Virus record (IMG/VR): IMGVR_UViG_3300038416_000738 | Source: a virus | Direction: 5' to 3' (one strand) | DNA length: 64,000 nt | Shown: positions 1 to 64,000 of the stretch, piece by piece | Numbering within the stretch: the first letter of the stretch is position 1 | Layout of the letters: each line of letters starts with the position of its first letter | The notes under the pieces: model-generated | What the model was told of the DNA's origin: nothing | The model's input: only the letters and a program-made list of their open reading frames with translations | The model's database searches: none | Made by a program: the position numbers and the translations under genes

Positions 1-207
1 TGAGTCGTGAAGGTCATTGTTCGAGTCGGGATGGTTGGCGGGGCGTGGATCGGTCAAGTGGTGACGGAGCGGGGCCGCGTGCTCGCGCAGTCGAATCCGC
101 TCGGCGACGGCGACGCGGCTCACGGGCGCGCGCTCGAGATGGCCATGGTCCACGGGTGGCAGATCGTCGAGCCGTCCGGTCTGGAAGGACTTCGGGTGGC
201 GTCGTGA
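1..207 (+). CDS. hypothetical protein (5' partial)
   Basis: ORF runs in from the window edge; stop TGA 205-207 overlaps next GTG start (GTGA coupling). Confidence 0.3.
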
Positions 208-458
208 AGCTCTTGATGCGCGGCTTCGGCAACGCGGATTCCGTGGACGGGTGCGAGCTTGCGCTTGTGCACCTGGACGCTGATCGGGTTCGGGAGATTC
301 TTGCCCTCCGCGAGCTTTTTCAGATGGCGAAGTCCAAGGCGCCGCGGCTCTGGAAGATGGCCCTTTGGCACACGGATGCGCGCATCGAGACGGCGGAGAT
401 TCCTTACGAAGCGCTTCTCGGTGCTCTCGACGCTCTTGGCGCTTCGGGGAAGCCGTGA
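204..458 (+). CDS. hypothetical small protein (ends ...ASGKP)
   Basis: GTG start overlapping upstream stop; sub-ORF of 45..458 frame; C-terminal GKP* shared with the next ORF. Confidence 0.35.
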   Translation: MKLLMRGFGNADSVDGCELALVHLDADRVREILALRELFQMAKSKAPRLWKMALWHTDARIETAEIPYEALLGALDALGASGKP

Positions 459-700
459 ACTTCTCCGCGCCGGTGAAAGAGCTTATCTGCCACATGGCGG
501 CATGCGGTTGGACCGTTCTTCCGAACGGCGCTTTCGTCGTGACGTCAGAAGGCGTTCGACCGGAGATGGTGCGCGAAGTCTTCGGGGACGACGCCATCGT
601 GAGCGGCGGCGTGTGGATCGTCAGGGGCGAGAGCGCCCGGAACTTCATGGCGCTCTATCGCCTCGCGGCGAGGTTCGACGGGAAAGCGGGGAAGCCGTGA
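457..700 (+). CDS. hypothetical small protein (ends ...KAGKP)
   Basis: GTG start in 'gggaagccGTGAa' junction, the same junction sequence as the previous gene; non-Arg-biased portion of 365..700 frame. Confidence 0.35.
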
Positions 701-933
701 AGGCGAAGAAAGGCGTGAGGCAAGAGGCTCGTGGTGAGGCGCTCGCGCGGCGAGCCGCGATGGTGACGGCGCTCCGCCGCGAGATCGCGAGGATCGCGGA
801 CGGCGTGACGTTCGGCGCGAAGCTCGGCGGCGGGGTCGAGGTGATTTTCACGTCCTTCGCAAAGTTCCGCGAGCACGAGCGCCGGGCCGCTCTCGTGGCC
901 TTGCCGGCGCCGTGGTTCACGGAGTGGACGTGA
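700..933 (+). CDS. hypothetical small protein
   Basis: GTG start overlapping previous stop; tail of 259..933 frame; the upstream part of that ORF is Arg-rich GC artefact. Confidence 0.3.
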   Translation, partial: KAKKGVRQEARGEALARRAAMVTALRREIARIADGVTFGAKLGGGVEVIFTSFAKFREHERRAALVALPAPWFTEWT

Positions 934-1044
934 ACGGCGCTTCACGTGCGCCGGCTCGCGCGAGCGGGGATCGCGGAGTTCGAGCGGGCATGCGGTATGC
1001 ATTGGTATGTGTTAGGATGCAACGGGATTCAAAAGGAGCCATCA

Positions 1045-1487
1045 TGAGCGAGGACGCAGAGGGCGAGAGCAATAAGTTCGGCGAGAGCGGGATCGAAGAG
1101 CTTCGACAGCTCGCGGGGATCTCCGGCTACACGCGCGAGTACGCGTTCGACGGGTTCACGGCGATCGAATGCCTGAACCTCCTCCGCGCCGTTCGCGCGT
1201 GCGAATGGGATATCTACGCCGACGCGCTCACCCCGGAGGAGCGGGAGCATGCGGCCAAGACGGGTAAGCTCTCGGAAGAGTGCGTGGCACGCCTCGATAC
1301 TGAGTTCGGAGACGACAGGGGCGTGGACGAGGACGATGACACGTGCGGTTCGTGCGGCGCGTCCCTCGTGCCGATTGCGGGCTCGCTCTGGCACAAGGTC
1401 GAGGAAGATTGTCGCGCGACCCGGGAGCCGAGCGCGGAAGAGGTCAATGCTTACGAGGTGGCTTTGGACGCGGAAGGGGGCGAGTGA
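1045..1487 (+). CDS. hypothetical acidic protein
   Basis: AAAGGAG RBS 6 nt upstream of ATG 1045; AT-richer promoter-like stretch 990-1030; sub-ORF of 912..1487. Confidence 0.55.
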
Positions 1488-1978
1488 TGGGGACGCGGGC
1501 GCTCGTGAGGGTTTTCGAGGACGGCAAAGAGATCGTGGCGATCTACCGTCAGATGGACGGGTACCCCGAAGAGCCGGGCCTCGGCGCCGAGGTGCGCGAT
1601 TTCGTCGTGAGCAAATCGCTCGTGAATGGTTTCACCGGCGACGCGAAGTTCAGGTCGTTCAACGGGATGGGGTGCCTCGCGGCGCAGCTCGTGACTTTCC
1701 TGAAGCACACGGGCCGCAAGCACTCGGTTCTCGACGGCGGCAAGTGGCTCGACATTTTGAACGGGGAATCGCCCGACATCGAAGTCGGTTCGGTCTACCT
1801 CTATCCGCCGGATACGAAAGACGTCGGCGAGGAATACGAGTACCACGTCTGCGCGGACGGCAAGGGCGGCGTCGAGGTGAAGGCTTTCGAGGTGTCTGGT
1901 CACGAGGGAGAGCGGAAGCTCGGGGCCGTCGAGATCCCCGCGAAGAAGGTCGCGAAGGAAAAGAAGGGAGGCGTGTGA
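1487..1978 (+). CDS. hypothetical protein
   Basis: ATG overlapping previous TGA (TGATG); same frame as ORF 1343..1978; protein-like composition. Confidence 0.55.
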   Translation: MGTRALVRVFEDGKEIVAIYRQMDGYPEEPGLGAEVRDFVVSKSLVNGFTGDAKFRSFNGMGCLAAQLVTFLKHTGRKHSVLDGGKWLDILNGESPDIEVGSVYLYPPDTKDVGEEYEYHVCADGKGGVEVKAFEVSGHEGERKLGAVEIPAKKVAKEKKGGV

Positions 1979-1979
1979 C

Positions 1980-2849
1980 ATGGGCGACGTGATTGGTTTC
2001 CCGGTGCCCCGTCATGACGGGAAGAAGAACGACGGGAAGAAGAACGACGCGAAGAAGAACGGCGCGTGGCTCCCGTATAGCGAGACGTCCTCGGGGCAGC
2101 TCACGCTCGACGCCGCGCGCAAGACCGTGGAGTCTGCGAAATGGGGCAAGGTCATCATGCTTGGCGGTGGATCGTCCGAGGATGAAGTCGACGACGTCGC
2201 GACGGTGATCCGGTTTCCGAGTGAGCGTGTCCGCGTGAGCGAAGGCTCGTGTGAGGGCGAGGGCGGCGAAGTCATCACGCTCCGGCCGCCGAACGCGTAT
2301 CACATGGCCTACAACCTCTACGTCCGCGCGAGTCAGCTCGACGAGAATCCCGCGACGTACGACGAGGCGGAAGCGATGTACCGGCGCGCGATCCTGCTCG
2401 ACCCGGGGCTCGCCATCGCGCACACGAATCTCGGCAACATCCTTTTTCGTCGCGGTGAGGATCGCGAGGCCGAGACGCTCTATCGCGCGGCCGTTGCGAT
2501 CGACGAACGCCAGCCGGAAGCGCATTACAACCTCGGTTACGTGATGCTCGAACGCGGCGACGCGCTCGCCGCGTCGGAGCACTTCGGCAAGGCGATCGCT
2601 CGGGACGCCCGCTTCGCGGACGCGCACTTCAACCTTGCGATGGCGTTCGAGCAGATGGGTCGGGGCGCGGAGGCGCGGACAAACTGGAAAAAGTACCTGG
2701 ATCTCGAGCCGAACGGCACGTGGGCGGACATCGCCCGCGCGCACTTGGCGCCGGTGGCGGGGTCGACGGCGGGGCCGGGGTCCGCGAGGCCGAAGCGGAG
2801 GCGCGGGCGCTCGAAGCGCGCGGAATCGGGCCTTACAGGGCCTACGTAG
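1980..2849 (+). CDS. TPR-repeat protein
   Basis: C-terminal half has consecutive TPR-like repeats (AYHMAYNLY.., AHTNLGNIL.., AHYNLGYVM.., AHFNLAMAF..); N-term KKND repeats. Confidence 0.7.
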   Translation: MGDVIGFPVPRHDGKKNDGKKNDAKKNGAWLPYSETSSGQLTLDAARKTVESAKWGKVIMLGGGSSEDEVDDVATVIRFPSERVRVSEGSCEGEGGEVITLRPPNAYHMAYNLYVRASQLDENPATYDEAEAMYRRAILLDPGLAIAHTNLGNILFRRGEDREAETLYRAAVAIDERQPEAHYNLGYVMLERGDALAASEHFGKAIARDARFADAHFNLAMAFEQMGRGAEARTNWKKYLDLEPNGTWADIARAHLAPVAGSTAGPGSARPKRRRGRSKRAESGLTGPT

Positions 2850-2866
2850 ACAGAATGTCTATATAG
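2847..2866. promoter_or_regulatory. palindromic operator TAGACA-GAA-TGTCTA followed by TATATAG
   Basis: perfect 15-bp palindrome read directly; identical element (inverse spacer) at 3828-3847; lies 55 nt upstream of ku ATG. Confidence 0.5.
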
Positions 2867-2919
2867 TTGCATGGGTCGGGAGTCGGCGTTATAAGGGTCG
2901 GAAAGGTGAGGTGAGCCAC

Positions 2920-3705
2920 ATGTCTTCGTCAGCGCGCGCAATCGGTTCAGGAACGATCTCGTTCGGGCTCGTGTCGATCCCGTTCAAGGTCTACACGACG
3001 GCGTCGTCCCACGACGCGTCGTTCAACATGCTCCACGGCAAATGCGGGAGCCGCATGAAGCAGCAGTACCTCTGCCCGGTCGAGAACGTGGTTGTCGACC
3101 GCACGGAGATGGTGAAGGGCTTCGAGTACGCCAAGGATCGGTACGTCCAGTTCACGGCCGAAGAGCTGAAGAAGCTCGAACCCGCGAAGACCGATTCGCT
3201 CGAGATCGTCGAGTTCGTGCCGGAGGAGAGCGTCGATCTCGCGTACCTCGAAAAGAGCTACTACATCGGGCCGGACAAGGGCGCCGGAAAATCGTACCAG
3301 CTCCTCGCGCAGGCGATGAAGGTCGCGAAGAAGATCGCGGTCGGCCGCTACTGGACGCGCGGGCGCGTGCAGCTCGTCCTCATTCGCCCGTACCGCGGGG
3401 GCCTCCTCATGTCGTACGCGTACTACGCGAGCGAGGTGCGCGCGTTCGAGGGCATCGCGCCGAGCGAGAAGACGGAGTTCAAGGAAATCGAGCTGGATCT
3501 CGCGGCGCAGCTCATCAAGCGGCTCGAAACCCCGGCATTCAAGGCGGACAAGTACAAGGACGAGTACCAGGACCGCATCCGGGACGCGGTGGACCAGAAG
3601 ATCGCGGGCAAAGAGATCAGCCTGCCCGACGCGGCGCCTCCGGCGATCATCGTCGACCTCTTCGAGGCGCTCAAGCGCAGCATCGCGGCGGGGATGGGGA
3701 AGTGA
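2920..3705 (+). CDS. ku: Ku DNA end-binding protein (NHEJ)
   Basis: N-terminal 'ISFGLVSIPFKVYTA' Ku core motif, ~260 aa, C-terminal extension typical of bacterial/phage Ku; GGTGAGG RBS. Confidence 0.85.
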   Translation: MSSSARAIGSGTISFGLVSIPFKVYTTASSHDASFNMLHGKCGSRMKQQYLCPVENVVVDRTEMVKGFEYAKDRYVQFTAEELKKLEPAKTDSLEIVEFVPEESVDLAYLEKSYYIGPDKGAGKSYQLLAQAMKVAKKIAVGRYWTRGRVQLVLIRPYRGGLLMSYAYYASEVRAFEGIAPSEKTEFKEIELDLAAQLIKRLETPAFKADKYKDEYQDRIRDAVDQKIAGKEISLPDAAPPAIIVDLFEALKRSIAAGMGK

Positions 3706-3754
3706 ACGAGGTCGTGAACCCGGGTTCACGGCACCGCCGTGGCCTCGGGTTCAC
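3702..3754. repeat. GTGAAC/GTTCAC cluster incl. perfect 16-bp palindrome GTGAACCCGGGTTCAC
   Basis: four copies of the hexamer (2 direct, 2 inverted) within 53 bp just after the ku stop. Confidence 0.5.
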
Positions 3755-3793
3755 GTCGCGCGGCCCAGGTCAAGGATCTCGTGGGTTTGCGAC

Positions 3794-3809
3794 TGGCACG
3801 ATGGGTGCA
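3794..3809 (+). promoter_or_regulatory. sigma54-like -24/-12 element TGGCAC-N5-GTGCA
   Basis: GG-N10-GC spacing correct, TGGCAC perfect; ~80 nt upstream of ATG 3888 with the palindromic operator between. Confidence 0.35.
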
Positions 3810-3827
3810 ATGAGGCTAAGTACCTAA

Positions 3828-3847
3828 GTAGACATTCTGTCTATATA
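3828..3847. promoter_or_regulatory. palindromic operator TAGACA-TTC-TGTCTA followed by TATATAG
   Basis: second copy of the 2847 element; 40 nt upstream of ATG 3888 with GGTGAGG RBS. Confidence 0.5.
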
Positions 3848-3887
3848 GGGTTTTGGGTTGGTGGGCTCAAAAAGGTGAGGAGCTGAC

Positions 3888-4310
3888 ATGGGTGATCGGA
3901 GCAACATCGTGGTGCGGGATAGGGACGGCAAGGACGTCGTATTCTACGCACACTGGTCCGGTAGTAGCATCGCGGCCGTCGTGCGGTGCGCACTCGCGAA
4001 GGAGTGGCGCTGGACGGACGACAACTACCTCGCACGGATCATTTTCTGCGAGCTGGTGAAGGGCCACGAGGCGGACGAGACGGGCTTCGGGATCGGGCGC
4101 TCCTTGGCGGGCGACCGCGAGCACCCGGTCGTGTTCGTGGACGTCCAGGAGCAGCGCGTCTCCTTCTGCAACGACTTCACCGAGGACGCGGCCGTCGACA
4201 CGAAGGCGAAGCTTCGCCGGGCGGACTTTACCTGGAGCTTCGCCGACTACGCGAAGATGACGGACGAAGAGGTGACGGACCTTCTGGACCGGTGTGAGGT
4301 CGAGCAGTGA
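3888..4310 (+). CDS. hypothetical protein
   Basis: ORF track; RBS AAAGGTGAGG; operator-controlled. Confidence 0.55.
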   Translation: MGDRSNIVVRDRDGKDVVFYAHWSGSSIAAVVRCALAKEWRWTDDNYLARIIFCELVKGHEADETGFGIGRSLAGDREHPVVFVDVQEQRVSFCNDFTEDAAVDTKAKLRRADFTWSFADYAKMTDEEVTDLLDRCEVEQ

Positions 4311-4909
4311 GCGCCGCGATCTCGTCGGGTACCGGGTTCATCTCGCTCAAGACGCCGGATGGCCCGGTCGCGGCGCCGTGCAGGTTCGAGCGGCCGAAGC
4401 GTCGGCGTTGGGCGTATTGCCGCGTGACCGGACAGCTTGCCAAGAAGTACGACCGCGTTCTTCGCTGGATGCAGAATATCTATGCGGATCCGGGGTGCAC
4501 GGTATCGGTTTTGGTGGCGGACGAACCGGATCCGAGGGGTCGGTGGTGGCGGTCGTCGGGCGGCGCGCTGGAACGCGTGCTCACGCGGCTCGAAGCTGTG
4601 ATGCTCGTTCCGCCGCGCGCGGGCTGGGAAGTCGACGAGGGTTGGGTCGCGAGCGGGGAGTACAAGAAGGGCGCGCCCGCCCGCGCGGAGCTTCGCTCGG
4701 AGATGCTCGAGGAGGGCGAGAGGGCGCGCGCGGGCAGCGCGAGGGCTCGCGCCGCGGAGAAGATGAAGAGGCTCGAGACGCGGGTCTCGGAGGCGCGGGA
4801 GAACATCAAGAAGTACGAGCGGCGCCAGAAGCTCGCGGCGACGCTCGTCTCGAAGTGGACGCGCAAGCTCGCGCAGCGCGAGCGGGCGCTCGCGAAGGCG
4901 AAAGTTTGA
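4307..4909 (+). CDS. hypothetical protein with C-terminal coiled coil
   Basis: GTG start overlapping previous TGA; K/R/E-rich coiled-coil C-terminus. Confidence 0.45.
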   Translation: MSAAISSGTGFISLKTPDGPVAAPCRFERPKRRRWAYCRVTGQLAKKYDRVLRWMQNIYADPGCTVSVLVADEPDPRGRWWRSSGGALERVLTRLEAVMLVPPRAGWEVDEGWVASGEYKKGAPARAELRSEMLEEGERARAGSARARAAEKMKRLETRVSEARENIKKYERRQKLAATLVSKWTRKLAQRERALAKAKV

Positions 4910-4944
4910 GCGAGTTCGTGAAAGGAAAGAAGAAGGAGAAGACC

Positions 4945-5217
4945 ATGGCCGAGGACTACAAGAGGACGAAGGTGAACATCGAGGAGCGCACGCTCATGAA
5001 GCGCATCAACCGTTTCCTCGCGGAGCAGAAGGGCGGGCGCAAGCTCTGCAAGAACAAGGCGGCGCGCTCGGGCGAAGGCTTGACCGATCGCGAGAAGAAG
5101 CTCGGCAAGTTCTACATCGTGAGCGACAAGAAGGTGGTCCAGCACCACGTCAACCTCGAGAAGTTCGCGCGCCAGATCGAGGTGCTCCGCTCGAACGAGG
5201 TGCTCCAGCCGTCCTAG
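4945..5217 (+). CDS. hypothetical small basic protein
   Basis: GAAGGAGAAG RBS then ATG 4945; K-rich non-GC-biased composition; sub-ORF of 4294..5217. Confidence 0.5.
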   Translation: MAEDYKRTKVNIEERTLMKRINRFLAEQKGGRKLCKNKAARSGEGLTDREKKLGKFYIVSDKKVVQHHVNLEKFARQIEVLRSNEVLQPS

Positions 5218-5297
5218 CGCGGCGCGCGGGTGACGCTGTTCGGTTCGGTGCGCGGAAGGGACTTGCGGGGGAACCGCGAACGACTTATAATCCTAAG

Positions 5298-7316
5298 GTG
5301 ACAAAACGGTATGATTGCGAAGAGAGGCATGAAGTGAACAAGGTGAGCAGGGCGGCGACGAAAGACAAGGCGATGGCGGTGGCGGCGGGGATCTCCGCGT
5401 TCGCGGGGATGCTCTCGCTCGCGGGCCTCTTCGGCCCCTTGGGCGACGCGATCGGGCACGTGCTCTCGGCGTCGCTCGGGGTCGTCGCTTGGGCCGGCGT
5501 CTTGATGCTCGTGCTCGGAGCCGCGTCTCTCTGGCGCGGCAAGGGTTACAAGGCTTTCCGCGGCTTCACGGATGCGGGACTCGTGCTCGTCTTCGCAACG
5601 CTCGTCCGCGTCTGGGGCGGCGATGGCGGGTTCTTGGGTGCGGGCCTCGGCGATCTCGCGGAGTCTGGGCTCGGGACCGTGGGGGCGTCTCTCATGGCGC
5701 TCTTCCTTGTTTTCCTGGTCTTCGCGTCCCGCGTCGACCTCCGCAGTATCGCGGCGCGCCGTGGTCGTAGTGGCGCGGCGCCGCTTCGTCCGGTGCGTGC
5801 GGACATGCCGCACACGCAGCCGATGTCTCCCGCGCCGGGGGCTTGGGCGGCGGAGCCGGAGTCGCTCGCGCCGGTGTCGGTCGCGGACGCCTGCTCGCAG
5901 GAAGATGCGGATGCGGGGACGTCATCGCCGGTGCCTTCGTCGTCGGTGCCTTCGTCGTCGGTGGCGTCGGAGCGGGAATCGTGGGAGCCGGAGTCGTCTT
6001 TCTCTGCGACGCTTCCTTGCGTCTCCGCTCCCGACGGGATCGGGTTCAAGAGCCGCGTTGTCCGCGAGTTCGAGAAGCCGGCGACGTCGCTTCTCTTGCG
6101 CACTGAAGCGTGCGCGGGCGCGGCCGGCGATGCGCAGCTCGCCGAAGAGTCTCGCCACCTCGTTTTGACGCTCTCGTCGTTCGACGTCGAGGCGAGCGTG
6201 CTCGCGGTGGTCCCGGGTCCGGTCGTCACGACGTTCGAGTGCGGGATCGAGGCAGGCACGAAGCTCTCGAAGGTGATGGGGCTCGAGGGGGACTTGTCGC
6301 TCGCGTTCGGCCGCAAGGTCCGCGTCGTGCCGTCGCGCCTCGGGCGCGTCGGGTTTGAGGTGCAGAACGAGGAGCGTGCTGCGGTAGGCCTTCGCGAGCT
6401 TCTCGAGGACGCGCGCTGGGAAGAGGCGAAGAAGTCGGCCTCGCTCCCCGTCGTGATCGGGCGCGACGTTCGCGGCGAGGGTGTCTACGCGGACCTCGCG
6501 ACGATGCCGCACCTCATCGTGGGCGGCGCGACGGGGTCGGGTAAGAGCGTGGGCACGAACGTTCTCTTGTCGTCGCTCCTCTTCGCGCGCTCGCCGGAAG
6601 AAGTCCGCCTCGTGCTCATCGACCCGAAGGTCGTCGAGCTTCAGCCCTACGCGGGCGTGCCGCACCTGCTCTGCCCGGTCGTGACGGAAGCGGATCGAGC
6701 GATCCGCGCGCTCTCGTGGTGCTGCGAAGAGATGGATCGTCGCTACCAGCAGCTCGCTCGCGGGGGGGTCAAGAACCTCGCGTCGTTCAACGGCAAGGTC
6801 TCGCGCACCGAGCGCATGCCGTTCATCGTGGTCGTGGTCGACGAGCTTGCCGACCTGATGATGCAGGAGAAGAAGGCCGTCGAGCCGCTCCTCGTGCGGC
6901 TCGGGCAGAAGGCGCGCGCCGCGGGCATCCACGTCGTCGTCGCCACGCAGCGCCCGTCCGTCGACGTCGTGACGGGGCTCATCAAGTCGAACTTCCCTTC
7001 GCGGGTGGCTTTTCGCACGGCGCAGGCGATTGACAGCAAAGTCGTGCTCGACGAGCAGGGCGCGGAGCACCTCCTCGGCAGGGGCGACGCGCTCGTGAAG
7101 ACCGGCGACTCGGATGCGCTCGTTCGGGTCCAGGTTCCGATGGTCACGGAGGACGAAGTCGGCGCGGTTGTCGGGCACCTTCGCTCGCAGGGCTTGCCGA
7201 ACTACGACGCGAGCATCCTCGCGGAATCCGAGCCCGTGGTGCTCGGAGACGACGGCAAGAGCGGTAAGCGGGGCAGCAAGCGCGCCGCTCGTGCGCCGGG
7301 GAAGGTGTGGTCGTGA
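5298..7316 (+). CDS. FtsK/SpoIIIE-family DNA translocase
   Basis: N-terminal multi-TM region, S/P-rich linker, C-terminal motor with Walker A GGATGSGKS, 'VVVVDELADLM' Walker B, 'ATQRPSVDV'. Confidence 0.9.
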   Translation: MTKRYDCEERHEVNKVSRAATKDKAMAVAAGISAFAGMLSLAGLFGPLGDAIGHVLSASLGVVAWAGVLMLVLGAASLWRGKGYKAFRGFTDAGLVLVFATLVRVWGGDGGFLGAGLGDLAESGLGTVGASLMALFLVFLVFASRVDLRSIAARRGRSGAAPLRPVRADMPHTQPMSPAPGAWAAEPESLAPVSVADACSQEDADAGTSSPVPSSSVPSSSVASERESWEPESSFSATLPCVSAPDGIGFKSRVVREFEKPATSLLLRTEACAGAAGDAQLAEESRHLVLTLSSFDVEASVLAVVPGPVVTTFECGIEAGTKLSKVMGLEGDLSLAFGRKVRVVPSRLGRVGFEVQNEERAAVGLRELLEDARWEEAKKSASLPVVIGRDVRGEGVYADLATMPHLIVGGATGSGKSVGTNVLLSSLLFARSPEEVRLVLIDPKVVELQPYAGVPHLLCPVVTEADRAIRALSWCCEEMDRRYQQLARGGVKNLASFNGKVSRTERMPFIVVVVDELADLMMQEKKAVEPLLVRLGQKARAAGIHVVVATQRPSVDVVTGLIKSNFPSRVAFRTAQAIDSKVVLDEQGAEHLLGRGDALVKTGDSDALVRVQVPMVTEDEVGAVVGHLRSQGLPNYDASILAESEPVVLGDDGKSGKRGSKRAARAPGKVWS

Positions 7317-7543
7317 GGAAAGTTCAAGTGGGCGGCGAGACGTGGGAGTTCACGACGGGCAAGGGCAATGCCGTCATCAAGAACCCGCGCACGGGCAAGA
7401 AGACGATCGTGAATTATTTGAAGCTCACGGGTCGCGATTGGAACACCATCGAGCGCGGGCAGTGGAAGAGGACGAGCGATGGCATGGTCACGCCGGGCCA
7501 CGTGAAGGCTTACATCGCGCGTTACCTCTCGGAGAAGTCATGA
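7307..7543 (+). CDS. hypothetical small protein
   Basis: GTG start overlapping ftsK-like stop; K/T-rich composition. Confidence 0.45.
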   Translation: MVVRKVQVGGETWEFTTGKGNAVIKNPRTGKKTIVNYLKLTGRDWNTIERGQWKRTSDGMVTPGHVKAYIARYLSEKS

Positions 7544-7680
7544 TGCCGCCGCTGTACTTCTTGATGCTCCTCGCGGTGACGGGGCTTCCGCCCGCCGTGC
7601 TCGTCTTCTGCCTCGTCGCGAACGAGGTGCGGTGGAATCGATGGCGCCGGGAGAACCTTGAAGGGGGAATGGAATCATGA
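7540..7680 (+). CDS. hypothetical small membrane protein
   Basis: ATG overlapping previous TGA; one hydrophobic helix; 46 aa. Confidence 0.3.
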   Translation: MMPPLYFLMLLAVTGLPPAVLVFCLVANEVRWNRWRRENLEGGMES

Positions 7681-8273
7681 ATCGCATGGGCTGTACGGGT
7701 GTGGTGATGGTCGTGGTAGTCGCTTGCGGGCTCTTCGCATGTGGCGGAGTCTCGGGCACGGATCTCGATGGCGGTGATCCTTTGGACGGTGGCGGCGATC
7801 CCGACGTCGTGCAGGTGGACGGTGGCCAGGGGAACGATGGACAGGGTGACGGAGCGCAGGTAGATGGCGTCGCTTCCGACGGCGGTGCGGACTCGGCGAG
7901 CGACGCGGGATCAGACGGCGACGGCGGCGTCACGTCGCCCCCGTGCGACGGCGGCTGCGGGGGCGGCCTCGCATGCTGCTCGAACAAGTGCGTGGACGAG
8001 TCGAGCGATTCCAAGAATTGCAACGGCTGCGGACTTGCTTGCACGGGGAGCAAGGGCGCGTGCAGCGCGGGGGCGTGCGTCTGCTCGATTGACCTCGGGA
8101 CGTGCTCGCACTCACCGTGCACGACGGGCGCGGCGCTCCCGAAGGGCTGCGACCCCAGTTACATCGTGACGATCACGTGCAACCTCTTCCCGTCGTGTTG
8201 CACGACGGCGTGGGACGCGACGTGCGTGAGCAACGCGGAGACGTACGGCGGCCTTGTCTGCACGGGTTGTTAG
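7677..8273 (+). CDS. Cys-rich secreted lipoprotein
   Basis: signal peptide + lipobox LFAC-G; D/G-rich linker; repeated C-x-C / NCNGCG motifs (24 Cys). Confidence 0.6.
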   Translation: MNRMGCTGVVMVVVVACGLFACGGVSGTDLDGGDPLDGGGDPDVVQVDGGQGNDGQGDGAQVDGVASDGGADSASDAGSDGDGGVTSPPCDGGCGGGLACCSNKCVDESSDSKNCNGCGLACTGSKGACSAGACVCSIDLGTCSHSPCTTGAALPKGCDPSYIVTITCNLFPSCCTTAWDATCVSNAETYGGLVCTGC

Positions 8274-8338
8274 CACGGGTTGTTAGCGCAGGGCCGACTC
8301 TCTTGTGAAGAGGCCGTGGAGGATGTATAGAGGGATAC

Positions 8339-9007
8339 ATGTCAACTCATCCCACGTACCTCCCGAAGAAGGACACTCAGCCCTGGCGCATCCTCAAGCT
8401 CCTCTCTGCGCGGATGCCGCTCACCTCCGCCCAGGTCGCCGCGGAGCTTTCGCTCGGCGTGAGGGTGACGGTGCAGGCGCTCTACCTCCTCGCCCATCGC
8501 TACGGATTCGTCTACCAGGGCAAGTCGATGAGCGGCTATCTCCTCACGAAGAAGGGCCACGCCATTGCGCGGCGCCTCGGGTTCAGCGGGAAAGCGCTCG
8601 GGAAGACGGTCGTGGAGGATTCTTCTTCTCCTTCTCCCGCATCGCCCAGGCGCGGGCACGGCGCGAAAGGCGAGGGCGGTGTGAAGCGTGTGGGGCGGCG
8701 CCAGGCGAAGCGTGGCGCCGAGAGCGTCGCCGTCGTCGCAGGTGACGACGATCTCGCGCGCATCATCCGCGAGCAGCAGGACAGTAAGCGCAAGGGAATG
8801 AGGGCCAAGCGCACAGGCACGCAGGTTCCGTCCCTGCCGGTCATCACGGGGGCGGGGGCCGGTGGGGCGGGCGCGGGCGCGAGGGCTTTCGCCGAGAAGC
8901 ATCCCGATCTCGTCAAGGAGCGCGCGGCTTGTCTCGCGCGCGTCGCGGCCATCGACGCTTACGCCGAAGCTTGTGAGAAGCTCTACGCGTCGAGCTTGGG
9001 GGGTTGA
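8339..9007 (+). CDS. putative winged-helix DNA-binding protein
   Basis: N-terminal ~90 aa resemble MarR/wHTH fold (LTSAQVAAELSL...VQALYLL); basic linker; weak. Confidence 0.45.
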   Translation: MSTHPTYLPKKDTQPWRILKLLSARMPLTSAQVAAELSLGVRVTVQALYLLAHRYGFVYQGKSMSGYLLTKKGHAIARRLGFSGKALGKTVVEDSSSPSPASPRRGHGAKGEGGVKRVGRRQAKRGAESVAVVAGDDDLARIIREQQDSKRKGMRAKRTGTQVPSLPVITGAGAGGAGAGARAFAEKHPDLVKERAACLARVAAIDAYAEACEKLYASSLGG

Positions 9008-9339
9008 GCGTGAAGTCGAAGATGAAGTCGAAGTCGGGGCGCAACGTTCCGAGCGAAGTCACGCGGTCGATCAACTTCCGGGTCCCGAAGTCCTGGGTCG
9101 GCAAGGTCGACGTACTACGAAAATCGAGCCTCGTTCCTGTGGAAGTCTCGCGCACGGCGATGTTTCGTTTCGCGCTGGGTCATGGACTCGAAATGCTCAT
9201 GAAGGGGAAGGGGAAGGGGAAGGGGAAGGGGAAGGGGAAGGGGAAGGGGAAGGGGACGGGCAAGAGCGCGATTCGCCCTGCCCGCTCGAGCAGTTCGCGT
9301 ACGCGGCGAGGTACCACGCGGAAAGCAGCACGAAGATGA
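9004..9339 (+). CDS. ribbon-helix-helix protein with (KG)9 repeat
   Basis: 'SINFRVPKSWVGKVD...RTAMFRFALGHGLEML' RHH-like; hexamer repeat encodes KGKGKG...; ends in ATGA overlap. Confidence 0.5.
   Translation: MSVKSKMKSKSGRNVPSEVTRSINFRVPKSWVGKVDVLRKSSLVPVEVSRTAMFRFALGHGLEMLMKGKGKGKGKGKGKGKGKGTGKSAIRPARSSSSRTRRGTTRKAARR
9202..9255 (+). repeat. (AAGGGG)x9 perfect hexanucleotide tandem repeat inside CDS
   Basis: counted directly; in frame = (Lys-Gly)9. Confidence 0.9.
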
Positions 9340-9557
9340 CAAGTGCGCGTCGAGTCATGGAGAAAAGAGTCCCGTTCTTCGTCGACAAGATCGCAGGCGC
9401 TTTGGGTTCGCTCAAGTGGGGCGTGTATGAGAGGATGGACTTCGGTGGGCAAGGAGAAGGGAAAGGAAAGACTCAGCTCGTCGCGTCATGGAGCAAGCGA
9501 TCCGAAGCCCGCGAGGCCGTGAGGCAGTTGAACAAGGAAGAGCGTGACAGCGGGTGA
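9336..9557 (+). CDS. hypothetical protein
   Basis: ATG in ATGA overlap with previous stop; C-terminal part of 8862..9557 frame with protein-like composition. Confidence 0.4.
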   Translation: MTSARRVMEKRVPFFVDKIAGALGSLKWGVYERMDFGGQGEGKGKTQLVASWSKRSEAREAVRQLNKEERDSG

Positions 9558-9825
9558 AACGCGCGTGAGCAAGGTTACCCTCTCGCCCAGGGCGAACGCC
9601 CGATACCTGATTCTCGAGGTCGAAGGCGACGCTAGCGTGTCGGTCTCGATCTCGAAGGAAGAGGGCCACCAGATCATCGCGCTCGAGATGGACAGCCCCG
9701 AGACATCGTCGTCACTCGGCCTCGCCCTCGTCGGTTGGCTTTCGAGGACGAGCTGGGATGGGGCGAGCGGGTTCGCGGGCAGCGAGCCTGCGAAAGCGCC
9801 GGGAAAGAGAAGGAGGCGCCGGTGA
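9544..9825 (+). CDS. hypothetical protein
   Basis: ORF track; start overlaps previous gene end. Confidence 0.35.
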   Translation: MTAGETRVSKVTLSPRANARYLILEVEGDASVSVSISKEEGHQIIALEMDSPETSSSLGLALVGWLSRTSWDGASGFAGSEPAKAPGKRRRRR

Positions 9826-9853
9826 GCGTGGGGTATCCTTCGGGACAGCGGAC

Positions 9854-10177
9854 ATGACGTGGCGTCCTAACCGGAAGCTGTACCTGTTCCACGTCGAGGA
9901 GTTCGACGCGCGACGCGAGAGTTGGTTTTATTGCGGCATCGTGCTCCTTCCCGACAACGCGACGCGGGGAGAAGTCGCGCACGCGCTCAAGGTCTTCGGG
10001 ATGGCATGCCCGAGGGAATCGGACCGCGTGTCGTGGAGTTACGTCATGCTTCCTGGCCCGGACGGCAAGGGGATGCTCCCGCGGCCGAGGGCGCACGTGC
10101 AGACCGGGGCGGGGGCGCCGATATGCCGGCTCGTGGTGAAGCCGAGCGCCGCGCGCCGCGTGCGTGAGGGCGGTTGA
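9854..10177 (+). CDS. hypothetical protein
   Basis: ATG 9854 in frame with ORF 9758..10177; composition protein-like (W/Y/F-rich). Confidence 0.45.
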   Translation: MTWRPNRKLYLFHVEEFDARRESWFYCGIVLLPDNATRGEVAHALKVFGMACPRESDRVSWSYVMLPGPDGKGMLPRPRAHVQTGAGAPICRLVVKPSAARRVREGG

Positions 10178-10250
10178 GATCGATTCTGCGAGCGGCACTC
10201 TTGACAGAAGAGGTCGTCAGACGAATACCCATTGAGTGGTTCCCAATTTG

Positions 10251-10313
10251 TTTGACGAATGATGACTTGATCTGCTAAGTCATCCTCTGCGTGTGAGAGT
10301 CTGCGTGTGAGAG
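10251..10313 (+). promoter_or_regulatory. promoter/operator region: TTGACG-N18-TAAGTC with 8-bp inverted repeat GATGACTT-N8-AAGTCATC and 13-bp direct repeat x2
   Basis: read directly in 225-bp intergenic gap upstream of the histone-like gene. Confidence 0.4.
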
Positions 10314-10402
10314 GCTCGTTTCCCGGATCGAGGAAGGACCCGCGCCATAGGTGCGCGACGGGTCCTGTTCCGGGGGCGACCGCAAGCGAAAGTGATAAGT
10401 CG

Positions 10403-11212
10403 ATGGGCAGCAAGAAGGTGAAGGTGCACGGCTCGAAGAACACGAAGACCGTTGCGAAAAAGGCGAAGGCCGTTGCGAAAAAGGCGAAGACCGTCGCGAA
10501 GCCGGTCGCGGTCGCGGCGAAGCGGGCGAAGAAGGGTGGAGCGAAGGCGGCTGCAAAGGTCGCCGTGACCGTGGCGCCGGGCTTGAAGACGCCGGGCGCC
10601 GTCGCCGCGACGTTCTCAGCCGAGCGTCCCGGGTACCTGCCGCGCGAGGGATCGCTCCCCGACATGATCTTCCGCCGGCTGATGGACAAGCCCATGCCCT
10701 ACGGCGAGCTTGCCCGGCACCTCGAAGCGGACTCCAAGCTCACGGGCGACGCGCTCACGAGCCAGCTCTCCGCGGCGCTCTACGATCTCTGCAACAAGCG
10801 CGGCGTCCTCGTTCGCGTCGACTACGACACGTTTCAGCCTGTTCCGGCGAGTCGTTCGCGCGGTGCCCTCTACACGGTCGCGGATCGTGCCCGTGCGGGG
10901 TACGAAGCGCGCAGCAAGCTCAGCGCCAAAAGGGGTGCGAGCGTGCCGACTGCCGCAGGGCCTGGACAGCTCGATTTGACGAGCTTCGGGCGCCCGATGA
11001 ACGGTGCCGCGTCGGCTGCGTCGGTTGCATCGGCGGCGACTGCGCAGGTGAGCGATGCGATGCTGATCGTGCTTCCCAAGCCCGAGAAGATGAGCGACGC
11101 GATGTACGCGGAGCTTCGCGCAGCGCGGCAGGCGGCGGCCGACCAGGTCCGTCAGGCGACGGAAGCGATCACTGCGATCGATCGCCTCCTCAAGGTTCCG
11201 AGCTTCTCCTGA
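10403..11212 (+). CDS. histone H1-like lysine/alanine-rich DNA-binding protein
   Basis: N-terminal AKKAKAVAKKAKTVAKPVAVAAKRAKKGGAKAAAK repeats typical of bacterial H1/Hc1-like proteins; globular C-terminal domain. Confidence 0.65.
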   Translation: MGSKKVKVHGSKNTKTVAKKAKAVAKKAKTVAKPVAVAAKRAKKGGAKAAAKVAVTVAPGLKTPGAVAATFSAERPGYLPREGSLPDMIFRRLMDKPMPYGELARHLEADSKLTGDALTSQLSAALYDLCNKRGVLVRVDYDTFQPVPASRSRGALYTVADRARAGYEARSKLSAKRGASVPTAAGPGQLDLTSFGRPMNGAASAASVASAATAQVSDAMLIVLPKPEKMSDAMYAELRAARQAAADQVRQATEAITAIDRLLKVPSFS

Positions 11213-11223
11213 GGGGCAGTTCC

Positions 11224-12804
11224 GTGCTTCGTCCTTCCGTTGAAACCGAACGCCTCTCGACCGTGCAACGCGCCGCGCGGCACGTGCTCGACAAGGTCTC
11301 GCGAGGCGAGTCCGGTTTCGGCTCGATGGAGGTCTTCCCGTCCGACGTGCCGAGGGCGCTCTCGGGATCAACGGAGTACATCTGGCGTGCGCAGCTCGCG
11401 TGGGCCTGGTGGAAGGCGGCCTATCTCTCGTGCAGAATCCTGGGGCGCGGGGTCGGCAAGCATCGGAACTACACGCTCCTGCCTGCGGGTCGCGAAGCGC
11501 TCGAGCGAATCGCGAGCGATCCAGTCCTCGCGTCGTTCTACGTGAAGGCGAAGCGGAACACGGCTTCCGAGAGCTATCCCTCGGATTGGTTTCGGCCCGA
11601 AGCTCTCCGGGCGCCTCCTCCGAAGGAGGAGGACGCGGAAGAGCAGGACGCGGAAGAGGAGGACGCGGAAGAGGAGGACGCTGAAGACGAAACTTCTGTG
11701 GGAGGACAGGAAGAGCAAGGGCCTGCCTCCGAGGACAGGGAGAAGGATAGGAGCACGGGCATCGAGGTCGAACGCGAGCGACGTTGGGATCTCATGATCG
11801 GTGTGCTCGAGAAGGTGAGCACGCAATTCGGTGACTTGAAGACCGAGATCACTTCCCTCAAGGCCGAGGTCAAGGCGCAGTCGGATTTCGTGCTCGAGGT
11901 CGCACAAAGGATCGAGGCTTCGAGCCGGTCGAGCGTGACGAGCGTGCCGAGCGTGACGCGTGAAGATCTCGGGCGCGTCTCGGCAGAAATCGTGCAAGCG
12001 ATCGTTTCGGAGAAGACGAAGCTCCTTCACGTCGGCGCCAATTTTCTCGAATCCATTCGTTCCGTGCATTCGAAGCTCGACGAGGAGGAGCAGCGCCGGC
12101 AGGCGTGGGGCGAGAAGCTCTTGGCGTCGGTCGGCGGGATCGGATCCGAAGTTGCGGTACTCGCGAAGCGCGGAAAATCGCATGAGGAACTCGAAGTCTT
12201 CATCTCGGGACGCATTCAGCAGCTCGCGGACGACCTGAGGGGCGACCAAGAGGATCTTCTCGAGGCGGCTGCCGAGACCTTCGACAAGCGTCTCGGTGCG
12301 CTCGACAAACGTGTGGCCACGGCTGTCGCGAAGACGCCGGACTTGAGCGGCTTCAAGGAGGATCTGGCTGGCTTGAGGGAGGACTTCTCCGGCGTGAGGG
12401 AGGACTTCTCGAGCGTGCGCGAAGACGTGGAGGCGCTGCTCGAGTCGATCGACGAGTTCGATAAGGGCTTCATCTCGAGGCTCGAGGAGTACAAGAAGCA
12501 GGGCTCGGCGACGAACGAGACCTTCGTGCGCGTGACCGAGGGCGTGCAGGACATTCTGCGTGCGACGCGCGCCGTTTGCAGTGCGATGGTAGAGGTCAGC
12601 GTGCAGCGCAGCGCGGCGGCGGGTGCGTCGCCGGAGGAGATTCGCAGGAGGGCCGAGGGCGCGATCGACACCTTGGAGACTGCCTCGAAGGCGATCAAGG
12701 GGCGCGTGTCCTCGCTCGGCGCGGGCATCATCAAGAACACGGCTTTCGATGTGGACGACGGCGACAGCGACGGTGACAAGGGTGCGGAGGAAGAAGAGTC
12801 ATGA
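11224..12804 (+). CDS. large coiled-coil protein with acidic EEDAEE repeats
   Basis: 526 aa; 18-bp imperfect repeats at ~11625-11690 encode (EEDAEE)n; long heptad-like regions. Confidence 0.6.
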   Translation: MLRPSVETERLSTVQRAARHVLDKVSRGESGFGSMEVFPSDVPRALSGSTEYIWRAQLAWAWWKAAYLSCRILGRGVGKHRNYTLLPAGREALERIASDPVLASFYVKAKRNTASESYPSDWFRPEALRAPPPKEEDAEEQDAEEEDAEEEDAEDETSVGGQEEQGPASEDREKDRSTGIEVERERRWDLMIGVLEKVSTQFGDLKTEITSLKAEVKAQSDFVLEVAQRIEASSRSSVTSVPSVTREDLGRVSAEIVQAIVSEKTKLLHVGANFLESIRSVHSKLDEEEQRRQAWGEKLLASVGGIGSEVAVLAKRGKSHEELEVFISGRIQQLADDLRGDQEDLLEAAAETFDKRLGALDKRVATAVAKTPDLSGFKEDLAGLREDFSGVREDFSSVREDVEALLESIDEFDKGFISRLEEYKKQGSATNETFVRVTEGVQDILRATRAVCSAMVEVSVQRSAAAGASPEEIRRRAEGAIDTLETASKAIKGRVSSLGAGIIKNTAFDVDDGDSDGDKGAEEEES

Positions 12805-13670
12805 TGACGCCGATGAAGAAGCTCGCGCTCGCCGAGCGCAAGGAGTACGACGCGGCGAAGCCGGAGGAGCGTAAGGCGTGCGGAAAGGCGGGTATCGGGG
12901 CTTTCATCCACATGCGTCATCCGGACGTGATGGTGAACAACGTGCGGCATCGCTGCCGGCTCCTCGCAGCAGGCGATGCTGCGGACATCTTCTGGGCGCG
13001 TGTCGAGGATGGGATGCCGCTCGTGACGGCCGTCACGCTTTTCGCCGAGTGCGCGCGCGTCTGGCGTGAGAAGAACGGCAAAGGCGAAGGCGTGACCCAG
13101 GACGACGTCATCCGTGAACGGCTCATCCGGTACGACAGCGAGGGCCACATCCGGACAACGGCGGCTGGCAAGGTGTACCGGGCCTCGTCGACCTTCGGGC
13201 GCTCGAAGCGCATCGCGAGCGGCGAGGAGTCGGCCAAGAAGACCCCGTCTGGACGCCACAAGACGATCGTGCGTGAGGCCATCGCTGCTTGGATCGCCTC
13301 GCGTTTGCCGAAGAACGACGAGCGCGCTGCGGCGTGGGCCATGGAGGCGATGCGCGAGGTCGAGCTGCTCCTCACGACGTTCTCGAACCGTTTCTCGAAC
13401 CAGCCGCCCGACAAGAGCGGTCTGAGGAACGCGTGCGACTTACTCGGGATCCCGAGGCCGGTGTGGGGCAGGCCCGCGGACCAGGCCCGTGCACGGAAGA
13501 ACCAGCGCGCGGCGCTGAGGAAGATTCATCCGGACGTGATCGGCGACGACAGCGGGGTCGAAGCGTTCCAGGCCATCAACGACGCCTATGAGGCCATCGT
13601 CGCCTACAACGACAGCCTCGGTAGCAGGAACGGAAATGGGAACGGTAACGGTAACGGAGAGAAGGAGTGA
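12801..13670 (+). CDS. J-domain (DnaJ-like) protein
   Basis: C-terminal 'ARKNQRAALRKIHPDVIGDD...AFQAINDAYEAI' with the invariant HPD tripeptide; (NG)5 tail. Confidence 0.7.
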   Translation: MMTPMKKLALAERKEYDAAKPEERKACGKAGIGAFIHMRHPDVMVNNVRHRCRLLAAGDAADIFWARVEDGMPLVTAVTLFAECARVWREKNGKGEGVTQDDVIRERLIRYDSEGHIRTTAAGKVYRASSTFGRSKRIASGEESAKKTPSGRHKTIVREAIAAWIASRLPKNDERAAAWAMEAMREVELLLTTFSNRFSNQPPDKSGLRNACDLLGIPRPVWGRPADQARARKNQRAALRKIHPDVIGDDSGVEAFQAINDAYEAIVAYNDSLGSRNGNGNGNGNGEKE

Positions 13671-13675
13671 CACGC

Positions 13676-14245
13676 ATGGCTTCCAAGCACGACAAACACG
13701 ACCTCATGAGCATCCTCGAAGAGTGGGAGCCGAGTCCCGACGACACGGGGCTCGCGAGTCGCGGGGCGTCGCTCCTCAACTACGCGGCGGAGCGCAAGCC
13801 CGGCGCGCCGATCCCTTGGCCGATGATGACGAAGAAGATTCTCGGCATCGCGCGGATGCCGAGCGCCGACTCGAAGATCGTGATCGACATGCGCAAGCGC
13901 GCCTCGCAGATCCGTCTCGTGCTCGAGCGCGACTACAAGCGCGGGCTCGACAACATCGCCGGCCTCGGCGTGCGCGCGACGTTCAGCGACGACGACTTCG
14001 CGAACACGACGCTCACGCGCGCCGCCAAGCAGCACGAGCGCTCGGGCCGAAAGCTCATCGAGAAGCGCGCGCTCGTCGACCCGAAGAAGATGAAGAACAA
14101 GAAGTTGAAGACGTGGGTCGAAAATCTCTCGCCGGTGCTCACGTCGCACAACGATCGTTTGCTCAAGCTCCTCTTGCCGCCCGGCGAGGAGAAGGGCGAC
14201 GAGGAAGGCGGCAAAGAAGGCGGCAAGGATGGGTCGAAGAAGTGA
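13676..14245 (+). CDS. hypothetical protein
   Basis: ATG 13676 in ORF 13667..14245; K-rich C-terminus. Confidence 0.5.
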   Translation: MASKHDKHDLMSILEEWEPSPDDTGLASRGASLLNYAAERKPGAPIPWPMMTKKILGIARMPSADSKIVIDMRKRASQIRLVLERDYKRGLDNIAGLGVRATFSDDDFANTTLTRAAKQHERSGRKLIEKRALVDPKKMKNKKLKTWVENLSPVLTSHNDRLLKLLLPPGEEKGDEEGGKEGGKDGSKK

Positions 14246-14253
14246 GCGCGCAG

Positions 14254-14574
14254 ATGAACGCGGATTCGGGTGCGCTTTCGGAGATTGACATGCTCATGAA
14301 GGCGAGGCAGTCGGATCCCAGCCACGCTTTCAAAAGCGAGCTGCGTTCTCTCTTCGACGATTTCAAGGCGAGGGTAGGCCGCGATCCGGACGAGCGCGAG
14401 AGGCAGGCCATCGTGTTCTGGCTCGCCGGCGAGTGGATCTCCATCGCAGCTTTCGCGTGCGGGCGGGTGGATGCGAGCTTCTCGAGCGTCGCGGAGCGCG
14501 TCCGCTCGGAGTTCGAGCGCGGGCTCCGGAAGATGGTAGACGACGGGACAGCGCGAGCCGTGGAGCAGGAATGA
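14254..14574 (+). CDS. hypothetical protein
   Basis: ATG 14254 (alt GTG 14242) in tail of ORF 13588..14574; W/F-containing composition. Confidence 0.45.
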   Translation: MNADSGALSEIDMLMKARQSDPSHAFKSELRSLFDDFKARVGRDPDERERQAIVFWLAGEWISIAAFACGRVDASFSSVAERVRSEFERGLRKMVDDGTARAVEQE

Positions 14575-15392
14575 AGCCTTTTCTTAAATGGGCCGGCGGT
14601 AAGACGAAGCTCGTGCCGACCATCCTCGCGCGCGTTCCCGTGTTCGAGGGCTCGTATCACGAGCCTTTCGTTGGCGGCGGCGCCGTGTTCATGGCGCTCC
14701 ATGCGGCCGGCAAGCTCTCGCGTGCGCACCAGGTGGGCTATGCAGTCCTGAACGACGTGAACGCGGAGCTGATGAACGCGTACGCGGTGGTGCAGGACGG
14801 GGCCACGGACTTCGTGAAGAAGCTCCTCGAGATCAAGCACTCGAAGGAGACGTACTACAAGGTGAGGGCCAAGGAAGAAACGGAGCCGCTCGCGCGCGCT
14901 GTGCGTTTTTGTTACCTCAATAAAACCTGTTTTAACGGCCTCTATCGCGTGAATCGCGCCGGGCACTTCAACGTCCCCATCGGAGACTACAAGAACCCGG
15001 TCATCGTGGAGCCCGACGTCGTCGCCGCATGGCACGCGGCACTCGCGGGCGTGACGCTCCGCTCCGAGGACTTCGAGCCGCGCATCCTCGCCGCGAAGAG
15101 GGGCGACTTCATCTACGTGGACCCGCCGTACCTGCCGCGCTCGAAGACCGCCGACTTCACCTCGTACACGGCGGATCGCTTCGCGCTGAAAGAGCACGAG
15201 CGGCTCGCAGCGGCGCTCGTGACGGCAGACCGTCGCGGCGCGAAGTTCATCGCGAGCCAGGGCGACAGCGAAACGATCCGTGCACTCTACAAAGAGTTCG
15301 GGATCGAGAGCGTCTCGGTGACGCACGCGATCGCCGCGAAAAAAGCGTCGCGTGTGAAGGTCGGCGAGGTTCTGATTTCGAACGTGCGCTGA
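14571..15392 (+). CDS. dam: DNA adenine methyltransferase (Dam/D12-class, GATC-type)
   Basis: N-terminal 'KPFLKWAGGK' SAM motif, 'NKTCFNGLYR', catalytic 'DPPY'; ATG in ATGA overlap. Confidence 0.85.
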   Translation: MKPFLKWAGGKTKLVPTILARVPVFEGSYHEPFVGGGAVFMALHAAGKLSRAHQVGYAVLNDVNAELMNAYAVVQDGATDFVKKLLEIKHSKETYYKVRAKEETEPLARAVRFCYLNKTCFNGLYRVNRAGHFNVPIGDYKNPVIVEPDVVAAWHAALAGVTLRSEDFEPRILAAKRGDFIYVDPPYLPRSKTADFTSYTADRFALKEHERLAAALVTADRRGAKFIASQGDSETIRALYKEFGIESVSVTHAIAAKKASRVKVGEVLISNVR

Positions 15393-15733
15393 TCCGGGTC
15401 GCGACCGGACTGCGACGGAGAAAAATCGTACGTCGAAGTGTCACATCAACTTTCCGAGCGCAACTTTCGGCAAGTACATTTCTGATCGCGCTCATGCATC
15501 ATTGCCGCGTCATGCCGCTCGATTTTTTCGGTTGACCGTCCCGGTCGCAGCCCACTATTGCATCCCGAGTCGAGGCGACTCGACGAGCTGACGCCAGGGC
15601 TAGGTGCCTGGAAGCCGGCAACCTGAAGGAGAAGGTCGAACGAGCGTTCCCTCGTGAGACTGTCCTCCGAAGGAAGATGTCCGTCCGAACGCCGGGGTGC
15701 CGGCGGGGCGGCTCACGGGGAAAGGTGTGCCCG

Positions 15734-16246
15734 ATGGGTGAGATCAGAGAACTGACGATCGCGCAGGCGCTTCGGCGCATCAAAGACATCAAGGGCAAGA
15801 TCGCGAAGCACGCGCAGAACGCCCAGTCGAGCGTGACGCACAAGACGAAGAGCGTGCCCGCGTACGTCTTCTCCACGGAGCTGGAGCTTTCGCAGCAGTT
15901 CGTCTCGGAGATGATCGATCTCCAGACGCGCGTGGCCGTCGCGAACACGAAGGCGACCGTCGACTTTGAGGGCAAGTCGAGGCCGCTCACCTGGTGCACG
16001 AAGAGGCTCGCGGAGCTGAAGGGCGCCATCGCGTGGCACGAGGCCCTGCCCGTCCGCGCGCAGGACAAGACGGTCGAGGAGGAGAGCGTGTGGAACTCGA
16101 AGCTCGCGGACAACGTGAGCGTGGAGGTGGAGTACACGTGCCACTTGCCCGAGGCGAAGAGGGCCGAGAGGGTCGCGGCGCTCCAGGCGAAGTTCGCCGA
16201 GCTGAACGACCTCGTGGAGACGATGAATCACCGCACGCCCGTGTGA
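15734..16246 (+). CDS. hypothetical protein
   Basis: ATG 15734 with GGAAAGG RBS; flanked by two >300-bp non-coding regions. Confidence 0.5.
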   Translation: MGEIRELTIAQALRRIKDIKGKIAKHAQNAQSSVTHKTKSVPAYVFSTELELSQQFVSEMIDLQTRVAVANTKATVDFEGKSRPLTWCTKRLAELKGAIAWHEALPVRAQDKTVEEESVWNSKLADNVSVEVEYTCHLPEAKRAERVAALQAKFAELNDLVETMNHRTPV

Positions 16247-16447
16247 GGGAGGCGGTGGCAAGTTCCGGGGGCGGAAGGTGGAAGAGAGGACGGGCGATAG
16301 GAGCATCAATTCAGGACGGCGCAAGCCTTCCCTCGCCTATTCGGTACGGACACCCGCGGTCAGCGCTCAGACAGTGGCAGCGATGAGCTTCGAGGATTCA
16401 AGGGTGAAGCGTAGAGCGGTGAACAAAGCTCTCGCGCTCGTTTGATC

Positions 16448-16474
16448 GGAAGCCTTCCGCTTCCCGGATTTTTT
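16448..16474 (+). terminator. rho-independent terminator (GGAAGC-cttcc-GCTTCC + T6)
   Basis: perfect 6-bp stem followed 4 nt later by TTTTTT. Confidence 0.5.
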
Positions 16475-16515
16475 AGATTCCTAAAGTTCTGCCTTGGCAC
16501 TTTTGTGCCGGGGTG

Positions 16516-16545
16516 GGTTCGTGGTTCGTGGTTCGTGGTTCGTGG
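16516..16545 (+). repeat. (GGTTCGT)x4 tandem heptamer repeat upstream of RBS
   Basis: counted directly; preceded by GGCAC-tttt-GTGCC hairpin at 16496-16509; 24 nt before ATG 16569. Confidence 0.8.
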
Positions 16546-16568
16546 AAAAAACAACAGGAGCAATTGCT

Positions 16569-17117
16569 ATGGCCAAAGACAACGTGAAGAACGCACCGGC
16601 GCAGGCGCCGGCCGCGGAAGAAGGAATGAGCGAGTGGACGGGCAAGTTCGGCGGCAGCGTCGACGGATGGTGGAGCCCGCCCGAGGAAGCCGGCACGTAC
16701 GTGATGAAGGGCATCCTCGTGAACTTCATCAACAAGGACCGGAGCGACAAGCTCCAGTCGAACTCGCTCGTCTTCGAGCTGCTCGAGGACTGCGAGTTCG
16801 TCAAGAACGGCGGCTCGGAGAAGCTCAAGGGCGCGAAGGGCGACATCGTCAAGGCGCCCAAGGGCACGACCATCGGTGTCCCCGAGTGGAAGCAGCTCGA
16901 AGGCATGTGGCCGAACAAGGCGGGCTTCAAGGCGTACATCACCCACCCGGGTGCGCGCCGCCCGATCGGCAAGGGCCGCTCGATGCTGGAACTCAAGATC
17001 CAGATGTCGAACGGCGCGGTTCGCCACGTCGAGGTCCACGAGGAAGAGGACACGAGCGACGCGGCGGGCGGCGGCATGGCCCCCGAGGAGAAGTTCCAGG
17101 TCGAGACGGCTTCCTGA
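16569..17117 (+). CDS. hypothetical protein (probably highly expressed)
   Basis: AGGAG RBS; own upstream regulatory region and a strong terminator immediately downstream. Confidence 0.6.
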   Translation: MAKDNVKNAPAQAPAAEEGMSEWTGKFGGSVDGWWSPPEEAGTYVMKGILVNFINKDRSDKLQSNSLVFELLEDCEFVKNGGSEKLKGAKGDIVKAPKGTTIGVPEWKQLEGMWPNKAGFKAYITHPGARRPIGKGRSMLELKIQMSNGAVRHVEVHEEEDTSDAAGGGMAPEEKFQVETAS

Positions 17118-17144
17118 GAAGTCAGATCGAGGAACGATGAAGGA

Positions 17145-17183
17145 AGCGGGCGCTGGAAGGAGACTTCGGGCGCCCGCTTTTTT
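17145..17183 (+). terminator. rho-independent terminator
   Basis: perfect 9-bp stem AGCGGGCGC/GCGCCCGCT with 16-nt loop followed by TTTTTT. Confidence 0.7.
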
Positions 17184-17200
17184 CTATGAAGGAGGAGAGA

Positions 17201-17638
17201 ATGAACAAGCTTCGACTTTACATCGCCACCGCCTCGAACCCGCTCGAGGAAGCAGAGCGCAGGATCGCTGACGCGAGGGCCGCAGGGTTCGAGATCACGC
17301 ACGACTGGACCAAGGACGTTCGGAGCGCGGGGAATGCTTCGCCGGATGACCCGAGGATTCGGACGTCTGCCGCGAAGGCCGATCTTCGTGGGGTAGAGAC
17401 GGCCGACGTCGTGTGGCTCATTCAGCCCGAAAACGCGAGCACCGGGGCGTGGGTCGAACTCGGTTACGCCTTGGCGCTGAAGGAGGCCGAAAACTCGAAG
17501 CACGCCGCGAAGCGTCCGAGGATCGTGGTCTCCGGCGCTTCCACGCGCTGCATCTTCGCCGACCTCGCCGACGATCGCTTCACGGATCACGACGACGCTT
17601 TCGTCTTCATCCGCGGGATGCTCGGAGCTTCGACATGA
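17201..17638 (+). CDS. nucleoside 2-deoxyribosyltransferase-like (Rossmann) protein
   Basis: GAAGGAGGAG RBS; 'VWLIQPENASTGAWVELGYALA' matches the G-x-x-x-E-x-G-x-A motif of the NDT/DNPH1-like family. Confidence 0.55.
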   Translation: MNKLRLYIATASNPLEEAERRIADARAAGFEITHDWTKDVRSAGNASPDDPRIRTSAAKADLRGVETADVVWLIQPENASTGAWVELGYALALKEAENSKHAAKRPRIVVSGASTRCIFADLADDRFTDHDDAFVFIRGMLGAST

Positions 17639-17865
17639 GCGCGGCGACCGCGTTCCCCAAGGCGACGGAGTCGTCCGCCGCGCTCGCGAGCGAGTGGAAA
17701 GAGAAGACGGGGTGGAACCCGACGCCGGAGGAATACCAGCGTTACCTCGCTCGCGAGATCGAGATGGCAAAGGAGAACATCGCGAAGGGGTGCCCCGCGG
17801 ACGTCGTGCTCCATTCGTCGCGCACCGTCACGCTCGTGCGTGAAGAGCTGCAGAAAGGGAAATGA
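17635..17865 (+). CDS. hypothetical protein
   Basis: ATGA overlap; 76 aa. Confidence 0.45.
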   Translation: MSAATAFPKATESSAALASEWKEKTGWNPTPEEYQRYLAREIEMAKENIAKGCPADVVLHSSRTVTLVREELQKGK

Positions 17866-18356
17866 CCATGGCGAGGATTCCTGGAACGACTTTCCACGAC
17901 GCAGACCCTCCCAAGGCGGATCCGAAGAGCCTCAACACCCTGCGCGATGCGGCGTACGACAACGCTAAGGCGCACGGCTTTCACGACCAACCGCGCACGA
18001 TGGGCGACGGGATCGCTTTGCTCCACACCGAGATCTCGGAAGCGTTCGAAGCGTACCGCGAAGGCGGCGGCGTGGCCGAGATCTGGTACGAGGAGAAAGT
18101 GCCCGCGTACCACGAGAGCGGTGCGCCCATCCTCTCACGCGGCAAGCACGTCTCGGTCGTGGTGGTGCACGAGCGCCAGAACGACGACCCCGAGCGCCCG
18201 TACAAGCTCTGCGGAGTCCCGTCGGAGATCGCGGACCTCTTGATCCGCGCATTCGACTTCGCGGGCGAGCACCGGATCGACATCGAGAAGTTCGTGCTCG
18301 AGAAGATGGCCTACAACAAAACGCGATCGTTCAAGCACGGCAACAAGGTCCTGTAG
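17862..18356 (+). CDS. MazG-like nucleotide pyrophosphohydrolase
   Basis: 'LLHTEISEAFEAYRE' (E-x-x-E) and 'EIADLLIRAFDFAGEHRIDIEKFVLEKMAYNKTR' typical of the all-alpha NTP-PPase fold. Confidence 0.7.
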   Translation: MTMARIPGTTFHDADPPKADPKSLNTLRDAAYDNAKAHGFHDQPRTMGDGIALLHTEISEAFEAYREGGGVAEIWYEEKVPAYHESGAPILSRGKHVSVVVVHERQNDDPERPYKLCGVPSEIADLLIRAFDFAGEHRIDIEKFVLEKMAYNKTRSFKHGNKVL

Positions 18357-20228
18357 ATGCAGGTGCAGCTTGAGAGGTACGGCGCGCCCGGCGCGGCGGG
18401 CGCAGTGAAGTTCTCGCTCAAGAAGGGCAGCGAGGGGGACTTCCGATGCCTGCTCTCACCGTACGGGTGGCAGGCGAGCGTGCCGTCTTCGAAAGCGCCG
18501 GACGTGAAGGTCCTGTCGCAGCGCGATTTCCTCGTGCCCGTGCACGCCGCGATGCTCGCATGCGCGGCGCTCTCGAAGGCGAGGGTCGAGATCTTTGCCC
18601 CGAAGGAAGTCCAAGCGGCGGTCCGCTCCGCGGCGTGGAAGTGTAACGCGCCGAAGCTTTACGCTTACCAGAAGCAGGGCGCGGAGTTCCTCCGATCGCG
18701 GCGCCGGGCCATCCTTGCCGACGACATGGGCACCGGCAAGACGGCGCAGTCGCTTTCGGCGCTCGACGCCTCGAAGGCCGCGCTCATCGTCGTGCCTCCC
18801 GTCGTGCTCGGATCTTGGTTCGAGGAGGCGAGGCGCTGGCGACCCGATCTCACGGCGCGGATCTGGCAGCCCCCCTACGGGATCTGGGCGGAGCCGGGCG
18901 AGATCTGCATCATCGCCTATTCGAAGCTCCCCTATGAGAGCATCGAGTCGAGACTCAGGTGCCCTACGTGCGGCCGCCTCTCGGCATCCTATGTGGACGA
19001 GGCGAGCGTGCTCGTCGAGGAGTTCGTCGAGGAAGACCGCCGCGGGATCGAGAAGAAGATCCAGAGGTGGTCGTACCGATGTGACAAGGATCATGGGGGA
19101 CTCTGCGGCCAAGGTTTCACGGCGCGCGACGACGAGGCCGAGGTCGAGCACATCTGGATCGGGCCGCGGCCGAAGCACGCCGTGCAGCTCATCGTCGACG
19201 AGGCCCACTGGTGCAAGAACCGAAATGCGAAGCGCACGATCGGCGTGCGGACGGTCGCGGCGCAGTGCTGGACGACCTGGATGCTCACGGGAACGCCGCT
19301 CCTCAACGAGCCGATGGAGCTTTGGACGCTCTGCCAATCCTTCCCTGGTCAAGGAAAAGGCAGCTCGGGCGCGAGCGACGCGTTCGGGTCCTTCCCGAAG
19401 TTCGTCGAGATGTTCCACGGCAAGAGGAAGTTCTGGGGCGGCTACGACTGGGCCGTGGACGACGAGGTCGAGCCCGAAGCCCGAGCACGCTTCGCGACGC
19501 TCGCGCTCCGGCGCACGAGGCAGGAGGTGCTCCCAGAGCTGCCAGAGAAGACGCGACGTTTCCTCGAGATCGCGGTCGACGTGCGCGGCATGCCGCACTG
19601 GGGCGAGCCGGAGAACTCCGCGCTCGGCAGACTGAGCGACGATGAGGTGCTCGGGGCCTGCGCACCCGAGGGATCCCTGTCCACGGTGCGCCGCGAGCTT
19701 GCCTCGCGGAAGCTCGACTCGCTCGAGCAGCTCGTCGAGGAGTACGAGGCGACGGGCGAGCCCGTCGTGGTGTTTAGTTACCACAAGGATCCGATCAAGC
19801 AGCTCGGCGCGCGCAAGGGTTGGGCGTGGATCACGGGCGAGACGAACGATCGCGACCGGACGGCGCACGTCGCGGCTTTTCAGGCGGGAAAACTCAAGGG
19901 CCTCGCCGGGACCATCGGCGCGATGGGTGTCGGGGTCACGCTCACGCGGTCCTCGAACATGCTATTCCTCGACCGCGACTTCGTCCCGGCGAACAACCTC
20001 CAGGCGGAGGACCGCGAGATGCGGATCGGACAGAAGCGCGCCGTGCTCATCACGATCCTCGTGACGGATCACCCCGTCGACAGGCGGGTGCGCGCCGTGC
20101 TCGAGAAGAAGGAGAGGTTGCTCGAGGCGCTCGATCTCTCCGAGGGATCGAATGTGCGCGCGGAGGTTGCGTCCCACAAGGGCAGAATAAAGATGGCTGG
20201 CAAGGTCCCTGATTCGGAGGTCTCATGA
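18357..20228 (+). CDS. SNF2-family helicase with Cys-cluster insertion
   Basis: 'LADDMGTGKT' motif I, 'LIVDEAHWCKN' motif II, helicase C-terminal motifs; CPTCG...RCDKDHGGLCGQ insertion between. Confidence 0.85.
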   Translation: MQVQLERYGAPGAAGAVKFSLKKGSEGDFRCLLSPYGWQASVPSSKAPDVKVLSQRDFLVPVHAAMLACAALSKARVEIFAPKEVQAAVRSAAWKCNAPKLYAYQKQGAEFLRSRRRAILADDMGTGKTAQSLSALDASKAALIVVPPVVLGSWFEEARRWRPDLTARIWQPPYGIWAEPGEICIIAYSKLPYESIESRLRCPTCGRLSASYVDEASVLVEEFVEEDRRGIEKKIQRWSYRCDKDHGGLCGQGFTARDDEAEVEHIWIGPRPKHAVQLIVDEAHWCKNRNAKRTIGVRTVAAQCWTTWMLTGTPLLNEPMELWTLCQSFPGQGKGSSGASDAFGSFPKFVEMFHGKRKFWGGYDWAVDDEVEPEARARFATLALRRTRQEVLPELPEKTRRFLEIAVDVRGMPHWGEPENSALGRLSDDEVLGACAPEGSLSTVRRELASRKLDSLEQLVEEYEATGEPVVVFSYHKDPIKQLGARKGWAWITGETNDRDRTAHVAAFQAGKLKGLAGTIGAMGVGVTLTRSSNMLFLDRDFVPANNLQAEDREMRIGQKRAVLITILVTDHPVDRRVRAVLEKKERLLEALDLSEGSNVRAEVASHKGRIKMAGKVPDSEVS

Positions 20229-20512
20229 CGACGGACAACGTGGTGGAGATGAAGAAAAGCGAAACGAAGGACGAGGGGCCGCTCTCGCCCGAGGAGATCG
20301 TGCCGCCGTTCACGCAGATCGTGACGGCGATGACGATGGGCGACGAGGGGTTCCCTTCCGAGGCGCTCTACGGTCTCGACGGCGTGGGCCGCGTCTGGGA
20401 GTGGATTCCCGGTAACCCCGAGTTCGAGGGTTCACGCGATGGATGGGAGCTTCTCCCGAACGTGACCTTCAAGGAGGGCGTCGAGCCGCCCGCGAAACGC
20501 AAACCGAGGTGA
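20225..20512 (+). CDS. hypothetical protein
   Basis: ATGA overlap; 95 aa. Confidence 0.45.
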   Translation: MTTDNVVEMKKSETKDEGPLSPEEIVPPFTQIVTAMTMGDEGFPSEALYGLDGVGRVWEWIPGNPEFEGSRDGWELLPNVTFKEGVEPPAKRKPR

Positions 20513-20520
20513 GGTGAGTC

Positions 20521-20808
20521 ATGACGAAGGCAAAGAAGAAGGCTGCGAAGAAGGCTCAGAAAGTCAAGTCGAAGGCTGCACCGAAGAAGGCGTTGAAGAA
20601 GTCGGTGAAGAAGTCGGCGAAGAAGATGACAAAGAAATCGTCGAAATCGTCGAAAACGTCGGCGGTGAAACAAACGACCGAGAAGGTGCTCGTTTCATCG
20701 GACGGCATGGGTGGTGAGGGGTATCCCGAGAGCGATTCTCATGAGGATGCCAATGACGTCGGAGGCTTGGCCTCGTATGACGAGATCGACCCAGGGTTTG
20801 GCGGATGA
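20521..20808 (+). CDS. lysine-rich histone H1-like protein
   Basis: N-terminal KAKKKAAKKAQKVKSKAAPKKALKKSVKKSAKK...; acidic C-terminus. Confidence 0.55.
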   Translation: MTKAKKKAAKKAQKVKSKAAPKKALKKSVKKSAKKMTKKSSKSSKTSAVKQTTEKVLVSSDGMGGEGYPESDSHEDANDVGGLASYDEIDPGFGG

Positions 20809-21077
20809 CTCGTTCGCGGAAGATGTCTTTCAAGATGGTGACGAACGAGGTCAAGACGGTGGCGGACGAGGTGCTCTGGCTCGCGCGCCACCGCAAAGAG
20901 GACGCGTGGTCCTTGGTGCGTGACTTCAAACGACTCACGCGCGGCCGTCGCGGCGAGCTTGGGCCGCTCGCTGCGACGTTGATCTCGAATCTCGAGTTCG
21001 CCTTGAAGGATGAGCAGAAAAGACTCAGGGCCGAGGCTAGAAAGAAGAAAGCGAAGAACGGAAGGGCGGTCCGATGA
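20805..21077 (+). CDS. hypothetical protein
   Basis: ATGA overlap; 90 aa. Confidence 0.45.
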   Translation: MTRSRKMSFKMVTNEVKTVADEVLWLARHRKEDAWSLVRDFKRLTRGRRGELGPLAATLISNLEFALKDEQKRLRAEARKKKAKNGRAVR

Positions 21078-21691
21078 AGAGCCTTACGCTCATCGCCGCG
21101 ATGACTCCGGACGGCGTCATCGCCGAGGACGGCAAGATCCCGTGGCACGTCCGCTCGGACATGCTTCGGTTCAAGCGCCTCACGACGGGCCACGCGATCA
21201 TCATGGGACGAAAGACGTACGAGTCGATCGGCAAGGTTTTGCCGAATCGCCACAGCCTCGTCGTGTCGCGATCCCCGCACGTGGCGTCGCTCGCGGGTCT
21301 CATCGAGCCGAAGGCGGTCGATGCCTCGGCCGCCTCGTCGCTGTCGTGGTGGACGACGTTCGATCGCGCCCTCGAGCGCGCGTACGCGCATGACCCGTCA
21401 CCGTTCGTCATTGGCGGCGGCGAGATCTACAAGCTCGCGCTGCCGCTCGCGACCACGCTGGAGATCACGTACATCGCGCGGGCCGAGGAGCGCGGCAAGC
21501 GCGACCGACGGATTGGGATGGAGAAGGTGACGCGCTTCCCGATCATTCGCCCGGATCCGTGGGACTGGCGATGCGTCCGTGCGGAGCCCGCGGCGGAGTC
21601 CGTGAGGGGCGAGGACGGGAGCGAGACGCTTTCGGAAGTAGAGGGCGTCGAGTTCCTCACCTTCGAGAGGAGGACGCGTCATGGAGACTGA
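21074..21691 (+). CDS. folA: dihydrofolate reductase
   Basis: 'LIAAMTPDGVIAEDGKIPWHVRSDMLRFKRLTTGHAIIMGRKTYESIG' canonical DHFR N-terminus; '...FVIGGGEIY'. Confidence 0.9.
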   Translation: MKSLTLIAAMTPDGVIAEDGKIPWHVRSDMLRFKRLTTGHAIIMGRKTYESIGKVLPNRHSLVVSRSPHVASLAGLIEPKAVDASAASSLSWWTTFDRALERAYAHDPSPFVIGGGEIYKLALPLATTLEITYIARAEERGKRDRRIGMEKVTRFPIIRPDPWDWRCVRAEPAAESVRGEDGSETLSEVEGVEFLTFERRTRHGD

Positions 21692-21908
21692 GGAATGGGA
21701 ACGCGGCGAGGAGCCGTTCAACGTCGGCAAGTGCAAGTGCGTCGGCGAGACGAAGATGGCGATCCGGGTCGAGGGGAAATTCCGCGACGGCGCGCAGGGT
21801 TCGATGTGGTGCCCGAAGAGCGTGCTTCACAAGAAGAGCAAGGTCCGCAAGAAGGGCGACGAGGGCGCCTGGATCGTGAAGACGTGGTGGGGAGAGAAGA
21901 ACCTGTGA
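21681..21908 (+). CDS. hypothetical Cys-containing small protein
   Basis: ORF track; overlaps DHFR end. Confidence 0.4.
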   Translation: METEEWERGEEPFNVGKCKCVGETKMAIRVEGKFRDGAQGSMWCPKSVLHKKSKVRKKGDEGAWIVKTWWGEKNL

Positions 21909-22156
21909 CGCCCGCGGTCTGTTGTCATGGGACCCGAGAATGCGACGGCCAGGGCGACAAGCACTGGTGTCGCGTCTCGGGACAACCGAGTCGCGAGGGT
22001 CTGACGGTGCAGCTCGAGATCTTGACGAAGGAGAACGAGGCGCTCCGAAGCGCACTCGCGCGGAGCGAGCGCGAGCGGGCCGCGTACCTCGAAGCCCTGA
22101 CCGAGACACAAGCGCGGTGCACGGAGCTTCGCGAAGAGCTGAGGAAGCGCACGTGA
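21905..22156 (+). CDS. hypothetical coiled-coil protein
   Basis: GTG overlap start; leucine-zipper-like C-terminus. Confidence 0.35.
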   Translation: MTPAVCCHGTRECDGQGDKHWCRVSGQPSREGLTVQLEILTKENEALRSALARSERERAAYLEALTETQARCTELREELRKRT

Positions 22157-22332
22157 CGCCGAAGAGCGTGAGCCCTTCGATTCGTCGTGGTCACTGCGAG
22201 CGGCGCGATGCGGAGCTGGCGTGGGGGAGGCTTCGCACGGAGGGAGTACCGATCGTCTTGGCCGTTTTCTTGGCCGTCTTGATCGTCTGGCTTATCGTTC
22301 ATGCACCAACAACCATGGCGGTGAGGCGGTGA
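22153..22332 (+). CDS. hypothetical small membrane protein
   Basis: GTG overlap; one TM helix; stop lies within the 8-bp repeat. Confidence 0.3.
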   Translation: MTPKSVSPSIRRGHCERRDAELAWGRLRTEGVPIVLAVFLAVLIVWLIVHAPTTMAVRR

Positions 22333-22344
22333 GGCGGTGAGGCG
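22317..22344 (+). repeat. (GTGAGGCG)x3 tandem octamer repeat at gene junction
   Basis: counted directly; contains the stop of the upstream ORF and abuts ATG 22345. Confidence 0.8.
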
Positions 22345-22545
22345 ATGATGAAATTCCGGGTGACGTTCGATGATGGGAAAGAGGTCGTGGACGAGGAAGC
22401 CTCGTTCCCGAGCGGCGCGGCGATCCTGGCCGCTGCGCGCTTGAAGCTCACGGGCGCCCGCGGTTGCGTGGTCGTGGATGCAGATGGTTCGCGCACGCGT
22501 TGGCGCGTGCAGCAGACCTGGTACGCGCGGCCGGAGGAATCGTGA
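22345..22545 (+). CDS. hypothetical protein
   Basis: ORF track. Confidence 0.4.
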   Translation: MMKFRVTFDDGKEVVDEEASFPSGAAILAAARLKLTGARGCVVVDADGSRTRWRVQQTWYARPEES

Positions 22546-22739
22546 TCGAGATTACGTCGAGGTGCCCGCACTGCAAGGACGCTTTCAAGGGGATCGTGAT
22601 GCGCGTGATCTTGGGCGAGCTTCGACCGAACATGGCGATTGTGTGCCCATGCAACCGCATCGCTTTTTTCATCCACGAATTTTCTGAAGAGCAAGAGGAG
22701 CCCTACATGATGACGAACAAAATCCGGAGCGTCCGATGA
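22542..22739 (+). CDS. hypothetical Zn-ribbon protein
   Basis: CPHC...CPC; GTG overlap start. Confidence 0.35.
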   Translation: MIEITSRCPHCKDAFKGIVMRVILGELRPNMAIVCPCNRIAFFIHEFSEEQEEPYMMTNKIRSVR

Positions 22740-23329
22740 GGGCGGTCCTCGCCGCCGCGTCCGCGGTCACCCTGACCTTCGGCTGCGACACGCTCGCGAC
22801 GCTCGCCGCGCCGGACTTTGCCAAGCTCGCGGCGCGCGGCATCTCGTGGCGCGCGGGATACATTGACCACGTCACGCCGGACGAACTTGCGGCGCAGCTC
22901 GCTGCTGGGATCGCGTTCGCGCCGGTCACGTACGCGCTCGAAGTGGATCCGTCGCACACGCTCTCGAGGCTCGCTGCGCTCGGCATCCCGAAGGGCGTGA
23001 CGGTGTGGCTCGATATCGAGGGATCGAATCTCGATGCTGCGAGCATTACGACGCAGATTAATGCTTGGTCGAAGGCCGTCGTCGGCGCGGGCTACCAAGC
23101 TGGGCTTTACGTCGGCGCGGGATGCCCGCTCAGCGACGCGCAGCTCTTCGCGCTTCCGTACATCTCGCGGTACTGGCATTCATGTTCGGATGTCTCGAAC
23201 GTCCGCGCCCGAGGCTATTGTCTCATCCAGCTCACTCCGAATGACGTTACGGTCGAGGGCGAGGACGTCGATATTGACGTCGTCCAGCGCGACTACAAGG
23301 GTGGCTACCCGACGTTCGCGGCGGCATAG
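22736..23329 (+). CDS. putative glycoside-hydrolase-like (DUF1906/GH25-like) protein
   Basis: 'VWLDIEG', 'GLYVGAG', 'ISRYWH' reminiscent of the Rv2525c/GH25-like TIM-barrel family; weak. Confidence 0.45.
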   Translation: MRAVLAAASAVTLTFGCDTLATLAAPDFAKLAARGISWRAGYIDHVTPDELAAQLAAGIAFAPVTYALEVDPSHTLSRLAALGIPKGVTVWLDIEGSNLDAASITTQINAWSKAVVGAGYQAGLYVGAGCPLSDAQLFALPYISRYWHSCSDVSNVRARGYCLIQLTPNDVTVEGEDVDIDVVQRDYKGGYPTFAAA

Positions 23330-23338
23330 GAGGCGGGT

Positions 23339-23653
23339 ATGTCCAAGAGCGATGGAACAAAAAATCCTGCAGCAGCAGCGCCCGCGGCGACTCCCAAACC
23401 GGTCATCGTTTTGCCGGTGGAGGGGCGTCCGGATGGCAAGCTCGCTTACGAGACGTGGGTAAGGAAGGTCGGTCACGCCGACGTGGCGGTGGCGTGGGAG
23501 AAGCTCGGGGCGGGCGTCCAAGCGATCTGGACGGCTGTTGCGGAGGCATGCGATCGCCAGACGATGGCCTTCCTGGCCTCGGAGAAGAGACGTCTCGAAG
23601 CTTTCCGGGCGAGGACGGCGCCGGCTCCGGTGGTGACGAGACAAAAGCCATAG
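23339..23653 (+). CDS. hypothetical protein
   Basis: ORF track. Confidence 0.45.
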   Translation: MSKSDGTKNPAAAAPAATPKPVIVLPVEGRPDGKLAYETWVRKVGHADVAVAWEKLGAGVQAIWTAVAEACDRQTMAFLASEKRRLEAFRARTAPAPVVTRQKP

Positions 23654-23755
23654 GTGATCGCCATTTGCAGCATCGCTGCGTAGCGTGGTAGAAGAGCGGG
23701 AGAGCGAGAACGTGTCGCAGGGTGTGACGCGCCATCGCCTACGAGGCTCGGAACG

Positions 23756-24124
23756 ATGGCGAAGGCGAAGAAGCGCAAGAGCGTGAGATCGAGGTCGAAG
23801 ATCCGATCGAGGGCCAGCGGTGCCCGCGCGAGCAAAGTCAACGGAAACGGAAGTGGAAACGGAAACGGAAACGGAAACGGATTGGGCGTCGATGCGTCTC
23901 ATGAGAAGAGGACGAGGGCGCGCCACGGCAACGTGATGACCGTGACGTTCCGCATCCCGGTGAACCTGAAGAAGGGCATCGAGGAGGACGCCAAGCACCT
24001 CGGGATGACGACGACGCGGTGGATGGTCGAGGCGGCGGAGGACAAGCTCGAGGGCAAGCCGCCGCGATGGTGGAAGGGTGCGCCGCCGCCCGAGTGGATC
24101 GAAGCGCGCGATCGCTCTTCGTAG
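23756..24124 (+). CDS. ribbon-helix-helix (CopG/Arc-like) protein with (GN)n repeat
   Basis: 'MTVTFRIPVNLKKGIEEDAKHLGMTTTRWMVEAAEDKL' classic RHH; basic N-terminus; own upstream 100-bp gap. Confidence 0.6.
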   Translation: MAKAKKRKSVRSRSKIRSRASGARASKVNGNGSGNGNGNGNGLGVDASHEKRTRARHGNVMTVTFRIPVNLKKGIEEDAKHLGMTTTRWMVEAAEDKLEGKPPRWWKGAPPPEWIEARDRSS

Positions 24125-24136
24125 CTCGCGAGGGAC

Positions 24137-24397
24137 ATGAGCGTTTACAGGACGTCGTCCAGGTGTGTGAACGACGACTTCAAGGAGGCGTTCGCTTTCT
24201 GGTGTGACGTGCGCGGTAAGAGCGGCGACTTCGGGGATTTGGTGACGTTCGTCGAGGCATGGCCTGCGATCCAGCGCGAACAGTCTCGCGCGATCGTTGT
24301 CGTGATGTCGTTCGCGTGTTCGCGTGTCGCGCGTACTGCATTTATACTTGCACCTCGCGCGAGCGTCTGCGAACGTGATTGCGGCGTCGCCGATTAG
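24137..24397 (+). CDS. hypothetical protein
   Basis: ORF track; weak. Confidence 0.3.
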   Translation: MSVYRTSSRCVNDDFKEAFAFWCDVRGKSGDFGDLVTFVEAWPAIQREQSRAIVVVMSFACSRVARTAFILAPRASVCERDCGVAD

Positions 24398-24413
24398 GTG
24401 AAGCGGCGCGGAG

Positions 24414-25124
24414 GTGAGGACGATGACGGCTGTTGTCAGTGGCGTGCCGCTCGCGACGCAGATCGCGCAGATCGCGGCTTTGGATCAGGACAGAGCGAGA
24501 GCATCGGCAGAGGCGAGCGCGCTTGGTCCACGCGAGGTCCCGAAGGCGCTCATCCGCGCGGTGCGCGCGGAGCTTCGCGCGCTCCTCGACGGCGACCTCG
24601 AAGACAACCTCGAGCAGATCGGCGCCGTGACGATGCGCGCCCGCGAACTCTTCATGACGATCCGCGGGCCGGGGGCGAAGTACACGCGCGGGCTCGGTGC
24701 TTCGGGTCCGCAACCGCTTGCCACGATGGCGAGCAGCACGGGCGTGTACATGGGCTCCAGCCTGCAGCAGGTTGGGGGATATGCCAATCCGGAGCAGTTC
24801 GGCGCGCAGGCGATCCGCCAGCTCGTGAGCCTCGTGCCCGAGATCCTCGCAGCGAAATCGAACTCGCCCGACAAGCTCATGAAAGCGATCGCCATCGCGA
24901 AGAAGGAAGGGCAGGAAGACATCGTTCGCGCGCTTCGCAAGAAGCTTCTCGGGGACGATGGTGAGGAGAACGGAGCGGCGCCGCAGCTCGAAGCACACGA
25001 GCATCACGAGCACGGCGCGAACGGCGTGAACGGTGTGAACGGCGCCGCGAACGGCGTCGTCTTGGACGCGAGTAACCTCTCGCCCGATGTGGCCGAGGAG
25101 CTGGGACTCGCGGTGCCGTCGTGA
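24414..25124 (+). CDS. hypothetical protein with (NGV)n tail
   Basis: ORF track; 9-bp GTGAACGGY repeats at 25018-25060. Confidence 0.5.
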   Translation: MRTMTAVVSGVPLATQIAQIAALDQDRARASAEASALGPREVPKALIRAVRAELRALLDGDLEDNLEQIGAVTMRARELFMTIRGPGAKYTRGLGASGPQPLATMASSTGVYMGSSLQQVGGYANPEQFGAQAIRQLVSLVPEILAAKSNSPDKLMKAIAIAKKEGQEDIVRALRKKLLGDDGEENGAAPQLEAHEHHEHGANGVNGVNGAANGVVLDASNLSPDVAEELGLAVPS

Positions 25125-26221
25125 TGGATGCTTGGTACATCCCGGCGTGGAACGGCGACTGGCGTCTCGAGCCGCACCCGAAGTCGCCCGAGAAGCTCAC
25201 GAGACTCGTGATTAAGCGACCGACTTCCGATGAGAAGCGCGTGCTGAAGAAGCTTCGCGCGGCGTTCATCGAGAAAGGTTGGGTCTCGACCGAGGGTGCG
25301 GGCGGCATGCAGAACCCGTCGCGTTTTCTCGAGCGGCGCGTCCTCGTCTCTGCGCCGCTCGCGGAGGTCGGACCGATCGTCGCGTCGATCGTGAAGCCCG
25401 GCCCGAACGTGCTAACCGCGGTGCGCTCGAAGGACGGCCGTATCGAGGTTTGCGAGACGTCGGCGCCCTCGCGTGCGAAGCTCGACGAGGACGCGCCCGC
25501 ATCGAAAGATCCTTACCGCACGTCCGCGAGCGGCGACGCACCGAAGAAAGAGAAGAAAGAAGAAAAGGAAGAGCCCTTCTCGACGCCGAGTGAAGCGAGC
25601 AAGGCGCTCGCGAAGAAAGAAGACGCGGCAGCGGCGGCGACCGTGAAGCGCCCGACCCCGTGCTGTCCCGATTGCTTCGTCGACAAGAGCGAGCTGAACA
25701 AACCGGCGACGGAGGTCCTCCTCGCGTTCATGAACGAGCAAGAGCATGCGTCCTGGGCGAAGAACAGGTTCGTTGTCGTGCGCGGCGGAATCACGGGACA
25801 CCGCTACTTGATCGCTCATAGGAATTCCCTCATCGCGCAGCAGAATCGCCGGATGGCGTTTGACCTCGATGACGATCAAGTGATGCACTTTCACGATTGG
25901 GTCGTACCTCCCGAAGAAGAAGTGCTCGCCGCGATGCTCATCCTCAAGTTCCGCGAGCCATGGCTCAGGAATGAGGCGACCGCGCTCGGTCGTCACAGGT
26001 ACGTGTTCAAGAATCCGTTCGGCGACGGCGGCGATGGCGTGCGCGATTCGATGTGGACGTATGGGATCGGCGCCACGCTTCTCGATTGGATTGGGACGTC
26101 GAAGCGTTCGAGGCCGCCGCTGGCGGTCTTGACGGATGGGTCCGGCAACCCGACGTTGGTGGACCAGAATCCCGAGGTTTGGACGTTGCCCGCGTTGCCG
26201 GGCGTGCCTCCCGAAATGTGA
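25121..26221 (+). CDS. hypothetical protein
   Basis: ORF track; 366 aa; W-rich N-terminus, K/E linker, CCPDC motif. Confidence 0.55.
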   Translation: MMDAWYIPAWNGDWRLEPHPKSPEKLTRLVIKRPTSDEKRVLKKLRAAFIEKGWVSTEGAGGMQNPSRFLERRVLVSAPLAEVGPIVASIVKPGPNVLTAVRSKDGRIEVCETSAPSRAKLDEDAPASKDPYRTSASGDAPKKEKKEEKEEPFSTPSEASKALAKKEDAAAAATVKRPTPCCPDCFVDKSELNKPATEVLLAFMNEQEHASWAKNRFVVVRGGITGHRYLIAHRNSLIAQQNRRMAFDLDDDQVMHFHDWVVPPEEEVLAAMLILKFREPWLRNEATALGRHRYVFKNPFGDGGDGVRDSMWTYGIGATLLDWIGTSKRSRPPLAVLTDGSGNPTLVDQNPEVWTLPALPGVPPEM

Positions 26222-26248
26222 CGACGACGACAAGAAAGAAAAAGGACC

Positions 26249-26911
26249 ATGAGCGAGACGATGATCTTCCAATGTGATTTCTGCGGAGCGAAGTCCGAAG
26301 AGGAGTCAGCCGCGTGGCCGAGACGCGAGCGGTGTCGCGTGGAACTCGTGCTTCGCGGGCACCGCTTTGCGGTGGCTCCGCCGCCGCCCTCCGCTTTCTA
26401 CCCGCCCTTTCCGATGCAGGCGGGTCCTCCGATGCCGCCTCCGATGGATCCGTGGCAAGCGGCCGTAGCGGCAATGGGGCTCCCCATGCCGCCGCCGCCG
26501 GCGGCCTTCGCGCCGGGGGCGACGTTTGCGGCCTCTCCTCCGGAGGACGAAGACGCCCGCATGGGCCTCGTGCTCTGCGACGATTGCACGTCGCGCATCG
26601 CGGCCCTCCTCGGCTTCAAGATCGAGACGCACGAAGAGATCTCGCTTCGCCAAGAGATGATCGCGCGCGAGATCGCTTCGGCGGTGAACTCGATGCCCCG
26701 CGGCTCGGGCTTCGGTGGTTCGTGGAAGGCGGAGATGGTCGACCAGTTCCCGACGGGCGAACGCGGCTCGCACGTGACGACGGGTTTCGTCAAGCAGTGG
26801 CCGAACCCGAACCCGCCAGTCTCTGGGGTCGAGAAGGCGGAGAAGTCTTCGGAGTCGAAGGACGATAAGGACAAGGGCGAGTTCAAGCCCATGGTGCCGG
26901 ACGCTTCGTAG
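26249..26911 (+). CDS. hypothetical proline-rich protein with N-terminal CxxC
   Basis: ORF track. Confidence 0.5.
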   Translation: MSETMIFQCDFCGAKSEEESAAWPRRERCRVELVLRGHRFAVAPPPPSAFYPPFPMQAGPPMPPPMDPWQAAVAAMGLPMPPPPAAFAPGATFAASPPEDEDARMGLVLCDDCTSRIAALLGFKIETHEEISLRQEMIAREIASAVNSMPRGSGFGGSWKAEMVDQFPTGERGSHVTTGFVKQWPNPNPPVSGVEKAEKSSESKDDKDKGEFKPMVPDAS

Positions 26912-26943
26912 ATCTCATCCTCGCGCGAGCGACAACGACACGG

Positions 26944-27216
26944 GTGTGGGGTAACTTGAATCTCGCGATGCGCAAGACGAAGCACGCGCCGACTTTCTTG
27001 CCCGCGGTGAGGCCTCCGTTCCGCGCGGAGGCCCCCAAAGACCGCGTCGGCGAATGGCGTAAGCACATCGAAGAAGCGATGCAGGATGCGCGCAGCATGG
27101 GGATCGGCGCGCGGGTGGTCTCTCAGGACGGAATTCTTTTGGCTCGTTTCGAAAACGCTGTGCGATTCATGACACCGCAGTCGCGAGACTACGGGATGAA
27201 ACCCAAGAAGCCATGA
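26944..27216 (+). CDS. hypothetical protein
   Basis: ORF track. Confidence 0.4.
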   Translation: MWGNLNLAMRKTKHAPTFLPAVRPPFRAEAPKDRVGEWRKHIEEAMQDARSMGIGARVVSQDGILLARFENAVRFMTPQSRDYGMKPKKP

Positions 27217-27992
27217 TGACGAGGCGCGCGTTCTCCTCGTGGATGGAGCCGAACCAAGTTTCCATCTATGACGGAACCAAGTGGGTCGTCGGGAGCACGT
27301 CTGCACCGAGCGTGCTTGCGGGTGATGTCACAGGTCCGCCAACAAGATTCCGGACGCTCCGTGATCCCAAGGTTCTTCGTCCCTTCGTCTTGAAGTGTCC
27401 TTCGTGCTCGGCCCCCGTAGAGAGCGGCCGAACCCATTGTCGGTACTGCTGCGTGCCGCTCGCGTGGGAGCCCGTGGAGTCCCTCTCGAAAGACGATCGT
27501 TTCTACGAGATGATCGAAGAGGTTCTGGACGACGGCGAGCCCGTCGGCGCGACGCTCGGGTTCGGCCCGACCGAAGTCTCGTGCATGTCGGAAGTGCACC
27601 TGCAGACGCAGGCATCGATCGTGCTGCGCCCTTCCCACCTCTACGTTCCGCCGAACATCGCCGACGATTTCTCGATCGTGGACCTCCGCATCGGGTCCCG
27701 CTCGCAATTCGTTTCCGTGGGTGCGCTCCCAGCATCCGTGTTCTCGGTGGGGCGGGGCTCGCCCATCGCGTGCGGGGACACCGTGACGCCCGGGTTGATC
27801 GTCAAGCTCGTCGTGCGAAACGAGAGCCTTCGGGATCTGAAGTTTCGCGCGATGCTCCGGTGTAAGACGCTGGAGGGGGTTGGTCGGTCGCTGTCGCGCA
27901 TACCTGGTCCACTCGAGCAGATCGAGCAGATCGAGCAACTCTGTTATTCCGCTACGTTGCTAAATTCCCATACAGTCGGGAAAGGGCGATGA
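27213..27992 (+). CDS. hypothetical protein
   Basis: ORF track; CPSC...CRYCC motif; (EQI)3 from 9-bp repeats at ~27918. Confidence 0.5.
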   Translation: MMTRRAFSSWMEPNQVSIYDGTKWVVGSTSAPSVLAGDVTGPPTRFRTLRDPKVLRPFVLKCPSCSAPVESGRTHCRYCCVPLAWEPVESLSKDDRFYEMIEEVLDDGEPVGATLGFGPTEVSCMSEVHLQTQASIVLRPSHLYVPPNIADDFSIVDLRIGSRSQFVSVGALPASVFSVGRGSPIACGDTVTPGLIVKLVVRNESLRDLKFRAMLRCKTLEGVGRSLSRIPGPLEQIEQIEQLCYSATLLNSHTVGKGR

Positions 27993-28564
27993 AGATTATT
28001 TTTCTCGACTTCGACGGCGTCTTGAACTCGCACATCTTCATGATGAAGGAGCGTCTTCGAGATTCGTTGAAATCCGGCGGCGTCGCGGGGATCGATCCCG
28101 AGGCGGTCGCGCGCCTCAACGCGATCTGCGTGCGAACCGGCGCCGTCGCTGTGGTGTCCTCGTCGTGGCGCTACGGGCACCCGCTCGTCGAGCTTCGGGA
28201 GATCCTTGGCGCTGCGGGTTTCGTCGGCGAGGTGATCGACACGACGCCGCTCCCGAAAGAGTTGATCGGCGAGCAGATCGAGAACGTCTTCGATAAGCAC
28301 GGCGCGAATGCACCGCTCGACGTGGTCACGAAAGAGATCGCGTCGATTGCCGTCTCCCACGCGCGCGGCGCAGAGATCGACAGGTGGCTTGCGTCGAACG
28401 CCGGGGCTCGTGAAGTGGGCGCGTTCGTCATCTTGGATGACGACTCTGACACCGATCCGCACAAGGACCGTCACGTGAAGACGAGCTTCTCGGTCGGCCT
28501 ACGCGACGAACACGTCGAGCTTGCCGTAGAGATTTTGGGCCGGCCATGGAAGAGGACCCGATGA
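27989..28564 (+). CDS. HAD-superfamily hydrolase/phosphatase
   Basis: motif I 'IIFLDFDGVL' (DxDG[VT]); Rossmann-like remainder; 'ILDDD' motif IV-like. Confidence 0.7.
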   Translation: MKIIFLDFDGVLNSHIFMMKERLRDSLKSGGVAGIDPEAVARLNAICVRTGAVAVVSSSWRYGHPLVELREILGAAGFVGEVIDTTPLPKELIGEQIENVFDKHGANAPLDVVTKEIASIAVSHARGAEIDRWLASNAGAREVGAFVILDDDSDTDPHKDRHVKTSFSVGLRDEHVELAVEILGRPWKRTR

Positions 28565-28743
28565 GCCGGGAGCTGAGCGATGATCGCTTGAAGCAGCTCT
28601 TGAAGTGCGTGAGCGAGGTGGACGGCCGGAAGATTCCGCCGAACACGCCGTGCTTTTGGGATGAGCACGATCGAGTCGCGGCGACGTACACGGATCTTCA
28701 GGACATGATCAAGGAGTTGCTCCAGCTCCGCGGCGCCTCGTGA
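28546..28743 (+). CDS. hypothetical protein
   Basis: ORF track. Confidence 0.35.
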   Translation: MEEDPMSRELSDDRLKQLLKCVSEVDGRKIPPNTPCFWDEHDRVAATYTDLQDMIKELLQLRGAS

Positions 28744-28793
28744 GCCTGTGAGTCTGGGCTGAAAGAGCTTGGTGGTGGTCGTACGTTTGCAGT

Positions 28794-29090
28794 ATGCTCG
28801 CGACCTCCATGAAAAATGCAGCGGCAGAGACGGGCGAGAAGAACCGGGTGACATGTGAGTGCGGCAGTCCGCTTCCGGTTCATTTTCTCGAGCTTGCGGA
28901 CGAGCGCTTCAGTCACATTTGTCAGTGCGAGCGGAAGTACAAAGTCGAAGGCGGCGCCTTCGTGCGCGACGGTTTCGAGGTGAACCCGTTTGCGCGCTTC
29001 GACGATGCGCTGGCCAAGGCGAAGAAGACGAAGAAGGCGCGGGCAAAAAAGACGAAGAAGGTGGAGACGGCGACGCGAAAGGAAGGGTGA
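28794..29090 (+). CDS. hypothetical Cys-containing protein
   Basis: ATG inside conserved GTTTGCAGTATG 12-mer; CxC...CQC. Confidence 0.4.
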   Translation: MLATSMKNAAAETGEKNRVTCECGSPLPVHFLELADERFSHICQCERKYKVEGGAFVRDGFEVNPFARFDDALAKAKKTKKARAKKTKKVETATRKEG

Positions 29091-29094
29091 GCCT

Positions 29095-29604
29095 ATGCAG
29101 TCGAGCGGGAGCGTGAGCATTGCGGAGGGCGTGCGCTGGGACGGGATCGACAAGACGCCGGAGGTCCATCCGACGGCAGTCGCTGAATACGTCAAGAACG
29201 GTTGGATTATCTTGATGGCGTACAACGTTCGCGACGACGTCCACGAGCAGACGTGGGCGCGTGGCTACCAGGAGAGCACTGTGCGGAGCGAATACCGTCC
29301 CGTCGTTCTCATGGGCCAGACGAACCTCGACGCGATTCACGAGGAGAACGCGCGCCTCGTGGCCGTGAATGCGAAGCTCGCGGAGAGCGACCGACAGCAC
29401 CAGGAGCTGAAGAAGAACCACGAAGGACTCTCGAGGTCCCTCGCCGATGTCTCGCGACGCCTCGCTGAGGCTGAGGGGCATTCTTCGGACTGGCTCCGGC
29501 GCGCGACGGAGCACGACGCGCAGAAGCGCAAACTCGAGACAGACATCGGCAAGATCCGCACAGCGATCGGCGAGATCCGGATGAAGGAGATTCTCGGTGG
29601 CTAA
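29095..29604 (+). CDS. hypothetical protein with C-terminal coiled coil
   Basis: ATG 29095 in frame with ORF 28990..29604. Confidence 0.5.
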   Translation: MQSSGSVSIAEGVRWDGIDKTPEVHPTAVAEYVKNGWIILMAYNVRDDVHEQTWARGYQESTVRSEYRPVVLMGQTNLDAIHEENARLVAVNAKLAESDRQHQELKKNHEGLSRSLADVSRRLAEAEGHSSDWLRRATEHDAQKRKLETDIGKIRTAIGEIRMKEILGG

Positions 29605-30001
29605 CATCGAACCCCCCATGCAGATGGGTGCCGAGCGCATCGCGAAAGAACGTGCGCGGCAGATCTCGGAAGAGAACTACGACGAGTGGCATGATGACGA
29701 GCACGATGGTGCCGAGATCGCGATGGCGGCAGCGTGTTACGCAGCCTCGGCGGCCAGCAGTCGCATTTACGTAATGAAGGAGTTCGCGGCGGGCGTGACT
29801 TTCGACGACCCGTGGCCGTGGGACGACTGCTACGACAAACGGCCTTACGACGGAAACGTGCTCCGGGAGCCCGTATCGGATGCGCAGCGGATCCGGATGC
29901 TCGAGAAGGCGGGCGCACTTGTCGCGGCCGAGATCGATCGCTTGCTCCGTAAGCCTTCCCGTCCCAAACGCTCTTCATCGAAGAGGAAGAAGGGCGCGTG
30001 A
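29597..30001 (+). CDS. hypothetical protein
   Basis: GTG start; ORF track. Confidence 0.45.
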   Translation: MANIEPPMQMGAERIAKERARQISEENYDEWHDDEHDGAEIAMAAACYAASAASSRIYVMKEFAAGVTFDDPWPWDDCYDKRPYDGNVLREPVSDAQRIRMLEKAGALVAAEIDRLLRKPSRPKRSSSKRKKGA

Positions 30002-30150
30002 CCTGGGCGGAGAAGGACGTCGAGACGTGGGAAGAGCCTTGCAAGAAATGCGGGTCCCATCGTGTCGGAGAAATCGAGTGCAACACGGACAACCCCGACG
30101 CGCTCGAGCACGCGTACTGGGTCTGCGTCGATTGCGGCGAGGAGCGATGA
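29998..30150 (+). CDS. hypothetical Zn-finger miniprotein
   Basis: GTGA overlap; CxxC...CxxC; 50 aa, below ORF-track cutoff. Confidence 0.3.
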   Translation: MTWAEKDVETWEEPCKKCGSHRVGEIECNTDNPDALEHAYWVCVDCGEER

Positions 30151-30344
30151 CGATGGGATGCGGAGCGCGCGTCTGGGACAACGGCGACATGATCGATTGC
30201 GGCGAGAAAGTGCTGCGGGGAAACCGGTGCGCGAGGCACGTGCACGACGAGGTGTGCTCGCTGCTCCTCGAGATCAAGAAAAAGAAAGCGGCGGTTGCAA
30301 GGTTGGAGAAGAGGCTCGCGGAGCTTCAGACGGAGTCAGGATGA
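30147..30344 (+). CDS. hypothetical small protein
   Basis: ATGA overlap; Cys-containing. Confidence 0.35.
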   Translation: MTMGCGARVWDNGDMIDCGEKVLRGNRCARHVHDEVCSLLLEIKKKKAAVARLEKRLAELQTESG

Positions 30345-30532
30345 AAGAGCCGGACGAGAACTCGAGCGCCGAGGAGTGGAGGGCGTGGGCTCACGATCAC
30401 GTGGACATGTATGAGCGGACCGTCGTTGTTCCCGCGAAGGTGCTCCTCGCGCTCGTCGCGGCGCGTGACGCGGCGCGCGAGCAGGCGGTCGCGATCCGCG
30501 GCGCCTGGGACGCTGAGAGGGAAAGGCTCTGA
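30341..30532 (+). CDS. hypothetical small protein
   Basis: ATGA overlap. Confidence 0.35.
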   Translation: MKEPDENSSAEEWRAWAHDHVDMYERTVVVPAKVLLALVAARDAAREQAVAIRGAWDAERERL

Positions 30533-30840
30533 TGAAGAAGGATCGGAAACCTCCCAAGGTCGTCGGGCTCGACAGGGCGATCGAGAAGATGCCCGAAGAA
30601 GAGCGGGCCGGGGCGCGTGAAGCGGTGCTCGAGATGCTCAAGAATTTCGACCCGGACAAATGCAAGCCCGTGCGACCGCTCCCGGACGGCGCAAAGGACT
30701 GTCCCGACTGCGGGAAGAAGCTTCGCGTCAAGAAAGGCGCGTCGGAAATCCCTGCCGTCATGGGACGCGCAGCGAGGCTTGTGCACTTCGCCGAGTGCCG
30801 CGCGTGTGGGGAGTTTTTCATGCTCGAGGCGAAGTCGTGA
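30532..30840 (+). CDS. hypothetical Zn-ribbon protein
   Basis: CPDCG...CRACG. Confidence 0.45.
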   Translation: MKKDRKPPKVVGLDRAIEKMPEEERAGAREAVLEMLKNFDPDKCKPVRPLPDGAKDCPDCGKKLRVKKGASEIPAVMGRAARLVHFAECRACGEFFMLEAKS

Positions 30841-31349
30841 GCCGCGATCGAGATAGTCGGTCAAACGAGAGCGTCGAGGCGTTGAAGAAAGAGAACGCGG
30901 ATCTTCGCGCACGGTTGTCGAATGAATCGGTGGGACCGGCGGAACGCTTCGCGCTCGGGAACGTCGAAATTGAGCGGCTCCGGAAAGAGAACGATGAGCT
31001 TCGGGAGAGGACGACGTTTCTCTCCATCTGCGGTCCGCATGAACTCGTCGGCTTCGAGATCGGCAGCGGGTGTACCCGCATGTGGAACAATGGCGAGAAG
31101 ATCACGAACGATGACCTCGGGCGACTCGTTGCCGTGTTTAACGAAAAGTTCCATTACGGCCTCTTTGTCCAGTACCACATGGCGAACAACGACCGCGGCC
31201 AGTACAGGCTCTTCGCGATCTACCGTCACACGGACGTCGGCGCCGACCCGGAGCGCAAAAGGCAGCTCCCGCGCGAGGACGAGACCGCGATGAAGAACTT
31301 CGTTCGCGGGTTCATCGCGGCCGTGGAGAGCGAGAGGAAGGACGGATGA
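30837..31349 (+). CDS. hypothetical protein with N-terminal coiled coil
   Basis: GTGA overlap; composition protein-like (FHYGLFVQYHMANND). Confidence 0.5.
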   Translation: MSRDRDSRSNESVEALKKENADLRARLSNESVGPAERFALGNVEIERLRKENDELRERTTFLSICGPHELVGFEIGSGCTRMWNNGEKITNDDLGRLVAVFNEKFHYGLFVQYHMANNDRGQYRLFAIYRHTDVGADPERKRQLPREDETAMKNFVRGFIAAVESERKDG

Positions 31350-31612
31350 GCGCGAACCACGATGGTTACGAACAGGCGATGCGTGACGTGATTGGCGTGC
31401 TCGATGCGGCGGACGCGCTCGGCGGTAGTGGCCCGCGAGCCGTTCGGGTCGCGATCGAGCGCCTTCGGGAGAACAACCTCCGGTATAGGGCGGAGCGTGA
31501 AGTCGCCGATCATCTTGTGGAGCATGCGGAGGGTTGCGCATCACTCCATGATGCTGGTGAACCTGGTGCGCGCGGCCTTCCGTGCGACTGTGGAGCGGAG
31601 GGATTGAAGTAA
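31346..31612 (+). CDS. hypothetical protein
   Basis: ORF track. Confidence 0.4.
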   Translation: MSANHDGYEQAMRDVIGVLDAADALGGSGPRAVRVAIERLRENNLRYRAEREVADHLVEHAEGCASLHDAGEPGARGLPCDCGAEGLK

Positions 31613-31613
31613 G

Positions 31614-31832
31614 ATGGGTGCGATGCCTTCCCCGAAGCCTCACACCTGCTCGCCGCTCCTCGCGCAAAAGGCGAAGAACGCGTCGTGCGAAGAATGCGAG
31701 CGGCAGTCGTACATCGTGTGCGACTGCCCCGAAGGATGGTTCCCGCCGCACCGGCGCGTCGAACTCCGGAAGCTCGCGCATGGGTTCGGCGGCGTGCTCG
31801 CGCACCATCCGACGTGCGCGAAATGTCGATGA
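31614..31832 (+). CDS. hypothetical Cys-rich protein
   Basis: ORF track; 8 Cys. Confidence 0.4.
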   Translation: MGAMPSPKPHTCSPLLAQKAKNASCEECERQSYIVCDCPEGWFPPHRRVELRKLAHGFGGVLAHHPTCAKCR

Positions 31833-31857
31833 CCCGGACTCGTTGTATTCTTGGACG

Positions 31858-32166
31858 ATGTCTCGAGTCTCTTGGCCAGCGGCGCTCCTCCTCTCGGTGC
31901 TCCTCGTCTGCATGACGTACCTCGTCTCGAAGGGGACGATCCCGAGCCACGCGCTCTTCGCGATCGCGGGCATCGTGGTCGGTTACGTGATCCCGAAAGC
32001 GCGGGCCGACGCCGCCGGCATCGGCGCCCTCGCGTCCCGGGCACACGTACGCAGTTCAGAGGATTTCTCGCCGGAAGAGATCCCGACGAAGAAGGATCTT
32101 CGTTCCGAGGCCGTGACAGCGGTGATGCCGGCGGCGAAGCGGCCTGAACCAAAGTCTGAAGATTGA
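31858..32166 (+). CDS. hypothetical membrane protein
   Basis: two hydrophobic helices. Confidence 0.4.
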   Translation: MSRVSWPAALLLSVLLVCMTYLVSKGTIPSHALFAIAGIVVGYVIPKARADAAGIGALASRAHVRSSEDFSPEEIPTKKDLRSEAVTAVMPAAKRPEPKSED

Positions 32167-32201
32167 TCGCGAAGGTCGCGAAGAACGAAGGAGAGGGAAA
32201 G

Positions 32202-32453
32202 ATGGACGACAAGGACGAGGCTCAGGAGAAGCTCAGGGCGAAGAATTTCCGGCTCGGATTCTACAAACACCACAAGGGGCCCCTATACGAAGCGACAGGC
32301 GTCTCGATCGACGAGGCGACGCTTGCGCCGCTCGTCCATTACACGTCGGTCTCGCACGGCACTCGATGGACGCGCACGCTGGAGAACTTCACTGAGGAAG
32401 TCGACGTGGGTGGCGAGAAGAAGCCGCGCTTCCGATACTGCGACGGTTCGTGA
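32202..32453 (+). CDS. hypothetical protein (DUF1653-like?)
   Basis: 'YKHHKGPLYE' resembles DUF1653 core; alt start 32163. Confidence 0.4.
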   Translation: MDDKDEAQEKLRAKNFRLGFYKHHKGPLYEATGVSIDEATLAPLVHYTSVSHGTRWTRTLENFTEEVDVGGEKKPRFRYCDGS

Positions 32454-32503
32454 TAGCTGCGCTACGTGTTCGTGATATCTTTCCTGAGGGACGGGTTTGA
32501 TCC

Positions 32504-32770
32504 GTGGCAGCGAGACCAGAAACGTTCGACGCGCTCGTCGCGAAGCTCTCGAAGCAGAACTCTATCCTCGTCAAGAGACAGATGGCGGGCGTCGACTACG
32601 TCACGCTCGACGACGGCGTCGTGTCGCTGCGCAAGAATGATGGGCGCATCGTCCTCGAGATGGCCTACGAGACTTGGCAGAAGCTCGAGGAGGCCGCCGA
32701 GAAGGCGAAGAGCGAAGAGTCCGCGTGTGAAGTGAGGAGCGAATGCATCCAAGGAGGAAACGAACCATGA
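32504..32770 (+). CDS. hypothetical protein
   Basis: ORF track. Confidence 0.35.
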   Translation: MAARPETFDALVAKLSKQNSILVKRQMAGVDYVTLDDGVVSLRKNDGRIVLEMAYETWQKLEEAAEKAKSEESACEVRSECIQGGNEP

Positions 32771-33447
32771 CGACTTACGCGTTCGTGAATCAGTCGAAAG
32801 CGGCCGAGCTTGCCCCAGTCGCGGTGCTCGGGCAGATGGTTTCCGACATCCAGGAAGCGTACGACCTCGTCTTCGCGCCAGCCCTCGGCACGCTCACGGT
32901 GACCGTCGAAGTCGGGCCGGCGAAAGAGAGCACGGATCGCGTGCTCGTCTTGAAGGACATGCTTCCCGAGGCGCCCGGTGCGCTCGCGTACCATTCTGTC
33001 GACGACAAGGGCAGGCCAGTGCTTTTCCTCGGCGTCGAGACGATCCGTTCCGACGGCAACTTCTCGGGGCAAGCGCTGCTCGACCAGATCAGCATCGCGG
33101 CATCGCACGAGATTTTCGAGACAGCGGCCGACCCGTTCTGCGTCCTCTACTGCTTCGTGGACGGCAAGAACGTGATGCTCTCCTACGAGGTCTGTGATCC
33201 GGTACAGGGCGGCAGCTTTAAGCAGGGCAAAACCGCGATCTCGAATTTCGTCCTCACGGATTACTGGGACGCGGGCGCCCAAGGTCCGTACGACTACTGC
33301 CACCAGCTCTCGACGCCGCTCTCATGCGACGCCGCGGGCTACCAGGCTTGGTCGGATGGGACGCAGACGTTCGGGTCCAAGATGTCCGAGATGAAGAAGC
33401 ACACGGTCAAGAACTACGGGCGCAAGACGATGCAGAAGGCGGCCTGA
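32767..33447 (+). CDS. hypothetical protein
   Basis: ATG 32767 in ORF 32743..33447. Confidence 0.5.
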   Translation: MTTYAFVNQSKAAELAPVAVLGQMVSDIQEAYDLVFAPALGTLTVTVEVGPAKESTDRVLVLKDMLPEAPGALAYHSVDDKGRPVLFLGVETIRSDGNFSGQALLDQISIAASHEIFETAADPFCVLYCFVDGKNVMLSYEVCDPVQGGSFKQGKTAISNFVLTDYWDAGAQGPYDYCHQLSTPLSCDAAGYQAWSDGTQTFGSKMSEMKKHTVKNYGRKTMQKAA

Positions 33448-33453
33448 AGGATC

Positions 33454-33714
33454 ATGGCGCTCCGAATCACGATCGAGTCGGTCCCCGTTCAGAACCCGCA
33501 GAAGAAGCGAACGATCCGTGTGCTCGAGATCTCGCACGCGAGTGAACTCGAGGATGTCCCGCTCGAGGGCACCTCGGACTACTTCGTCGTCTCGCTCGGC
33601 GACAGCGCAGGCAAGAAGAAAGAGGGCACCATTCGCGGGCACCAGCGCATGATGTGGGGCCCGTGGAAGCTCGTCTCGAAGGCCATCCACGCGCTCAAGC
33701 TCGACCTGGAGTGA
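33454..33714 (+). CDS. hypothetical protein
   Basis: ORF track. Confidence 0.45.
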   Translation: MALRITIESVPVQNPQKKRTIRVLEISHASELEDVPLEGTSDYFVVSLGDSAGKKKEGTIRGHQRMMWGPWKLVSKAIHALKLDLE

Positions 33715-33715
33715 T

Positions 33716-33979
33716 ATGCGCGGAGTGGAAAGGATGGTTCGAGCTGTTCGTTCGATCCGGTGCGACACGTGCGGGCGCGAGCAGTTTCTCTTGAGCGAGG
33801 TGTTTCCCATGGGTCTTTCCGAGGACGAGGCGAAGATTATCGGGTGGACGGAGGTGAACGCGGGGTCGCGCGGTTCGCTCGTCGATTTCGGCGGCAAGTG
33901 TGCGTGGCTCTGCCCGCTTCATGCTGAAGGCGGCATCTCGAAGCTCCGAGCGGTGGCGAAAGAGGCGGGCGTTAAATGA
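33716..33979 (+). CDS. hypothetical Cys-containing protein
   Basis: ORF track. Confidence 0.45.
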   Translation: MRGVERMVRAVRSIRCDTCGREQFLLSEVFPMGLSEDEAKIIGWTEVNAGSRGSLVDFGGKCAWLCPLHAEGGISKLRAVAKEAGVK

Positions 33980-34245
33980 ACGATGTTGTTGCCCCTCGTG
34001 TGGAGGAGGAGAAGATTTGCACCTCGTGCAAGGAGCCGCTGCCTCCGGAGATGTTCGACGAGTCAGACTCATCGAAGGACGGCCTGTCGCTGAGGTGTCG
34101 ATCGTGTGAGACGCGTCTCGCGCGCCTCGAAGAGGATCGCGAATCTGCCCGAAGGAAAGCGGCGGAGGAGGCGCGGGGAGCTGAGACGAAGCGCGAGTAC
34201 GTCGGGATTCGCGGCGGTCTTCTCATCGCAGGTTACGTCAAGTAA
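33976..34245 (+). CDS. hypothetical Zn-ribbon protein
   Basis: CTSC...CRSC. Confidence 0.45.
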   Translation: MNDVVAPRVEEEKICTSCKEPLPPEMFDESDSSKDGLSLRCRSCETRLARLEEDRESARRKAAEEARGAETKREYVGIRGGLLIAGYVK

Positions 34246-34271
34246 AGGATAGGGAATGGCTTGGTTGAGGA

Positions 34272-34562
34272 GTGCGGGGAAAGGCAAAGGCGATCGTGAC
34301 GACGCTCCATGACGTCTGCAAGGCGCTCCACGCGCGTTGCGAGTTCGCGTTCCAGGAGGACCCGGATACGGAAGTCGGGAAAGTCCGGCGCAATAAGACC
34401 GATCCGGAGTGCTGGCTCTTCTACGTCTACGTCTTTCACGAGAGTCCCGCGGGCCGCTCTGTTCAGCGATCGAACGTCGTCTCCGTTTCGGCCGCGGGCA
34501 TCGGCGTGCACGGGCTCGACGAGCAGGCCATCGCGACGATCTTGAAGGAACCCATTCTGTGA
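34272..34562 (+). CDS. hypothetical protein (upstream partner of DUF433)
   Basis: ORF track; stop overlaps the DUF433 start. Confidence 0.4.
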   Translation: MRGKAKAIVTTLHDVCKALHARCEFAFQEDPDTEVGKVRRNKTDPECWLFYVYVFHESPAGRSVQRSNVVSVSAAGIGVHGLDEQAIATILKEPIL

Positions 34563-34831
34563 TGTTTGTTCATGAGGATGCGCGCTTCGAGGTGAAGGTG
34601 CATCCGCACGTCGAGCTTCGAGACGGCAGTCCGCTCATCGAGGGCTCGCGCGTCCCGGTGCGCCGTCTTTGGGACTTTCACAAGCGTGGCGTGCCGATCG
34701 CGACGCTCATCGCGCGCTACCCGCTCCTTGGGCCCGCGCGCGTCCTCAGCGCGCTCGCGTTCGCCTATGACAACGAAGCCTTGATCGCATGGGACTTGGA
34801 GCGGTTGGCCGAGGAAGAAAAGCGAGGATGA
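34562..34831 (+). CDS. DUF433-family protein
   Basis: 'IEGSRVPVRRLWDFHKRGVPIATLIARYP...LSALAFAYDN' matches DUF433 (antitoxin-like HTH) core. Confidence 0.55.
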   Translation: MFVHEDARFEVKVHPHVELRDGSPLIEGSRVPVRRLWDFHKRGVPIATLIARYPLLGPARVLSALAFAYDNEALIAWDLERLAEEEKRG

Positions 34832-35130
34832 AGATGGACATCTTGAGCGCGCAGCTCTCCGCCGCGACGGACAAGGCGATGGTCGAGCTTCATGGCAAGA
34901 CGATCGAGAGGGTGCAGCGTGAGACGGCCATCACGTGGGCGGGTAGAGCCCTCGCTTCGTACGCGCTTTTGGCACAGACAGGCGAACTCCAGCGTTTGCT
35001 CGACGCGGAGGAGTATGGGCACGAGGCGCTCGAGCACGCCGCCCTCGCGGACCCGAGCCTCTGTGGCGCGATTGCACTTCACCTTGCAGACGCGAAAGAG
35101 CGCGCAATGAGAGCGACAAATCCGCTGTAA
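34828..35130 (+). CDS. hypothetical protein (downstream partner of DUF433)
   Basis: ATGA overlap. Confidence 0.4.
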   Translation: MKMDILSAQLSAATDKAMVELHGKTIERVQRETAITWAGRALASYALLAQTGELQRLLDAEEYGHEALEHAALADPSLCGAIALHLADAKERAMRATNPL

Positions 35131-35187
35131 GGTGCCCTAGCCCGGGACAGTTGGCGACGAAGGGCAGATGGGCGTAGGCTTAGGTCC

Positions 35188-35400
35188 ATGGCAATCGTCG
35201 GCATTCTCACCCTTGTGATCGCTGTGCTCGGTTGGATCTTGTGGGCGGCGCTTTCCGGTTTCACGCGAGGGACGTTCGCGGAGACCGGCAAGATCGCTTT
35301 CGCAGCGGGCCTCCTCGCTTTCTGCATCGCATCGGGCTCACAGAGCTGCTCGGTGGGCACAGGCGGCGGCGGCAGCGGCGGCTCAGCGCAGCACCACTGA
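35188..35400 (+). CDS. small membrane protein
   Basis: two TM helices then G/S tail. Confidence 0.35.
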   Translation: MAIVGILTLVIAVLGWILWAALSGFTRGTFAETGKIAFAAGLLAFCIASGSQSCSVGTGGGGSGGSAQHH

Positions 35401-35410
35401 CGCATTCCTG

Positions 35411-36085
35411 ATGAAAGCTCGCCTCGTGATGGGCGCCCTGGGCGCGGCCGTGGTGGTGGCTTGGTGGAAGCGAAAGCGGCCGAGCACGAACGTGATGAGC
35501 GTTGCGGAAGATCATCGGGTTGGGCTCGTCTTCTACGATCCCGATCTCGCGAAGTTCGGCAATGCGATGAGTCCGTTCGTGGAGATGCCGTCGTTCAGAG
35601 ACGCTCACCTCGCGATGCAGAGGCCCTTCGAGGATCGGTACAACCCGCGCTACGAATCGCAGGATTATTTTTCGCCCATGATGCTGCCTCCGTCGCCAGC
35701 GCGTCCCGAGGTGCCGGACGAAGTTCACCGCGCGTACGATTACCTCGTCTCGTTCGTCGCGGATCATCCGGCGATCGCGGAGACCCTCATGATCAGCTAC
35801 GCGGGAGCGCGGCTGCCGGACGGGAGTTACGTCGACACGCGGCCGCCGGGCCGGGGAATCATTTCGGTGGAGGAGTCGCGACAGCAGCCTGCTCTGAACG
35901 CCGTCTCGTTCGGGATCGAGACGCGCGCGGAAGCAAACCGCTTGAGGGCTGTCTTCGGCGATGAGGTCCTCGGCGTGCCGATCGTTTACTCCGTCCGCGA
36001 GGAGTGGCGAAAGCAGATGCCCCGCATCGGTCGTCCGCTGCGCGACGACCTCATCCGGTCGACACCCGCGAAGGAGACAAGATGA
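35411..36085 (+). CDS. hypothetical membrane-anchored protein
   Basis: N-terminal TM/signal anchor. Confidence 0.5.
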   Translation: MKARLVMGALGAAVVVAWWKRKRPSTNVMSVAEDHRVGLVFYDPDLAKFGNAMSPFVEMPSFRDAHLAMQRPFEDRYNPRYESQDYFSPMMLPPSPARPEVPDEVHRAYDYLVSFVADHPAIAETLMISYAGARLPDGSYVDTRPPGRGIISVEESRQQPALNAVSFGIETRAEANRLRAVFGDEVLGVPIVYSVREEWRKQMPRIGRPLRDDLIRSTPAKETR

Positions 36086-36276
36086 AACAGAACCAGAACT
36101 TTGGTTTGTGGCTCAAGGGCTTCGGCTGGCTCAAGACAGTCGGTCTGCGCATCATCGGAACACGGGCGCAAATTCTCGACACGCTGACGTGGATGCGCAC
36201 GTACGGGGTGCGTGGGTTTCCAACAGCGCCCGACCCTAACGATGCGCCGTGGGTTATTCGTCGTATTGGGAGCTAA
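36082..36276 (+). CDS. hypothetical small protein
   Basis: ATGA overlap. Confidence 0.35.
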   Translation: MKQNQNFGLWLKGFGWLKTVGLRIIGTRAQILDTLTWMRTYGVRGFPTAPDPNDAPWVIRRIGS

Positions 36277-36298
36277 CCGGACGAGCACGGGATGATCC

Positions 36299-36613
36299 AT
36301 GGGCATCGAATTTCCTGTCAGCGTGGAGTGCGACAAGTGTTCGAAGCGAACGACGTTTCGCGTCGTCATCACCAAGCTCAAGCCGAATGCCGAGATGCAT
36401 CTCAAGATGGTTCATGGGTGGTTGGCGACGTCGTTACCTGAGAGCGGTGAGCTTCTCGTTACGTGTCCCGACTGTAATCCGATGCTCGTGAGCATTGCGC
36501 CACCACCGCTGTCGCCATCGTCGCTCGCAGATCTCGAAGAGGTCGTTGAAGTGGTTGGCGATCCAGCTACGGATCCCACCATGCTTGCTGGTGAAGTGCG
36601 TTCGAAAAAGTGA
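36299..36613 (+). CDS. hypothetical Zn-ribbon protein
   Basis: CDKC...CPDC. Confidence 0.4.
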   Translation: MGIEFPVSVECDKCSKRTTFRVVITKLKPNAEMHLKMVHGWLATSLPESGELLVTCPDCNPMLVSIAPPPLSPSSLADLEEVVEVVGDPATDPTMLAGEVRSKK

Positions 36614-36662
36614 AATGATCGTCGTGAAGCGGGTGACGGGTGCTTCCATTCGCGCGTGAGCC

Positions 36663-36845
36663 CTAATCTTTCGCGAGCGGCATGTACCAGTAGGTGAAGT
36701 GCGAGCGCTGGATCTCTTCCCACGGAGCCTTGGGGATCTCGACGCGCATCACGCGCTTCCAAACCTCGTACGGATCGAGGTAGCGGTGGCTATCTTGCGG
36801 ATGCTTCATCGTTTTCGCTGCACGCTTCTTCATCGGCCTCTTCAC
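36663..36845 (-). CDS. hypothetical small basic protein (only minus-strand candidate)
   Basis: non-GC-biased K/W/Y-rich composition; divergent from + gene at 36940 across an AT-richer spacer. Confidence 0.35.
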   Translation of the reverse strand: MKRPMKKRAAKTMKHPQDSHRYLDPYEVWKRVMRVEIPKAPWEEIQRSHFTYWYMPLAKD

Positions 36846-36939
36846 CCGGGACGTGGTACCACAAAATGTCGTACGCTCTCCTCGTGGTCCGTCCCTTGCA
36901 TTCAGTTGGTATGAGATGTATACCTGTGGGAGTCAAGTG

Positions 36940-37107
36940 ATGAACGATGATTCGAAGAAGGCGGACGCGGGTGAGATGGATGCAGGCGAGATGGACGCGA
37001 ACGATCGCGTGACCTTGGCGATCCTGAAGGCAGAGGCCGTCCTCGGCGACGCCATCCGTGGGAAGAGGTCGAGCGTGCCGAGGCGGCGGTGGCTAAGGAA
37101 GAACTGA
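36940..37107 (+). CDS. hypothetical small acidic protein
   Basis: weak. Confidence 0.25.
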   Translation: MNDDSKKADAGEMDAGEMDANDRVTLAILKAEAVLGDAIRGKRSSVPRRRWLRKN

Positions 37108-37249
37108 GCGCTGTTTTTCGGCGACGCCGGTCTCGAGTCCCGGGAGGTCCCGATGAGAACGACTTCCTTGCGTTTTCTTTCGCGCAGCGTGGTGTCGGTT
37201 CGGCGGGCGTGGTGCTCAGGGTGCTCCGAACACTGCGGGGGCGTAAGCC

Positions 37250-37630
37250 GTGACCAAGGCGACCAAGAACAAGCGAAAGCGGACCGAGATGCTCCGAGAA
37301 GTCGCGAGGATCTCTGAAGCGTCGAGCAAGTTGCTGGGCAAGACGCGCGACAACGCGGATCAGATTGTCCGGCTGCTCAAGGCGGGCTTGGACGATGCAG
37401 ACGATGCCGGCGACGCTGACGATGTTTCTGTCAGTAAAGAAGCGCTTCTGCGTCAACTCGTCGTCGAGATCTGCGGGCACTACGATCCGATGTTCGGGCA
37501 CATCAATCTTCATCGACTCGATGACCAACTCTGGATGTCGAGGGCGCGGGAGGCGCTAGGCGAAGAGACGTGGCTCGAGATGTTTCCCTGGTGGGTCAGT
37601 TTCCGGGAGGAAGCAGGAAAGAAGAAGTGA
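37250..37630 (+). CDS. hypothetical protein
   Basis: GTG start; ORF track. Confidence 0.45.
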   Translation: MTKATKNKRKRTEMLREVARISEASSKLLGKTRDNADQIVRLLKAGLDDADDAGDADDVSVSKEALLRQLVVEICGHYDPMFGHINLHRLDDQLWMSRAREALGEETWLEMFPWWVSFREEAGKKK

Positions 37631-38031
37631 TGCTCGAGTTGAAGGACGGGCGCTACATCGCTGCCGTTTGGTTCGTTCCGCTCCGGAACGCCGTCGACAG
37701 GAGCGGGACCTTTTTCCAGCGCGCGGACTGGCTCGCCACGCTCTACCGGGACGAGGGTGACGAGACGTTCAAGCTCCATTATCGCTTCCGGTATTACGTC
37801 GATGACAAGATCCAAGGCTCGAAGGATGGGCGCAGCGGGTACCTCGTGGATCTCGTGGGCAAGACCGAATGCGAGGCGACGGCGATCGTCTCCTCCGCGG
37901 CGAGCGTGATCGCCAAGACGTGCAAGGGTGCGGACATTCACAAGATCGTCCTCCGCTCGAGCGACGCGCGCTTCGTCGCCTCGCGCCTCGAGAAAGAAGA
38001 CTTCGTGCATTTCGAGCGCAATCGTGGCTGA
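37630..38031 (+). CDS. hypothetical protein
   Basis: TGATG overlap. Confidence 0.5.
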   Translation: MLELKDGRYIAAVWFVPLRNAVDRSGTFFQRADWLATLYRDEGDETFKLHYRFRYYVDDKIQGSKDGRSGYLVDLVGKTECEATAIVSSAASVIAKTCKGADIHKIVLRSSDARFVASRLEKEDFVHFERNRG

Positions 38032-40264
38032 CGCCCTCGTCTCCAAGAAAGCGGAACGTGGTAAGCCTGCCGAGGAAGTCTCGAACGAGGATCCGGCGGC
38101 GCCGAAGATCGGGCGCTGGTATTGGGTGTCGGACGACGACGGTGAGGGCGGCACGAAGAAGTGGTTTGGCTGCGTCACGCGCGTGGGATCGAACTACGTC
38201 GAGATCACGGCGCCGAGCCGCGGCTACGACCGCGTCCACGAAGACGAGTTTTGGAAGCGCTGCGAGCACGAGCCCGATCCCGAGCGCGTCATTCGCGACG
38301 AGATCGCCTCGCGCCAGGCCGAGGTCCGCGGGCTCATGGACAAGGTGAAGGAGATCACCGCGCGCCTCGCCATCACCACGGGACCGGTGCTCCCCTCGGC
38401 GGGCTCCGAGACCCAGGCGCTCGCGCTCCGCGGAGCGGGCGACAAGGACATGGGCAAGTACAAGAAGGCGCTCGTCCTCGCGAAGGAGAAGACGCTCCCG
38501 GAGCTTTTCAAGGAGATCAGGGACGTGAACGAGGGGCTCGGGCGATGGCTCGCCGCGGAATTGATCCCGATGGAGGCCCAGGCCGAGGCGATGGAGCCAG
38601 CGATTGAGGCCATCCAAGATCGCATCTTCTCGGTCGAACTTTACGCGGGTCTCGTCGAAGAGATCATCCAGATCCGGCAGGGTGAGCCCGCCCCCGTCGG
38701 CGAGAAGATCCGACTGATGCAGCGTCGCTGTTATTGTGATGAGGAGTGTTTGGCGCGCTACGAAGTCGGCGGCATGGAATTCAAGGACATGCACGCCTTC
38801 GATCGCTGGCTCGCGAAGAAGGAAAATATGGAACGGATCCTCCCGTTCCCACGCTGCGTCGCTGCGTTCCAAGTGCGGCGCGCCAAGAAGGAGCGCGAGT
38901 GGGGGAACTTGGCCGAGTTTCTCAACATCATTAACGAGGAGAAGACGGACAAGTTCACGTACCTCTATCTCCGCAACGGCGCGCAGCTCTTCTGCCTCGG
39001 GACGGGCATCGAGTTCGGCGAGCAACTTTTCCCGGACATGGCTTCCTGGAAAGTGTCGAAAGGTGGCCCGCTCTACGCGAAAATGTTCTCGGATCGCGTC
39101 GACAAGATCATCACGAAGGACGAGTACGACGCGATGGTCGAGGAAGAGGAGAAAGAAATCGCGGAAGAAGAAGCGGAGGCGAAGAAGCACCCGGAGAAGG
39201 ATCGCTGGAGGTCCAGGAGTTACTTCCGCGAATCACGCGACTACAAGCCCTTCGATCGCTCGAACGTTCACTACGACGAGATGGTCAAGCACGTGCAGGA
39301 CGAGATGAAGAGGCACAACCGCCTCGTGCTCGTGCTCCAGGGACTGCTCGATCGGTCGCCCGTCTTCCACCCACACCCGCCTTGGGCCGTGTGGACGGAC
39401 GCAGGTTTCGGGCAGGCCCTCGAACTCGTCTACGACGACACGCGCGCGCTCGCGCCTGGCGAGCGCCCCGACTTCGAGGCGTACCGCGCGCGCCTGAACG
39501 CGTCCCTGAAGGCCGGTTCGATCACCATCGGTCAAGAGATCCAGTGGGAGAAGGAGGAAGCGATCAAGGAGAACGCCCGGATGGATCGCGACTACCGCCA
39601 CAAGCGGAGCGACTACCGCCCGACGCGCTACCGTCCCTACGGAAACCCCGGTCCCGGCAAGCTCGCGCGCGTCTTCGAGTGGAAACCCAAGTCGAAAAAG
39701 TGCGTCTACGAGTGGAAGCGGGAGCGCCAGACGCAGACGTGGAAGGACGACGGTAGCTCCATCCGCTGCACGTTCATGGTCGATGCTTCGAAAGTCTTCC
39801 ACGTCGATGCCTACAAGCCCGGAGACTTCCACCAATTCTTCGATGACCCGCGGACGCGCGCCGACTACCTCGAGTGGGCGCCCTTCCTCCTCGCGGCCGA
39901 GGAGTACCACGCGGGAAACCGCAAGGCGCCGAAGCCGCTCGAACCGATCCCGCGGCGCAAGACCGAGGACGGCGCGTGGAAGTACAGGAAGAAAAAGCAG
40001 CGGAAAGCTTGGCTCGGGAAAGCGATCCGTTTGAAACAGGCCGTGACGACGCAAGGCGGGGCGGCCCATGAGAAGGGGACGCTCTGGCGGGTGATCGATG
40101 GTCGCGGCGACCACTTCTCCATCGCGGGCATCGACGACGAGGGACGCCGCCTTCTTGGTGAGGACAAGCGCTTCGTCATGAACGTCCACATGGGCAAGTT
40201 CGAGCTGGACAACGCGGTGCCGCCCGAGCCGCCCGAGCCGGAGGAGGAAGAGGAAGAAAAATGA
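38024..40264 (+). CDS. large hypothetical protein (747 aa)
   Basis: GTG start overlapping previous stop; long uninterrupted ORF with balanced W/Y/F/K/E-rich composition; no recognisable motif. Confidence 0.7.
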   Translation: MADALVSKKAERGKPAEEVSNEDPAAPKIGRWYWVSDDDGEGGTKKWFGCVTRVGSNYVEITAPSRGYDRVHEDEFWKRCEHEPDPERVIRDEIASRQAEVRGLMDKVKEITARLAITTGPVLPSAGSETQALALRGAGDKDMGKYKKALVLAKEKTLPELFKEIRDVNEGLGRWLAAELIPMEAQAEAMEPAIEAIQDRIFSVELYAGLVEEIIQIRQGEPAPVGEKIRLMQRRCYCDEECLARYEVGGMEFKDMHAFDRWLAKKENMERILPFPRCVAAFQVRRAKKEREWGNLAEFLNIINEEKTDKFTYLYLRNGAQLFCLGTGIEFGEQLFPDMASWKVSKGGPLYAKMFSDRVDKIITKDEYDAMVEEEEKEIAEEEAEAKKHPEKDRWRSRSYFRESRDYKPFDRSNVHYDEMVKHVQDEMKRHNRLVLVLQGLLDRSPVFHPHPPWAVWTDAGFGQALELVYDDTRALAPGERPDFEAYRARLNASLKAGSITIGQEIQWEKEEAIKENARMDRDYRHKRSDYRPTRYRPYGNPGPGKLARVFEWKPKSKKCVYEWKRERQTQTWKDDGSSIRCTFMVDASKVFHVDAYKPGDFHQFFDDPRTRADYLEWAPFLLAAEEYHAGNRKAPKPLEPIPRRKTEDGAWKYRKKKQRKAWLGKAIRLKQAVTTQGGAAHEKGTLWRVIDGRGDHFSIAGIDDEGRRLLGEDKRFVMNVHMGKFELDNAVPPEPPEPEEEEEEK

Positions 40265-40377
40265 TGACGGCCGCCGCGTCAGGCCTTGCCGAGCCCGGCG
40301 TCCGTGAGCATACAAGTTGCATGTGATGCTGCAGAGAGGACTTGTGAGGAATGCAAGTCAGTGTTATGCAGTGGTAG

Positions 40378-40698
40378 TTGTTGGTATCTCAACCTGCGAG
40401 GAGGACGGCGATGTGCGAGGCGTGCGACAAGATGGCCGAGTTGGGGAAGATCGCGGGCGCGGCCCGCGACCATGAGGAGGCCGTAGCCGACGTGGCGGAC
40501 GCGGCGATGGCGCTCGCGGGGTCCGACGACGTCGAGATGGGGCCGGAGACGACGAGGGTCCCGACCGCGCTCTTCGAGAAGCTCCTCGAGGTCTGCGCGG
40601 AGCTGGATGTGGCGCAGGAGATCGCGCTCGAGACGCTCGACGCGGCCGTGGCGCGGCTCGGCGAGGCTGGGATCGAGACTGGAGGTCTGTCGTCATGA
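40378..40698 (+). CDS. hypothetical acidic protein
   Basis: ORF track; alt start ATG 40411. Confidence 0.4.
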   Translation: MLVSQPARRTAMCEACDKMAELGKIAGAARDHEEAVADVADAAMALAGSDDVEMGPETTRVPTALFEKLLEVCAELDVAQEIALETLDAAVARLGEAGIETGGLSS

Positions 40699-41060
40699 AA
40701 CCCGGCCGGTTCTTGGTCGCCGCTGTTTTCACGGCATCGTTTTTCGCGTCTTCCTCTTCGGGAGCGCTCGCGCTGCCGGCGGCTCATGCCGGTGATGAGT
40801 CCTTCGGGAGTACCGTCCTCGGCTGTTATCACCCGGGAGCCACGTTCACCTCCGCGACGTACGCGCGCGGACGGGACCGGCATGCTTGGACGGGCTGGAT
40901 CAAGTTCCGCGAGGGTCGTCACGAAGGCTTCGCGATGTCTTTCCAGATGGACATGAAGACGACGCGGGGAGAGACCTTCTATCGCGTCCTGCCGGTCACG
41001 GACGACGGGACGATGCAGGCTGCGTCCGGTTGCTACCTCCGCGAATGGCAGCGGTATTGA
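40695..41060 (+). CDS. secreted hypothetical protein
   Basis: cleavable signal peptide (…ALALPAAHA). Confidence 0.5.
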   Translation: MKPGRFLVAAVFTASFFASSSSGALALPAAHAGDESFGSTVLGCYHPGATFTSATYARGRDRHAWTGWIKFREGRHEGFAMSFQMDMKTTRGETFYRVLPVTDDGTMQAASGCYLREWQRY

Positions 41061-41070
41061 GGAGGATGCT

Positions 41071-41397
41071 ATGACGCCGAAGTCGAGTCGTTTTTGGCAG
41101 AAGCGCGAGAAGCGCTCTTTGGTCGACGCGAAGATGGAGGCCGAGCGCCTCCTTCGGAAGCTCGGTGAGAACAATTTGTCGCCGTCTGCGCGAAGCCTCC
41201 ACGAGCGGCGGCTCAGCGCGGCGCTTCGCGAGTGTGGCCCCTGCCGCGCGACGTGGTTCGAGGGTCGCGCGTTCATCGAGATCGCGCATCGGATGGTCCG
41301 CAAGGCTGCGGCGGTCGTCGGAATCGCTGCTCCGTCGCCCGTCGCGACGCCTCCGAACGCGCGCAGGACGGTCGGTTACTCGCGGAGGATCGCGTGA
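41071..41397 (+). CDS. hypothetical protein
   Basis: ORF track. Confidence 0.4.
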   Translation: MTPKSSRFWQKREKRSLVDAKMEAERLLRKLGENNLSPSARSLHERRLSAALRECGPCRATWFEGRAFIEIAHRMVRKAAAVVGIAAPSPVATPPNARRTVGYSRRIA

Positions 41398-41753
41398 CGC
41401 GCCCCATTCTGGACGACATCAAGCAGCTCCTCCTTGCGCGCGGTTGGAAGATCGACGGTGACGTTCGCGCGAATGCGCAGGGCGAGCTTCACGAGTTCAT
41501 TCATCCTGAAACGAGTCGTCGCCGCGCATGGCTCGACGCCGTCCTCGACGAGGGCGCGCGCGAGATTGCTGGGCCGGGAACCCTGCGCCCTGCCTCCTCG
41601 GCATCGCTTTCGTCGGACCCCGGGCCGAGGATCATGTGCGCGGTCGTGAGGGGCAAGCATACGAATCCCAAATGTTCCTATGCTCAATCGAACACGCTCG
41701 AGCCGAATCCGTGGAGCGGCGAGCACGAACTCAAGGAGGACCTTGGGCCATGA
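41394..41753 (+). CDS. hypothetical protein
   Basis: GTGA overlap. Confidence 0.4.
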   Translation: MTRPILDDIKQLLLARGWKIDGDVRANAQGELHEFIHPETSRRRAWLDAVLDEGAREIAGPGTLRPASSASLSSDPGPRIMCAVVRGKHTNPKCSYAQSNTLEPNPWSGEHELKEDLGP

Positions 41754-41810
41754 AATTCGAGAACGAGAGCACGACACGCCGCGATCTCCCGCCGCGCTGC
41801 CGGCGAGTGG

Positions 41811-42401
41811 ATGCAGCCGATGACGAACGACCCGTGGATCGTCTCGATGCTCATCCAGTCGATCAACGACCACAAGCAGATCGTGGAGAGTCATCCGGCG
41901 TCGCTTTCGTCGCGCATGGCTCGGAAAGACGCTTCGAAGCGTCGCGAGGAACTCTTGCCGCTGCCCGCGCCTTTTTACGTCGTGGACTTGAAGGACGAGT
42001 TCGTCTCGCGCCCGCCGTCTGGAGCCGCGCGTCGTGTTTCGGGTCGCGCGATCGAATGGTCGCATCGCTGGGACGTGCGTGGTCACGAATGTATCCGCAT
42101 TGAACGTGGAGCGGCACCTGCCGATCCGAAGGAGATCACGAAGCTGAAGAAGCGTGGCTATCGCGTCTACGAAGCGGGAGAGATCTCCGCGGACGACGCT
42201 GCGAGGCTCATGAAGCGCGGCGTGCGCGCGCCGGGTCCGCAGGAGTGGATCGCGGTGCTCTCGTACTGGCGCGACGCGTTCGTGAAGGGTCCGGAGTCGC
42301 GGCCGTGCCCGCTGCGCGGGCGGAGGCGCCTTGACGATGCCGACCGGAACACCGATCTCGATCAAGTGCCCGAAATGCAAACGCGGCAAGTGGGGTCGTG
42401 A
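41811..42401 (+). CDS. hypothetical protein
   Basis: ORF track; overlaps next ORF by ~65 nt. Confidence 0.45.
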   Translation: MQPMTNDPWIVSMLIQSINDHKQIVESHPASLSSRMARKDASKRREELLPLPAPFYVVDLKDEFVSRPPSGAARRVSGRAIEWSHRWDVRGHECIRIERGAAPADPKEITKLKKRGYRVYEAGEISADDAARLMKRGVRAPGPQEWIAVLSYWRDAFVKGPESRPCPLRGRRRLDDADRNTDLDQVPEMQTRQVGS

Positions 42402-42627
42402 TCGTAATCGCAAAGGCATCCAAGCTGTCGGTTGCGAAGTGAGGCCGACGCGCTCGCAGCACTCGGGTCACGGTGGCGGCGGTTCCGCGTTTTACGGTCA
42501 TCGTTCGATCGTGTGCTGTCTTGATTGCGGGCATGTATGGCCGACGACGCTCTACACATGGGCACGCATCGACTGGACTCATTGCGCGCGTCCCCATTGT
42601 GACTGCAGGCCGTTTGTGAGAGCTTGA
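42337..42627 (+). CDS. hypothetical Zn-ribbon protein
   Basis: CPKC...CLDCG; start uncertain (TTG 42331 / ATG 42337). Confidence 0.4.
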   Translation: MPTGTPISIKCPKCKRGKWGRDRNRKGIQAVGCEVRPTRSQHSGHGGGGSAFYGHRSIVCCLDCGHVWPTTLYTWARIDWTHCARPHCDCRPFVRA

Positions 42628-42652
42628 CATACCACTTTGCATCTGTTACAGT
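42624..42652 (+). promoter_or_regulatory. sigma70-like promoter TTGACA-N17-TACAGT
   Basis: AT-rich 70-bp island in GC-rich DNA; AAGGAG RBS then ATG 42695. Confidence 0.45.
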
Positions 42653-42694
42653 CATGTGAAGCTGATTGAAGTTGTTTGACTAAAGGAGCACCCC

Positions 42695-42988
42695 ATGAAG
42701 AAGAAGCGGTTCTGCAAGGTCGCGCTCGAGAAGGTCTCGCGCACCGATCTCATCTGCATTGGTTGCGGTAACTTTAGGACGGAATGGGCCATCGTTCCCA
42801 TCGGTGGCGCGGAGCCGGTCGCCGGACTTCACACGAAATGCATTCCCGGGATGCACGTGCGCCACGCGCGGAAACCCAAGACCGAGCAGGCTGTCGCGAA
42901 GGATGCTGCGGGCAGCGTGACGAAGGTGCCCGAAGAGCGGCGATACACGCGTGGGTACGACAAGGACCACGACGGATACACGGGCTGA
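42695..42988 (+). CDS. hypothetical Cys-containing protein
   Basis: ORF track. Confidence 0.45.
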   Translation: MKKKRFCKVALEKVSRTDLICIGCGNFRTEWAIVPIGGAEPVAGLHTKCIPGMHVRHARKPKTEQAVAKDAAGSVTKVPEERRYTRGYDKDHDGYTG

Positions 42989-42996
42989 GCCGGTCC

Positions 42997-43287
42997 ATGG
43001 GAACCTCGAAGGCGGAAATCGGCCACTGGTTCGACAGCGGCAAGCAGCGCGGCGCGACGCACATGATCGTCGTCTGCGACACGTGGGATTGGCAAGACGA
43101 GCCCATCTACATCATGCCCGGCGAGGACGTGGCGGCGAAGTGCGGGACCATCGCGGAGCGCTACAAGCGCGGCGAGAGCATGCTCAAGGTGATGGAGGTC
43201 TACGCGATGCACCTGCCGAAGGAAGACCAGTTGAACGAGTACCGCGCGAAGCACTTCGAGTCCCCGCATCCCGGAGGTTATAAGTGA
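42997..43287 (+). CDS. hypothetical protein
   Basis: ATG 42997 in ORF 42784..43287. Confidence 0.45.
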   Translation: MGTSKAEIGHWFDSGKQRGATHMIVVCDTWDWQDEPIYIMPGEDVAAKCGTIAERYKRGESMLKVMEVYAMHLPKEDQLNEYRAKHFESPHPGGYK

Positions 43288-43748
43288 CGAGCTATTTCGA
43301 CGATGCGGCGCGCGCCGTTCGTGAGGTCCCGAAGACGCTTGGCGACGAGGACTACCTCGCCGCGGTCGCGGAGATCGAGAAGGACGTCATCCGGGACGTG
43401 ATCCTTTGCACGGGCGACCGGGAGTTTCCGGACGAGCTTCGCGAGAAGATCATGACCGTCATCGCGTGCAAAGGCGTCTACGTGCTTTCGGGTCTTCCTC
43501 CGACCGAAGACGCGCGCGTCCAGGCGCTCGTGATGCGCTACTCCGAGTTGATCGAGGATCTCCACTCGGCGTTCCACGCGCTCGCGAGCCGGCGCACTAG
43601 GGCGCGCTGGGGTTTTTGGTCGGACTCGCCGCGCCAGAACATCGTGTCCCGGAAATGTCATGACGAGCCCGAAGACGAGCCGACGCCGTCGGAGCGGGAG
43701 GACTGGGCCGCAGAAGAGAAGCACGACTTCATCAAGGAGGGGCGATGA
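43284..43748 (+). CDS. hypothetical protein
   Basis: GTGA overlap. Confidence 0.5.
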   Translation: MTSYFDDAARAVREVPKTLGDEDYLAAVAEIEKDVIRDVILCTGDREFPDELREKIMTVIACKGVYVLSGLPPTEDARVQALVMRYSELIEDLHSAFHALASRRTRARWGFWSDSPRQNIVSRKCHDEPEDEPTPSEREDWAAEEKHDFIKEGR

Positions 43749-43954
43749 AGAAGCGGGCGAAGAAAGAGCGACTGTGCAACGCAGAGATCTCTGGATTCAC
43801 GCTTCGGTGCTGCCTGCCGAAGAATCACAAGGGACAGAGGCACCGCATCGCCACTTGGGACAACTTCGGAGAAGGCTTGGAGGTGTTGTGCGGCGATCCG
43901 AAATGCGACTGCCAGAATCACGCGTGCCGGCCGCGACGCGAGGCGATGTTATGA
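43745..43954 (+). CDS. hypothetical Cys-rich protein
   Basis: ORF track. Confidence 0.4.
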   Translation: MKKRAKKERLCNAEISGFTLRCCLPKNHKGQRHRIATWDNFGEGLEVLCGDPKCDCQNHACRPRREAML

Positions 43955-44622
43955 AACCCGACGAGTTGACGCTCGCGCACTGCGAAGAGGCGCTTGGCGA
44001 GAAGGCTCTCGCGTGGGCGGGACGCTGCTACGAGATCGCGTGCGCGATCGTGGACGCGAAGCTCGTTCGCGGCGTCGCGGTCTACGGACATTGGCTCGGA
44101 CCCGTGGACGAGAAGTCCACGTTCTGGCGCGGGGGAACGTTGCCGTTCGTGCAGCATGGATGGATCGTCCTTCACGATGACGAGCGCATCCTCGATCCGA
44201 CTCGGTGGGCTTTCGAGGCGCGCGCACCGTACCTCTTTCTCGGTCTGCCGACGAAGCTGGACGGGCGCGCCTGCTACGACGAGGGCGGCAACAGTTTCCG
44301 GGGCGCGATGCGCGAGGCGCCGCCGGACTTCGATCCGGATGACAGGATGTTCGACATCACGAAGAGCGTGATGGACAGCGCGACGTGGAGGTTTGTCGAG
44401 GAATATCTCCGGCTCGACGTCACCGAGCAAGAGCCGGGAATCCTCACCCTGCACCAGCTCATGTGGCTCGCGAACTCGCCGCTCGCGCAGCTCGGCGAGC
44501 ACGCTTCGAAGGTCTACGCAGCGATCAAGAAGCTCGATCTCGAAGCGTTCATCCCGATCGACAACGCGCGGCGCGTCGAAGAGGGTCGATGGAACCCGAA
44601 GCGCCGCATGGCAGGACGGTAA
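43951..44622 (+). CDS. hypothetical protein, possible papain-like (Cys-His-Asp) fold
   Basis: ordered C(…RCYEIAC), H(…QHGWIVLH), D(…HDDERILD) spacing resembles NlpC/P60-transglutaminase-like peptidases; speculative. Confidence 0.45.
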   Translation: MKPDELTLAHCEEALGEKALAWAGRCYEIACAIVDAKLVRGVAVYGHWLGPVDEKSTFWRGGTLPFVQHGWIVLHDDERILDPTRWAFEARAPYLFLGLPTKLDGRACYDEGGNSFRGAMREAPPDFDPDDRMFDITKSVMDSATWRFVEEYLRLDVTEQEPGILTLHQLMWLANSPLAQLGEHASKVYAAIKKLDLEAFIPIDNARRVEEGRWNPKRRMAGR

Positions 44623-44625
44623 CTC

Positions 44626-45861
44626 ATGATGTTGAAGATGGTTCAGGAAGGACGAACGGACATGCCCGCGATCGAAGACAACTTGCAAGCCGGTGTCGAG
44701 GCCAAGGTGACCGTGGAGATGGGGCCCTTGCTCGAGAAATGCGACAGCCTGCGTGCGGCGCTCGCGGTTCACGCGGAAGCCGCGAGACGGGATTGCGAAC
44801 GCCGGGTGCGCAACGCCATCTTTGCCGTGCTCGGGATGCCCGAGGTTCCCGAGGCTTCTGTTTTTGCGGAGTCGAAGGTGCGACTCGTCGAGCAGCTCAC
44901 CTCTTTCGCACGGCACATGGGTCTCGAGCTTGCGCTACCGCTTGTGCCAGGTTCGCTCGTCGAACCTCTGTCGTCTTCTGTGGAGCCCACCCCTTCGTCG
45001 TCGATCGCGGATCCCGTCAAGGCTCCACCTCGGCTCGAGCGGCGCGCCGCGCGGCCTGAGGACGTCGAGGCCGCGTGGAAGCTCGTGGAGGAGATCGAGG
45101 TCTTGCGGAGCGACGTCACCGCGGAGAAATACCACCACACGCGCCTCGGGCCTTTGCTCCAGGCCGTCGTCGCGGAGGTGCGCATCTTTCAAGATCGCTT
45201 GCCTCCCCATCACGAGGCGAGCGAGAGGCTCGGTAGCTACCTGCCCGTGCTCGGCGCGCTCAAGACCGAGGGGGGTGTCACCGGTTTCATCCGGGGTCTC
45301 GCGTTTGGCTCGACCGGCGACTGGGAGAACATCGCGCGGAAATGCCGGCGCAAGGTGGCCGATTATGATCGCGACGCTGAGAAGCCGGTCACGCCGTCGC
45401 GTCGCCCGTCCCAGAAGGAACCGGTCACCGCGCTTGGCGCGGCCCTCGCGAAGGCGAAGCTGGTCGAAGACAAGAAGGCTCCTGCGGCGGCGCACTCGTG
45501 GCCGAAGCTCCCGCTCTTGCGCGCGCTCGAGGGCCCGATCCTTCTCGCGGGAGGTATGCTCGTCCCGGAGAAGATCGTGTCGATCAAGGAGCGCTTTGGC
45601 TTCGACGTCGAGTGGCATGTGATCGATCACGACAGCCCGCGCGGCGAGAACACGCTCGAGAAGCGCGTGCGCGCGGGGAAGGTCGGGGCCGTGATCCTGC
45701 TCGAAGGCGTCATGCGGCACTCGACGTGGAAGAGCATCGTCGACGCGTGCGACAACGCGAGCGTCGCGTATGCGATGGGCGATAAGGCCGGTACGGCGAG
45801 CCTCGAAGCTGCGTTCAACGATCTCGAGCGCAAGCTCGGCGCGGGAGCGGAGAAGAAATGA
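44626..45861 (+). CDS. hypothetical protein (411 aa)
   Basis: ORF track. Confidence 0.55.
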   Translation: MMLKMVQEGRTDMPAIEDNLQAGVEAKVTVEMGPLLEKCDSLRAALAVHAEAARRDCERRVRNAIFAVLGMPEVPEASVFAESKVRLVEQLTSFARHMGLELALPLVPGSLVEPLSSSVEPTPSSSIADPVKAPPRLERRAARPEDVEAAWKLVEEIEVLRSDVTAEKYHHTRLGPLLQAVVAEVRIFQDRLPPHHEASERLGSYLPVLGALKTEGGVTGFIRGLAFGSTGDWENIARKCRRKVADYDRDAEKPVTPSRRPSQKEPVTALGAALAKAKLVEDKKAPAAAHSWPKLPLLRALEGPILLAGGMLVPEKIVSIKERFGFDVEWHVIDHDSPRGENTLEKRVRAGKVGAVILLEGVMRHSTWKSIVDACDNASVAYAMGDKAGTASLEAAFNDLERKLGAGAEKK

Positions 45862-46079
45862 AAAAGGTGAGCGTTTCTTTCCAGACGATTGTCAACGTCG
45901 AGGGCGTCGGTTTCGAAGGGGAGAAACCCTCCGAGGAACGGATCGCGGCGCACATCCAACGTTATTTCGAAAAACGATTGGCGGACGACGTTGGTCGCGA
46001 CACTTGGGACCCGACGGCGGGCGTGTTCATCGTCTCGGTCTCGAAGATCGAGACAGAGATCAAGGAGAAGCGGAAATGA
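45858..46079 (+). CDS. hypothetical protein
   Basis: ATGA overlap. Confidence 0.4.
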   Translation: MKKVSVSFQTIVNVEGVGFEGEKPSEERIAAHIQRYFEKRLADDVGRDTWDPTAGVFIVSVSKIETEIKEKRK

Positions 46080-46423
46080 CGATCACGGAATACCTGCAGT
46101 CGCTCGGCAAGACGCCGGACGAAGTCGCCATGAGCTTGCGGGCCCAAGGCATCAAGGGCGAGAAGCTCTCCTACACGATGTGTCCGATCCTCAACGGGAT
46201 CTACAAGGCGTGTCCGGATTATTGGTCAGGCCTCCGCATCGTGAACGGCACGAAGGGTGACGACGGTCACTGGTACTACAGGGCGACGCTTCACGACGCG
46301 CAGATCATGGATCCGAGTCTGCCGGAGCCCGTGATGGACTTCATTGGCGCGTTTGATCACGGTACGTACCCGGATCTCGAAGCGAAGAGCGTCAAAGAGG
46401 TGACGATGAGAGTCTGGGAGTGA
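46076..46423 (+). CDS. hypothetical protein
   Basis: ATGA overlap. Confidence 0.45.
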   Translation: MTITEYLQSLGKTPDEVAMSLRAQGIKGEKLSYTMCPILNGIYKACPDYWSGLRIVNGTKGDDGHWYYRATLHDAQIMDPSLPEPVMDFIGAFDHGTYPDLEAKSVKEVTMRVWE

Positions 46424-46605
46424 GGATCGCGATGAACGATGAAGAACTCGCGAAGTACATCTTCGCATGGCTGGAGACTCGAAACCGCGCGGCGCTGCGA
46501 GACGTTTTGGAGAGCATGACGATTGCGGATCGCAGGCTTGCTTTGGAGGAGCTGGCATTTATTCTGCTCCATAAGGGTCGTCCGCCCAACTGGGTCGCTC
46601 CGTAG
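46420..46605 (+). CDS. hypothetical protein
   Basis: ORF track. Confidence 0.35.
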   Translation: MRIAMNDEELAKYIFAWLETRNRAALRDVLESMTIADRRLALEELAFILLHKGRPPNWVAP

Positions 46606-46703
46606 ATTGATCGGGTCGATCTGGGGAGTGATTTGCACTCAAGTTTGCAGTATGACGGAGGACCGATGAATCTGAACACGAACGACGTGAAGAAACGCGC
46701 GCG

Positions 46704-47054
46704 GTGAGCATGTCGCCCTTCTCGTTCTTCATCTCGCTCGGCGTGAGCATGGCGATGAACGTCGGGCTCGTTTTGTTCCTTCGCTGGGGAACGAAGCGTT
46801 TCCAGATTTGGATCAAACACATGGAGGGCGTTCTCGAGAGGAACAAAGAGCAGCAGATCGAGATCTTCTGCTTGCAGACGAAGCTCTCGGAGGTGCAGAT
46901 CAGGCTCGCGCTCAGGGAGAAACAGAAAGGCGTTCAGCTCGACGAACAGACGAAGGGACTCATTCGCCTCGCGGTCTCGAACCCGTCGCCGAGCGAGGCA
47001 TCGGCCGCGGCGTTTATCGTCTGCAAACGATTGAAGGAGAGGATCGATCGATGA
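46704..47054 (+). CDS. hypothetical membrane + coiled-coil protein
   Basis: N-terminal TM helix. Confidence 0.45.
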   Translation: MSMSPFSFFISLGVSMAMNVGLVLFLRWGTKRFQIWIKHMEGVLERNKEQQIEIFCLQTKLSEVQIRLALREKQKGVQLDEQTKGLIRLAVSNPSPSEASAAAFIVCKRLKERIDR

Positions 47055-47184
47055 ATCCGAAAACGAGAAGGCTTCGTAGGCACCGACGCAGCGTGCGCAA
47101 ATTCGTGGTGAAGCTCGTGCAGTCGAAGCACGGTTTCCGGATGCGGCGTGTCTCGCCCATCCCGGACGACTTCGGGAATTATCC

Positions 47185-47415
47185 GTGAGCACCGTCACGA
47201 AGGGGATCCGCGATCGTGAAGCCTGGTGGGCTTGGCGCTGGGATCGCACCGACGCGAAGGACCTCGAGATCCCGTTCACGAGCATCACGCGATGGCGACG
47301 CGGATCTTTCTTGACCGTGTACCGCATGGAGACGCCCGGCGACGTGAAGTACTGGTTCTACTTTCCCTTCAACGTTGGCATCGGTTTCTCGGTGCCCGTT
47401 CGCGTGAAGTCATGA
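47185..47415 (+). CDS. hypothetical protein
   Basis: GTG start. Confidence 0.35.
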   Translation: MSTVTKGIRDREAWWAWRWDRTDAKDLEIPFTSITRWRRGSFLTVYRMETPGDVKYWFYFPFNVGIGFSVPVRVKS

Positions 47416-48341
47416 GAGCCGAATCGAAGATGGACGCGATGGAGGCGTTCAAAGCGGCAAGGCTCGACGACGAATTCGTGGATCTCGTGGTGAAGAAGTC
47501 GGACTCGGAAGGCGCTGGCTGTCGTCACGTCATCTTCATGGACGGAAACGGTTTCCACATCTACGACGAATTCGGACACGCTGCGGCGGCGCAAGCGGGT
47601 GACGTACTCCGCGTCTTCGGAGATCTGAGGAACATCCGCGGCGTCGGGCGCCTCGTCGGCGGCAAGCTCGTGGAGCTTTATCGATACTGGCCGAAGCGGA
47701 GCGCTGGCCTCTCGCCGGCGGAGCGCGAGCGATGGGCCGAGCTTCGCGAAAAAGAGAAGAAGGAAGGCAAGCTTTCTGAGAGCGAGGAATACGAGTTCAG
47801 GATGCTTTGGGACATGCGCGCCGGCGAGGCTGCCGCGATGCTTCCCGTGCCTGCGTGCTGCGAGGCCGCGCGAAGCGATCCAGCGATCGTGTTCTACGTC
47901 AACGTGTACGGCGAAGATTCGAGCGAGGTGGAGGGGCACTGGGAACTGAAGACGCACGAGAAGCTCGTCCGGTTGAGGGAAGGCGCAGGTCGTGCTCGGA
48001 TGGCACTCGAAGGGCGCCACGTCGATCGCATTTTTACTTCGCCGCCCGAGCCGAAGTTCTGTCCCTATTGCGGAGCGCCGCTCCCGAAGATGCGTCGCAA
48101 GAATCCCGCTCCAGAAAACGTGTGCCGTGTCGAGGACGGCGGCTACCACTGCTCGACGTGCAAAGAGAGGCTCCACGCCTGTCTCTGCGATCCGCCGGAA
48201 ACTGCTTTCGAGTTCGAGGATGGTCCCGTTCGTCATGCAAATGCGAACACACTTCGCACGGCGGCTGACGTCGCGGTCCATCCTCCGCGTCTACCGGCGT
48301 TCGAATCCGTGACCCGACCAACCAAATCAGGTGTGAAATGA
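47412..48341 (+). CDS. hypothetical protein with C-terminal Zn ribbon
   Basis: ATGA overlap; CPYCG...CSTC. Confidence 0.55.
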   Translation: MRAESKMDAMEAFKAARLDDEFVDLVVKKSDSEGAGCRHVIFMDGNGFHIYDEFGHAAAAQAGDVLRVFGDLRNIRGVGRLVGGKLVELYRYWPKRSAGLSPAERERWAELREKEKKEGKLSESEEYEFRMLWDMRAGEAAAMLPVPACCEAARSDPAIVFYVNVYGEDSSEVEGHWELKTHEKLVRLREGAGRARMALEGRHVDRIFTSPPEPKFCPYCGAPLPKMRRKNPAPENVCRVEDGGYHCSTCKERLHACLCDPPETAFEFEDGPVRHANANTLRTAADVAVHPPRLPAFESVTRPTKSGVK

Positions 48342-48688
48342 AGTGGCTCGTGTCGTGGTTCATCTCCGTCGCGGTGGGCCTCTCGTGCGCGTACTTCGCC
48401 ACGATCGAGTGGCGCTGGTTCGCGGTCCCGCTCGGCGCGCCGCGCGTGACCTTCCTCCACATGTGTGGCCTCCTCTGCCTGCTCCGCGCGATGCGCGGCG
48501 TGAAGATGACGGACCTCACCATCGTCGACCTCGCGAGAAAGGCGGGCATTTCTGGCCCGGACGGCGAAGGCGACGTGGCCGACTTCGCGCGGGCGATGAA
48601 GTCGTCCCTCGCGAACTTGGTCATCGGGGTGCTGCTCCTCGTCATGTCCGCGATCATCCACAACGACTTCATGGTGTGGTGGCCGTGA
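48338..48688 (+). CDS. hypothetical membrane protein
   Basis: 3 predicted TM helices. Confidence 0.45.
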   Translation: MKWLVSWFISVAVGLSCAYFATIEWRWFAVPLGAPRVTFLHMCGLLCLLRAMRGVKMTDLTIVDLARKAGISGPDGEGDVADFARAMKSSLANLVIGVLLLVMSAIIHNDFMVWWP

Positions 48689-48864
48689 TGACGCTCGAAG
48701 ACCTGGACGACCTTCGCCAGAAGATTCGCGACCGCGTGAAGCTCTACACGAGGGACGGGGAGGGCCGTGCGAAGATGGACCCGATCGCCGTGGAAGAACT
48801 CCTTAACGAATGTGCGGAAGCCATAGACGAACTTCGCGGCATCAAGGCCGAAGCGAGGATGTGA
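48688..48864 (+). CDS. hypothetical small protein
   Basis: TGATG overlap. Confidence 0.3.
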   Translation: MTLEDLDDLRQKIRDRVKLYTRDGEGRAKMDPIAVEELLNECAEAIDELRGIKAEARM

Positions 48865-48868
48865 CGCG

Positions 48869-49018
48869 ATGGACCCGGGGACGTTCTTCGCCGTGTTCGT
48901 CGGGGGCGGCTTTCTTCTCGTCGTCTTCCTCTTCGCCCTCTCTGTGGTCGTCGACTGGCGGATGAAGAAGCTCCCGCCTCCAAGCCAAAAGGAGACGAAG
49001 AGGGAGATTAAGAAATGA
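48869..49018 (+). CDS. hypothetical small membrane protein
   Basis: 49 aa with one TM helix; below ORF-track cutoff. Confidence 0.25.
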   Translation: MDPGTFFAVFVGGGFLLVVFLFALSVVVDWRMKKLPPPSQKETKREIKK

Positions 49019-49260
49019 GCACGTGTCACGAACTCCGCCGTTCGGACGGGACCATGATCGCGTGGCTCCAGGAGCGCCCGGCGTACTGCGACCGCGGTCG
49101 GTGGCACCAGGGCATCGAGGTCCCCATCTGGAAGAGCGATATGGACCCGAACCCTCGCTACTACTTCGATCTCGAGCGCGGAAAGGCCGAGACGATCGCG
49201 TACCTGGTGGCGAAGAAAGTCGACGTCGAAGGCGCGGCATGGGTGGAGGCGAGTTACTGA
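49015..49260 (+). CDS. hypothetical protein
   Basis: ATGA overlap. Confidence 0.4.
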   Translation: MSTCHELRRSDGTMIAWLQERPAYCDRGRWHQGIEVPIWKSDMDPNPRYYFDLERGKAETIAYLVAKKVDVEGAAWVEASY

Positions 49261-49268
49261 AGAATTGT

Positions 49269-49296
49269 TTGCATCCCAGATTGATTCAAGTAAAGT
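49269..49296 (+). promoter_or_regulatory. sigma70-like promoter TTGCAT-N16-TAAAGT
   Basis: AT-rich island between genes; same architecture as 42624 and 50651. Confidence 0.4.
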
Positions 49297-49299
49297 CAC

Positions 49300-49677
49300 G
49301 TGACCATGAATCGCTTGAAGCCGGCCCTACCGCCTGGCACGCACTACGCGGACAGCAAGAACATCGTCGTGAGGTCGATCGTCGGTACGGACTCGAACAC
49401 CACGTGGCGCGACAACATTCGGAACCTCTTGAAGACGGCGCGCGGCGGAGCCGACAGCGAGTGGCGGCGATTCGGTTACGGTCTCCTTTATGACGTGGTG
49501 GGCTGGACACCGGGCCAATACGCGCTCGGGATGTACGCGGCGCTCCACGACTGCGGGGTGATCCTCTCCAAGAAAAAGTTTGGCGAGAAGGACCTCTCCC
49601 GGATCCGGGAGAAACTCGAGCAAGCAGGTTTCAATCTCGTCCCCGAATGGAAAGCGGCGAGTGGTGGAGCGAAATGA
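49300..49677 (+). CDS. hypothetical protein (partner of nucleotidyltransferase)
   Basis: ORF track; stop overlaps NTase start. Confidence 0.45.
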   Translation: MTMNRLKPALPPGTHYADSKNIVVRSIVGTDSNTTWRDNIRNLLKTARGGADSEWRRFGYGLLYDVVGWTPGQYALGMYAALHDCGVILSKKKFGEKDLSRIREKLEQAGFNLVPEWKAASGGAK

Positions 49678-50624
49678 ATTTCGACGTCGCGTCCCGCACG
49701 ATCCTCCTCGTCCGCCACGGCTCGCACGCCTACGGCATGAATACACCTACGTCGGACTTGGATTCGAAGGGCGTGTGCATCGAGCCGAAGGCATTTCATT
49801 TCGGGTTCCTTCACACGTTCGAGCAAGAGACGCGCGAGGCGAAGAAAGGCGCCGCGGAGGACCGCGTCGTTTACTCGCTCAAGAAGTTCGCGGGGCTCGC
49901 GGCCGAGTGCAACCCGAACATCATTGAGGTGCTCCACGTGGCGGACGAGCACGTGCTCGCTATCGACGCGTTCGGCGAGGAGCTTCGCGCGATGCGGCAC
50001 GCTTTCGTCTCCGCGAAGGCGCGCTGGACATTTGCGGGTTACGCGCACTCGCAATTGAAGCGCATCAAGACGCACCGCAAGTGGCTCGTCGACCCGCCGA
50101 AGGCGCCGCCGACCCGCAAGGAGTTCGGCCTCTCCGAGGTGAGCAAGATCTCGAAGGCCGAGTTGGGCGCGTTCGACGCCGCCGTGGATCAGTCCCTCGA
50201 GATCGAACTCTCGCGCGAGCTGATGACGGTCTTCACGCGCGAGAAGCAGTACCAAGCGGCCAAGAGGCACTACGACCAGTTCGAGAACTGGAAGAAGACG
50301 CGCAACGCCGCGCGCGCCGAACTCGAGGCGAAGTTCGGGCTCGACACGAAGCACGCCGCGCACCTCGTGAGGCTCCTCCGCATGTGCAAGGAGATCATGA
50401 CGACTGGCGAGGTCGTCGTGAAGAGGCCCGACGCCGCGGAGTTTCTCTCCATCCGGGCCGGGGCATGGACCTACGACCAGATCGTCGAGTACGCCGAGAG
50501 GACCGAGGCCGAGTGCGCCGCACTTTACGATGCAGGCGCGACCGTCCGCCACGAACCCGACCGCATCGCCATCGACGCCGCGATCGTGGGCATGACTGAA
50601 CGTTACCTCGCCGCATACGGTTGA
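49674..50624 (+). CDS. Pol-beta-superfamily nucleotidyltransferase
   Basis: 'HGSHAYGMNTPTSDLDSKG' = GS-X10-D-x-D active-site signature of MNT/CD-NTase-type nucleotidyltransferases; 317 aa. Confidence 0.6.
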   Translation: MNFDVASRTILLVRHGSHAYGMNTPTSDLDSKGVCIEPKAFHFGFLHTFEQETREAKKGAAEDRVVYSLKKFAGLAAECNPNIIEVLHVADEHVLAIDAFGEELRAMRHAFVSAKARWTFAGYAHSQLKRIKTHRKWLVDPPKAPPTRKEFGLSEVSKISKAELGAFDAAVDQSLEIELSRELMTVFTREKQYQAAKRHYDQFENWKKTRNAARAELEAKFGLDTKHAAHLVRLLRMCKEIMTTGEVVVKRPDAAEFLSIRAGAWTYDQIVEYAERTEAECAALYDAGATVRHEPDRIAIDAAIVGMTERYLAAYG

Positions 50625-50650
50625 TGGTGGTCAGCCGTGAACGAAGTCAC

Positions 50651-50678
50651 TTGCATACCGGCATGGTTCATGTACAGT
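50651..50678 (+). promoter_or_regulatory. sigma70-like promoter TTGCAT-N16-TACAGT
   Basis: in 175-bp AT-richer gap before gene 50801. Confidence 0.4.
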
Positions 50679-50800
50679 CACTTGACGCGACGATGATTGA
50701 TTCTTACTTCTCTCGTACTGCGGTTTGACGTACGGGTCGGGGCATGCGAACTTGCGGCCCCCAACGTAACGACGGCTAGAGTGATGGCAAGGAGGACCGG

Positions 50801-51478
50801 GTGAGCGAGTCCGTGCAGAAGAAAAGTGGTGGGTTTCTCGATAAGTTGAAGGGTCTCGTCGCGGAAGAAGTTCCCGACCGCCCCACACGCCAGACGCCGG
50901 TGCCGGCGGCGCCGGCACACGCCGTGCAACACGTGGGACAGGATCATTACGATCCCGCGCCGGGGAGCGCCCTCGTGGGTGCTGATCCTGCGGCGCTCGC
51001 GAAGCTCGAGGCGCGTCTCCAGGCCGCGTGTCCCGCTCCGTACGCCAAGTTCATGGAGCAGTACGATTCGCTCAAGGAAGACATCTCCGACGAGCGCACG
51101 CGCTTCAAGGTCGCCTTGAAGACGACGCACACGACCGGGGTCGAGATCTCCGGAGCCCTCGAGACGCTCCTGTCGGCGATGGACTCCGCGAAGCACGAGT
51201 TCGAGCACTCGTGGGACGAGAACCGGAAGAAGCGCGTCGCCGAGTCCGACCAATCGATCTCGTCCTCCGACGAACTCATCAAGTCGAGCGAGGAGCAGAT
51301 CAAAGCCATCCAGGAGAAGATCGCCGCGCTCCGCACGAAGCGCGACTCGGACGTCGCGAACGCGAAGGAGGAGATCCGTAGGCTCGACGGAATTCGCGGC
51401 GGTTTCGAAGCTGCGCACCACCAGGTGACCTCGCGCCTCTCGAACCTCAAGGAGCGCCTCGCGGCGCTGGGGACCTGA
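50801..51478 (+). CDS. hypothetical coiled-coil protein
   Basis: GTG start; S/E/K-rich heptads. Confidence 0.5.
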   Translation: MSESVQKKSGGFLDKLKGLVAEEVPDRPTRQTPVPAAPAHAVQHVGQDHYDPAPGSALVGADPAALAKLEARLQAACPAPYAKFMEQYDSLKEDISDERTRFKVALKTTHTTGVEISGALETLLSAMDSAKHEFEHSWDENRKKRVAESDQSISSSDELIKSSEEQIKAIQEKIAALRTKRDSDVANAKEEIRRLDGIRGGFEAAHHQVTSRLSNLKERLAALGT

Positions 51479-51479
51479 C

Positions 51480-52523
51480 ATGGCTGAATCGACGATCTCG
51501 AAGCTGCAGAAGAAGGAACTCTTCGGCCAGAACCTCATCACGCTGATCCTCGTGGGTGCGCTCGCGGCCGCAGGGATCTACTGGTGGGGATCGATCGTGC
51601 CGTTCCTCGTTGACGCGGCGACGAACACCCTGAAGCTCATCGGCCTATGCGCCGCGATTGGACTCGTGGGCTACGCTGTCCTCGACAAGCGCATCCGGAC
51701 GCTCTTCCTCTACGGATACCGTTCGCTGACGCGCTGGCTCACGGGGCAGTTCGTCGAGATCGACCCGATCGGTATCCTGAACACGTACGTGTCGCGGCTC
51801 GAGGAGCGACTCGCCGAGATGGACAAGTCCATCGGGAGCCTTCGCGGCCAGCGCGACAAGCTCAAGGCCACGATCGAGAAAAACGAGAGCGATCGAATCC
51901 ACAACCTTCAGCTCGCGCAGCAGGCGCAGAAGCACTCGAAAGACAACGAAGCCGAGATGAAGCAGGAGCTTGCGCTCCGCGCGCGGCAGGCGGGACGTCT
52001 TCAGAAGTCGAACATGACACTCGGCAATCTCCTCGAGCGCATGGAAGTGCTCTTGAAGGCGCTCCAGAAGATGCGTGCGGCTTCGGCGCTCCTTTGCGAA
52101 GACATCAAGGGCGAGGTCGAGGTGAAGACCGCCGAGCGAAAGGCGCTTCTCGCTGGTTACGGTGCCTTCACGAAGGCGCAGGCGATCATGGAGGGCGGGG
52201 GCGCGGAGCGCGAGATGTTCGATCTCACGATGGAGAAGCTCACCGACGATTACGCGAACAAGATGGGCGAGATCGAGACGTTCCTCGACATGTCGAAGGG
52301 CTTCATCAACGGTATGGATCTCGACCAGGGCATCTACGAGGAGGACGCGCTCGCGCAGCTCAAGGCTTGGGAGGAGAAGGGCAGCGCCCTCCTCAACACG
52401 AAGCCGAACGTCCGCGTGGACGCGGCCCCCGGCGTCCGCATCACCGAGGTTGCGGGCGAAGCGGAAGAAGCGGCGCCCGACAGCTTCTCCGAGCTTTTCA
52501 AGAACAACGACGCGAAACGGTAA
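51480..52523 (+). CDS. membrane-anchored coiled-coil protein
   Basis: two N-terminal TM helices then ~250 aa coiled coil. Confidence 0.6.
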   Translation: MAESTISKLQKKELFGQNLITLILVGALAAAGIYWWGSIVPFLVDAATNTLKLIGLCAAIGLVGYAVLDKRIRTLFLYGYRSLTRWLTGQFVEIDPIGILNTYVSRLEERLAEMDKSIGSLRGQRDKLKATIEKNESDRIHNLQLAQQAQKHSKDNEAEMKQELALRARQAGRLQKSNMTLGNLLERMEVLLKALQKMRAASALLCEDIKGEVEVKTAERKALLAGYGAFTKAQAIMEGGGAEREMFDLTMEKLTDDYANKMGEIETFLDMSKGFINGMDLDQGIYEEDALAQLKAWEEKGSALLNTKPNVRVDAAPGVRITEVAGEAEEAAPDSFSELFKNNDAKR

Positions 52524-52539
52524 CGACGCGAAACGGTAA
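52508..52539 (+). repeat. 16-bp tandem duplication CGACGCGAAACGGTAA x2 spanning the stop codon
   Basis: counted directly. Confidence 0.85.
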
Positions 52540-52550
52540 GGACATCCATC

Positions 52551-54329
52551 ATGGCGACTCGAATCAAACCCCTGCCCAAGATCATCGCGGCCGTGGCCAT
52601 CGCTGCGGGCCTTTTCTTCGGGATCCGGTTCCTCGTGAACGCGCAGCCCGGCCACGAAGCTTCCGTGCCGAAGACGGCCGCGCTCCCGACGCTCGACGAG
52701 CATGTCTCGAAGGCCGCTGTGCCCGAAACGCCGCTGCCGGGCGCCGCGCTCGCGGGCAAAGGCACGGACGTGCGCATGATGGTGTGGGCGTGGAACGCGC
52801 AGATGGGACTCCTGTACGCGAACGGCGGCGCCGACACGACGCAGGGCTCGCTCATGGCCGGCCACAACGTGAACCTCCACTTCACCCGCGAGAACGACAC
52901 GAGCAAGATGGCGGCGCAGCTCATGGCCCTCGCGACCGATGTCGCGAAAGGTGGCGAGTCGAAGAACGGCGTCCACTTCATCACGCTCATGGGTGACGGC
53001 ACGCCGAGCTGGTTCGCCGGACTCAACGCGGACCTGAAGAAGATCTGCGCGGACTGCACCGCCGAGACCGTCGGCGTCCTCGGCTACTCGCGCGGCGAAG
53101 ACAAGTTCATGGGACCCGCGGAGTGGAAGTCGAATCCGAAGAAAGCCCAGGGCGCGCTCATCGCGGGCGTCATCCGCGACGGGGACTGGAACGCCGCGAT
53201 GAAATGGGCTGGTGACAACGGGATCCCGAACAACCCGGACGAGAAGACGTACGACCCGGACGCGCTCAACTGGGTGAGTGTGGACGACTACCTCGAGGCC
53301 CCGAAGAAATACATCCTCGGCGTCTGCGAAGACCGTCCCGTCGTGCACGCCGGCCACAAGACCGGGCAGACGAAGAACGTGTGCGTGAACGGCGTCGTCA
53401 CGTGGACCCCCGGCGACGTGAACGTCGCGCAGCAGAAGGGCGGCCTCGCGAGCATCGTCTCGACGAAGGAGTACCGGAGCCAGATGCCGTGCGCGCTCAT
53501 CGGAATCCGGAAGTGGGATCGCGCGCACAAGGACGTCGTCGAGGGGATCCTCCAGGCGGCCTTTGACGGCGGCGACCAGGTGCGGAGCTACCCGCGCGCG
53601 CTCGACCGCGGCGGCGAGATCAGCGCGGCGGTCTACAAGGAGGAGAGCGGCGCGTACTGGGTCAAGTACTTCAAGGGCGTCACCGAGAACGACAAGACGG
53701 GCCTGCCGGTGCCGCTCGGCGGATCGTCGGTCTCCGATCTCGCCGACGACATGCAGGTCTTCGGTCTCACGGCAGGCTCCACAAACCTTTTCGCCGCGAC
53801 GTACACGACGTTCGGCGACATCGCCGTCCAGCAGTACCCGAAGCTCGTGCCGAACTACCCGCCTGTCGCGGACGTGCTCGACACGTCCTATGTCGAGGAT
53901 CTCGCGAAGAAGGCCCCAGTGATGACGACGTCCGCGGACGTGGCCGTCTACAAGAAGGATGCGGCGATCACGGAAGTCGTCTCGAAGAAGAGCTGGTCGA
54001 TCACGTTTCAGACGGGGAGCGCGGCCTTCACGCCGGAAGCGCAGAAGACGCTCGACGCACTTGAGAAGGACCTCGTCATCACGGACCTCATGGTGGAGAT
54101 CGACGGTCACACGGACAACACCGGCGACGCCACGGGGAACAAGACGCTTTCCGAGGCGCGTGCCCAGGCGGTGAAGGCGTGGCTCATGAAGCAGTCGACG
54201 ACGAACTTTCCCGCCGACCGCTTCAGCGTCAAATCGTTCGGGCAGGACAAGCCCGTCGCGTCGAACGACACGGAGACGGGTCGCGCGAAGAACCGCCGCG
54301 TCGACGTCATCATGGGGTCGGGGAACTGA
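52551..54329 (+). CDS. membrane-anchored protein with C-terminal OmpA-like domain
   Basis: N-terminal TM; C-terminal '[18 protein letters not shown]...[10 protein letters not shown]' OmpA/MotB signature; central ~400 aa domain unassigned (possibly SBP-like). Confidence 0.75.
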
Positions 54330-54721
54330 TGGCGATCGAGCCGCACGTCCTCTCCGTGTCGACGGCCGTGTCGAGCCGTGCTCGCGAGCTTCGGAGCTAC
54401 GGCAAGTGGCTCGAGGACGCAAGCATCGGGGGTCAAACGGAAGCTGTCGCGCGCGACGTCGCTCCCGTGCTTCTCGCGGCGGCGGACGTGATCGACGCGG
54501 CGCTGGGAGCGGCGCTGGCTAAGCATCGTGAACCCGCAGCGCGCCGCGAAGTGAAGCTCGTCGGCGTGGCGGACATCCCGACTCAGGACATGCGCTACGA
54601 CCTCCGCGCGCTCGGCATCGACGTCGGGAAGTTGACCGACGTGGAAGTCCGTCGCGAATTCGAAGACCGTTTCGGTTCGATCTTTCCCAAGAACCCCAAT
54701 ATTCCTCATCCGGATCGGTGA
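54329..54721 (+). CDS. hypothetical protein
   Basis: TGATG overlap. Confidence 0.45.
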   Translation: MAIEPHVLSVSTAVSSRARELRSYGKWLEDASIGGQTEAVARDVAPVLLAAADVIDAALGAALAKHREPAARREVKLVGVADIPTQDMRYDLRALGIDVGKLTDVEVRREFEDRFGSIFPKNPNIPHPDR

Positions 54722-54725
54722 AACG

Positions 54726-55013
54726 ATGAAGAATCCCATCGAGAGGCTCGAGGAGAGCGTTGCAATCTTGCTTCCGGGCGCGAAAGCGTCGCTCGATCGT
54801 CCGAAGAATCTCGAGAGCGGCCATTGGTGGCTCGACATCTCCGAGAGCGGGCGCCACGCTGTCGTGGAGTGGCGCCCGGGCAAAGGCTTTGGCGTCAGTC
54901 TTCTTGGTAAGAACGACGGTTACGGTGAGGGGCCCGACGAGGCGTTCACCGAGAGCCAAGAGGATGACGTTCTCAAGAGAATCTTCGCGCTCCTCACCCG
55001 GAAGGAGGCGTGA
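54726..55013 (+). CDS. hypothetical protein
   Basis: ORF track. Confidence 0.4.
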   Translation: MKNPIERLEESVAILLPGAKASLDRPKNLESGHWWLDISESGRHAVVEWRPGKGFGVSLLGKNDGYGEGPDEAFTESQEDDVLKRIFALLTRKEA

Positions 55014-55298
55014 ATGAAGACCGCGAAGCTCTTTGAGCGGATGAACGCAGGCACGGAGGAGTCACGCCTACTCCGTGAGGCCTACGAGGCCGGCGCCGTT
55101 GCAGCAGCCGACCACGCTGACCAGTACAACGGATCAACGACACACGAATACTGCCTTGGCGACTGCATCCTCAGCAAGATGAACATCCGGAAACGTCGTC
55201 CGAGGAAGAACGAGCGCAAGATCCTCTCCCACAAAGAGCTTCTCGAAGTCCTCGGTCCGCGGCGTCGGGGCAAAGTGATCGTGTACCTCCCGAGGTGA
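55014..55298 (+). CDS. hypothetical protein
   Basis: ORF track. Confidence 0.4.
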   Translation: MKTAKLFERMNAGTEESRLLREAYEAGAVAAADHADQYNGSTTHEYCLGDCILSKMNIRKRRPRKNERKILSHKELLEVLGPRRRGKVIVYLPR

Positions 55299-55525
55299 AT
55301 GCGATGAGCGAATCGAACGAAAGCCGGACGCATGAACTCGAGAAGGACGCCCTCACGGGAGACCGTCAAGCCGTGATGAGGCTCGTGTCGGACTACCGAC
55401 TCGTCCGCGCGAAGATCGAATGGGTGAAGAATCTCCAGTATCGCGACGGCACGATCGACGGCGTGAACGCGCATCAGTTCTTCAGCGAGGTAGAGGACAT
55501 CTTGGTCGGGGAGGACGACGAGTGA
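55295..55525 (+). CDS. hypothetical protein
   Basis: ORF track. Confidence 0.4.
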   Translation: MNAMSESNESRTHELEKDALTGDRQAVMRLVSDYRLVRAKIEWVKNLQYRDGTIDGVNAHQFFSEVEDILVGEDDE

Positions 55526-55698
55526 AGCTCACGGCTCGAGAGAAGCGCGCGATCTCGGAACTCGAGAAGCTCGCGAAGCGATGGCCGAAGAAGCTCGTTC
55601 TTTTCTCCTGGTCGGGAACCCTTCATGTTCTCAAGCCGGGAAAATCTCGCACGATGGGACAGGCCATCGTTGCCACTTTCGGCAGCATATCCTCATGA
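55522..55698 (+). CDS. hypothetical small protein
   Basis: GTGA overlap. Confidence 0.3.
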   Translation: MKLTAREKRAISELEKLAKRWPKKLVLFSWSGTLHVLKPGKSRTMGQAIVATFGSISS

Positions 55699-55958
55699 CA
55701 CTCTATGAACCTCAGGGCTATACGCCCGAAGAGCTAAAGCGACACGGCGAGATGATTGCAGACCGCCTCGCGCTGACACCCGAGCAGGTCAAATGCCTCG
55801 TGCCCGAGCTTCGCAACGCGCTCGCCCCCGCAGTGATGGGCATGGGGACGGATGGTCCGCGCACGGAGGAAGACGTTCTCGACATCCGGCGCGCCTTCGC
55901 CCGCATCGTCGCGCTCGCGAACGCGCTCGCAGTGAGATGTTCTTCGGGGGAGCGATAG
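55695..55958 (+). CDS. hypothetical protein
   Basis: ATGA overlap. Confidence 0.4.
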   Translation: MTLYEPQGYTPEELKRHGEMIADRLALTPEQVKCLVPELRNALAPAVMGMGTDGPRTEEDVLDIRRAFARIVALANALAVRCSSGER

Positions 55959-56200
55959 TGGTGAAGACGTACCAAGCCGGGAAGCTGTCGCCCGAAGAGG
56001 CGCGCATGAAGACGAACGAGTACTTCGTCCTCGGCCTTTATGAATGCTTCGCGCTCGGTAACCCCGCCGGCGCGGAGGTCTTCTGGCGTGCCGCGCTGGA
56101 TGTTTGGGAGCACCGTGGCTTTGCCGCGTCGAGACGACGGTACCTGCAGTGGTTCGAGAACGCCCTTGCGAGAGGAGGGTGGGATGACTGCTGCGATTGA
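55937..56200 (+). CDS. hypothetical protein
   Basis: alt GTG 55958. Confidence 0.4.
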   Translation: MFFGGAIVVKTYQAGKLSPEEARMKTNEYFVLGLYECFALGNPAGAEVFWRAALDVWEHRGFAASRRRYLQWFENALARGGWDDCCD

Positions 56201-56600
56201 AAAGCCTTCGTGGCCGTGGTGGGCCGTCGCTGGTGGGCTCGGGGTTTACTATTTCAGCAAATATTTTGGAGTGAAGCAGATGCAAGAGATTCTCAAGGAG
56301 TTGGAGGAGACGCGCTCGGCTCGTGACGCAGCGGTCGCGACCGCGGGGCAAGCGATGGTGCTCGTCGCGAGCCTCACGGCGCTCGAGAAGCTCTTGCGCG
56401 GCAAGCTCAAGGCCGTAGAGGACGCGCTGAAGAAAGAGCGCGAGGACTCTATGGAGGCGCACCACAAGAACTTCGAGGCGCGCCAGAACCTCGAGAAGGC
56501 GAACGAGGATTGGAAACGCAAGCATGCCGACCTCGAAGCGCGCTGCGCCGAACTCGAAGCGAAGCTCAAGGAGAAGAAAGTCAAAGTTCCTGCCCGATGA
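56184..56600 (+). CDS. membrane-anchored coiled-coil protein
   Basis: N-terminal TM then coiled coil. Confidence 0.5.
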   Translation: MTAAIEKPSWPWWAVAGGLGVYYFSKYFGVKQMQEILKELEETRSARDAAVATAGQAMVLVASLTALEKLLRGKLKAVEDALKKEREDSMEAHHKNFEARQNLEKANEDWKRKHADLEARCAELEAKLKEKKVKVPAR

Positions 56601-56821
56601 AAGAAGAGATGTTCGAGGCTTTCCACGTGATCGAGCTGGCGCCCGGTACCTATTTCTGCGGTTCGCAGGACGCGGACAAGAAAGTCCGGTGGGCTTCCGT
56701 CGGCACTCCTCTGCTCGCTAAACGCGCGGATCCCGCACGCGGCGATCTGACGGAAATCCAGAAGGTCTTTCCCCAAGCACGATTCGTTTACGTCCGCACC
56801 ACCTGGAGCCTCGGTTCATGA
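56597..56821 (+). CDS. hypothetical protein
   Basis: ATGA overlap. Confidence 0.4.
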   Translation: MKEEMFEAFHVIELAPGTYFCGSQDADKKVRWASVGTPLLAKRADPARGDLTEIQKVFPQARFVYVRTTWSLGS

Positions 56822-57597
56822 GCTTCCGCGACGCGTGGATCCCGAATGGTCGCGTTTCGAAACGCGTTCACCTGATTTTCGGGGCAGCGACCGTCGTTCT
56901 GCTCATCGCGGCTTGGGCGATGCGCCCGGCTTTCTTGCCCGGTCCTCTGGACGTCGTGCATGCGTTTCCGAACCTTGTCGACCAAGGTCTCTTGCCGCAG
57001 CTCTTCGTCTCGCTCTCGACGAACTTCCAGGCCATCGGTCTGTCGTGCCTCCTCACGCTGCCGCTCGCGTACCTCACGGTGCTGCCGGCGGTGCGCCCGT
57101 TCGTCCGCGCGCTCTCGAAGATGCGTTTCCTCGGCCTCACGGGCTTCGTCGTTCTTTTCACGATCCTCTTTGGCGGGGGCCACGGACTGAAGGTTGCGCT
57201 CCTCGTCTTCGGCATGGGCGTCTTCCTCGTCACGAGCCTCTACGATGTCGTCGAGGCGATCCCGCGCGAGGAGTTCGACCACGCGCGGACGCTCCGGATG
57301 GGGCCGTGGGGGAGCGTCGTCGAGGTCGTCGTGCTCGGCCACCTCGACGCCGTGATCGACGCGGTTCGCCAGAACGCGGCGATGGGTTGGGTGATGCTCA
57401 CGCTCGTCGAGGGGCTCGTGCGGTTCGAGGGCGGCCTCGGGTCGATGATGCTCGCTGAGGACAAGCACATCCGCCTCGACTCGGTCTTCGCGATCCAGAT
57501 CGTCGTCCTCGGCGTCGGCGTCGCGCAGGACTTCGCCTTCGTGTGGCTCAAGAAGATCCTCTGCCCGTACGCGAGCCTTACCTTGGAGAGGCAATGA
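56818..57597 (+). CDS. ABC transporter permease (TauC/SsuC-like, BPD_transp_1)
   Basis: 6 TM helices; 'EAIPREEFDHARTLRMGPW' EAA-loop motif characteristic of binding-protein-dependent permeases. Confidence 0.8.
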   Translation: MSFRDAWIPNGRVSKRVHLIFGAATVVLLIAAWAMRPAFLPGPLDVVHAFPNLVDQGLLPQLFVSLSTNFQAIGLSCLLTLPLAYLTVLPAVRPFVRALSKMRFLGLTGFVVLFTILFGGGHGLKVALLVFGMGVFLVTSLYDVVEAIPREEFDHARTLRMGPWGSVVEVVVLGHLDAVIDAVRQNAAMGWVMLTLVEGLVRFEGGLGSMMLAEDKHIRLDSVFAIQIVVLGVGVAQDFAFVWLKKILCPYASLTLERQ

Positions 57598-57929
57598 CGC
57601 CCGAGCATGAATTGTTCTTCGGCTGCCTTGGCGTGCTCGTCGTCAGCGCGGGCCTCTTCGCCGGTATCGTTGTCTGGGCGCTGAAGGGCGGCGGCAAACC
57701 CATCAAGGGTCTGCCGCGAGCGCCGAGCTACGCGTTCACGTGCGTCTTCGGCGCGCTCTGGAACGCGATCATCGTGAGGTCGCTGCCGGGCACCATTTTC
57801 TGCTTGGCGCTCGCGGGACTATTCCAATTGGGAAGTGGGTGGTCGTACCGGCGCCAGACGTGGACCGTGGCATCGGTCATCGCGGGAGTTGCGATCGTGT
57901 TCGACATCTGGCTCGTGAGGTCCCTGTGA
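57594..57929 (+). CDS. hypothetical membrane protein
   Basis: 3 TM helices. Confidence 0.45.
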   Translation: MTPEHELFFGCLGVLVVSAGLFAGIVVWALKGGGKPIKGLPRAPSYAFTCVFGALWNAIIVRSLPGTIFCLALAGLFQLGSGWSYRRQTWTVASVIAGVAIVFDIWLVRSL

Positions 57930-58180
57930 CGTTTGTCGACGAGCTTGCCCAGGCCGCGCTGCGCGGGTTCTTCGGCGACGCCGAGGGCTTCAAGAACATG
58001 GATCAGGACGCCTCGCGCAAGGCCGCTGCGCGCGAGGTGCGGAAGGTCCTCACCCGGTACTTCTCGTGGTGGGCGCCGCAACCAGAAGTCACGAAGAAGT
58101 CAGAAGTCCATCGTCCCATCATCGCTAAACAGATATCCGCCCACACGAACGGCGTGGGCGGGAAGAAGGAGCACTCATGA
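57926..58180 (+). CDS. hypothetical protein
   Basis: GTGA overlap. Confidence 0.35.
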   Translation: MTFVDELAQAALRGFFGDAEGFKNMDQDASRKAAAREVRKVLTRYFSWWAPQPEVTKKSEVHRPIIAKQISAHTNGVGGKKEHS

Positions 58181-58545
58181 TCAAGCACCAAGTCCACTCG
58201 AAGTTCAAAGTCTTCATCTCTGACGCGGAGAGTGAGGACGCCGTGGAACAACTCTTCCGTCAAGCGGACGTCTTCACCAAGGACAACAGCGTCGCGCCGA
58301 AGAGCATCGGTGTCGAATACCTCGAAGGACAGAAGCGCCTCATCCTCAGCATCGGGTATCGCGACGACGAGCCGGGGTACCCCGTGAACCTGAAGTCCGT
58401 GCTCCTCGGCAAGCTCGCGATGAACTCGTCCACGATCGAGGCAGCGTTGGAAAAGGCGGCGGACGAGACGGACAACGTCATCTGCCACGAGTTCTTCGTC
58501 ACCGAGGGCGGCGACTTCGTGATGGTGCTCCTCTCGCACGGGTGA
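58177..58545 (+). CDS. hypothetical protein
   Basis: ORF track. Confidence 0.45.
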   Translation: MIKHQVHSKFKVFISDAESEDAVEQLFRQADVFTKDNSVAPKSIGVEYLEGQKRLILSIGYRDDEPGYPVNLKSVLLGKLAMNSSTIEAALEKAADETDNVICHEFFVTEGGDFVMVLLSHG

Positions 58546-58546
58546 C

Positions 58547-58864
58547 ATGAAACTGCGGAAAGAAAAAGACTTCGTTCCGACGTTGCTTCTCGTGTTTGGA
58601 CCACCCCGCGTCGTCTTCTCCATGGACGAGTGGGAGGAGGAAGTGGATCGGCAGAAGCTCCTCGCCGCTGTCGGCCTGCTTCGCCGTTGGGACGGCCGGA
58701 CATGGGGCTGGTCGATGGCCGTGAGGGCGAAGGAAGACGGGCGCGAGGGCAAGCAGGTGTGGCACTGGTCGAGCAGCGGCAATTTCATGGAATCGAAACA
58801 CGTTGGTGTTGAAGATTTCGAGCGCGCGTGGGCGGAAGTCACAGGCAAGAGGCGCGCGTCATGA
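58547..58864 (+). CDS. hypothetical protein
   Basis: ORF track. Confidence 0.4.
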   Translation: MKLRKEKDFVPTLLLVFGPPRVVFSMDEWEEEVDRQKLLAAVGLLRRWDGRTWGWSMAVRAKEDGREGKQVWHWSSSGNFMESKHVGVEDFERAWAEVTGKRRAS

Positions 58865-59118
58865 AATGTCCGCGATGCGATATCGAATTGGTGACGAAGT
58901 ATGGCCGTGAGGTGCACTGGGATGATCGGGATTGCGTCGAACATCTCCAGCGACACCTCCGCGCCCTTCGCGCTGAAGTCGCACGCAAGGACGCGGCGCT
59001 CGAGAAGCTCCTGGACTTGATGGACAAATGGAGCCCCGATACGGCGATTCACATTCTGCACGCAGCCCTCGCCCCGGCTGCGGAGTCGGAGTTCAAAGGG
59101 GTGCCGGTGACGCCGTGA
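58861..59118 (+). CDS. hypothetical protein with N-terminal CxxC
   Basis: ATGA overlap. Confidence 0.4.
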   Translation: MKCPRCDIELVTKYGREVHWDDRDCVEHLQRHLRALRAEVARKDAALEKLLDLMDKWSPDTAIHILHAALAPAAESEFKGVPVTP

Positions 59119-59924
59119 ATCACGAGTACAAGGACGTCCTCATCAGCATCCAAAACGTGGGCCTGTCGTACGGCGGCAAGCCGATCCTCGAGGATCTGTC
59201 CGCGGAGGTGCGCGACATCGTTCGGCCTGATGTCGTGACGGGGCAGGTCATCGGCGTGCTCGGGCCGAGCGGGATCGGTAAGACGCAGCTCTCGCGGATT
59301 ATGACGGGGCTTCAAGAGCCGACGTCGGGCGAGATCCTCGTGGGCGGCAAGAAGGTCGCGGCCGGCGTCGTCGGTTACGTCGCGCAGAATTACCCGCTCC
59401 TTCGCCACAAGACCGTCCTCGGCAACCTGAAGGTGGCGGCGCGCCGCGCCGGCGCGTCGGGCGAGGGGGCGGCGCAGAAATCGAACGACATGCTCTCGAA
59501 GTTCGGGCTCGCGGACAAGGCGCTCGATTTCCCCGCGGAGCTTTCCGGCGGCCAGCGGCAACGCGTCGCCATCGCGCAGCAGCTCCTCTGCTCCGAACAC
59601 TTCCTCATCCTCGACGAGCCGACGACGGGTCTCGATCCCATCATGAAGGACAAGGTGTGCGAACTCATCAAGCAGGTTGCATCGCTCTCAGAAGAGAACA
59701 CGATCTTCGTCGTGACGCACGACATCGCCGCGATCCTCACCATCGCCGATCACCTCTGGCTCCTCGGGCGAACGCGCGACGGCGAGGGACGCTCGCTCGG
59801 CGCGAAGATCCTCCACACGTACGATCTCATCGAGCGCGGCCTGGCGTGGCAGGAGCGCCCGCAAGACCTGCCCGCGTTTGCGGAGATGCAAAGGGAAGTG
59901 CGCGAGCGCTTCGCGACGCTATGA
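59115..59924 (+). CDS. ABC transporter ATP-binding protein (TauB/SsuB-like)
   Basis: Walker A 'GPSGIGKT', signature 'LSGGQRQR', Walker B 'LILDEPT', H-loop 'VTHD'. Confidence 0.85.
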   Translation: MNHEYKDVLISIQNVGLSYGGKPILEDLSAEVRDIVRPDVVTGQVIGVLGPSGIGKTQLSRIMTGLQEPTSGEILVGGKKVAAGVVGYVAQNYPLLRHKTVLGNLKVAARRAGASGEGAAQKSNDMLSKFGLADKALDFPAELSGGQRQRVAIAQQLLCSEHFLILDEPTTGLDPIMKDKVCELIKQVASLSEENTIFVVTHDIAAILTIADHLWLLGRTRDGEGRSLGAKILHTYDLIERGLAWQERPQDLPAFAEMQREVRERFATL

Positions 59925-60217
59925 GCGCCGAAGACGGTCTTCCGACGCCGCGACCTTCGCGCGAGCGTGCCGCGTGGCTCGTTCACCCGGTGAGCAGCGT
60001 CGGACGCCTCACGATTGCCTCCTCGCAATACGAGGAGCTTCGCGCTGAGGCGCTCGCGTTGAAGGGCGAGAAGGACAGCGTCCTCGCCGCGGGCGAGGAA
60101 CTTCTCCGGTCGCTCGGAGAGTTCACGCGTCAGAGCATGCATGCGAACCCGGAATGGAAGAGTGGAATCGAGGCGATGGAGAAAGCCCTTTTCGAAGCCA
60201 AGAAAGTGAAGCCGTAA
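59921..60217 (+). CDS. hypothetical protein
   Basis: ATGA overlap. Confidence 0.4.
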   Translation: MSAEDGLPTPRPSRERAAWLVHPVSSVGRLTIASSQYEELRAEALALKGEKDSVLAAGEELLRSLGEFTRQSMHANPEWKSGIEAMEKALFEAKKVKP

Positions 60218-60549
60218 TGCTCGACATCGAGGTCATCCGGAAACGCATCTCGAAACCCACACCCGCGATCATCTCGTCGGACGAGGACGACACGCCGGAG
60301 CAGGCGCGTGACCTCGAGATCCGTAACCAGAACATCCTGGCGTGGGCCGAAGATCGCCGTGACCTTGCTCGCGCACTCGCGGAGATCGAGCGCCTCGAAG
60401 ACGAGAACGCGCTCCTCAAGAAATCGGCGGAGCCGGAGATGCTCGCGCTCCTCGAGCGCTTCTTCGCATGCCTCGATCAAAAGCAAGAGATCGAAGGAGA
60501 GATGCGCGCCCTCGTGACCGTGGCGAAGGTTACCAAGGTCTTGCCTTGA
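60217..60549 (+). CDS. hypothetical coiled-coil protein
   Basis: TAATG overlap. Confidence 0.4.
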   Translation: MLDIEVIRKRISKPTPAIISSDEDDTPEQARDLEIRNQNILAWAEDRRDLARALAEIERLEDENALLKKSAEPEMLALLERFFACLDQKQEIEGEMRALVTVAKVTKVLP

Positions 60550-61217
60550 TCACGTTCGCGATCCTCCTCGGCGTTTTCGTGGGCCTCATGATGTTCGCGA
60601 TTCCGGTGCTCGCCGGCAGGCGCGCGCCACCGAGGTCGATCGCGCCCATCGAGACGCCCTACATCCGGGCCGCGGTTCACGAGGCGGGCCACGTCGTCGC
60701 CGCGTGGAGCTGCACGTTCGTGCGCAACATGCCCGAGGTCCTCGTCCGCATGGAGGGGTCGGGGCACGTGCAGATCGCGTACTTCAACATCGGCAAGCCC
60801 GACGAGCGATGGTGTTACCTCGCGATCCTCCTCGCGGGCGCCGCGGCCGAGGCGACGATCTTCAAGAAAGGGCGGAGCGCTCAAGCGGCGTCCGACCTCC
60901 GCGCAGCCCTCGCGGAAGCCAAAGCGATCGGCGACGCATCGCCGCCTTGGAAGCCGATCGAGACGGGCGCGTCGATCGACTTCGTTCGGCTCTTTCAAGA
61001 GCCGCTTGATCCGAAGGTGCTCGGGGTCCTCGTGCAGGGTTACCGCATGAGCAAGCGCCTCGTCCTGCGCAAGCGAGCGAGGCCGTTCCACCAGACGGTC
61101 TCGATGCTCATCGCCTCGGGGCGGGCGTCCGAGGCCCAGCTCGAGAAGATCCTCGGCTCGCGTTTCGTGGCGCGCTCGGTCGCGCCGCTCGGCGCCCGGT
61201 TCGTGGGGCTCGGATGA
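60546..61217 (+). CDS. membrane-anchored HExxH metallopeptidase (FtsH/M41-like peptidase domain)
   Basis: N-terminal TM; 'AVHEAGHVVAAW' then '~75 aa' then 'LAILLAGAAAEATIF' parallels FtsH 'YHEAGHA...LLGGRAAEE'; start uncertain (TTG 60546 / ATG 60588). Confidence 0.55.
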   Translation: MITFAILLGVFVGLMMFAIPVLAGRRAPPRSIAPIETPYIRAAVHEAGHVVAAWSCTFVRNMPEVLVRMEGSGHVQIAYFNIGKPDERWCYLAILLAGAAAEATIFKKGRSAQAASDLRAALAEAKAIGDASPPWKPIETGASIDFVRLFQEPLDPKVLGVLVQGYRMSKRLVLRKRARPFHQTVSMLIASGRASEAQLEKILGSRFVARSVAPLGARFVGLG

Positions 61218-61417
61218 CAGGCCGCCAGCTCGCGCTGCTGATGCTGGACGTCGTCTCGGGCGACACGGCGAGCCTCTCGAAAGAGAGTGACGACGTGACC
61301 ATGGCGCGCATGTCGACGTGGGCGCGAAATCGCGCGGCGTTCGTGCGGCTCGCGATCAAAATTCCAGAAGCGCTTCCGTCCGTTTTCGCGTCGCGCCTCC
61401 AACCGGGAGAACGATGA
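61214..61417 (+). CDS. hypothetical protein
   Basis: ATGA overlap. Confidence 0.35.
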   Translation: MTGRQLALLMLDVVSGDTASLSKESDDVTMARMSTWARNRAAFVRLAIKIPEALPSVFASRLQPGER

Positions 61418-61476
61418 AAAAGGAAAAAGGACGGTATCGATGATCCGAAAAGCAGTACAGTAAGGAACCACTGACC

Positions 61477-61620
61477 ATGAGCGGAATTCGAAGGTGCGAG
61501 GCGTGCGGGAACTTGTTCAAGATCAAGAACGACGGTCCCGAACCGAGGACCGATGCGAGCCGACGGGACGTTCCCGAAGCACGTCTGTTCCAAGTGCAAG
61601 GAGCCAAAGAAGGAGCATGA
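61477..61620 (+). pseudogene. possible frameshifted Zn-ribbon miniprotein
   Basis: CEAC in this frame; matching CSKC...* half lies in +1 frame (61553-61636). Confidence 0.25.
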
Positions 61621-61814
61621 GCAAAAGCAAGGATGACATCTGCCGGCGCCCGGGCTGCGGCAAGCGTCGGTGCTGGCACATGGGTCAAGGTGGATTGGGG
61701 ATGTGTGGACCCGGCAAAAACGGTTTCACTGGAGATTCGACCTTTGAGCAAGCGTTGAGGGACGGCGGCTTCGTGGAGAGCGAAGTTCTCTTAGAGGAGG
61801 AAGGGCGACGATGA
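61617..61814 (+). CDS. hypothetical Cys-rich small protein
   Basis: ATGA overlap; CxxxGCGKRRC. Confidence 0.35.
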   Translation: MSKSKDDICRRPGCGKRRCWHMGQGGLGMCGPGKNGFTGDSTFEQALRDGGFVESEVLLEEEGRR

Positions 61815-62059
61815 AGCGGATCATCCAAGAAGGCATCACCCAGTACAAGGCGTCGTGCTCCGAGTGCGGCGCTCGGTTCACCTACGAGCGCGAAGACGTG
61901 CACCACAACTACGTTCACGGCGGCGACTACGTCTCGTGCCCGAGCTGTGGACACTCGTGCAGGCATCACGGTGCATCCGGAACATCGTGGCCGGGATGCG
62001 GAGGTGGCTTGCGCCTGCCGAATTCGTGGCGAAACGATTGGAGCTGTCAGCGATCATGA
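61811..62059 (+). CDS. hypothetical Zn-ribbon protein
   Basis: CSECG...CPSCGHSC. Confidence 0.4.
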   Translation: MKRIIQEGITQYKASCSECGARFTYEREDVHHNYVHGGDYVSCPSCGHSCRHHGASGTSWPGCGGGLRLPNSWRNDWSCQRS

Positions 62060-62490
62060 GCAACGGCGACGACAAGCAGACGTTCCACATGGCCGCTGTC
62101 GCGGGGATGATGACCGGCTACGTGCTCGGCGAGGACGACGAGACCGGTTTCGACGCGCAGCATCGCCTCACGGAGCACGTCCTCGGACACCCAGTCTGGA
62201 CTCACGAGTTCGCAGAAGAAGCGCTCTGGCAGCGCGTGCGGGACGCGCTCCTCGCGCAGCACCCCGAACTCAGTTCGCTTCCACCGTACGACAGGGAGAA
62301 AGCGAAGAGGGCCAAAGCGGCCGACAACGTCATGACGTACGTGCATGCCTACGTGAGGGCAGCGACCGTGGCATGCGGGGAGACCATGACTTTTTTCAAG
62401 GGGATCGCCGAACGGACGGAGAATCCTTTCGAGAGTCTCCGGAGAATTGCGCCGGACAAACCGATTCTCGGCGTCGTCGTGAAGGAGTGA
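62056..62490 (+). CDS. hypothetical protein
   Basis: ATGA overlap. Confidence 0.45.
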   Translation: MSNGDDKQTFHMAAVAGMMTGYVLGEDDETGFDAQHRLTEHVLGHPVWTHEFAEEALWQRVRDALLAQHPELSSLPPYDREKAKRAKAADNVMTYVHAYVRAATVACGETMTFFKGIAERTENPFESLRRIAPDKPILGVVVKE

Positions 62491-62491
62491 C

Positions 62492-62713
62492 ATGATGCCG
62501 ACGTTCAAGCTCGCAAAGGACGAGACGGTACTCGAGGACGACTACCCGATCGTTCCTCGCTACGTGTACATCTGCGACAAGCGGTTCACCCGTTATGAGG
62601 GGTTCGTTGAAACGACGGTCGCGAAATGGAAAGCGTTGAACGGCTTCACCGAGATCCGTCGATGCGATTTATTCGATCACAAAGACGCGAAGCTCGGCGA
62701 CGCGGTGGAATGA
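62492..62713 (+). CDS. hypothetical protein
   Basis: ORF track. Confidence 0.4.
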   Translation: MMPTFKLAKDETVLEDDYPIVPRYVYICDKRFTRYEGFVETTVAKWKALNGFTEIRRCDLFDHKDAKLGDAVE

Positions 62714-62916
62714 GGAAGAGAATGTCGTTCAAGGGACATCGTGAAGTTGAGAGCGCTCTCGGTCGCCTCGCGCCAGGCGATCGTCGTGAGCTTGAACTCT
62801 TCCTCCGGTACAGGCGACTCGTGGGCGAAGCTGTGCGTGCGGGTTGCACGATCCGGGAAGCCGAGCGCGCGATCTATCCCGACGTCTATCTCGGGTCGAG
62901 CGAGGAGCGGCCGTGA
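62710..62916 (+). CDS. hypothetical protein
   Basis: ATGA overlap. Confidence 0.4.
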   Translation: MRKRMSFKGHREVESALGRLAPGDRRELELFLRYRRLVGEAVRAGCTIREAERAIYPDVYLGSSEERP

Positions 62917-64000
62917 AATCGATCCCCGTCTTCTACACGCCCAAGATGGTCGTCAGCTCCGAGCGCGCCTCGCCGAGCGCGGGCAAACCGGCCGCCGTCG
63001 TCGCGTCATGGAAAGAAAAATTCCCGATCGAGATCGTCGAACCCATACCCGTCACCGTGGTCGAACTCGCGCGGGCACACGATCGCAAATTCGTGGAGGA
63101 CGTGCTCGCTTGCCGCGCGCCGAACGGCTTCGGCAATCGATCGCGTGAGGTCGCGGACTCGCTCCCCTACACGTCGGGCGCGATGCTCTCGGCGGCGCGC
63201 CGCGCGCTCGAGACGAAGAGCGTGGCAGCGGCGCCGTGTTCGGGTTTCCATCACGCGGGCCACGCGCGGGCGGAAGGGTTCTGCACGTTCAACGGGCTCA
63301 TGGTGACGGCGCTTGCCCTGAAAGAGGAGAAGCTCGCTGAGAGCGTAGGCATTCTCGACCTCGACATGCATTACGGCAACGGCACCGACAACATCATCCA
63401 GAAGCTCGGAATCGATTGGGTCCATCACTTCACCGCGGGCATGAACTGGACGCGGCCCGACCAGGCGAAGGTGTTCCTGGAAGAGGGGCTCGAGGAGAAT
63501 CTCGACCGGATAGTGGTCAACAACGTCGACATCGTCCTCTACCAAGCCGGCGCTGACCCACACATCCACGACCCGTACGGCGGGTGGCTGACGACCGAGC
63601 AGCTCCGCGAGCGTGACAGGATCGTCTTCCAGACGTTCTTCGATTACGGGATCCCCGTCGCGTGGAACCTCGCGGGCGGCTACCAGGTGGAGGAAGACGG
63701 GAGCATCCCGAAGGTGCTCGAGATCCACGACCACACGATGTTCGAGTGCATGAATTGTGACGGATACGAGGACGTCGAGCAGTTTCGGCAGGAGCGAGAA
63801 CAGCCGACCGGTTTCCAGATCGTGGACATCACTGTCGGGTCCACGTGGCTCTACGTTTCGCTCGCGCGCGCATCCAGTGAATATGTTCTTCTCGTGCAGC
63901 GCGATCGTTTCGAACGGATTCGCAAGGCGACGACGGAGCAGCTCCAGCGTTACGAGCTTCTCGCGGACGGAAGCGCGGTCCACTGGCCAGCGATCGACGA
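62913..64000 (+). CDS. histone-deacetylase-family (HDAC/acetylpolyamine amidohydrolase-like) protein, 3' partial
   Basis: GTGA overlap start; 'CSGFHHAGHARAEGFCTFNG' and 'ILDLDMHYGNGTDNI' match the HDAC-fold catalytic HH and D-x-H...D metal-binding motifs; runs off window end. Confidence 0.7.
   Translation, partial: MKSIPVFYTPKMVVSSERASPSAGKPAAVVASWKEKFPIEIVEPIPVTVVELARAHDRKFVEDVLACRAPNGFGNRSREVADSLPYTSGAMLSAARRALETKSVAAAPCSGFHHAGHARAEGFCTFNGLMVTALALKEEKLAESVGILDLDMHYGNGTDNIIQKLGIDWVHHFTAGMNWTRPDQAKVFLEEGLEENLDRIVVNNVDIVLYQAGADPHIHDPYGGWLTTEQLRERDRIVFQTFFDYGIPVAWNLAGGYQVEEDGSIPKVLEIHDHTMFECMNCDGYEDVEQFRQEREQPTGFQIVDITVGSTWLYVSLARASSEYVLLVQRDRFERIRKATTEQLQRYELLADGSAVHWPAID

What the first reader, a model, noticed from the sequence alone, without database searches (positions are those of the whole stretch)
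12801..13670. J-domain protein with intact HPD motif fused to an unknown N-terminal domain
The C-terminal J-domain (…RKIHPDV…) implies recruitment of host DnaK/Hsp70. The 220-aa N-terminal domain is uncharacterised and would be the client-targeting part. Virus- and MGE-encoded J proteins typically redirect Hsp70 to replication or assembly complexes.
Basis: partly seen in the sequence, partly recalled or inferred. Interest (0 to 1): 0.55.

Follow-up and report, generated by a model that had tools for sequence, protein, structure and literature searches.

The report
Phage J-domain co-chaperone with unknown partner domain
This gene, in what looks like a very large uncultured phage, encodes a real J-domain protein (an adaptor that switches on the host Hsp70/DnaK chaperone) fused to a conserved domain of unknown fold, and it always sits next to the same partner gene, so it is a new family within a well-known kind of protein.

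Summary

The N-terminal ~204 aa form a basic (pI 9.7), mostly helical domain with no confident relative in Pfam, PHROGs, NCBIfam, PDB or BFVD. A profile of that domain alone finds 243 protein clusters. Nearly all are ~300 aa and end in a J-domain, so the fusion is a fixed architecture.

The gene lies in a conserved cassette: a coiled-coil protein upstream (start and stop overlap, ATGA) and a ~180-aa protein downstream. The downstream partner was present in all ten loci examined, including two IMG/VR viral contigs.

It is best read as a specialised class C J-protein of large uncultured phages that brings host DnaK to a phage-specified target. That target is unknown. Two ideas for the N-domain, a ParB-type HTH and the lambda P helicase loader, were tested and rejected.

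The parts
12801..13670 (+). Gene B: 289-aa class C J-domain protein (the finding)
   Evidence: ORF. GC3 0.85. 28 homologues at E<=0.01. A profile of the N-domain finds 243 clusters.
12801..13220 (+). N1 module, residues ~1-140: five helices with an HTH-like turn (GMPLxTA), a further helix and a beta-hairpin. Conserved A9, E12, R51, W65, M72, T76, A77, Y111, G123, R127. Basic.
   Evidence: Models with pLDDT mostly 85-95 up to residue ~120, lower beyond. Conservation and pI 9.7. Its ~85-aa helical core is tandemly duplicated in P0034, P0052, P0128 and P0131. No confident fold match.
13221..13412 (+). Basic linker (residues ~140-152, low confidence) followed by a two-helix hairpin (153-199) that joins N1 to the J-domain
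   Evidence: Secondary structure and pLDDT. R158 is conserved in 85% of the broad family.
13413..13628 (+). J-domain, residues ~205-276: helix I 205-215, an extended loop, basic helix II 228-242, HPD 243-245, helix III/IV 250-276
13527..13535 (+). HPD codons (cat ccg gac), H243-P244-D245
   Evidence: Sequence. Invariant in 27 of 27 close homologues and present in 114 of 121 distant ones.
13629..13667 (+). Low-complexity C-terminal tail (SRNGNGNGNGNGEKE), variable among homologues
   Evidence: Tandem repeat at 13627-13658. pLDDT below 50 for residues 277-289. Not aligned in the family.
11224..12804 (+). Gene A: 526-aa protein. It has a ~115-aa N-terminal domain with a winged-helix-like sequence pattern, an acidic linker, a long coiled coil and an acidic tail. 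Its stop overlaps the start of B (ATGA).
   Evidence: ORF. 33-35% identity to the upstream genes of L005 and L006. Only coiled-coil-type Pfam noise. A positional analogue with the same N-domain/linker/coil layout lies upstream in the distant loci L007, L011, L012 and L013, with an ATGA overlap in several. hhalign to the L013 protein is only 58%. Weak PadR-type winged-helix similarity, E=0.37.
13676..14245 (+). Gene C: 189-aa protein of unknown function (an alternative GTG start at 13667 would overlap the stop of B). Invariant G-V-R-A and C-terminal L-P-P motifs. It lies immediately downstream of the J-protein gene in every locus examined.
   Evidence: 51-59% identity in close loci. 27% identity, E=2e-18, in distant locus L007. 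hhalign 99.6-99.8% to the downstream genes in IMG/VR loci L013 and L014. Alignment A5. No Pfam, PHROG, NCBIfam, PADLOC or PDB hit.

Best explanation
Gene B encodes a specialised class C (type III) J-domain co-chaperone carried by a large, uncultured, probably viral element (contigs of 186-285 kb). Its C-terminal J-domain docks on the host's ATP-bound DnaK and triggers ATP hydrolysis. This step is inferred from the intact HPD loop and basic helix II.

The family-specific, basic N-terminal domain supplies the address. It brings DnaK to one dedicated phage-specified target rather than to misfolded proteins in general. The most likely targets are the products of the co-transcribed, translationally coupled neighbours: protein C, which is always adjacent, and the coiled-coil protein A. 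These may act on DNA, because A and the gene before it look like winged-helix proteins and the N-domain is basic and sometimes duplicated in tandem.

Functionally this resembles HscB with IscU, or the polyomavirus T antigens: one J-protein serving one job.

Shown here: the gene is real, the J-domain fold and motif are present, the architecture is fixed, the cassette is conserved, and the surroundings are phage-like. Inferred: DnaK stimulation, the identity of the client, and any DNA binding.
For: J-domain:
- Pfam E=1.3e-4.
- The PDB profile search returns mostly J-domains, including the four best hits.
- HPD is invariant or near-invariant.
- 73 of 121 relatives hit Pfam DnaJ at E<=1e-3, best 1.1e-9.
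- hhalign to the DnaJ J-domain gives 97.4%.
- Helix II carries R230, R232, K233, R236, R240 and K241.

Not a general chaperone:
- There is no G/F region, zinc finger or DnaJ C-terminal domains.
- NCBIfam DnaJ models score 15 bits against cut-offs above 300.

Fixed two-domain architecture:
- A profile of residues 1-205 alone finds 243 clusters, nearly all 270-330 aa with a C-terminal J-domain.

Operon:
- A and B overlap by ATGA, and C follows within 5 nt or overlaps.
- The B-C pair was found in all ten loci examined: the window, L005-L007, L008/L009 and L010-L014.

Viral setting:
- The 778-aa neighbour is 44% identical to proteins of two cultured phages.
- Relatives lie in IMG/VR contigs and next to a Phage_phiTE_072 gene.
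- Genes are unidirectional and densely packed.
- No ORF of 320 aa or more in the window is an Hsp70, so a host DnaK is the likely partner.
Against: - There is no biochemical evidence.
- This particular sequence is below Pfam's gathering score.
- The loop between helices I and II is longer than usual.
- The client is a guess from gene order. No interaction prediction could be run.
- No capsid, portal or terminase gene was seen in the 64 kb, so the viral nature rests on indirect evidence.
- The rest of the ~260-kb genome was not examined and could encode its own Hsp70.
- The only characterised phage J-protein, Rki, works by interfering with DnaK, not by delivering a client.
Confidence: 0.55

Rival explanations
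1. Rki-like host takeover. The protein does not deliver a client. It ties up or redirects host DnaK early in infection, for example by stabilising the heat-shock sigma factor or blocking DnaK's normal duties. In this reading the N-domain only regulates or localises it.
For: - The one characterised phage J-protein works this way, is expressed early and is toxic through DnaK (PMC3486835).
- This gene sits in a block with the character of early and DNA-metabolism functions: Ku, FtsK, methylase, SNF2, DHFR.
Against: - Rki has an N-terminal J-domain and an unrelated partner region. No similarity to any record among 50,697 phage genomes was found.
- The strict conservation of a ~200-aa N-domain and of an adjacent partner gene in all ten loci examined argues for a specific binding job.
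Confidence: 0.2
2. Counter-defence. The J-domain protein competes with host DnaJ or diverts DnaK, so that host immune sensors depending on the DnaK/DnaJ system are not triggered.
For: A 2025 paper on large phages raises this possibility for phage chaperones. [quoted passage not shown]
Against: - There is no similarity to any PADLOC model or known anti-defence protein.
- The neighbours are DNA-metabolism genes, and nothing specific supports this reading.
Confidence: 0.1
3. Degenerate or J-like domain that no longer activates Hsp70, as with Tim16/Pam16, and serves only as a structural helical module.
For: - The sequence is below Pfam's gathering score.
- The helix I-II loop is extended.
Against: - J-like proteins lack HPD. 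Here HPD is invariant in close relatives and kept in 94% of distant ones.
- Helix II is basic.
- The family profile aligns to DnaJ helices I-III.
Confidence: 0.05
4. The element is not a phage but a giant plasmid or other cellular element, and the cassette serves its replication or partition, as DnaK/DnaJ activate plasmid Rep proteins.
For: - No structural phage gene was seen in 64 kb.
- Ku, FtsK and OmpA-domain genes are present.
- The close family is absent from IMG/VR.
- One related contig is binned in a Thermoanaerobaculia MAG.
Against: - There is no hit among 72,556 plasmids or in the GTDB genomes.
- Distant family members are in IMG/VR viral contigs.
- A neighbouring 778-aa protein has 44% identity to proteins of cultured phages.
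- No iterons or repeats were found near the cassette.
Confidence: 0.1

Closest known systems
Rki (ORF 057w) of T4-like phage RB43, the first characterised phage J-domain protein (PMC3486835)
   Same: It is phage-encoded and is neither class A nor class B. It has a functional HPD J-domain plus a region of unknown function, lies in an early gene block and acts through host DnaK.
   Different: Rki's J-domain is N-terminal, whereas here it is C-terminal. There is no detectable sequence similarity. Rki is an ORFan, whereas this protein belongs to a family of 243 clusters with a conserved partner gene.
HscB/Hsc20, a class C J-protein dedicated to a single client (IscU)
   Different: The domain order is reversed. 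There is no similarity outside the J-domain, and the window protein does not hit the TIGR00714 hscB model.
Polyomavirus large and small T antigens
   Different: They come from eukaryotic viruses and carry the J-domain at the N-terminus. The partner domains (origin-binding, helicase, PP2A-binding) are unrelated. DNA binding by the present N-domain is not shown.
DjlA and Tim14/Pam18, J-proteins with a C-terminal J-domain
   Different: Those proteins are membrane-anchored. No transmembrane segment appears in the model here, and the window protein does not hit the NCBIfam DjlA model.
DnaJ/DnaK homologues of 'moraphages', large aquatic phages (PMC12619734)
   Same: These are large uncultured phages that carry chaperone and co-chaperone genes.
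   Different: According to the paper's abstract, some moraphages encode DnaK and DnaJ homologues bearing evidence of recent transfer from Flavobacteriales. The present protein shares only the J-domain with DnaJ and has its own N-domain.

Membership tests
J-domain proteins (Pfam PF00226 superfamily) | His-Pro-Asp tripeptide in the loop between helices II and III | tested here: met
   H243-P244-D245 lies between predicted helices 228-242 and 250-276. It is invariant in 27 of 27 close homologues and present in 114 of 121 distant ones.
J-domain proteins (Pfam PF00226 superfamily) | Compact helical J fold (helices I-IV, with an antiparallel II/III hairpin) | tested here: met
J-domain proteins (Pfam PF00226 superfamily) | Significant sequence similarity to J-domain profiles | tested here: met
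   The window protein alone is below threshold: Pfam 22.5 bits against a gathering score of 27.8, E=1.3e-4. At family level, 73 of 121 relatives hit at E<=1e-3 with a best of 1.1e-9, and hhalign to the E. coli DnaJ J-domain gives 97.4%, E=1.1e-11.
J-domain proteins (Pfam PF00226 superfamily) | Positively charged helix II that contacts Hsp70 | tested here: met
   R230, R232, K233, R236, R240 and K241 lie in helix II. The role of these residues is taken from established knowledge of DnaJ-DnaK complexes.
J-domain proteins (Pfam PF00226 superfamily) | HPD-dependent stimulation of Hsp70/DnaK ATPase | not testable with these tools
   This needs an ATPase assay or a J-domain swap complementation experiment.
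Class A/B J-proteins (DnaJ, CbpA) | N-terminal J-domain, G/F-rich region, (CxxCxGxG)4 zinc finger (class A) and beta-sandwich C-terminal domains | tested here: not met
   The J-domain is C-terminal. The protein has only four Cys and no CxxC. NCBIfam DnaJ and CbpA models match only the J-domain at about 15 bits against cut-offs of 300-600. It is therefore class C.
J-like proteins (Tim16/Pam16 type) | J fold without the HPD motif | tested here: not met
   HPD is present and conserved.
Rki family (phage RB43 057w) | Sequence similarity to Rki and an N-terminal J-domain | tested here: not met
   tblastn against 50,697 phage records found no match at E<=0.01. Whether RB43 is in that collection was not checked. 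The J-domain is C-terminal.
ParB/KorB-type HTH DNA-binding domain (considered for the N-domain) | Profile similarity to the ParB HTH region | tested here: not met
Lambda P helicase loader (considered for the N-domain) | Profile similarity to lambda P | tested here: not met

The most novel reading that the evidence does not exclude
The A-B-C cassette is a self-contained nucleoprotein switch of large uncultured phages. In this reading the basic, repeatable N1 module of B binds DNA, or the winged-helix/coiled-coil protein A bound to DNA, and the built-in J-domain uses host DnaK to remodel or disassemble that complex. Protein C, with its conserved Leu-rich (K/R)LLLPP tail, would be the DnaK substrate. 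This would be a bacterial-virus counterpart of the polyomavirus T-antigen strategy, or a lambda O/P-type step with the J-protein supplied by the phage itself.
Probability: 0.15. Interest if true: 0.75.

Novelty: new member of a known kind. Interest (0 to 1): 0.42.

Why it matters
J-domain proteins decide where Hsp70 acts, yet only one phage-encoded example (Rki) has been studied experimentally. This work defines a family of 243 clusters at 50% identity, found only in metagenomes. Its members are probably phage-encoded class C J-proteins with a fixed new N-terminal domain and an obligatory neighbour gene. The family is absent from Pfam, PHROGs, NCBIfam and 50,697 sequenced phage genomes. If the cassette delivers a defined phage client to DnaK, it would give a tractable model for how large phages of soil bacteria exploit the host chaperone network. 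It would also assign a function to three families of 'hypothetical' proteins. Class C J-proteins with unannotated partner domains are very common (thousands of architectures, PMC10410713), so the finding extends a known theme rather than breaking it.

Tried and rejected
3. Ribosomal protein S13/HhH-like similarity. This was only E=0.4 in the PDB profile search and was not pursued.
4. Searches that found no family member:
   - the window J protein against phage genomes by tblastn and the surrounding 8 kb by blastn
   - two distant members, P0042 and P0072, against phage genomes
   - plasmids
   - GTDB genomes
   - IMG/VR with the close family
   - BFVD structures
   - PADLOC
   - PHROGs for A, the N-domain of B and C.
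5. IMG/VR with the very broad alignment A3 failed because no stretch was conserved enough. It worked with the sub-alignment A7.
6. The AlphaFold database fold library was unavailable.
7. A search for iterons or origin-like repeats and for promoters or terminators around the cassette found nothing above background.
8. A homologue search with the N-domain of A returned one close relative only.
9. Two giant proteins among the profile hits (P0055, P0129) are false positives created by summing weak matches over repeats.
10. No second copy of any cassette gene, and no other J-domain, exists in the window.
Full report
1. The observation

An ORF runs from 12801 to 13670 on the + strand and encodes 289 aa. 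It has an ATG start that overlaps the TGA stop of the upstream gene (ATGA). A GGAGGA Shine-Dalgarno sequence lies 9 nt upstream. Its codon-position GC content (0.62/0.49/0.85) matches that of the neighbouring + strand genes. The long antisense ORFs over the same stretch are the usual by-product of 64% GC.

The gene is conserved. A word-indexed search found 28 proteins at E<=0.01, all from metagenomes, at 42-100% identity.

2. Is it a J-domain?

An HPD tripeptide alone is weak evidence. This protein has a second HPD at residue 40 that is not conserved. The case rests on four independent lines.

- Sequence profiles. Pfam DnaJ matches residues 220-265 (profile positions 11-52 of 63) at E=1.3e-4, but at 22.5 bits, below the gathering score of 27.8. 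A profile of the close family searched against PDB sequences returns mostly J-domains, including the four best hits, led by human Hsp40 1hdj at E=0.01.
- Conservation. H243, P244 and D245 are invariant in 27 close homologues and present in 114 of 121 distant ones. The exceptions are HSD, HTD, HAD, NTD, HPT and one fragment.
- The broad family. 73 of 121 members hit Pfam DnaJ at E<=1e-3, with a best of 1.1e-9. Its profile aligns to helices I-III of the E. coli DnaJ J-domain with hhalign probability 97.4%, E=1.1e-11.

Helix II is basic (R230, R232, K233, R236, R240, K241), as expected for the Hsp70-contacting face. The J-domain is therefore real and under selection. The only departures from the norm are a longer helix I-II loop (GIPRPVWGRPAD) and the C-terminal position.

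The protein has no G/F region, no zinc finger and no DnaJ-type C-terminal domains. NCBIfam DnaJ, CbpA, DjlA and HscB models are either not hit or hit only over the J-domain, far below their cut-offs. It is a class C J-protein.

3. The N-terminal domain

Residues 1-204 are basic (pI 9.7). They are predicted with good confidence (pLDDT 84.7, pTM 0.65 when modelled alone). The predicted elements, in order:
- five helices, with a conserved turn (GMPLxTA) before the fifth;
- a sixth helix and a beta-hairpin (116-128);
- a short helix and a poorly ordered basic linker;
- a two-helix hairpin leading into the J-domain.

No library recognises the domain:
- Pfam, PHROGs, NCBIfam and PADLOC give nothing.
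- A profile search of PDB sequences gives nothing below E=0.1.
- Foldseek against BFVD gives nothing below E=0.3.

Two tempting leads were tested and rejected.
- Lambda P helicase loader. hhalign gave probability 0.1%.

The domain is nonetheless not an orphan. A profile of residues 1-205 alone, searched against 1.84 billion representative proteins, finds 243 clusters at E<=1e-3. Two of these are repeat-protein artefacts. Of the best 150 hits, 139 are 240-400 aa, and 160 of all 174 family sequences held at that point contain HPD ~40 residues from the C-terminus in a canonical context, such as 'KLARLYHPDxHGGDE...YEAVxxAYxxLExYNEQ'. The N-domain plus J-domain fusion is therefore a fixed, ancient architecture.

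In a few members the first ~85-130 residues are duplicated in tandem (P0034, P0052, P0128, P0131). In others the hairpin segment is missing (P0037, P0043). The ~85-aa helical core therefore behaves as an independent module.

4. Context

All credible genes in the 64-kb window are on the + strand, and GC skew is positive throughout. The J gene (B) is translationally coupled to its neighbours.

- Upstream, gene A (11224-12804, 526 aa) has a ~115-aa N-terminal domain, an acidic linker, a long coiled coil and an acidic tail.
- Downstream, gene C (13676-14245, 189 aa) follows within a few nucleotides.

In related elements the same trio recurs with the same ATGA overlap:
- L005 and L006: A is 33-35% identical and C is 51-59% identical.
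- L008/L009 and L010 show the same arrangement.

In distant loci, where B is only ~22-30% identical (L007, L011, L012, and the IMG/VR contigs L013 and L014), a C homologue is still immediately downstream. The evidence is BLAST E=2e-18, hhalign 99.6-99.8%, and invariant GVRA and LPP motifs. An upstream gene with the same layout as A is also present: a small N-domain with a W...L..L...GY......Y pattern, then an acidic or proline-rich linker and a coiled coil. Its sequence support is weak (hhalign 58%). The pattern resembles PadR-type winged helices only at E=0.37.

The gene before A (10307-11212) has a Lys/Ala-rich histone H1-like tail and another winged-helix-looking domain. Neither A nor C has any Pfam, PHROG, NCBIfam, PADLOC or PDB match.

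5. What kind of element is this?

The identical protein lies on contigs of 242,829 and 261,538 bp. Homologues lie on contigs of up to 285,329 bp. The gene order is conserved: FtsK ... A-B-C ... Dam methylase ... SNF2 helicase ... DHFR.

Evidence for a phage:
- The 778-aa ORF at 37928-40264 is 44% and 43% identical over ~80% of its length to proteins of Mesorhizobium phage Cp1R7A-A1 and Erythrobacter phage vB_EliS-L02.
- Several ORFs have strong PHROG matches.
- Distant family members lie in IMG/VR viral contigs, one of 190 kb, and next to a Phage_phiTE_072 gene.

Evidence missing:
- No capsid, portal or terminase gene was seen in the window.
- The close family is not in IMG/VR, in 50,697 phage records, in 72,556 plasmids or in GTDB genomes.

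One related contig is binned in a Thermoanaerobaculia (Acidobacteriota) MAG, which is a weak hint at the host. No ORF of 320 aa or more in the window is an Hsp70. The window has no tRNA genes and no Rfam matches.

6. Mechanism

The evidence establishes four things: a conserved J-domain with an intact catalytic loop, a conserved family-specific N-domain, an operon with two conserved partners, and a phage-like setting.

From established knowledge of J-domain proteins, the J-domain binds ATP-bound Hsp70 and triggers hydrolysis, so that Hsp70 clamps whatever the J-protein presents. Class C members use their other domain to select one client or one location (PMC10410713). The most economical reading is that B brings host DnaK to a phage-specified target, most plausibly C and/or A.

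The target complex may sit on DNA. Supporting hints are the basic, repeatable N1 module, the winged-helix-like neighbours and the DNA-metabolism neighbourhood. The conserved C-terminal (K/R)LLLPP motif of C resembles Leu-rich DnaK-binding peptides such as NRLLLTG. That comparison is recalled from memory and was not tested.

The main rivals are:
- Rki-like interference with DnaK (PMC3486835);
- counter-defence (an idea raised in PMC12619734);
- a plasmid rather than a phage context;
- a non-catalytic J-like domain, which is made unlikely by HPD conservation.

7. Comparison and novelty

The closest functional analogues are:
- HscB (a dedicated class C J-protein encoded beside its client);
- the polyomavirus T antigens (viral J-domain fusions);
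- Rki (a phage J-protein);
- DjlA and Tim14 (which share the C-terminal J-domain position).

The protein belongs to none of these families. It shares only the J-domain with them.

Class C J-proteins with unannotated partner domains are extremely numerous. One survey reports 2,712 architectures and notes many bacterial and phage ones of unknown function (PMC10410713). I therefore rate this a new member, in effect a new architectural subfamily, of a known kind.

The added value of this analysis is threefold: the definition of the family, the fixed architecture, and the conserved B-C (and probably A-B-C) cassette in uncultured large phages.

8. Verdict

- The function of the N-domain and the identity of the client remain open.
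- Interest is moderate.

Noticed in passing
window 1-64000: Every credible gene is on the + strand, and GC skew is positive in all 32 two-kb bins. There are no tRNA genes and no Rfam matches. This fits one replication/transcription arm of a very large phage-like genome (contigs of 242-285 kb).
   Followed up: partly
window 2635-3705 and 5298-7316: A Ku-like DNA-end-binding protein (Pfam Ku, 3.6e-43) and an FtsK/SpoIIIE-type DNA translocase (1.1e-58) lie a few kb upstream of the cassette. FtsK keeps its position in the related elements L005, L008 and L010.
   Followed up: partly
window 10307-11212: The gene before the cassette encodes a Lys/Ala-rich, histone H1-like N-terminal tail (21-nt tandem repeat at 10443-10500) followed by a winged-helix-looking domain. 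A shorter homologue lies at the same position in L005.
   Followed up: partly
window 37928-40264: A 778-aa ORF has no Pfam or PHROG hit but is 44% and 43% identical, over ~80% of its length, to hypothetical proteins of Mesorhizobium phage Cp1R7A-A1 and Erythrobacter phage vB_EliS-L02. It is the best link between this element and cultured phages.
   Followed up: partly
window 14433-15392, 17186-17638, 18357-20228, 21074-21691, 49647-50624: A nucleotide and DNA-metabolism set: Dam-type N6-adenine methyltransferase, a sub-threshold nucleoside 2-deoxyribosyltransferase-like protein, SNF2 helicase, DHFR and an RlaP-type nucleotidyltransferase.
   Followed up: no
window 52551-54329 and 59028-59924: A 592-aa protein with a C-terminal OmpA peptidoglycan-binding domain, and an ABC-transporter-ATPase-like protein. 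Both are unusual cargo for a phage.
   Followed up: no
window 11626-11687 and 12348-12417 (inside gene A): In-frame tandem repeats encode an acidic (EEDAE)n linker and repeated REDFSxV segments within the coiled coil of protein A.
   Followed up: no
window 14170-14245 (C-terminus of gene C) and homologues in L005-L014: Protein C ends in a conserved (K/R)-L-L-L-P-P motif followed by an acidic tail. It resembles Leu-rich DnaK-binding peptides, but this comparison is recalled from memory and was not scored.
   Followed up: no
L012 9049-9999: In one distant locus, the gene in the position of A carries a ClpX-type C4 zinc finger at its C-terminus (precomputed Pfam zf-C4_ClpX).
   Followed up: no

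What the first reader, a model, noticed from the sequence alone, without database searches (positions are those of the whole stretch)
17201..21691. Nucleotide-pool / DNA-manipulation module: NDT-like, MazG, SNF2 helicase, DHFR
Several enzymes are clustered here: a nucleoside 2-deoxyribosyltransferase/DNPH1-like protein (exchanges or removes bases on dNMPs), MazG, an SNF2 ATPase and DHFR. Small unknown genes and a second H1-like protein are interspersed. Such combinations occur in phages that synthesise non-canonical nucleotides or counter nucleotide-depletion defences. No thymidylate synthase or known hypermodification enzyme is visible, so any pathway here would be non-standard.
Basis: inference. 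Interest (0 to 1): 0.6.

Follow-up and report, generated by a model that had tools for sequence, protein, structure and literature searches.

The report
Phage-like nucleotide-pool gene block
This is a real, tightly packed block of nucleotide-handling and DNA-motor genes on a roughly 260-kb uncultivated soil element; it most likely trims the cell's pool of DNA building blocks, and nothing in the sequence shows that it builds an exotic DNA base.

Summary
They are an NDT-superfamily protein (17201-17638), a MazG-type NTP pyrophosphohydrolase (17862-18356), an SNF2 ATPase (18357-20228) and DHFR (21074-21691). A lysine-rich protein and four small unknown genes lie between them.

The NDT-like protein keeps the Tyr/Asp/Glu catalytic triad. 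At the position where true nucleoside deoxyribosyltransferases have Asp, it has Ser, as DNPH1 does. I therefore predict a dNMP N-glycosidase of the DNPH1/DmtZ type, not a nucleoside transferase.

About 20 diverged metagenomic lineages carry this protein. In 16 of them a MazG-superfamily gene lies within 1.3 kb, and four different MazG subtypes fill that slot. This argues for a two-step shunt: dNTP to dNMP, then dNMP to base plus deoxyribose-5-phosphate. DHFR (ThyX in distant relatives) points to ordinary thymidylate supply.

The 64-kb window holds no PurZ, thymidylate-synthase homologue or other known modification enzyme. GAGCTC is absent (0 observed, about 52 expected), which suggests DNA open to restriction.

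Verdict: a new member of a known kind, of moderate interest. The substrate is unknown.

The parts
17139..17183 (+). Strong GC-rich hairpin followed by a U6 tract (terminator-like). It separates the upstream gene from the module and sits immediately before the AAGGAGG ribosome-binding site of the NDT-like gene.
   Evidence: RNA fold dG -39.3 kcal/mol, z = -6.05, 0 of 200 shuffles as stable; sequence read. Hairpin-forming sequence also lies upstream of the gene in L005 and L012 (by eye).
17201..17638 (+). NDT-superfamily protein (145 aa; 150 aa if started at 17186). Predicted 2'-deoxynucleoside 5'-phosphate N-glycosidase or base-exchanger of the DNPH1/DmtZ type.
   Evidence: Tyr12/Asp66/Glu91 align with DNPH1 Tyr24/Asp80/Glu104. 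Ser85 aligns with DNPH1 Ser98 and with NDT Asp92. Numbering is that of the 150-aa form.
17635..17865 (+). 76-aa protein of unknown function. Its start and stop overlap the NDT-like and MazG-like genes.
   Evidence: No Pfam, PHROG or NCBIfam hit. Short conserved motif shared with L014 and L029.
17862..18356 (+). MazG-type all-alpha (d)NTP pyrophosphohydrolase with a beta-rich insertion of about 50 residues.
   Evidence: phrog_3301 1.9e-34. Invariant E57, E60, E122, D125, K148, N152, R155. Profile vs PDB: MazZ 4.8e-6, DCTPP1 4.6e-5. AF2 pLDDT 89.7 with DCTPP1 as top Foldseek match. 31-35% identical to 'MazG-like nucleotide pyrophosphohydrolase' in 210 phage records, mostly actinobacteriophages.
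18357..20228 (+). SNF2-family ATPase/DNA translocase (623 aa) with a Cys-rich insertion in the N-terminal lobe.
   Evidence: PF00176 and PF00271; phrog_62 5.6e-68; ISWI/Snf2 PDB hits at 1e-19. GTGKT, DEAH and QAEDRxxRIGQ motifs read in the translation.
20225..20512 (+). Conserved 95-aa protein of unknown function; its start overlaps the SNF2 stop.
   Evidence: 47-57% identical counterparts at the same position in L005, L011, L012 and L014 and in many metagenome loci. No family hit.
20521..20808 (+). Lys/Ala-rich ('H1-like') N-terminus with an acidic C-terminal tail (95 aa); putative DNA-binding protein.
   Evidence: 50% Lys over 40 residues. Positional counterparts in L005, L011 and L012. No family hit.
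20805..21077 (+). 84-90-aa protein of unknown function.
   Evidence: Homologues at the same position in L012 and L011. No family hit.
21074..21691 (+). Dihydrofolate reductase (205 aa) with an internal insertion.
   Evidence: PF00186 1.4e-33; phrog_316; 34% identical to E. coli FolA, with the catalytic Asp and the GGG motif aligned.
21681..21908 (+). 75-aa protein of unknown function that travels with the thymidylate-cycle gene.
   Evidence: 54-58% identical homologues directly downstream of DHFR in L014 and directly downstream of ThyX in L006.
14571..15392 (+). Context gene: D12-class (Dam-type) N6-adenine DNA methyltransferase, conserved 2.5-4.6 kb upstream of the NDT-like gene in relatives.
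   Evidence: PF02086 3.6e-56; synteny table.

Best explanation
The block is the nucleotide-metabolism and DNA-transaction part of a large (about 240-260 kb), uncultivated, phage-like element from peat and soil. It is probably transcribed as one unit.

Proposed mechanism:
1. The MazG-type enzyme hydrolyses a particular (d)NTP to (d)NMP plus pyrophosphate. The enzyme class is shown; the substrate is unknown.
2. The NDT-superfamily enzyme, built like DNPH1/DmtZ, cleaves the N-glycosidic bond of that dNMP. This releases the base and deoxyribose-5-phosphate, or swaps the base. This step is inferred from conserved residues.
3. Together the two enzymes irreversibly remove one unwanted nucleotide species from the pool. 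That is pool editing or sanitation.
4. DHFR regenerates tetrahydrofolate for dTMP synthesis by a ThyA supplied by the host or encoded elsewhere on the element (inferred).
5. The SNF2 ATPase is a DNA translocase used in replication, recombination or transcription of the element. It is not an enzyme of the nucleotide pathway, but it is a stable neighbour of the pair.

The element's DNA is most likely canonical apart from Dam-type m6A.
For: Gene identities.

NDT-like active site:
- Across 147 representatives of clusters at 50% identity, Tyr12 is kept in 147, Asp66 in 142 and Glu91 in 144.
- These residues align with DNPH1 Tyr24/Asp80/Glu104 and with NDT Asp72/Glu98.
- The residue six positions before the Glu is Ser, Thr or Gly, never Asp or Asn. 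It aligns with NDT Asp92, which binds the 5'-OH, and with DNPH1 Ser98, which makes room for a 5'-phosphate.
- The DmtZ paper uses the same argument (PMC12884076).

Coupling of the two enzymes:
- A MazG-superfamily gene lies within 1.3 kb of the NDT-like gene in 16 of about 20 informative non-redundant lineages, and within 6.5 kb in 18.
- Four different MazG subtypes fill the slot: phrog_3301 type, PF03819, PF01503 (PRA-PH) and a small MazG-like type. That is non-orthologous replacement.
- Viral proteins exist that fuse an NDT-like fold to a 'dATP/dGTP diphosphohydrolase' domain.
- The experimentally characterised DutZ plus DmtZ pair does exactly dNTP to dNMP to base (PMC12884076).

Operon structure: overlapping stops and starts from 17635 to 21908, with a terminator-like hairpin just upstream.

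Thymidylate theme: DHFR lies 4.2-5.5 kb downstream in 11 lineages, and ThyX replaces it in L006, L008 and L013.

Canonical DNA: GAGCTC occurs 0 times against 51.6 expected in the window, and 0 against 8-15 expected in each of seven related loci (one of them, L019, from the same contig as the window). GATC is at expectation, 550 against 544.
Against: No enzyme activity or substrate has been shown.

The NDT-like protein scores below Pfam's curated cut-off. It lacks the GSIRGG phosphate loop of DNPH1, so 5'-phosphate binding is inferred from one well-aligned position and one motif-level position.

Two lineages (L029, L047) have the NDT-like and SNF2 genes with no MazG between them, so the pairing is not obligatory.

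The relatives were gathered with a clade-specific motif (STGAWVEL). Shared ancestry, not function, could therefore explain much of the synteny.

The NDT-like/SNF2 adjacency is nearly as conserved as NDT-like/MazG (14 lineages), and this model does not explain it.

Only about a quarter of the element was examined.
Confidence: 0.55

Rival explanations
1. Part of a non-canonical-base pathway, such as 2-aminoadenine. The MazG-like enzyme would act like MazZ/DutZ and the NDT-like enzyme like DmtZ. Together they would deplete a canonical purine nucleotide and possibly transfer deoxyribose-5-phosphate onto a modified base.
For: The best PDB sequence hit of the MazG-like profile is MazZ of cyanophage S-2L. 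DmtZ is an NDT-family dAMP hydrolase/transferase encoded next to a dNTPase (PMC12884076). The NDT Pfam domain is enriched in dZ-phage contigs (bioRxiv 10.1101/2025.10.22.683976). Gordonia phage Ghobes, one of the Z phages studied in that paper, has a protein among the fold hits (rank 17, TM 0.48).
Against: No adenylosuccinate-synthetase-like (PurZ), HD (DatZ) or PolA (DpoZ) protein was found among the window ORFs scanned. tblastn found no NDT-like match in 50,697 phage records. The MazZ hit covers only the C-terminal 40 residues, and DCTPP1 is the better fold match. The element encodes a Dam methylase and avoids GAGCTC and CAGCTG completely, as expected for DNA with ordinary A that restriction enzymes can cut.
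Confidence: 0.1
2. Anti-defence or sanitation device. The pair would destroy base-modified or signalling deoxynucleotides: N6-methyl-dAMP/dATP or 5-methyl-dCTP released from degraded methylated DNA, or dAMP, the precursor of dITP. This would stop them being misincorporated or sensed by host immunity.
For: The closest structural relatives of the two enzymes are DCTPP1 and DNPH1, the mammalian sanitisers of modified nucleotides (PMC13291643). A DNA methyltransferase (Dam or N6_N4) lies within 5 kb of the pair in most lineages. Phage T5 Dmp blocks Kongming immunity by depleting dAMP (bioRxiv 10.1101/2024.12.20.629578). m6-dAMP triggers the PUA-Cal-HAD defence (bioRxiv 10.64898/2026.01.15.699771). 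Distant relatives carry the NDT-like gene near anti-defence-type genes, Tad2-like and AcrVA2-like.
Against: The argument rests only on context and analogy. No substrate information exists. Methyltransferases are common in phage early regions anyway.
Confidence: 0.17
3. No pathway at all. These would be unrelated early genes, each acting alone, kept in the same order only because the elements share ancestry.
For: All close relatives belong to one family of elements, and flanking genes of unrelated function keep the same order too: Dam, two genes of about 170 aa, and an Rv2525c-like glycoside hydrolase. L029 and L047 lack MazG.
Against: The MazG slot is refilled by four non-homologous-at-sequence-level subtypes. 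Adjacency persists down to 37-40% NDT identity, in L010 and in L043, where the order is inverted. NDT-fold/dNTP-diphosphohydrolase fusion proteins exist.
Confidence: 0.15
4. The NDT-like enzyme works on DNA with the SNF2 motor, as a DNA base-exchange (transglycosylase) or glycosylase system.
For: An SNF2-like ATPase lies within 1.5 kb downstream of the NDT-like gene in 14 lineages. These include distant L010, L029 and L047, in two of which MazG is absent. NDT chemistry is base exchange through a covalent deoxyribosyl-enzyme intermediate (established knowledge of the family).
Against: In known NDT-family enzymes the catalytic Glu contacts a free 3'-OH, and the pocket encloses a mononucleotide (PMC12884076). 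No DNA-binding surface or extra domain is predicted in this 145-aa protein. No precedent is known.
Confidence: 0.03

Closest known systems
DNPH1/Rcl (2'-deoxynucleoside 5'-phosphate N-hydrolase; human enzyme specific for 5-hydroxymethyl-dUMP)
   Same: Same fold (Foldseek TM 0.55-0.62). Tyr/Asp/Glu triad aligned. Ser six residues before the catalytic Glu, the position that makes room for a 5'-phosphate. Similar size, about 145 aa.
   Different: Only about 15-20% identity. The GSIRGG phosphate loop is replaced by AGAS. A family-specific invariant Asp40-Trp41 motif is present. Encoded on a phage-like element next to a MazG-type enzyme. Substrate unknown.
DmtZ with DutZ of PurZ0-type Z-genome phages (PMC12884076)
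   Same: A phage NDT-family enzyme acting on a dNMP, encoded beside or fused to a dNTP-to-dNMP hydrolase. No Asp or Asn in the 5'-pocket. The proposed logic is the same two-step removal of one nucleotide species.
   Different: The partner here is MazG-type, not Dut-type. tblastn found no NDT-like match in 50,697 phage records. No PurZ0 in the window. Asp rather than Asn in the triad. No counterpart of the transferase-type Pro was evident; this was judged by eye and not tested.
Nucleoside 2-deoxyribosyltransferases (L. leichmannii NDT, PF05014)
   Same: Superfamily, fold, and the catalytic Glu and Asp.
   Different: Asp92 is replaced by Ser/Thr/Gly. The likely Asn123 position is Ser/Cys/Thr. 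The Pfam score is below the cut-off. It is therefore unlikely to use nucleosides.
MazG-family house-cleaning pyrophosphohydrolases: DCTPP1/RS21-C6, phage MazZ, and 'MazG-like nucleotide pyrophosphohydrolase' of actinobacteriophages
   Same: EXXE...EXXD metal-binding motifs, the K..YN..R motif and the four-helix core. 31-35% identity to phage MazG-like proteins.
   Different: A beta-rich insertion of about 50 residues between the two motif helices. No hit to the Pfam MazG models. Specificity unknown.
T4-type phage thymidylate module (frd DHFR plus td thymidylate synthase)
   Same: A DHFR encoded by the element among early nucleotide-metabolism genes.
   Different: No thymidylate synthase in the window. 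Distant relatives carry ThyX and then lack DHFR.

Membership tests
NDT superfamily (Nuc_deoxyrib_tr clan) | Flavodoxin-like alpha/beta fold of NDT/DNPH1 | tested here: met
   AF2 pLDDT 91.5. Top Foldseek PDB hits are NDT, DNPH1 and BcmB, probability 1.0, TM 0.55-0.62. BFVD hits are viral NDTs.
NDT superfamily (Nuc_deoxyrib_tr clan) | Catalytic Glu nucleophile with supporting Asp and Tyr | tested here: met
   E91 kept in 144/147, D66 in 142/147 and Y12 in 147/147. They align with NDT E98/D72 and DNPH1 E104/D80/Y24.
NDT superfamily (Nuc_deoxyrib_tr clan) | Score at or above the Pfam PF05014 gathering threshold | tested here: not met
   24.6 bits against a cut-off of 28.8. Relatives also fall below it. 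Membership rests on profile and fold evidence.
Nucleoside 2-deoxyribosyltransferase proper (acts on nucleosides) | Asp92 and Asn123 (L. leichmannii numbering) binding the 5'-OH | tested here: not met
   The Asp92 position is Ser 116, Thr 16, Gly 14, Ala 1 of 147. The likely Asn123 position is Ser 82, Cys 35, Thr 14, Asn 7.
DNPH1-type dNMP N-hydrolase | Small uncharged residue (Ser) six residues before the catalytic Glu, making room for the 5'-phosphate | tested here: met
DNPH1-type dNMP N-hydrolase | Second phosphate-binding Ser (rat Ser117) and the N-terminal GSIRGG loop | tested here: inconclusive
   Position 122 is mostly Ser or Cys, but it was aligned only at motif level with no structural superposition. 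The N-terminal loop reads AGAS, not GSIRGG.
DNPH1-type dNMP N-hydrolase | Hydrolysis of dNMP to base plus deoxyribose-5-phosphate | not testable with these tools
   Needs an enzyme assay.
DmtZ/DutZ module of Z-genome phages | Co-occurrence with PurZ/PurZ0 (and DpoZ) in the same genome | tested here: inconclusive
   None found among the window ORFs scanned with Pfam or PHROGs. About 200 kb of the element was not available.
DmtZ/DutZ module of Z-genome phages | NDT-family gene adjacent to a dNTP-to-dNMP hydrolase | tested here: met
   MazG-type instead of Dut-type: 16 of about 20 lineages within 1.3 kb.
MazG / all-alpha NTP pyrophosphohydrolase superfamily | EXXE ... EXXD metal-binding motifs on a four-helix core | tested here: met
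   E57, E60, E122 and D125 invariant in 28 sequences. Profile hits to MazZ, AF1178 and DCTPP1. Fold match to DCTPP1. phrog_3301. No Pfam model reaches E=0.1.
SNF2 family ATPase | SNF2 N-terminal lobe with Walker A and DEAH, plus a helicase C lobe with motif VI | tested here: met
   PF00176 68.5 bits and PF00271 29.6 bits, both above their cut-offs. PDB ISWI/Snf2 hits at 1e-19. Motifs read in the translation.
Dihydrofolate reductase (FolA type) | DHFR_1 domain with the catalytic Asp and the NADPH-binding GGG motif | tested here: met
   PF00186 116 bits.
Pyrimidine hypermodification pathways (T4, SPO1 and similar) | Thymidylate-synthase-like dCMP/dUMP hydroxymethylase | tested here: not met
   No ThyA- or ThyX-like sequence in any frame of the window.

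The most novel reading that the evidence does not exclude
The DNPH1-like and DCTPP1-like pair, always near a DNA methyltransferase and an SNF2 motor, may be a mobile-element system that destroys base-modified deoxynucleotides. Candidates are N6-methyl-dAMP/dATP and methylated dCTP, released when methylated DNA is degraded. Destroying them would both prevent misincorporation and erase a danger signal that host immune systems read. If so, this large uncharacterised NDT clade (6,579 clusters at 50% identity) would be a widespread counter-defence and sanitation enzyme family.
Probability: 0.15. Interest if true: 0.65.

Novelty: new member of a known kind. Interest (0 to 1): 0.38.

Why it matters
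The block points to a very large, uncharacterised branch of the NDT superfamily: 6,579 clusters at 50% identity with E at or below 1e-3. By the searches run here, that branch is almost absent from cultured phages, IMG/VR and reference genomes.

The conserved residues predict that it acts on 5'-phosphorylated deoxynucleotides. Its steady pairing with interchangeable MazG-type pyrophosphohydrolases gives a concrete, cheap biochemical hypothesis: a dNTP to dNMP to base shunt.

If correct, the recently described DutZ/DmtZ logic extends beyond Z-genome phages to a general way for large soil elements to edit or clean the host nucleotide pool. It would also supply candidate enzymes for nucleotide biocatalysis.

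If the substrate turns out to be a modified or signalling nucleotide, the pair becomes relevant to phage counter-defence.

Tried and rejected
- DNA similarity to known phages and plasmids: nothing except a 144-bp DHFR patch in Curtobacterium plasmids.
- IMG/VR scans with the NDT-like protein, SNF2, the NDT alignment and the 75-aa family: one distant locus each (L010, L021) or nothing. The first attempt with the wide alignment failed for lack of a conserved stretch.
- GTDB species genomes scanned with the STGAWVELG pattern: no relative. No host or prophage could be named.
- Domain fusions among family representatives, looked at as possible functional links: only unannotated extensions and one truncated KaiC-like ATPase, so uninformative.
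- Walking the contig beyond the window. The left flank gave ArdC-N/MPTase polyvalent-protein and Mg-chelatase-like genes. The right flank returned only short contigs. Look-ups are now exhausted, so the rest of the 261-kb contig could not be searched for PurZ, ThyA, a polymerase or capsid genes.
- Whether the element is a phage: PHROG and Pfam scans of about 60 window ORFs found no capsid, portal, terminase or tail genes. This stays unresolved.
- Rfam, tRNA and promoter scans: nothing.
- I could not obtain a DmtZ sequence for direct comparison.
- Rejected: a TIR/SLOG-like signalling NADase reading of the NDT-like protein. TIR and SEFIR folds appear only lower in the hit lists, and the NDT triad is intact.


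Full report
**Observation**

The window is 62-67% G+C, and nearly all likely genes are on the + strand. Between 17186 and 21908 lie ten ORFs with coding-type codon bias. They are nearly contiguous, mostly overlapping by 4 bases and nowhere more than 8 bases apart.

- NDT-like protein, 17186/17201-17638. PF05014 scores 24.6 bits, below the 28.8-bit cut-off.
- MazG-type pyrophosphatase, 17862-18356. No Pfam hit, but phrog_3301 at 1.9e-34.
- SNF2 ATPase, 18357-20228. PF00176 and PF00271; phrog_62.
- DHFR, 21074-21691. PF00186 at 1.4e-33.

The ORF at 20521-20808 is half lysine over its first 40 residues and has an acidic tail. The other small ORFs have no family match. The window contains no ThyA or ThyX in any frame.

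**Where the sequence comes from**

The NDT-like and MazG-like proteins occur with identical sequence on metagenome contigs of 243 kb (JGI peat sample 3300009548) and 261.5 kb (ENA ERZ27250124). The JGI contig starts at window position 9233, in the middle of a gene. The assembled genome is therefore probably circular or circularly permuted.

The window also encodes Ku, FtsK/SpoIIIE, a Dam methylase, an Rv2525c-like glycoside hydrolase, HAD_SAK_2 and RlaP RNA-repair-type proteins, an OmpA-domain protein and an ABC ATPase. An ArdC-N/MPTase 'polyvalent' protein lies just to the left of the window.

No virion gene was found in about 60 ORFs scanned. No DNA match exists in the phage or plasmid collections. 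The element is absent from IMG/VR and from GTDB species genomes by the pattern scans.

More distant relatives of the NDT-like gene lie among phage-type replication genes: primase, endonuclease VII, RusA, T4_Y16D, and Tad2-like and AcrVA2-like proteins. I therefore call the element phage-like. Its nature is not settled.

**The NDT-like protein**

Forty-three homologues were found by the word-indexed search. An exhaustive profile search found 6,579 cluster representatives at E at or below 1e-3, and 2,473 at or below 1e-10. This is a large family, yet tblastn finds no member in 50,697 phage records.

The family profile hits PDB nucleoside deoxyribosyltransferases at 5e-4 and DNPH1 more weakly. 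The AF2 model is confident (pLDDT 91.5). Its best structural matches are NDT, DNPH1 and the CMP N-glycosidase BcmB, and, among viral models, annotated NDTs.

Across 147 diverse representatives the following are essentially invariant: Tyr12, Asp40, Trp41, Asp66, Gly87, Glu91, Gly93, Ser116, Gly117 and Phe124. Profile alignments place Tyr12/Asp66/Glu91 on DNPH1 Tyr24/Asp80/Glu104, and on NDT Asp72/Glu98.

The residue six positions before the Glu is Ser, Thr or Gly, and never Asp or Asn. In true NDTs this position is Asp92, which binds the 5'-OH. In DNPH1 it is the Ser that makes room for the 5'-phosphate. The DmtZ paper uses the same argument (PMC12884076).

I infer that the enzyme acts on 5'-phosphorylated deoxynucleotides. 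This is an inference, not a demonstration. The DNPH1 GSIRGG loop is absent, and the second phosphate-binding position could be matched only at motif level.

**The MazG-like protein**

Twenty-eight homologues share invariant E57, E60, E122 and D125 and a K..YN..R motif. The profile hits MazZ (4.8e-6), an archaeal MazG and DCTPP1. The AF2 model (pLDDT 89.7) is a four-helix core with a beta-rich insertion, and it matches DCTPP1 best. It is 31-35% identical to the common 'MazG-like nucleotide pyrophosphohydrolase' found mostly in actinobacteriophages. It is an ordinary member of a widespread phage enzyme family, with unknown specificity.

**Is this a module?**

Four related elements (L005, L011, L012, L014) and 25 further metagenome loci were compared with the window. 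I counted about 20 non-redundant lineages with enough flanking DNA.

- A MazG-superfamily gene lies within 1.3 kb of the NDT-like gene in 16 lineages, and within 6.5 kb in 18.
- The slot is filled by four subtypes that are not detectably similar to each other in sequence: phrog_3301 type, PF03819, PF01503 (PRA-PH) and a small MazG-like form.
- The adjacency holds at 37-40% NDT identity, in viral contig L010 and, in inverted order, in L043.

BFVD also contains viral proteins that join an NDT-like fold to a 'dATP/dGTP diphosphohydrolase' domain. Non-orthologous replacement plus fusion is good comparative evidence for a functional link.

An SNF2-like ATPase follows within 1.5 kb in 14 lineages, including two that lack MazG (L029, L047). 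I cannot explain this adjacency biochemically. I treat SNF2 as a conserved neighbour, not as a pathway enzyme.

DHFR lies 4.2-5.5 kb downstream in 11 lineages. Three distant lineages carry ThyX instead and have no DHFR. A conserved 75-aa protein follows whichever of the two is present. This fits ThyX not needing DHFR, and it points to ordinary dTMP supply.

**Mechanism proposed**

1. MazG-like: dNTP to dNMP plus pyrophosphate.
2. NDT-like: dNMP to base plus deoxyribose-5-phosphate, or base exchange.
3. DHFR: tetrahydrofolate regeneration for a ThyA supplied in trans.

The first enzyme's class is shown. The second step and the coupling are inferred. The only characterised precedent is DutZ plus DmtZ in PurZ0 Z-genome phages (PMC12884076).

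**Against a modified-base pathway**

No PurZ-like, HD, PolA or TS-like protein was found in the window. The element encodes a Dam methylase, and GATC is at expectation (550 against 544).

GAGCTC is absent from all 64 kb, with 51.6 expected. It is also absent from seven related loci, one of which (L019) comes from the same contig as the window, with 8-15 expected in each. CAGCTG is absent too, at 0 against 9.8 expected.

Complete avoidance of palindromes containing all four bases is what one expects of DNA that restriction enzymes can cut. It is indirect evidence only. The unexamined 200 kb could still hold surprises.

**Alternative readings**

These are set out under the rival explanations: a Z-like pathway (0.10), sanitation or anti-defence against modified or signalling nucleotides (0.17), synteny without function (0.15), and DNA-level base exchange with SNF2 (0.03). 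The anti-defence reading draws on four points:

- T5 Dmp depletes dAMP to block Kongming immunity.
- m6-dAMP is an immune trigger.
- DCTPP1 and DNPH1 are sanitisers of modified nucleotides.
- A DNA methyltransferase regularly lies near the pair.

**Verdict**

The finding is real and correctly annotated. It is a further instance of a known kind of system, the nucleotide-pool genes of a phage or mobile element. It stands out for an uncharacterised, very large NDT clade predicted to be a dNMP N-glycosidase, and for that clade's conserved pairing with interchangeable MazG enzymes. Interest is moderate. No evidence for hypermodified DNA was found.

Noticed in passing
whole window; also L005, L008, L011, L012, L013, L014, L019: GAGCTC is completely absent: 0 observed against 51.6 expected in the window, and 0 against 8-15 expected in each of the related loci (L019 is from the same contig as the window). 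CAGCTG is 0 against 9.8. CTCGAG is absent from L005, L008 and L013 but normal in the window. CTAG is 8 against 31.7. GATC is at expectation. This is strong, lineage-wide restriction-site avoidance.
   Followed up: partly
window 17139-17183: Very stable hairpin plus U6 (dG -39.3 kcal/mol, z -6) immediately upstream of the ribosome-binding site of the NDT-like gene. There is no room for a promoter between them, so the module is either read through this terminator or regulated at it.
   Followed up: partly
window 15734-16246 and 16569-17117: Two genes of unknown function (170 and 182 aa), each preceded by an intergenic region of about 320 nt. They are among the best conserved genes of the neighbourhood (58-67% identity in relatives). 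No Pfam, PHROG or NCBIfam hit.
   Followed up: partly
window 9233 (start of JGI contig Ga0116107_1000008): The 243-kb JGI contig begins inside a window gene, and the window extends 9.2 kb further left. This fits a circular or circularly permuted genome of about 240-260 kb. The same element is assembled as 261.5 kb in ENA ERZ27250124.
   Followed up: partly
window 2635-3705, 5298-7316; L019 1-323: Ku-like end-binding protein, an FtsK/SpoIIIE translocase and, just left of the window, an ArdC-N/MPTase polyvalent protein. This mix is typical of both conjugative elements and large phages. No virion gene was seen in about 74 kb.
   Followed up: partly
window 27989-28564 and 49647-50624: HAD_SAK_2 ('Swiss Army Knife' RNA-repair HAD domain, 6e-27) and an RlaP-type nucleotidyltransferase (2.6e-20). 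These may be RNA-repair or counter-defence genes.
   Followed up: no
window 21681-21908; L006 13378-13590; L014 11833-12081: A 75-aa protein with conserved AI(L/R)VEG...W.PKSVL...WWGE motifs sits directly after DHFR or directly after ThyX, depending on the lineage. Function unknown. No relative in IMG/VR.
   Followed up: partly
window 10307-11212 and 20521-20808: Two Lys/Ala-rich ('H1-like') proteins. The small one has positional counterparts, each with an acidic tail, in L005, L011 and L012.
   Followed up: partly
window 52551-54329 and 59028-59924: A 592-aa protein with a C-terminal OmpA domain and an ABC-type ATPase. Both are unusual cargo for a phage-like element.
   Followed up: no
L010 6967-10113 (IMGVR_UViG_3300014613_000072): A 31.5-kb viral contig carries the same order in miniature: NDT-like, a 105-aa MazG-like protein, a 448-aa SNF2-related ATPase, then an N6/N4 DNA methylase, with RusA upstream.
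   Followed up: partly

What the first reader, a model, noticed from the sequence alone, without database searches (positions are those of the whole stretch)
50801..54329. Coiled-coil protein, 2-TM coiled-coil protein and OmpA-anchored large periplasmic protein in a row
Three consecutive envelope-targeted proteins follow the NTase cassette. A 16-bp duplication spans the stop codon between the 2-TM protein and the next gene. The OmpA-like peptidoglycan-binding C-terminus is fused to a ~400-aa unassigned domain that may be a solute-binding fold. The function could be superinfection exclusion, an envelope-spanning complex, or a CBASS-like membrane effector.
Basis: inference. Interest (0 to 1): 0.5.

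Follow-up and report, generated by a model that had tools for sequence, protein, structure and literature searches.

The report
Huge-phage PspA-like plus wall-anchored ABC importer cassette
The three genes are the front half of a five-gene cassette (two membrane-associated coiled-coil proteins, one resembling the membrane-repair protein PspA, plus a cell-wall-anchored nutrient-binding protein with its ABC transporter) that huge phages share with bacteria, and it is not a defence or CBASS effector.

Summary
The three ORFs, the OmpA domain, the two TM helices and the exact 16-bp tandem duplication are all at the stated coordinates.

The unassigned ~400-aa domain of the third protein (P3) is a NitT/TauT-type solute-binding fold (TauA/NrtA/CmpA/SsuA-like). 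Its permease (56818-57597) and ABC ATPase (~59115-59924) lie downstream and were missed, because strain-specific small ORFs split the operon.

The 2-TM protein (P2) belongs to a large family (1456 clusters at 50% identity). Its cytoplasmic part is remotely PspA/Vipp1 (ESCRT-III)-like. This support is moderate, not decisive.

The first protein (P1) has no TM or signal peptide. It is the conserved partner gene found directly upstream of P2.

The order P1-P2-P3-permease-ATPase is complete in 37 of 46 IMG/VR huge-phage contigs and in a Lak megaphage. It also occurs in bacterial chromosomes, mostly Bacteroidota. Ralstonia jumbo phage RsoM2USA has only P1-P2.

The NTase neighbour is an RlaP-family enzyme and is adjacent only in this strain. 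PADLOC gives no defence-system match.

A similar operon type was described computationally in 2024 (PMC11237479). I found no description of the phage-borne, AAA+-less arrangement. The function is inferred, not shown.

The parts
50801..51478 (+). P1: 225-aa cytoplasmic protein. It has a short conserved N-terminal motif (FLDKLKGLVAEE), a disordered linker, then a helical and coiled-coil domain. It is the conserved partner gene directly upstream of P2.
   Evidence: ORF and RBS. No TM segment. jackhmmer finds 103 homologues in the fetched loci, 92 of them the ORF immediately upstream of P2. Alignment A5. No Pfam, NCBIfam or PDB family beyond coiled-coil noise.
51480..52523 (+). P2: 347-aa inner-membrane protein. 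It has an N-terminal 2-TM hairpin (about residues 18-69). The cytoplasmic part is a long helical hairpin (96-152 / 157-238) plus a third helix (242-306), remotely PspA/Vipp1 (ESCRT-III)-like. A disordered tail ends in a conserved F-x-x-L-F motif.
52508..52539 (+). Exact tandem duplication of 16 bp (CGACGCGAAACGGTAA x2) spanning the P2 stop codon. Lineage-specific, with no coding effect.
   Evidence: also in L140; absent from L133, whose P3 is 97% identical.
52551..54329 (+). P3: 592-aa protein. N-terminal membrane helix (residues 7-30, signal anchor or signal peptide), a low-confidence linker, a NitT/TauT-type solute-binding domain (about 70-455) and a C-terminal OmpA-like peptidoglycan-binding domain (about 473-591).
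   Evidence: Pfam OmpA E 1.7e-20. Model with pLDDT 84, pTM 0.82. Foldseek hits TauA, NrtA, CmpA, SsuA and OmpA-like domains. hhalign 99.6% to a cellular NMT1+OmpA protein. The OmpA motif residues D522, N530, L533, R537 and A538 are invariant in 36 homologues.
54329..56821 (+). Run of small strain-specific ORFs inserted between P3 and the permease: 54329-54721, 54726-55013, 55014-55298, 55295-55525, 55581-55958, 56040-56600 and about 56597-56821. They are linked by short gaps or ATGA overlaps.
   Evidence: No family hits. Not conserved in other loci (g4 found only in the window). The content of this gap differs even in L133, whose P3 is 97% identical.
56818..57597 (+). ABC importer permease (259 aa, multi-TM), distantly TauC/SsuC/SaoP-like.
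   Evidence: NCBIfam SaoP 4.9e-12, SsuC 1.7e-3, TauC 0.018, all below cut-off. phrog_6743. Homologue found downstream of P3 in 44 of 46 IMG/VR loci. The cellular counterpart hits PF00528 BPD_transp_1 at 7.6e-16. Hydropathy.
57594..59118 (+). Second run of small inserted ORFs between the permease and the ATPase. It includes a small multi-TM protein at about 57594-57929.
   Evidence: The permease-to-ATPase gap is 1431 nt here, against a median of 44 nt in IMG/VR loci.
59115..59924 (+). ABC transporter ATP-binding subunit. The likely start is the GTG at 59115, which overlaps the upstream stop codon. The alternative start is the ATG at 59028.
   Evidence: PF00005 E 2e-26. NCBIfam TauB-, SsuB- and PhnT-like, below cut-offs. 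Found downstream in 43 of 46 IMG/VR loci. Start codon read.

Best explanation
The three genes are the first three genes of a five-gene cassette, P1-P2-P3-permease-ATPase. The window appears to be part of a huge phage, and the phage shares this cassette with bacterial chromosomes.

Shown:
- P3 is a NitT/TauT-type substrate-binding protein. It has a membrane helix at its N-terminus and an OmpA-like peptidoglycan-binding domain at its C-terminus.
- A TauC/SsuC-like permease and an ABC ATPase follow on the same strand. In this strain they are separated from P3 by inserted small ORFs.
- P2 is a 2-TM inner-membrane protein with a long cytoplasmic helical hairpin. P1 is its constant upstream partner.

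Inferred:
- P3 sits in the periplasm bridging the inner membrane and the cell wall, and hands a small solute to the permease and ATPase for import.
- P2, probably a divergent PspA/Snf7-type ESCRT-III-like protein, and P1 assemble on the cytoplasmic face of the same membrane and stabilise or remodel it.
- The phage expresses the whole unit during its long infection to keep the host inner membrane intact and energised while importing a solute. The ligand is unknown. The many invariant acidic and aromatic residues of P3 would suit a cationic or zwitterionic compound.
For: Domain identities:
- OmpA, E 1.7e-20.
- SBP fold: Foldseek E 8.5e-12 to TauA, also NrtA, CmpA and SsuA. hhalign 99.6% over the full length to a cellular protein that hits Pfam NMT1 and OmpA.
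- ABC ATPase, PF00005. Permease related to BPD_transp_1 proteins.

P2 as PspA-like:
- The Foldseek top 10 are all Vipp1/PspA.
- 13 of 44 family members give collinear sub-threshold PF04012 hits.
- Public records name homologues 'phage shock protein A'.

Cassette conservation:
- All five genes in order in 37 of 46 IMG/VR contigs, 28 of which exceed 100 kb.
- All five in metagenome contigs of up to 620 kb and in Prevotella megaphage Lak-B5. In huge phage LR756500, P1, P3, the permease and the ATPase are found, but P2 is not detected.
- All five as a tight operon in cellular genomes, for example next to priA in L006 and in Tenacibaculum xiamenense L052.

Coupling: the genes are joined by 1-nt spacing or overlapping start and stop codons across the whole 50.8-59.9 kb stretch.

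Precedent: Ravi et al. 2024 (PMC11237479) describe operons combining PspA, TM-Snf7, PBPB+OmpA, a permease and an ABC ATPase, and propose a link between membrane remodelling and solute transport.

Plausibility: RsoM2USA, which carries P1-P2, has a 270-min latent period (abstract).
Against: - No experiment exists for any member of the cassette.
- The window's permease has no Pfam BPD_transp_1 hit at E<0.01.
- Some cellular genomes have P1-P2 alone, or P1-P2-P3 with no adjacent transporter (Lewinella cohaerens). Transport may therefore not be obligatory for the P1-P2(-P3) function.
- The ligand is unknown, and no riboswitch gives a clue.
- That the window itself is phage rests on resemblance to IMG/VR contigs and on gene content. 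No structural hallmark gene was found within the 64 kb.
Confidence: 0.55

Rival explanations
1. The core machine is the trio P1-P2-P3. P3 is not primarily a transport component. It acts as a periplasmic, wall-anchored ligand sensor or scaffold that positions or regulates the cytoplasmic P1-P2 assembly across the inner membrane. The ABC permease and ATPase are an optional add-on.
For: P1-P2 and P2-P3 junctions are always tight (medians 6.5 and 30 nt). P3-permease and permease-ATPase junctions are often broken by insertions. At least 12 cellular loci with enough flank have P1-P2-P3 but no detectable permease or ATPase nearby, for example Lewinella cohaerens DSM 23179. P2 is the most conserved component between cells and phages (E about 1e-90, against 1e-20 for P3).
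Against: In phage contigs the permease and ATPase are almost always retained despite heavy gene turnover around them (44 and 43 of 46), which argues that they are needed. Detection of divergent permeases in the cellular loci was by jackhmmer from phage seeds and may have missed some. Transporter genes could also lie elsewhere in those genomes.
Confidence: 0.2
2. It is a plain auxiliary nutrient-uptake gene set, an ABC importer for a sulfonate-, nitrate-, bicarbonate- or HMP-like solute. P1 and P2 are generic coiled-coil membrane proteins that do no ESCRT-III-like membrane remodelling, for example a scaffold or an assembly factor.
Confidence: 0.15
3. It is a superinfection-exclusion or anti-phage module: a CBASS-like membrane effector signalled by the upstream nucleotidyltransferase, or a Zorya-like wall-anchored sensor.
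For: The location is the envelope. The OmpA domain resembles that of ZorB (PADLOC 3.8e-12). An NTase gene lies 176 nt upstream.
Against: The NTase is RlaP family with no CD-NTase or PADLOC hit. It is next to the cassette only in this strain (other upstream neighbours). P2 has no PADLOC hit, no ZorA/MotA-like partner was seen among the 10 local proteins scanned, and P1's only ZorA match is a weak coiled-coil hit (ZorA 4.1e-4). The same cassette sits among housekeeping genes (priA, ychF, folK) in bacterial chromosomes.
Confidence: 0.05

Closest known systems
Operons of PspA / TM-anchored Snf7 with a PBPB+OmpA solute-binding protein, permease and ABC ATPase (Ravi et al. 2024, mSystems, PMC11237479; example OGG56892.1, Candidatus Handelsmanbacteria)
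   Same: The same set of parts: a membrane-anchored ESCRT-III-superfamily-like protein, a signal/TM + SBP + OmpA fusion, an ABC permease and an ABC ATPase in one operon. The same proposed logic applies, with OmpA binding the wall, the SBP binding the transported solute, and a link between membrane remodelling and transport. Their Bacteroidetes example also has a 'coiled-coil protein reminiscent of PspA' beside TM-Snf7, which resembles P1.
   Different: The gene order differs: theirs is PspA -> SBP-OmpA -> permease -> ATPase -> TM-Snf7 -> AAA+. Here there is no AAA+ ATPase and no separate canonical PspA among the neighbours I scanned. Here the cassette is on a huge-phage-like element and is split by inserted ORFs.
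PspA / Vipp1 (IM30), bacterial ESCRT-III superfamily (PF04012; PDB 4whe, 7o3w, 6zvr)
   Different: P2 is anchored by two TM helices instead of the amphipathic helix alpha0. Scores are below the Pfam gathering threshold. There are no PspB, PspC or PspF partners. Polymerisation is untested.
NitT/TauT-family ABC importers (TauABC, SsuABC, NrtABCD/CmpABCD, ThiXYZ)
   Same: The SBP fold (TauA TM 0.77; NrtA and CmpA are of similar size), a TauC/SsuC-like permease and a TauB/SsuB-like ATPase.
   Different: The SBP is fused to an OmpA-like domain and has about 100 extra residues. Sequence identity to characterised SBPs is only 8-13%. The ligand is unknown. The window proteins fall below all NCBIfam cut-offs.
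OmpA-like wall anchors of inner-membrane machines (MotB/PomB, TagL/TssL, YiaD, YfiB)
   Same: An N-terminal membrane anchor plus a C-terminal OmpA-like peptidoglycan-binding domain with the conserved D...R motif.
   Different: The intervening domain is a solute-binding protein, not a plug, linker or signalling domain.
pspA-like genes noted in other huge phages (Jug phages, next to terD, PMC12880540; RsoM2USA ORF54, PMC8504454)
   Same: Huge phages carrying PspA-like genes. [quoted passage not shown]
   Different: Those reports do not describe the P1 partner or the SBP-OmpA/ABC transporter linkage. The Jug context (terD) is different.

Membership tests
OmpA-like peptidoglycan-binding domain (PF00691) | Profile match above the curated threshold | tested here: met
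   73.6 bits against a cut-off of 27.2, E 1.7e-20, residues 485-582 covering profile positions 1-98 of 98. Foldseek finds OmpA-like domains at rmsd 1.8-2.0 A.
OmpA-like peptidoglycan-binding domain (PF00691) | Conserved Asp and Arg of the peptidoglycan (DAP)-binding motif TDxxG...NxxLSxxRA | tested here: met
   G519, T521, D522, G525, N530, L533, R537 and A538 are invariant in 36 homologues. Actual peptidoglycan binding cannot be tested with these tools.
NitT/TauT-type periplasmic substrate-binding protein (NMT1 / NMT1_2 clan) | Two-lobed class II SBP fold matching family structures | tested here: met
   Model with pLDDT 84. TauA 6ssy E 8.5e-12, TM 0.77 on the target. Also NrtA, CmpA, SsuA and a ThiY-like protein.
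NitT/TauT-type periplasmic substrate-binding protein (NMT1 / NMT1_2 clan) | Sequence-profile membership (PF09084 / PF13379) | tested here: inconclusive
   The window protein has no Pfam hit in residues 36-475. It aligns over its full length (hhalign 99.6%, E 6.9e-24) with a cellular homologue that hits NMT1 at 2.9e-12.
NitT/TauT-type periplasmic substrate-binding protein (NMT1 / NMT1_2 clan) | Genetic linkage to a cognate permease and ABC ATPase | tested here: met
   A permease lies downstream in 44 of 46 viral loci and an ATPase in 43 of 46. In the window they are at 56818-57597 and 59115-59924.
NitT/TauT-type periplasmic substrate-binding protein (NMT1 / NMT1_2 clan) | Binds a defined ligand and delivers it for uptake | not testable with these tools
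   Needs ligand screening and transport assays.
PspA/IM30/Vipp1 (ESCRT-III superfamily) | PF04012 (or PF03357 Snf7) match above the gathering score | tested here: not met
   The window P2 has no hit at E<0.01. The best family members reach 23-27 bits against a cut-off of 33.9.
PspA/IM30/Vipp1 (ESCRT-III superfamily) | ESCRT-III-type helical hairpin core followed by further helices | tested here: inconclusive
PspA/IM30/Vipp1 (ESCRT-III superfamily) | N-terminal amphipathic membrane-binding helix alpha0 | tested here: not met
   Two TM helices take its place.
PspA/IM30/Vipp1 (ESCRT-III superfamily) | Self-assembly into rings, rods or filaments on membranes | not testable with these tools
   Needs purification and electron microscopy.
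PspA/TM-Snf7 + PBPB-OmpA + ABC transporter operon (Ravi et al. 2024) | Co-oriented genes for a TM-anchored ESCRT-III-like protein, an SBP+OmpA fusion, a permease and an ABC ATPase | tested here: met
.
PspA/TM-Snf7 + PBPB-OmpA + ABC transporter operon (Ravi et al. 2024) | Associated two-domain AAA+ ATPase and a separate canonical PspA | tested here: not met
   No AAA+ or PF04012 protein among the neighbouring ORFs scanned in the window or among the called genes of L001-L006.
PspA/TM-Snf7 + PBPB-OmpA + ABC transporter operon (Ravi et al. 2024) | P2 is the same protein family as their 'SIG+TM+Snf7' (OGG56892.1 neighbourhood) | not tested
   The reference sequence could not be fetched with the tools.
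CBASS | CD-NTase cyclase with an adjacent effector, conserved as a pair | tested here: not met
   The NTase is RlaP (PF10127, phrog_388) with no PADLOC hit. Adjacency is seen only in the window's strain.
Zorya / MotAB-like stator | MotA/ZorA-like multi-TM partner plus MotB/ZorB with an N-terminal plug-TM | tested here: not met
   Only the OmpA domain of P3 matches ZorB. P2 has no PADLOC hit, and P1's only ZorA match is a weak coiled-coil hit (ZorA 4.1e-4).

The most novel reading that the evidence does not exclude
Huge phages of unrelated lineages carry their own ESCRT-III-like membrane machinery: the P1-P2 pair, usually wired to a wall-tethered ABC importer. The lineages are high-GC environmental phages such as this one, Lak megaphages of Prevotella, and the cultured Ralstonia jumbo phage RsoM2USA. 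The phage would use this machinery to repair, stabilise or reshape the host inner membrane during long infections. That would make it a viral take-over of bacterial membrane homeostasis by a previously uncharacterised TM-anchored PspA/Snf7 branch.
Probability: 0.3. Interest if true: 0.7.

Novelty: new variant of a known kind. Interest (0 to 1): 0.5.

Why it matters
If the inference is right, three things follow.

1. The cassette links two fields that have so far met only in one comparative-genomics paper: bacterial ESCRT-III-like membrane remodelling and binding-protein-dependent transport.

2. Very large phages would be seen to invest in keeping the host envelope working. That would be a concrete example of what the 'extra' genes of huge phages are for.

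3. The question becomes testable. P1-P2 occur in a cultured jumbo phage (RsoM2USA gp55-gp54). The full cassette occurs in cultured Tenacibaculum, and the P1-P2-P3 trio in cultured Lewinella.

The P2 family is large (1456 clusters at 50% identity). The window's P2 matched no Pfam, NCBIfam or PHROG model, so defining it would also improve annotation. For the window itself the practical result is a corrected annotation: an ABC importer with a wall-anchored binding protein plus two membrane-associated partners, not a defence effector.

Tried and rejected
- Nucleotide search of the three genes against 50,697 phage records: no match.
- Sequence searches of P2 against PDB, single sequence and profile: only coiled-coil noise.
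This does not support the PspA reading.
- P1 against P2 as paralogues: hhalign 17%, so rejected.
- P1 family against Pfam and PDB: only coiled-coil matches.
- Sigma-70 promoter and terminator scan of 49.5-60.5 kb: nothing above shuffled expectation. Co-transcription therefore rests on spacing and overlaps.
- Rfam scan for a riboswitch that might reveal the ligand, in the window and in 11 cellular loci: nothing.
- PADLOC scan for defence systems: only generic domains.
- Search for phage structural hallmark genes within the window: none found among 60 ORFs.
- Look-up of the exact P3 protein to learn the sample of origin: not on record.
- A crude NJ tree of P2 separates phage copies from the sampled cellular copies, which are mostly Bacteroidota (48 viral / 2 cellular / 3 viral / 80 cellular in leaf order). 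The cellular sample is biased and phage branches are long, so I draw no firm conclusion on the number of transfers.
- Whether the MAG contigs L037 (Chitinimonas) and L012 (Saprospirales) with phage-type P3 are cellular or mis-binned phage could not be settled.


Full report
**1. Observation**

The window is 63% G+C, and almost all plausible genes lie on the + strand.

- P1, 50801-51478, starts at a GTG preceded by AAGGAGG.
- P2, 51480-52523, starts 1 nt after the P1 stop.
- P3, 52551-54329, starts 27 nt after the P2 stop and behind an AAGGA site. Its stop overlaps the ATG of the next ORF by 1 nt.

The '16-bp duplication' is an exact tandem repeat of CGACGCGAAACGGTAA at 52508-52523 and 52524-52539.

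- Zero such matches occur in 100 shuffles.
- It is present in another contig of the same strain (L140), which may or may not be an independent assembly.
- It is absent from a relative whose P3 is 97% identical. That relative has a different intergenic spacer (L133).
- The first copy carries the stop codon, so the repeat changes no protein. It is a recent slippage event of no evident function.

**2. What the three proteins are**

*P3.*

- The C-terminus is a clear OmpA-like domain (PF00691, E 1.7e-20). The peptidoglycan-binding motif residues are invariant in 36 homologues.
- An AlphaFold model built on those homologues (pLDDT 84, pTM 0.82) shows four parts: an N-terminal membrane helix (7-30), a low-confidence linker, a two-lobed alpha/beta domain (about 70-455) and the OmpA domain.
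- Foldseek against the PDB matches the middle domain to NitT/TauT-family binding proteins. These are TauA (E 8.5e-12, TM 0.77 on the target), NrtA, CmpA, SsuA and HMP/thiamine-precursor binders.
- The phage-type family aligns end to end (hhalign 99.6%, E 6.9e-24) with a bacterial protein that hits Pfam NMT1 and OmpA.

*P2.*

- Hydropathy and the model agree on two TM helices followed by a long hairpin (96-152 / 157-238) and a third helix (242-306).
- The positive charges flanking the TM pair put the coiled-coil part in the cytoplasm. This is my inference from the sequence.
- The family is large and sharply defined. It has 1456 clusters at 50% identity, nearly all 320-360 aa. The window protein matches no Pfam, NCBIfam or PHROG model.

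Evidence for a PspA/ESCRT-III relationship:

- The Foldseek top ten are all Vipp1/PspA.
- 13 of 44 family members give collinear sub-threshold PF04012 matches, best E 3.9e-6.

Evidence against it:

- No PDB sequence-profile hit to PspA or Vipp1.
- 4% hhalign probability to a single PspA sequence.

I treat 'remote PspA/Snf7-like' as likely, at about 0.65, but not established.

*P1.*

- It has no TM segment and no signal peptide.
- It has a short conserved N-terminal motif, a disordered linker and a helical, coiled-coil domain.
- It matches no known family and is not a paralogue of P2.

**3. The three genes are part of a five-gene cassette**

Downstream on the same strand lie a multi-TM protein distantly like TauC/SsuC/SaoP permeases (56818-57597) and an ABC ATPase (PF00005). 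The ATPase probably starts at the GTG at 59115, which overlaps the preceding stop.

Evidence that these five genes form a conserved unit:

- Homologues of P3 on metagenome contigs of 49-620 kb always show the order: about 230 aa, about 350 aa, about 595 aa with OmpA, about 258 aa, about 277 aa ABC ATPase.
- In 46 IMG/VR viral contigs found with the P3 profile (28 of them over 100 kb, 15 over 200 kb), a permease follows P3 in 44 and an ATPase in 43. HMM searches find all five genes in order in 37.
- P1 homologues found by jackhmmer are the ORF immediately upstream of P2 in 92 of 103 cases.
- P1-P2 and P2-P3 junctions are tight (medians 6.5 and 30 nt). P3-permease and permease-ATPase junctions are often interrupted by more than 300 nt (15 of 44 and 13 of 43 loci).
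- The window has the widest P3-permease gap in the set (2489 nt), and its permease-ATPase gap is 1431 nt. In an 82%-identical relative, ten genes separate the permease from the ATPase.
- The inserted ORFs differ even between relatives whose P3 proteins are 97% identical. They are joined to the cassette genes by ATGA/GTGA overlaps.
- I found no convincing promoter or terminator inside the stretch.
- The whole 50.8-59.9 kb region therefore looks like one transcription unit. That is inferred, not shown.

**4. Distribution**

In bacterial genomes:

- The P2 family is widespread. A single scan of species-representative genomes gave 556 confirmed matches. The best were mostly Saprospiraceae, Lewinella, Emticicia and Tenacibaculum (Bacteroidota), plus Calditrichota and a Chitinimonas MAG.
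- One such locus lies between priA and a diacylglycerol kinase. It has the full five-gene operon, with Pfam NMT1+OmpA, BPD_transp_1 and ABC_tran. The cultured Tenacibaculum xiamenense has it too.
- Of the 64 cellular loci with enough flank, 16 show P3 followed by a permease (an ATPase was also detected in 15 of these). A further 12-15 show P1-P2-P3 without an adjacent transporter (for example Lewinella cohaerens), and 19 show only P1-P2. Divergent transporters may have been missed.

Among deposited phage genomes:

- The full cassette is in Prevotella megaphage Lak-B5. P2 homologues are in all 15 Lak records.
- P1, P3, the permease and the ATPase are in the 462-kb uncultured phage LR756500.
- P1-P2 alone (gp55-gp54) are in the cultured 344-kb Ralstonia phage RsoM2USA.

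The window itself carries FtsK-like, SNF2 helicase, Ku-like, DHFR, MazG-like and DNA methyltransferase genes and many ORFans, but no structural gene. Its identity as a huge phage is inferred from its close similarity to IMG/VR contigs.

**5. Mechanism**

Shown:

- The domain identities.
- The predicted topology features: the hydrophobic segments and modelled helices.
- The conserved gene order.

Inferred:

- P3 is anchored in the inner membrane by its N-terminal helix and to the wall by its OmpA domain. It binds a small solute and delivers it to the permease and ATPase.
- P2, with P1, forms an assembly on the cytoplasmic face of the same membrane that stabilises or remodels it.

Supporting context:

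- Both halves are retained together in phages despite heavy local gene turnover. This argues that they work together and that the phage needs them, plausibly to keep the inner membrane intact and energised during long infections. RsoM2USA has a 270-min latent period (abstract).
- The ligand is unknown. The invariant residues of P3 are rich in Asp, Glu, Trp and Tyr, and include two invariant Cys. That would suit a cationic or zwitterionic ligand, but this is speculation.
- No riboswitch gives a hint.

The main rival reading is that P3 acts chiefly as a wall-anchored periplasmic sensor or scaffold for P1-P2. This is supported by the trio occurring without a transporter.

The defence, CBASS and superinfection-exclusion readings are poorly supported:

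- The upstream NTase is RlaP family.
- It has no PADLOC hit.
- It is adjacent only in this strain.

**6. Comparison with what is known**

Ravi et al. 2024 (PMC11237479) described, from genome context alone, operons of the form PspA -> SIG+PBPB+OmpA -> permease -> ABC-ATPase -> SIG+TM+Snf7 -> AAA+. They proposed a link between membrane remodelling and solute transport.

The present cassette has the same parts list. It differs in three ways:

- A different gene order.
- A P1 partner instead of a separate canonical PspA.
- No AAA+ ATPase among the neighbours I scanned.

I could not test whether P2 equals their TM-Snf7 family.

Searches of the paper library found no description of this cassette in phages. 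A pspA-like gene next to terD has been noted in Jug phages.

**7. Verdict**

- Novelty: a new variant, phage-borne and lacking AAA+, of an operon type so far known only from computational work.
- Interest is moderate, 0.5. The cassette is conserved, unstudied and testable in cultured systems, but the mechanism is inferred and the PspA link is weak at sequence level.

Noticed in passing
window 54329-56821 and 57594-59118; L133, L135, L136: The conserved cassette is being pulled apart by strain-specific small ORFs. These are chained to the cassette genes by ATGA/GTGA start-stop overlaps. The inserted genes differ between relatives whose P3 proteins are 97% identical, and in an 82%-identical relative ten genes separate the permease from the ATPase. 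The P3-permease and permease-ATPase junctions look like hot spots for gene insertion in this phage clade.
   Followed up: partly
window 52482-52523 (P2 C-terminus) and 50801-50870 (P1 N-terminus); alignments A2, A5: Both proteins carry a short conserved linear motif separated from the folded part by a disordered linker. In P2 it is a C-terminal F-x-x-L-F (FSELF here, YDNLFE in Bacteroidota). In P1 it is an N-terminal LKxLFxEE-like motif. These could be docking peptides for each other, for the transporter or for the membrane.
   Followed up: no
window 56040-56600 and 57594-57929: Two further small membrane proteins sit inside the split cassette: a TM + coiled-coil protein and a small multi-TM protein that starts on the permease's stop codon. 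Neither has a family hit, and neither was found in other loci.
   Followed up: partly
L139 (Prevotella phage Lak-B5, MK250024.1 about 275.6-283.0 kb); L137 (Ralstonia phage RsoM2USA gp55-gp54): The full five-gene cassette is present in Lak megaphages, and the P1-P2 pair in a cultured jumbo phage. Both are unannotated or 'hypothetical' in the records.
   Followed up: yes
window 49647-50624: RlaP-family nucleotidyltransferase (PF10127, phrog_388 E 5e-63) directly upstream of the cassette. It is not a CD-NTase and is adjacent only in this strain (also in L140).
   Followed up: yes
window 5298-7316, 18357-20228 and ORFs scanned: The rest of the window encodes an FtsK/SpoIIIE-like ATPase, an SNF2-type helicase, a Ku-like protein, dihydrofolate reductase, MazG-like pyrophosphatase and DNA methyltransferases among many ORFans. 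No capsid, portal or terminase gene was found in these 64 kb.
   Followed up: partly
L037 (Chitinimonas MAG contig) and L012 (Saprospirales MAG contig): Two contigs binned into bacterial MAGs carry the phage-type P3 (53% identity), unlike the divergent Bacteroidota type. In L012 the P3, permease and ATPase lie upstream on the opposite strand to P1-P2. Whether these contigs are cellular, prophage or mis-binned huge-phage fragments is unresolved.
   Followed up: partly
PDB 8qox_B ('Conserved membrane protein', 475 aa): This chain was the best PDB sequence hit of the P1 profile (E 4.7e-5, coiled-coil region 337-391). It also appeared weakly for the P2 profile (E 0.39). This is probably coiled-coil similarity and was not examined.
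   Followed up: no
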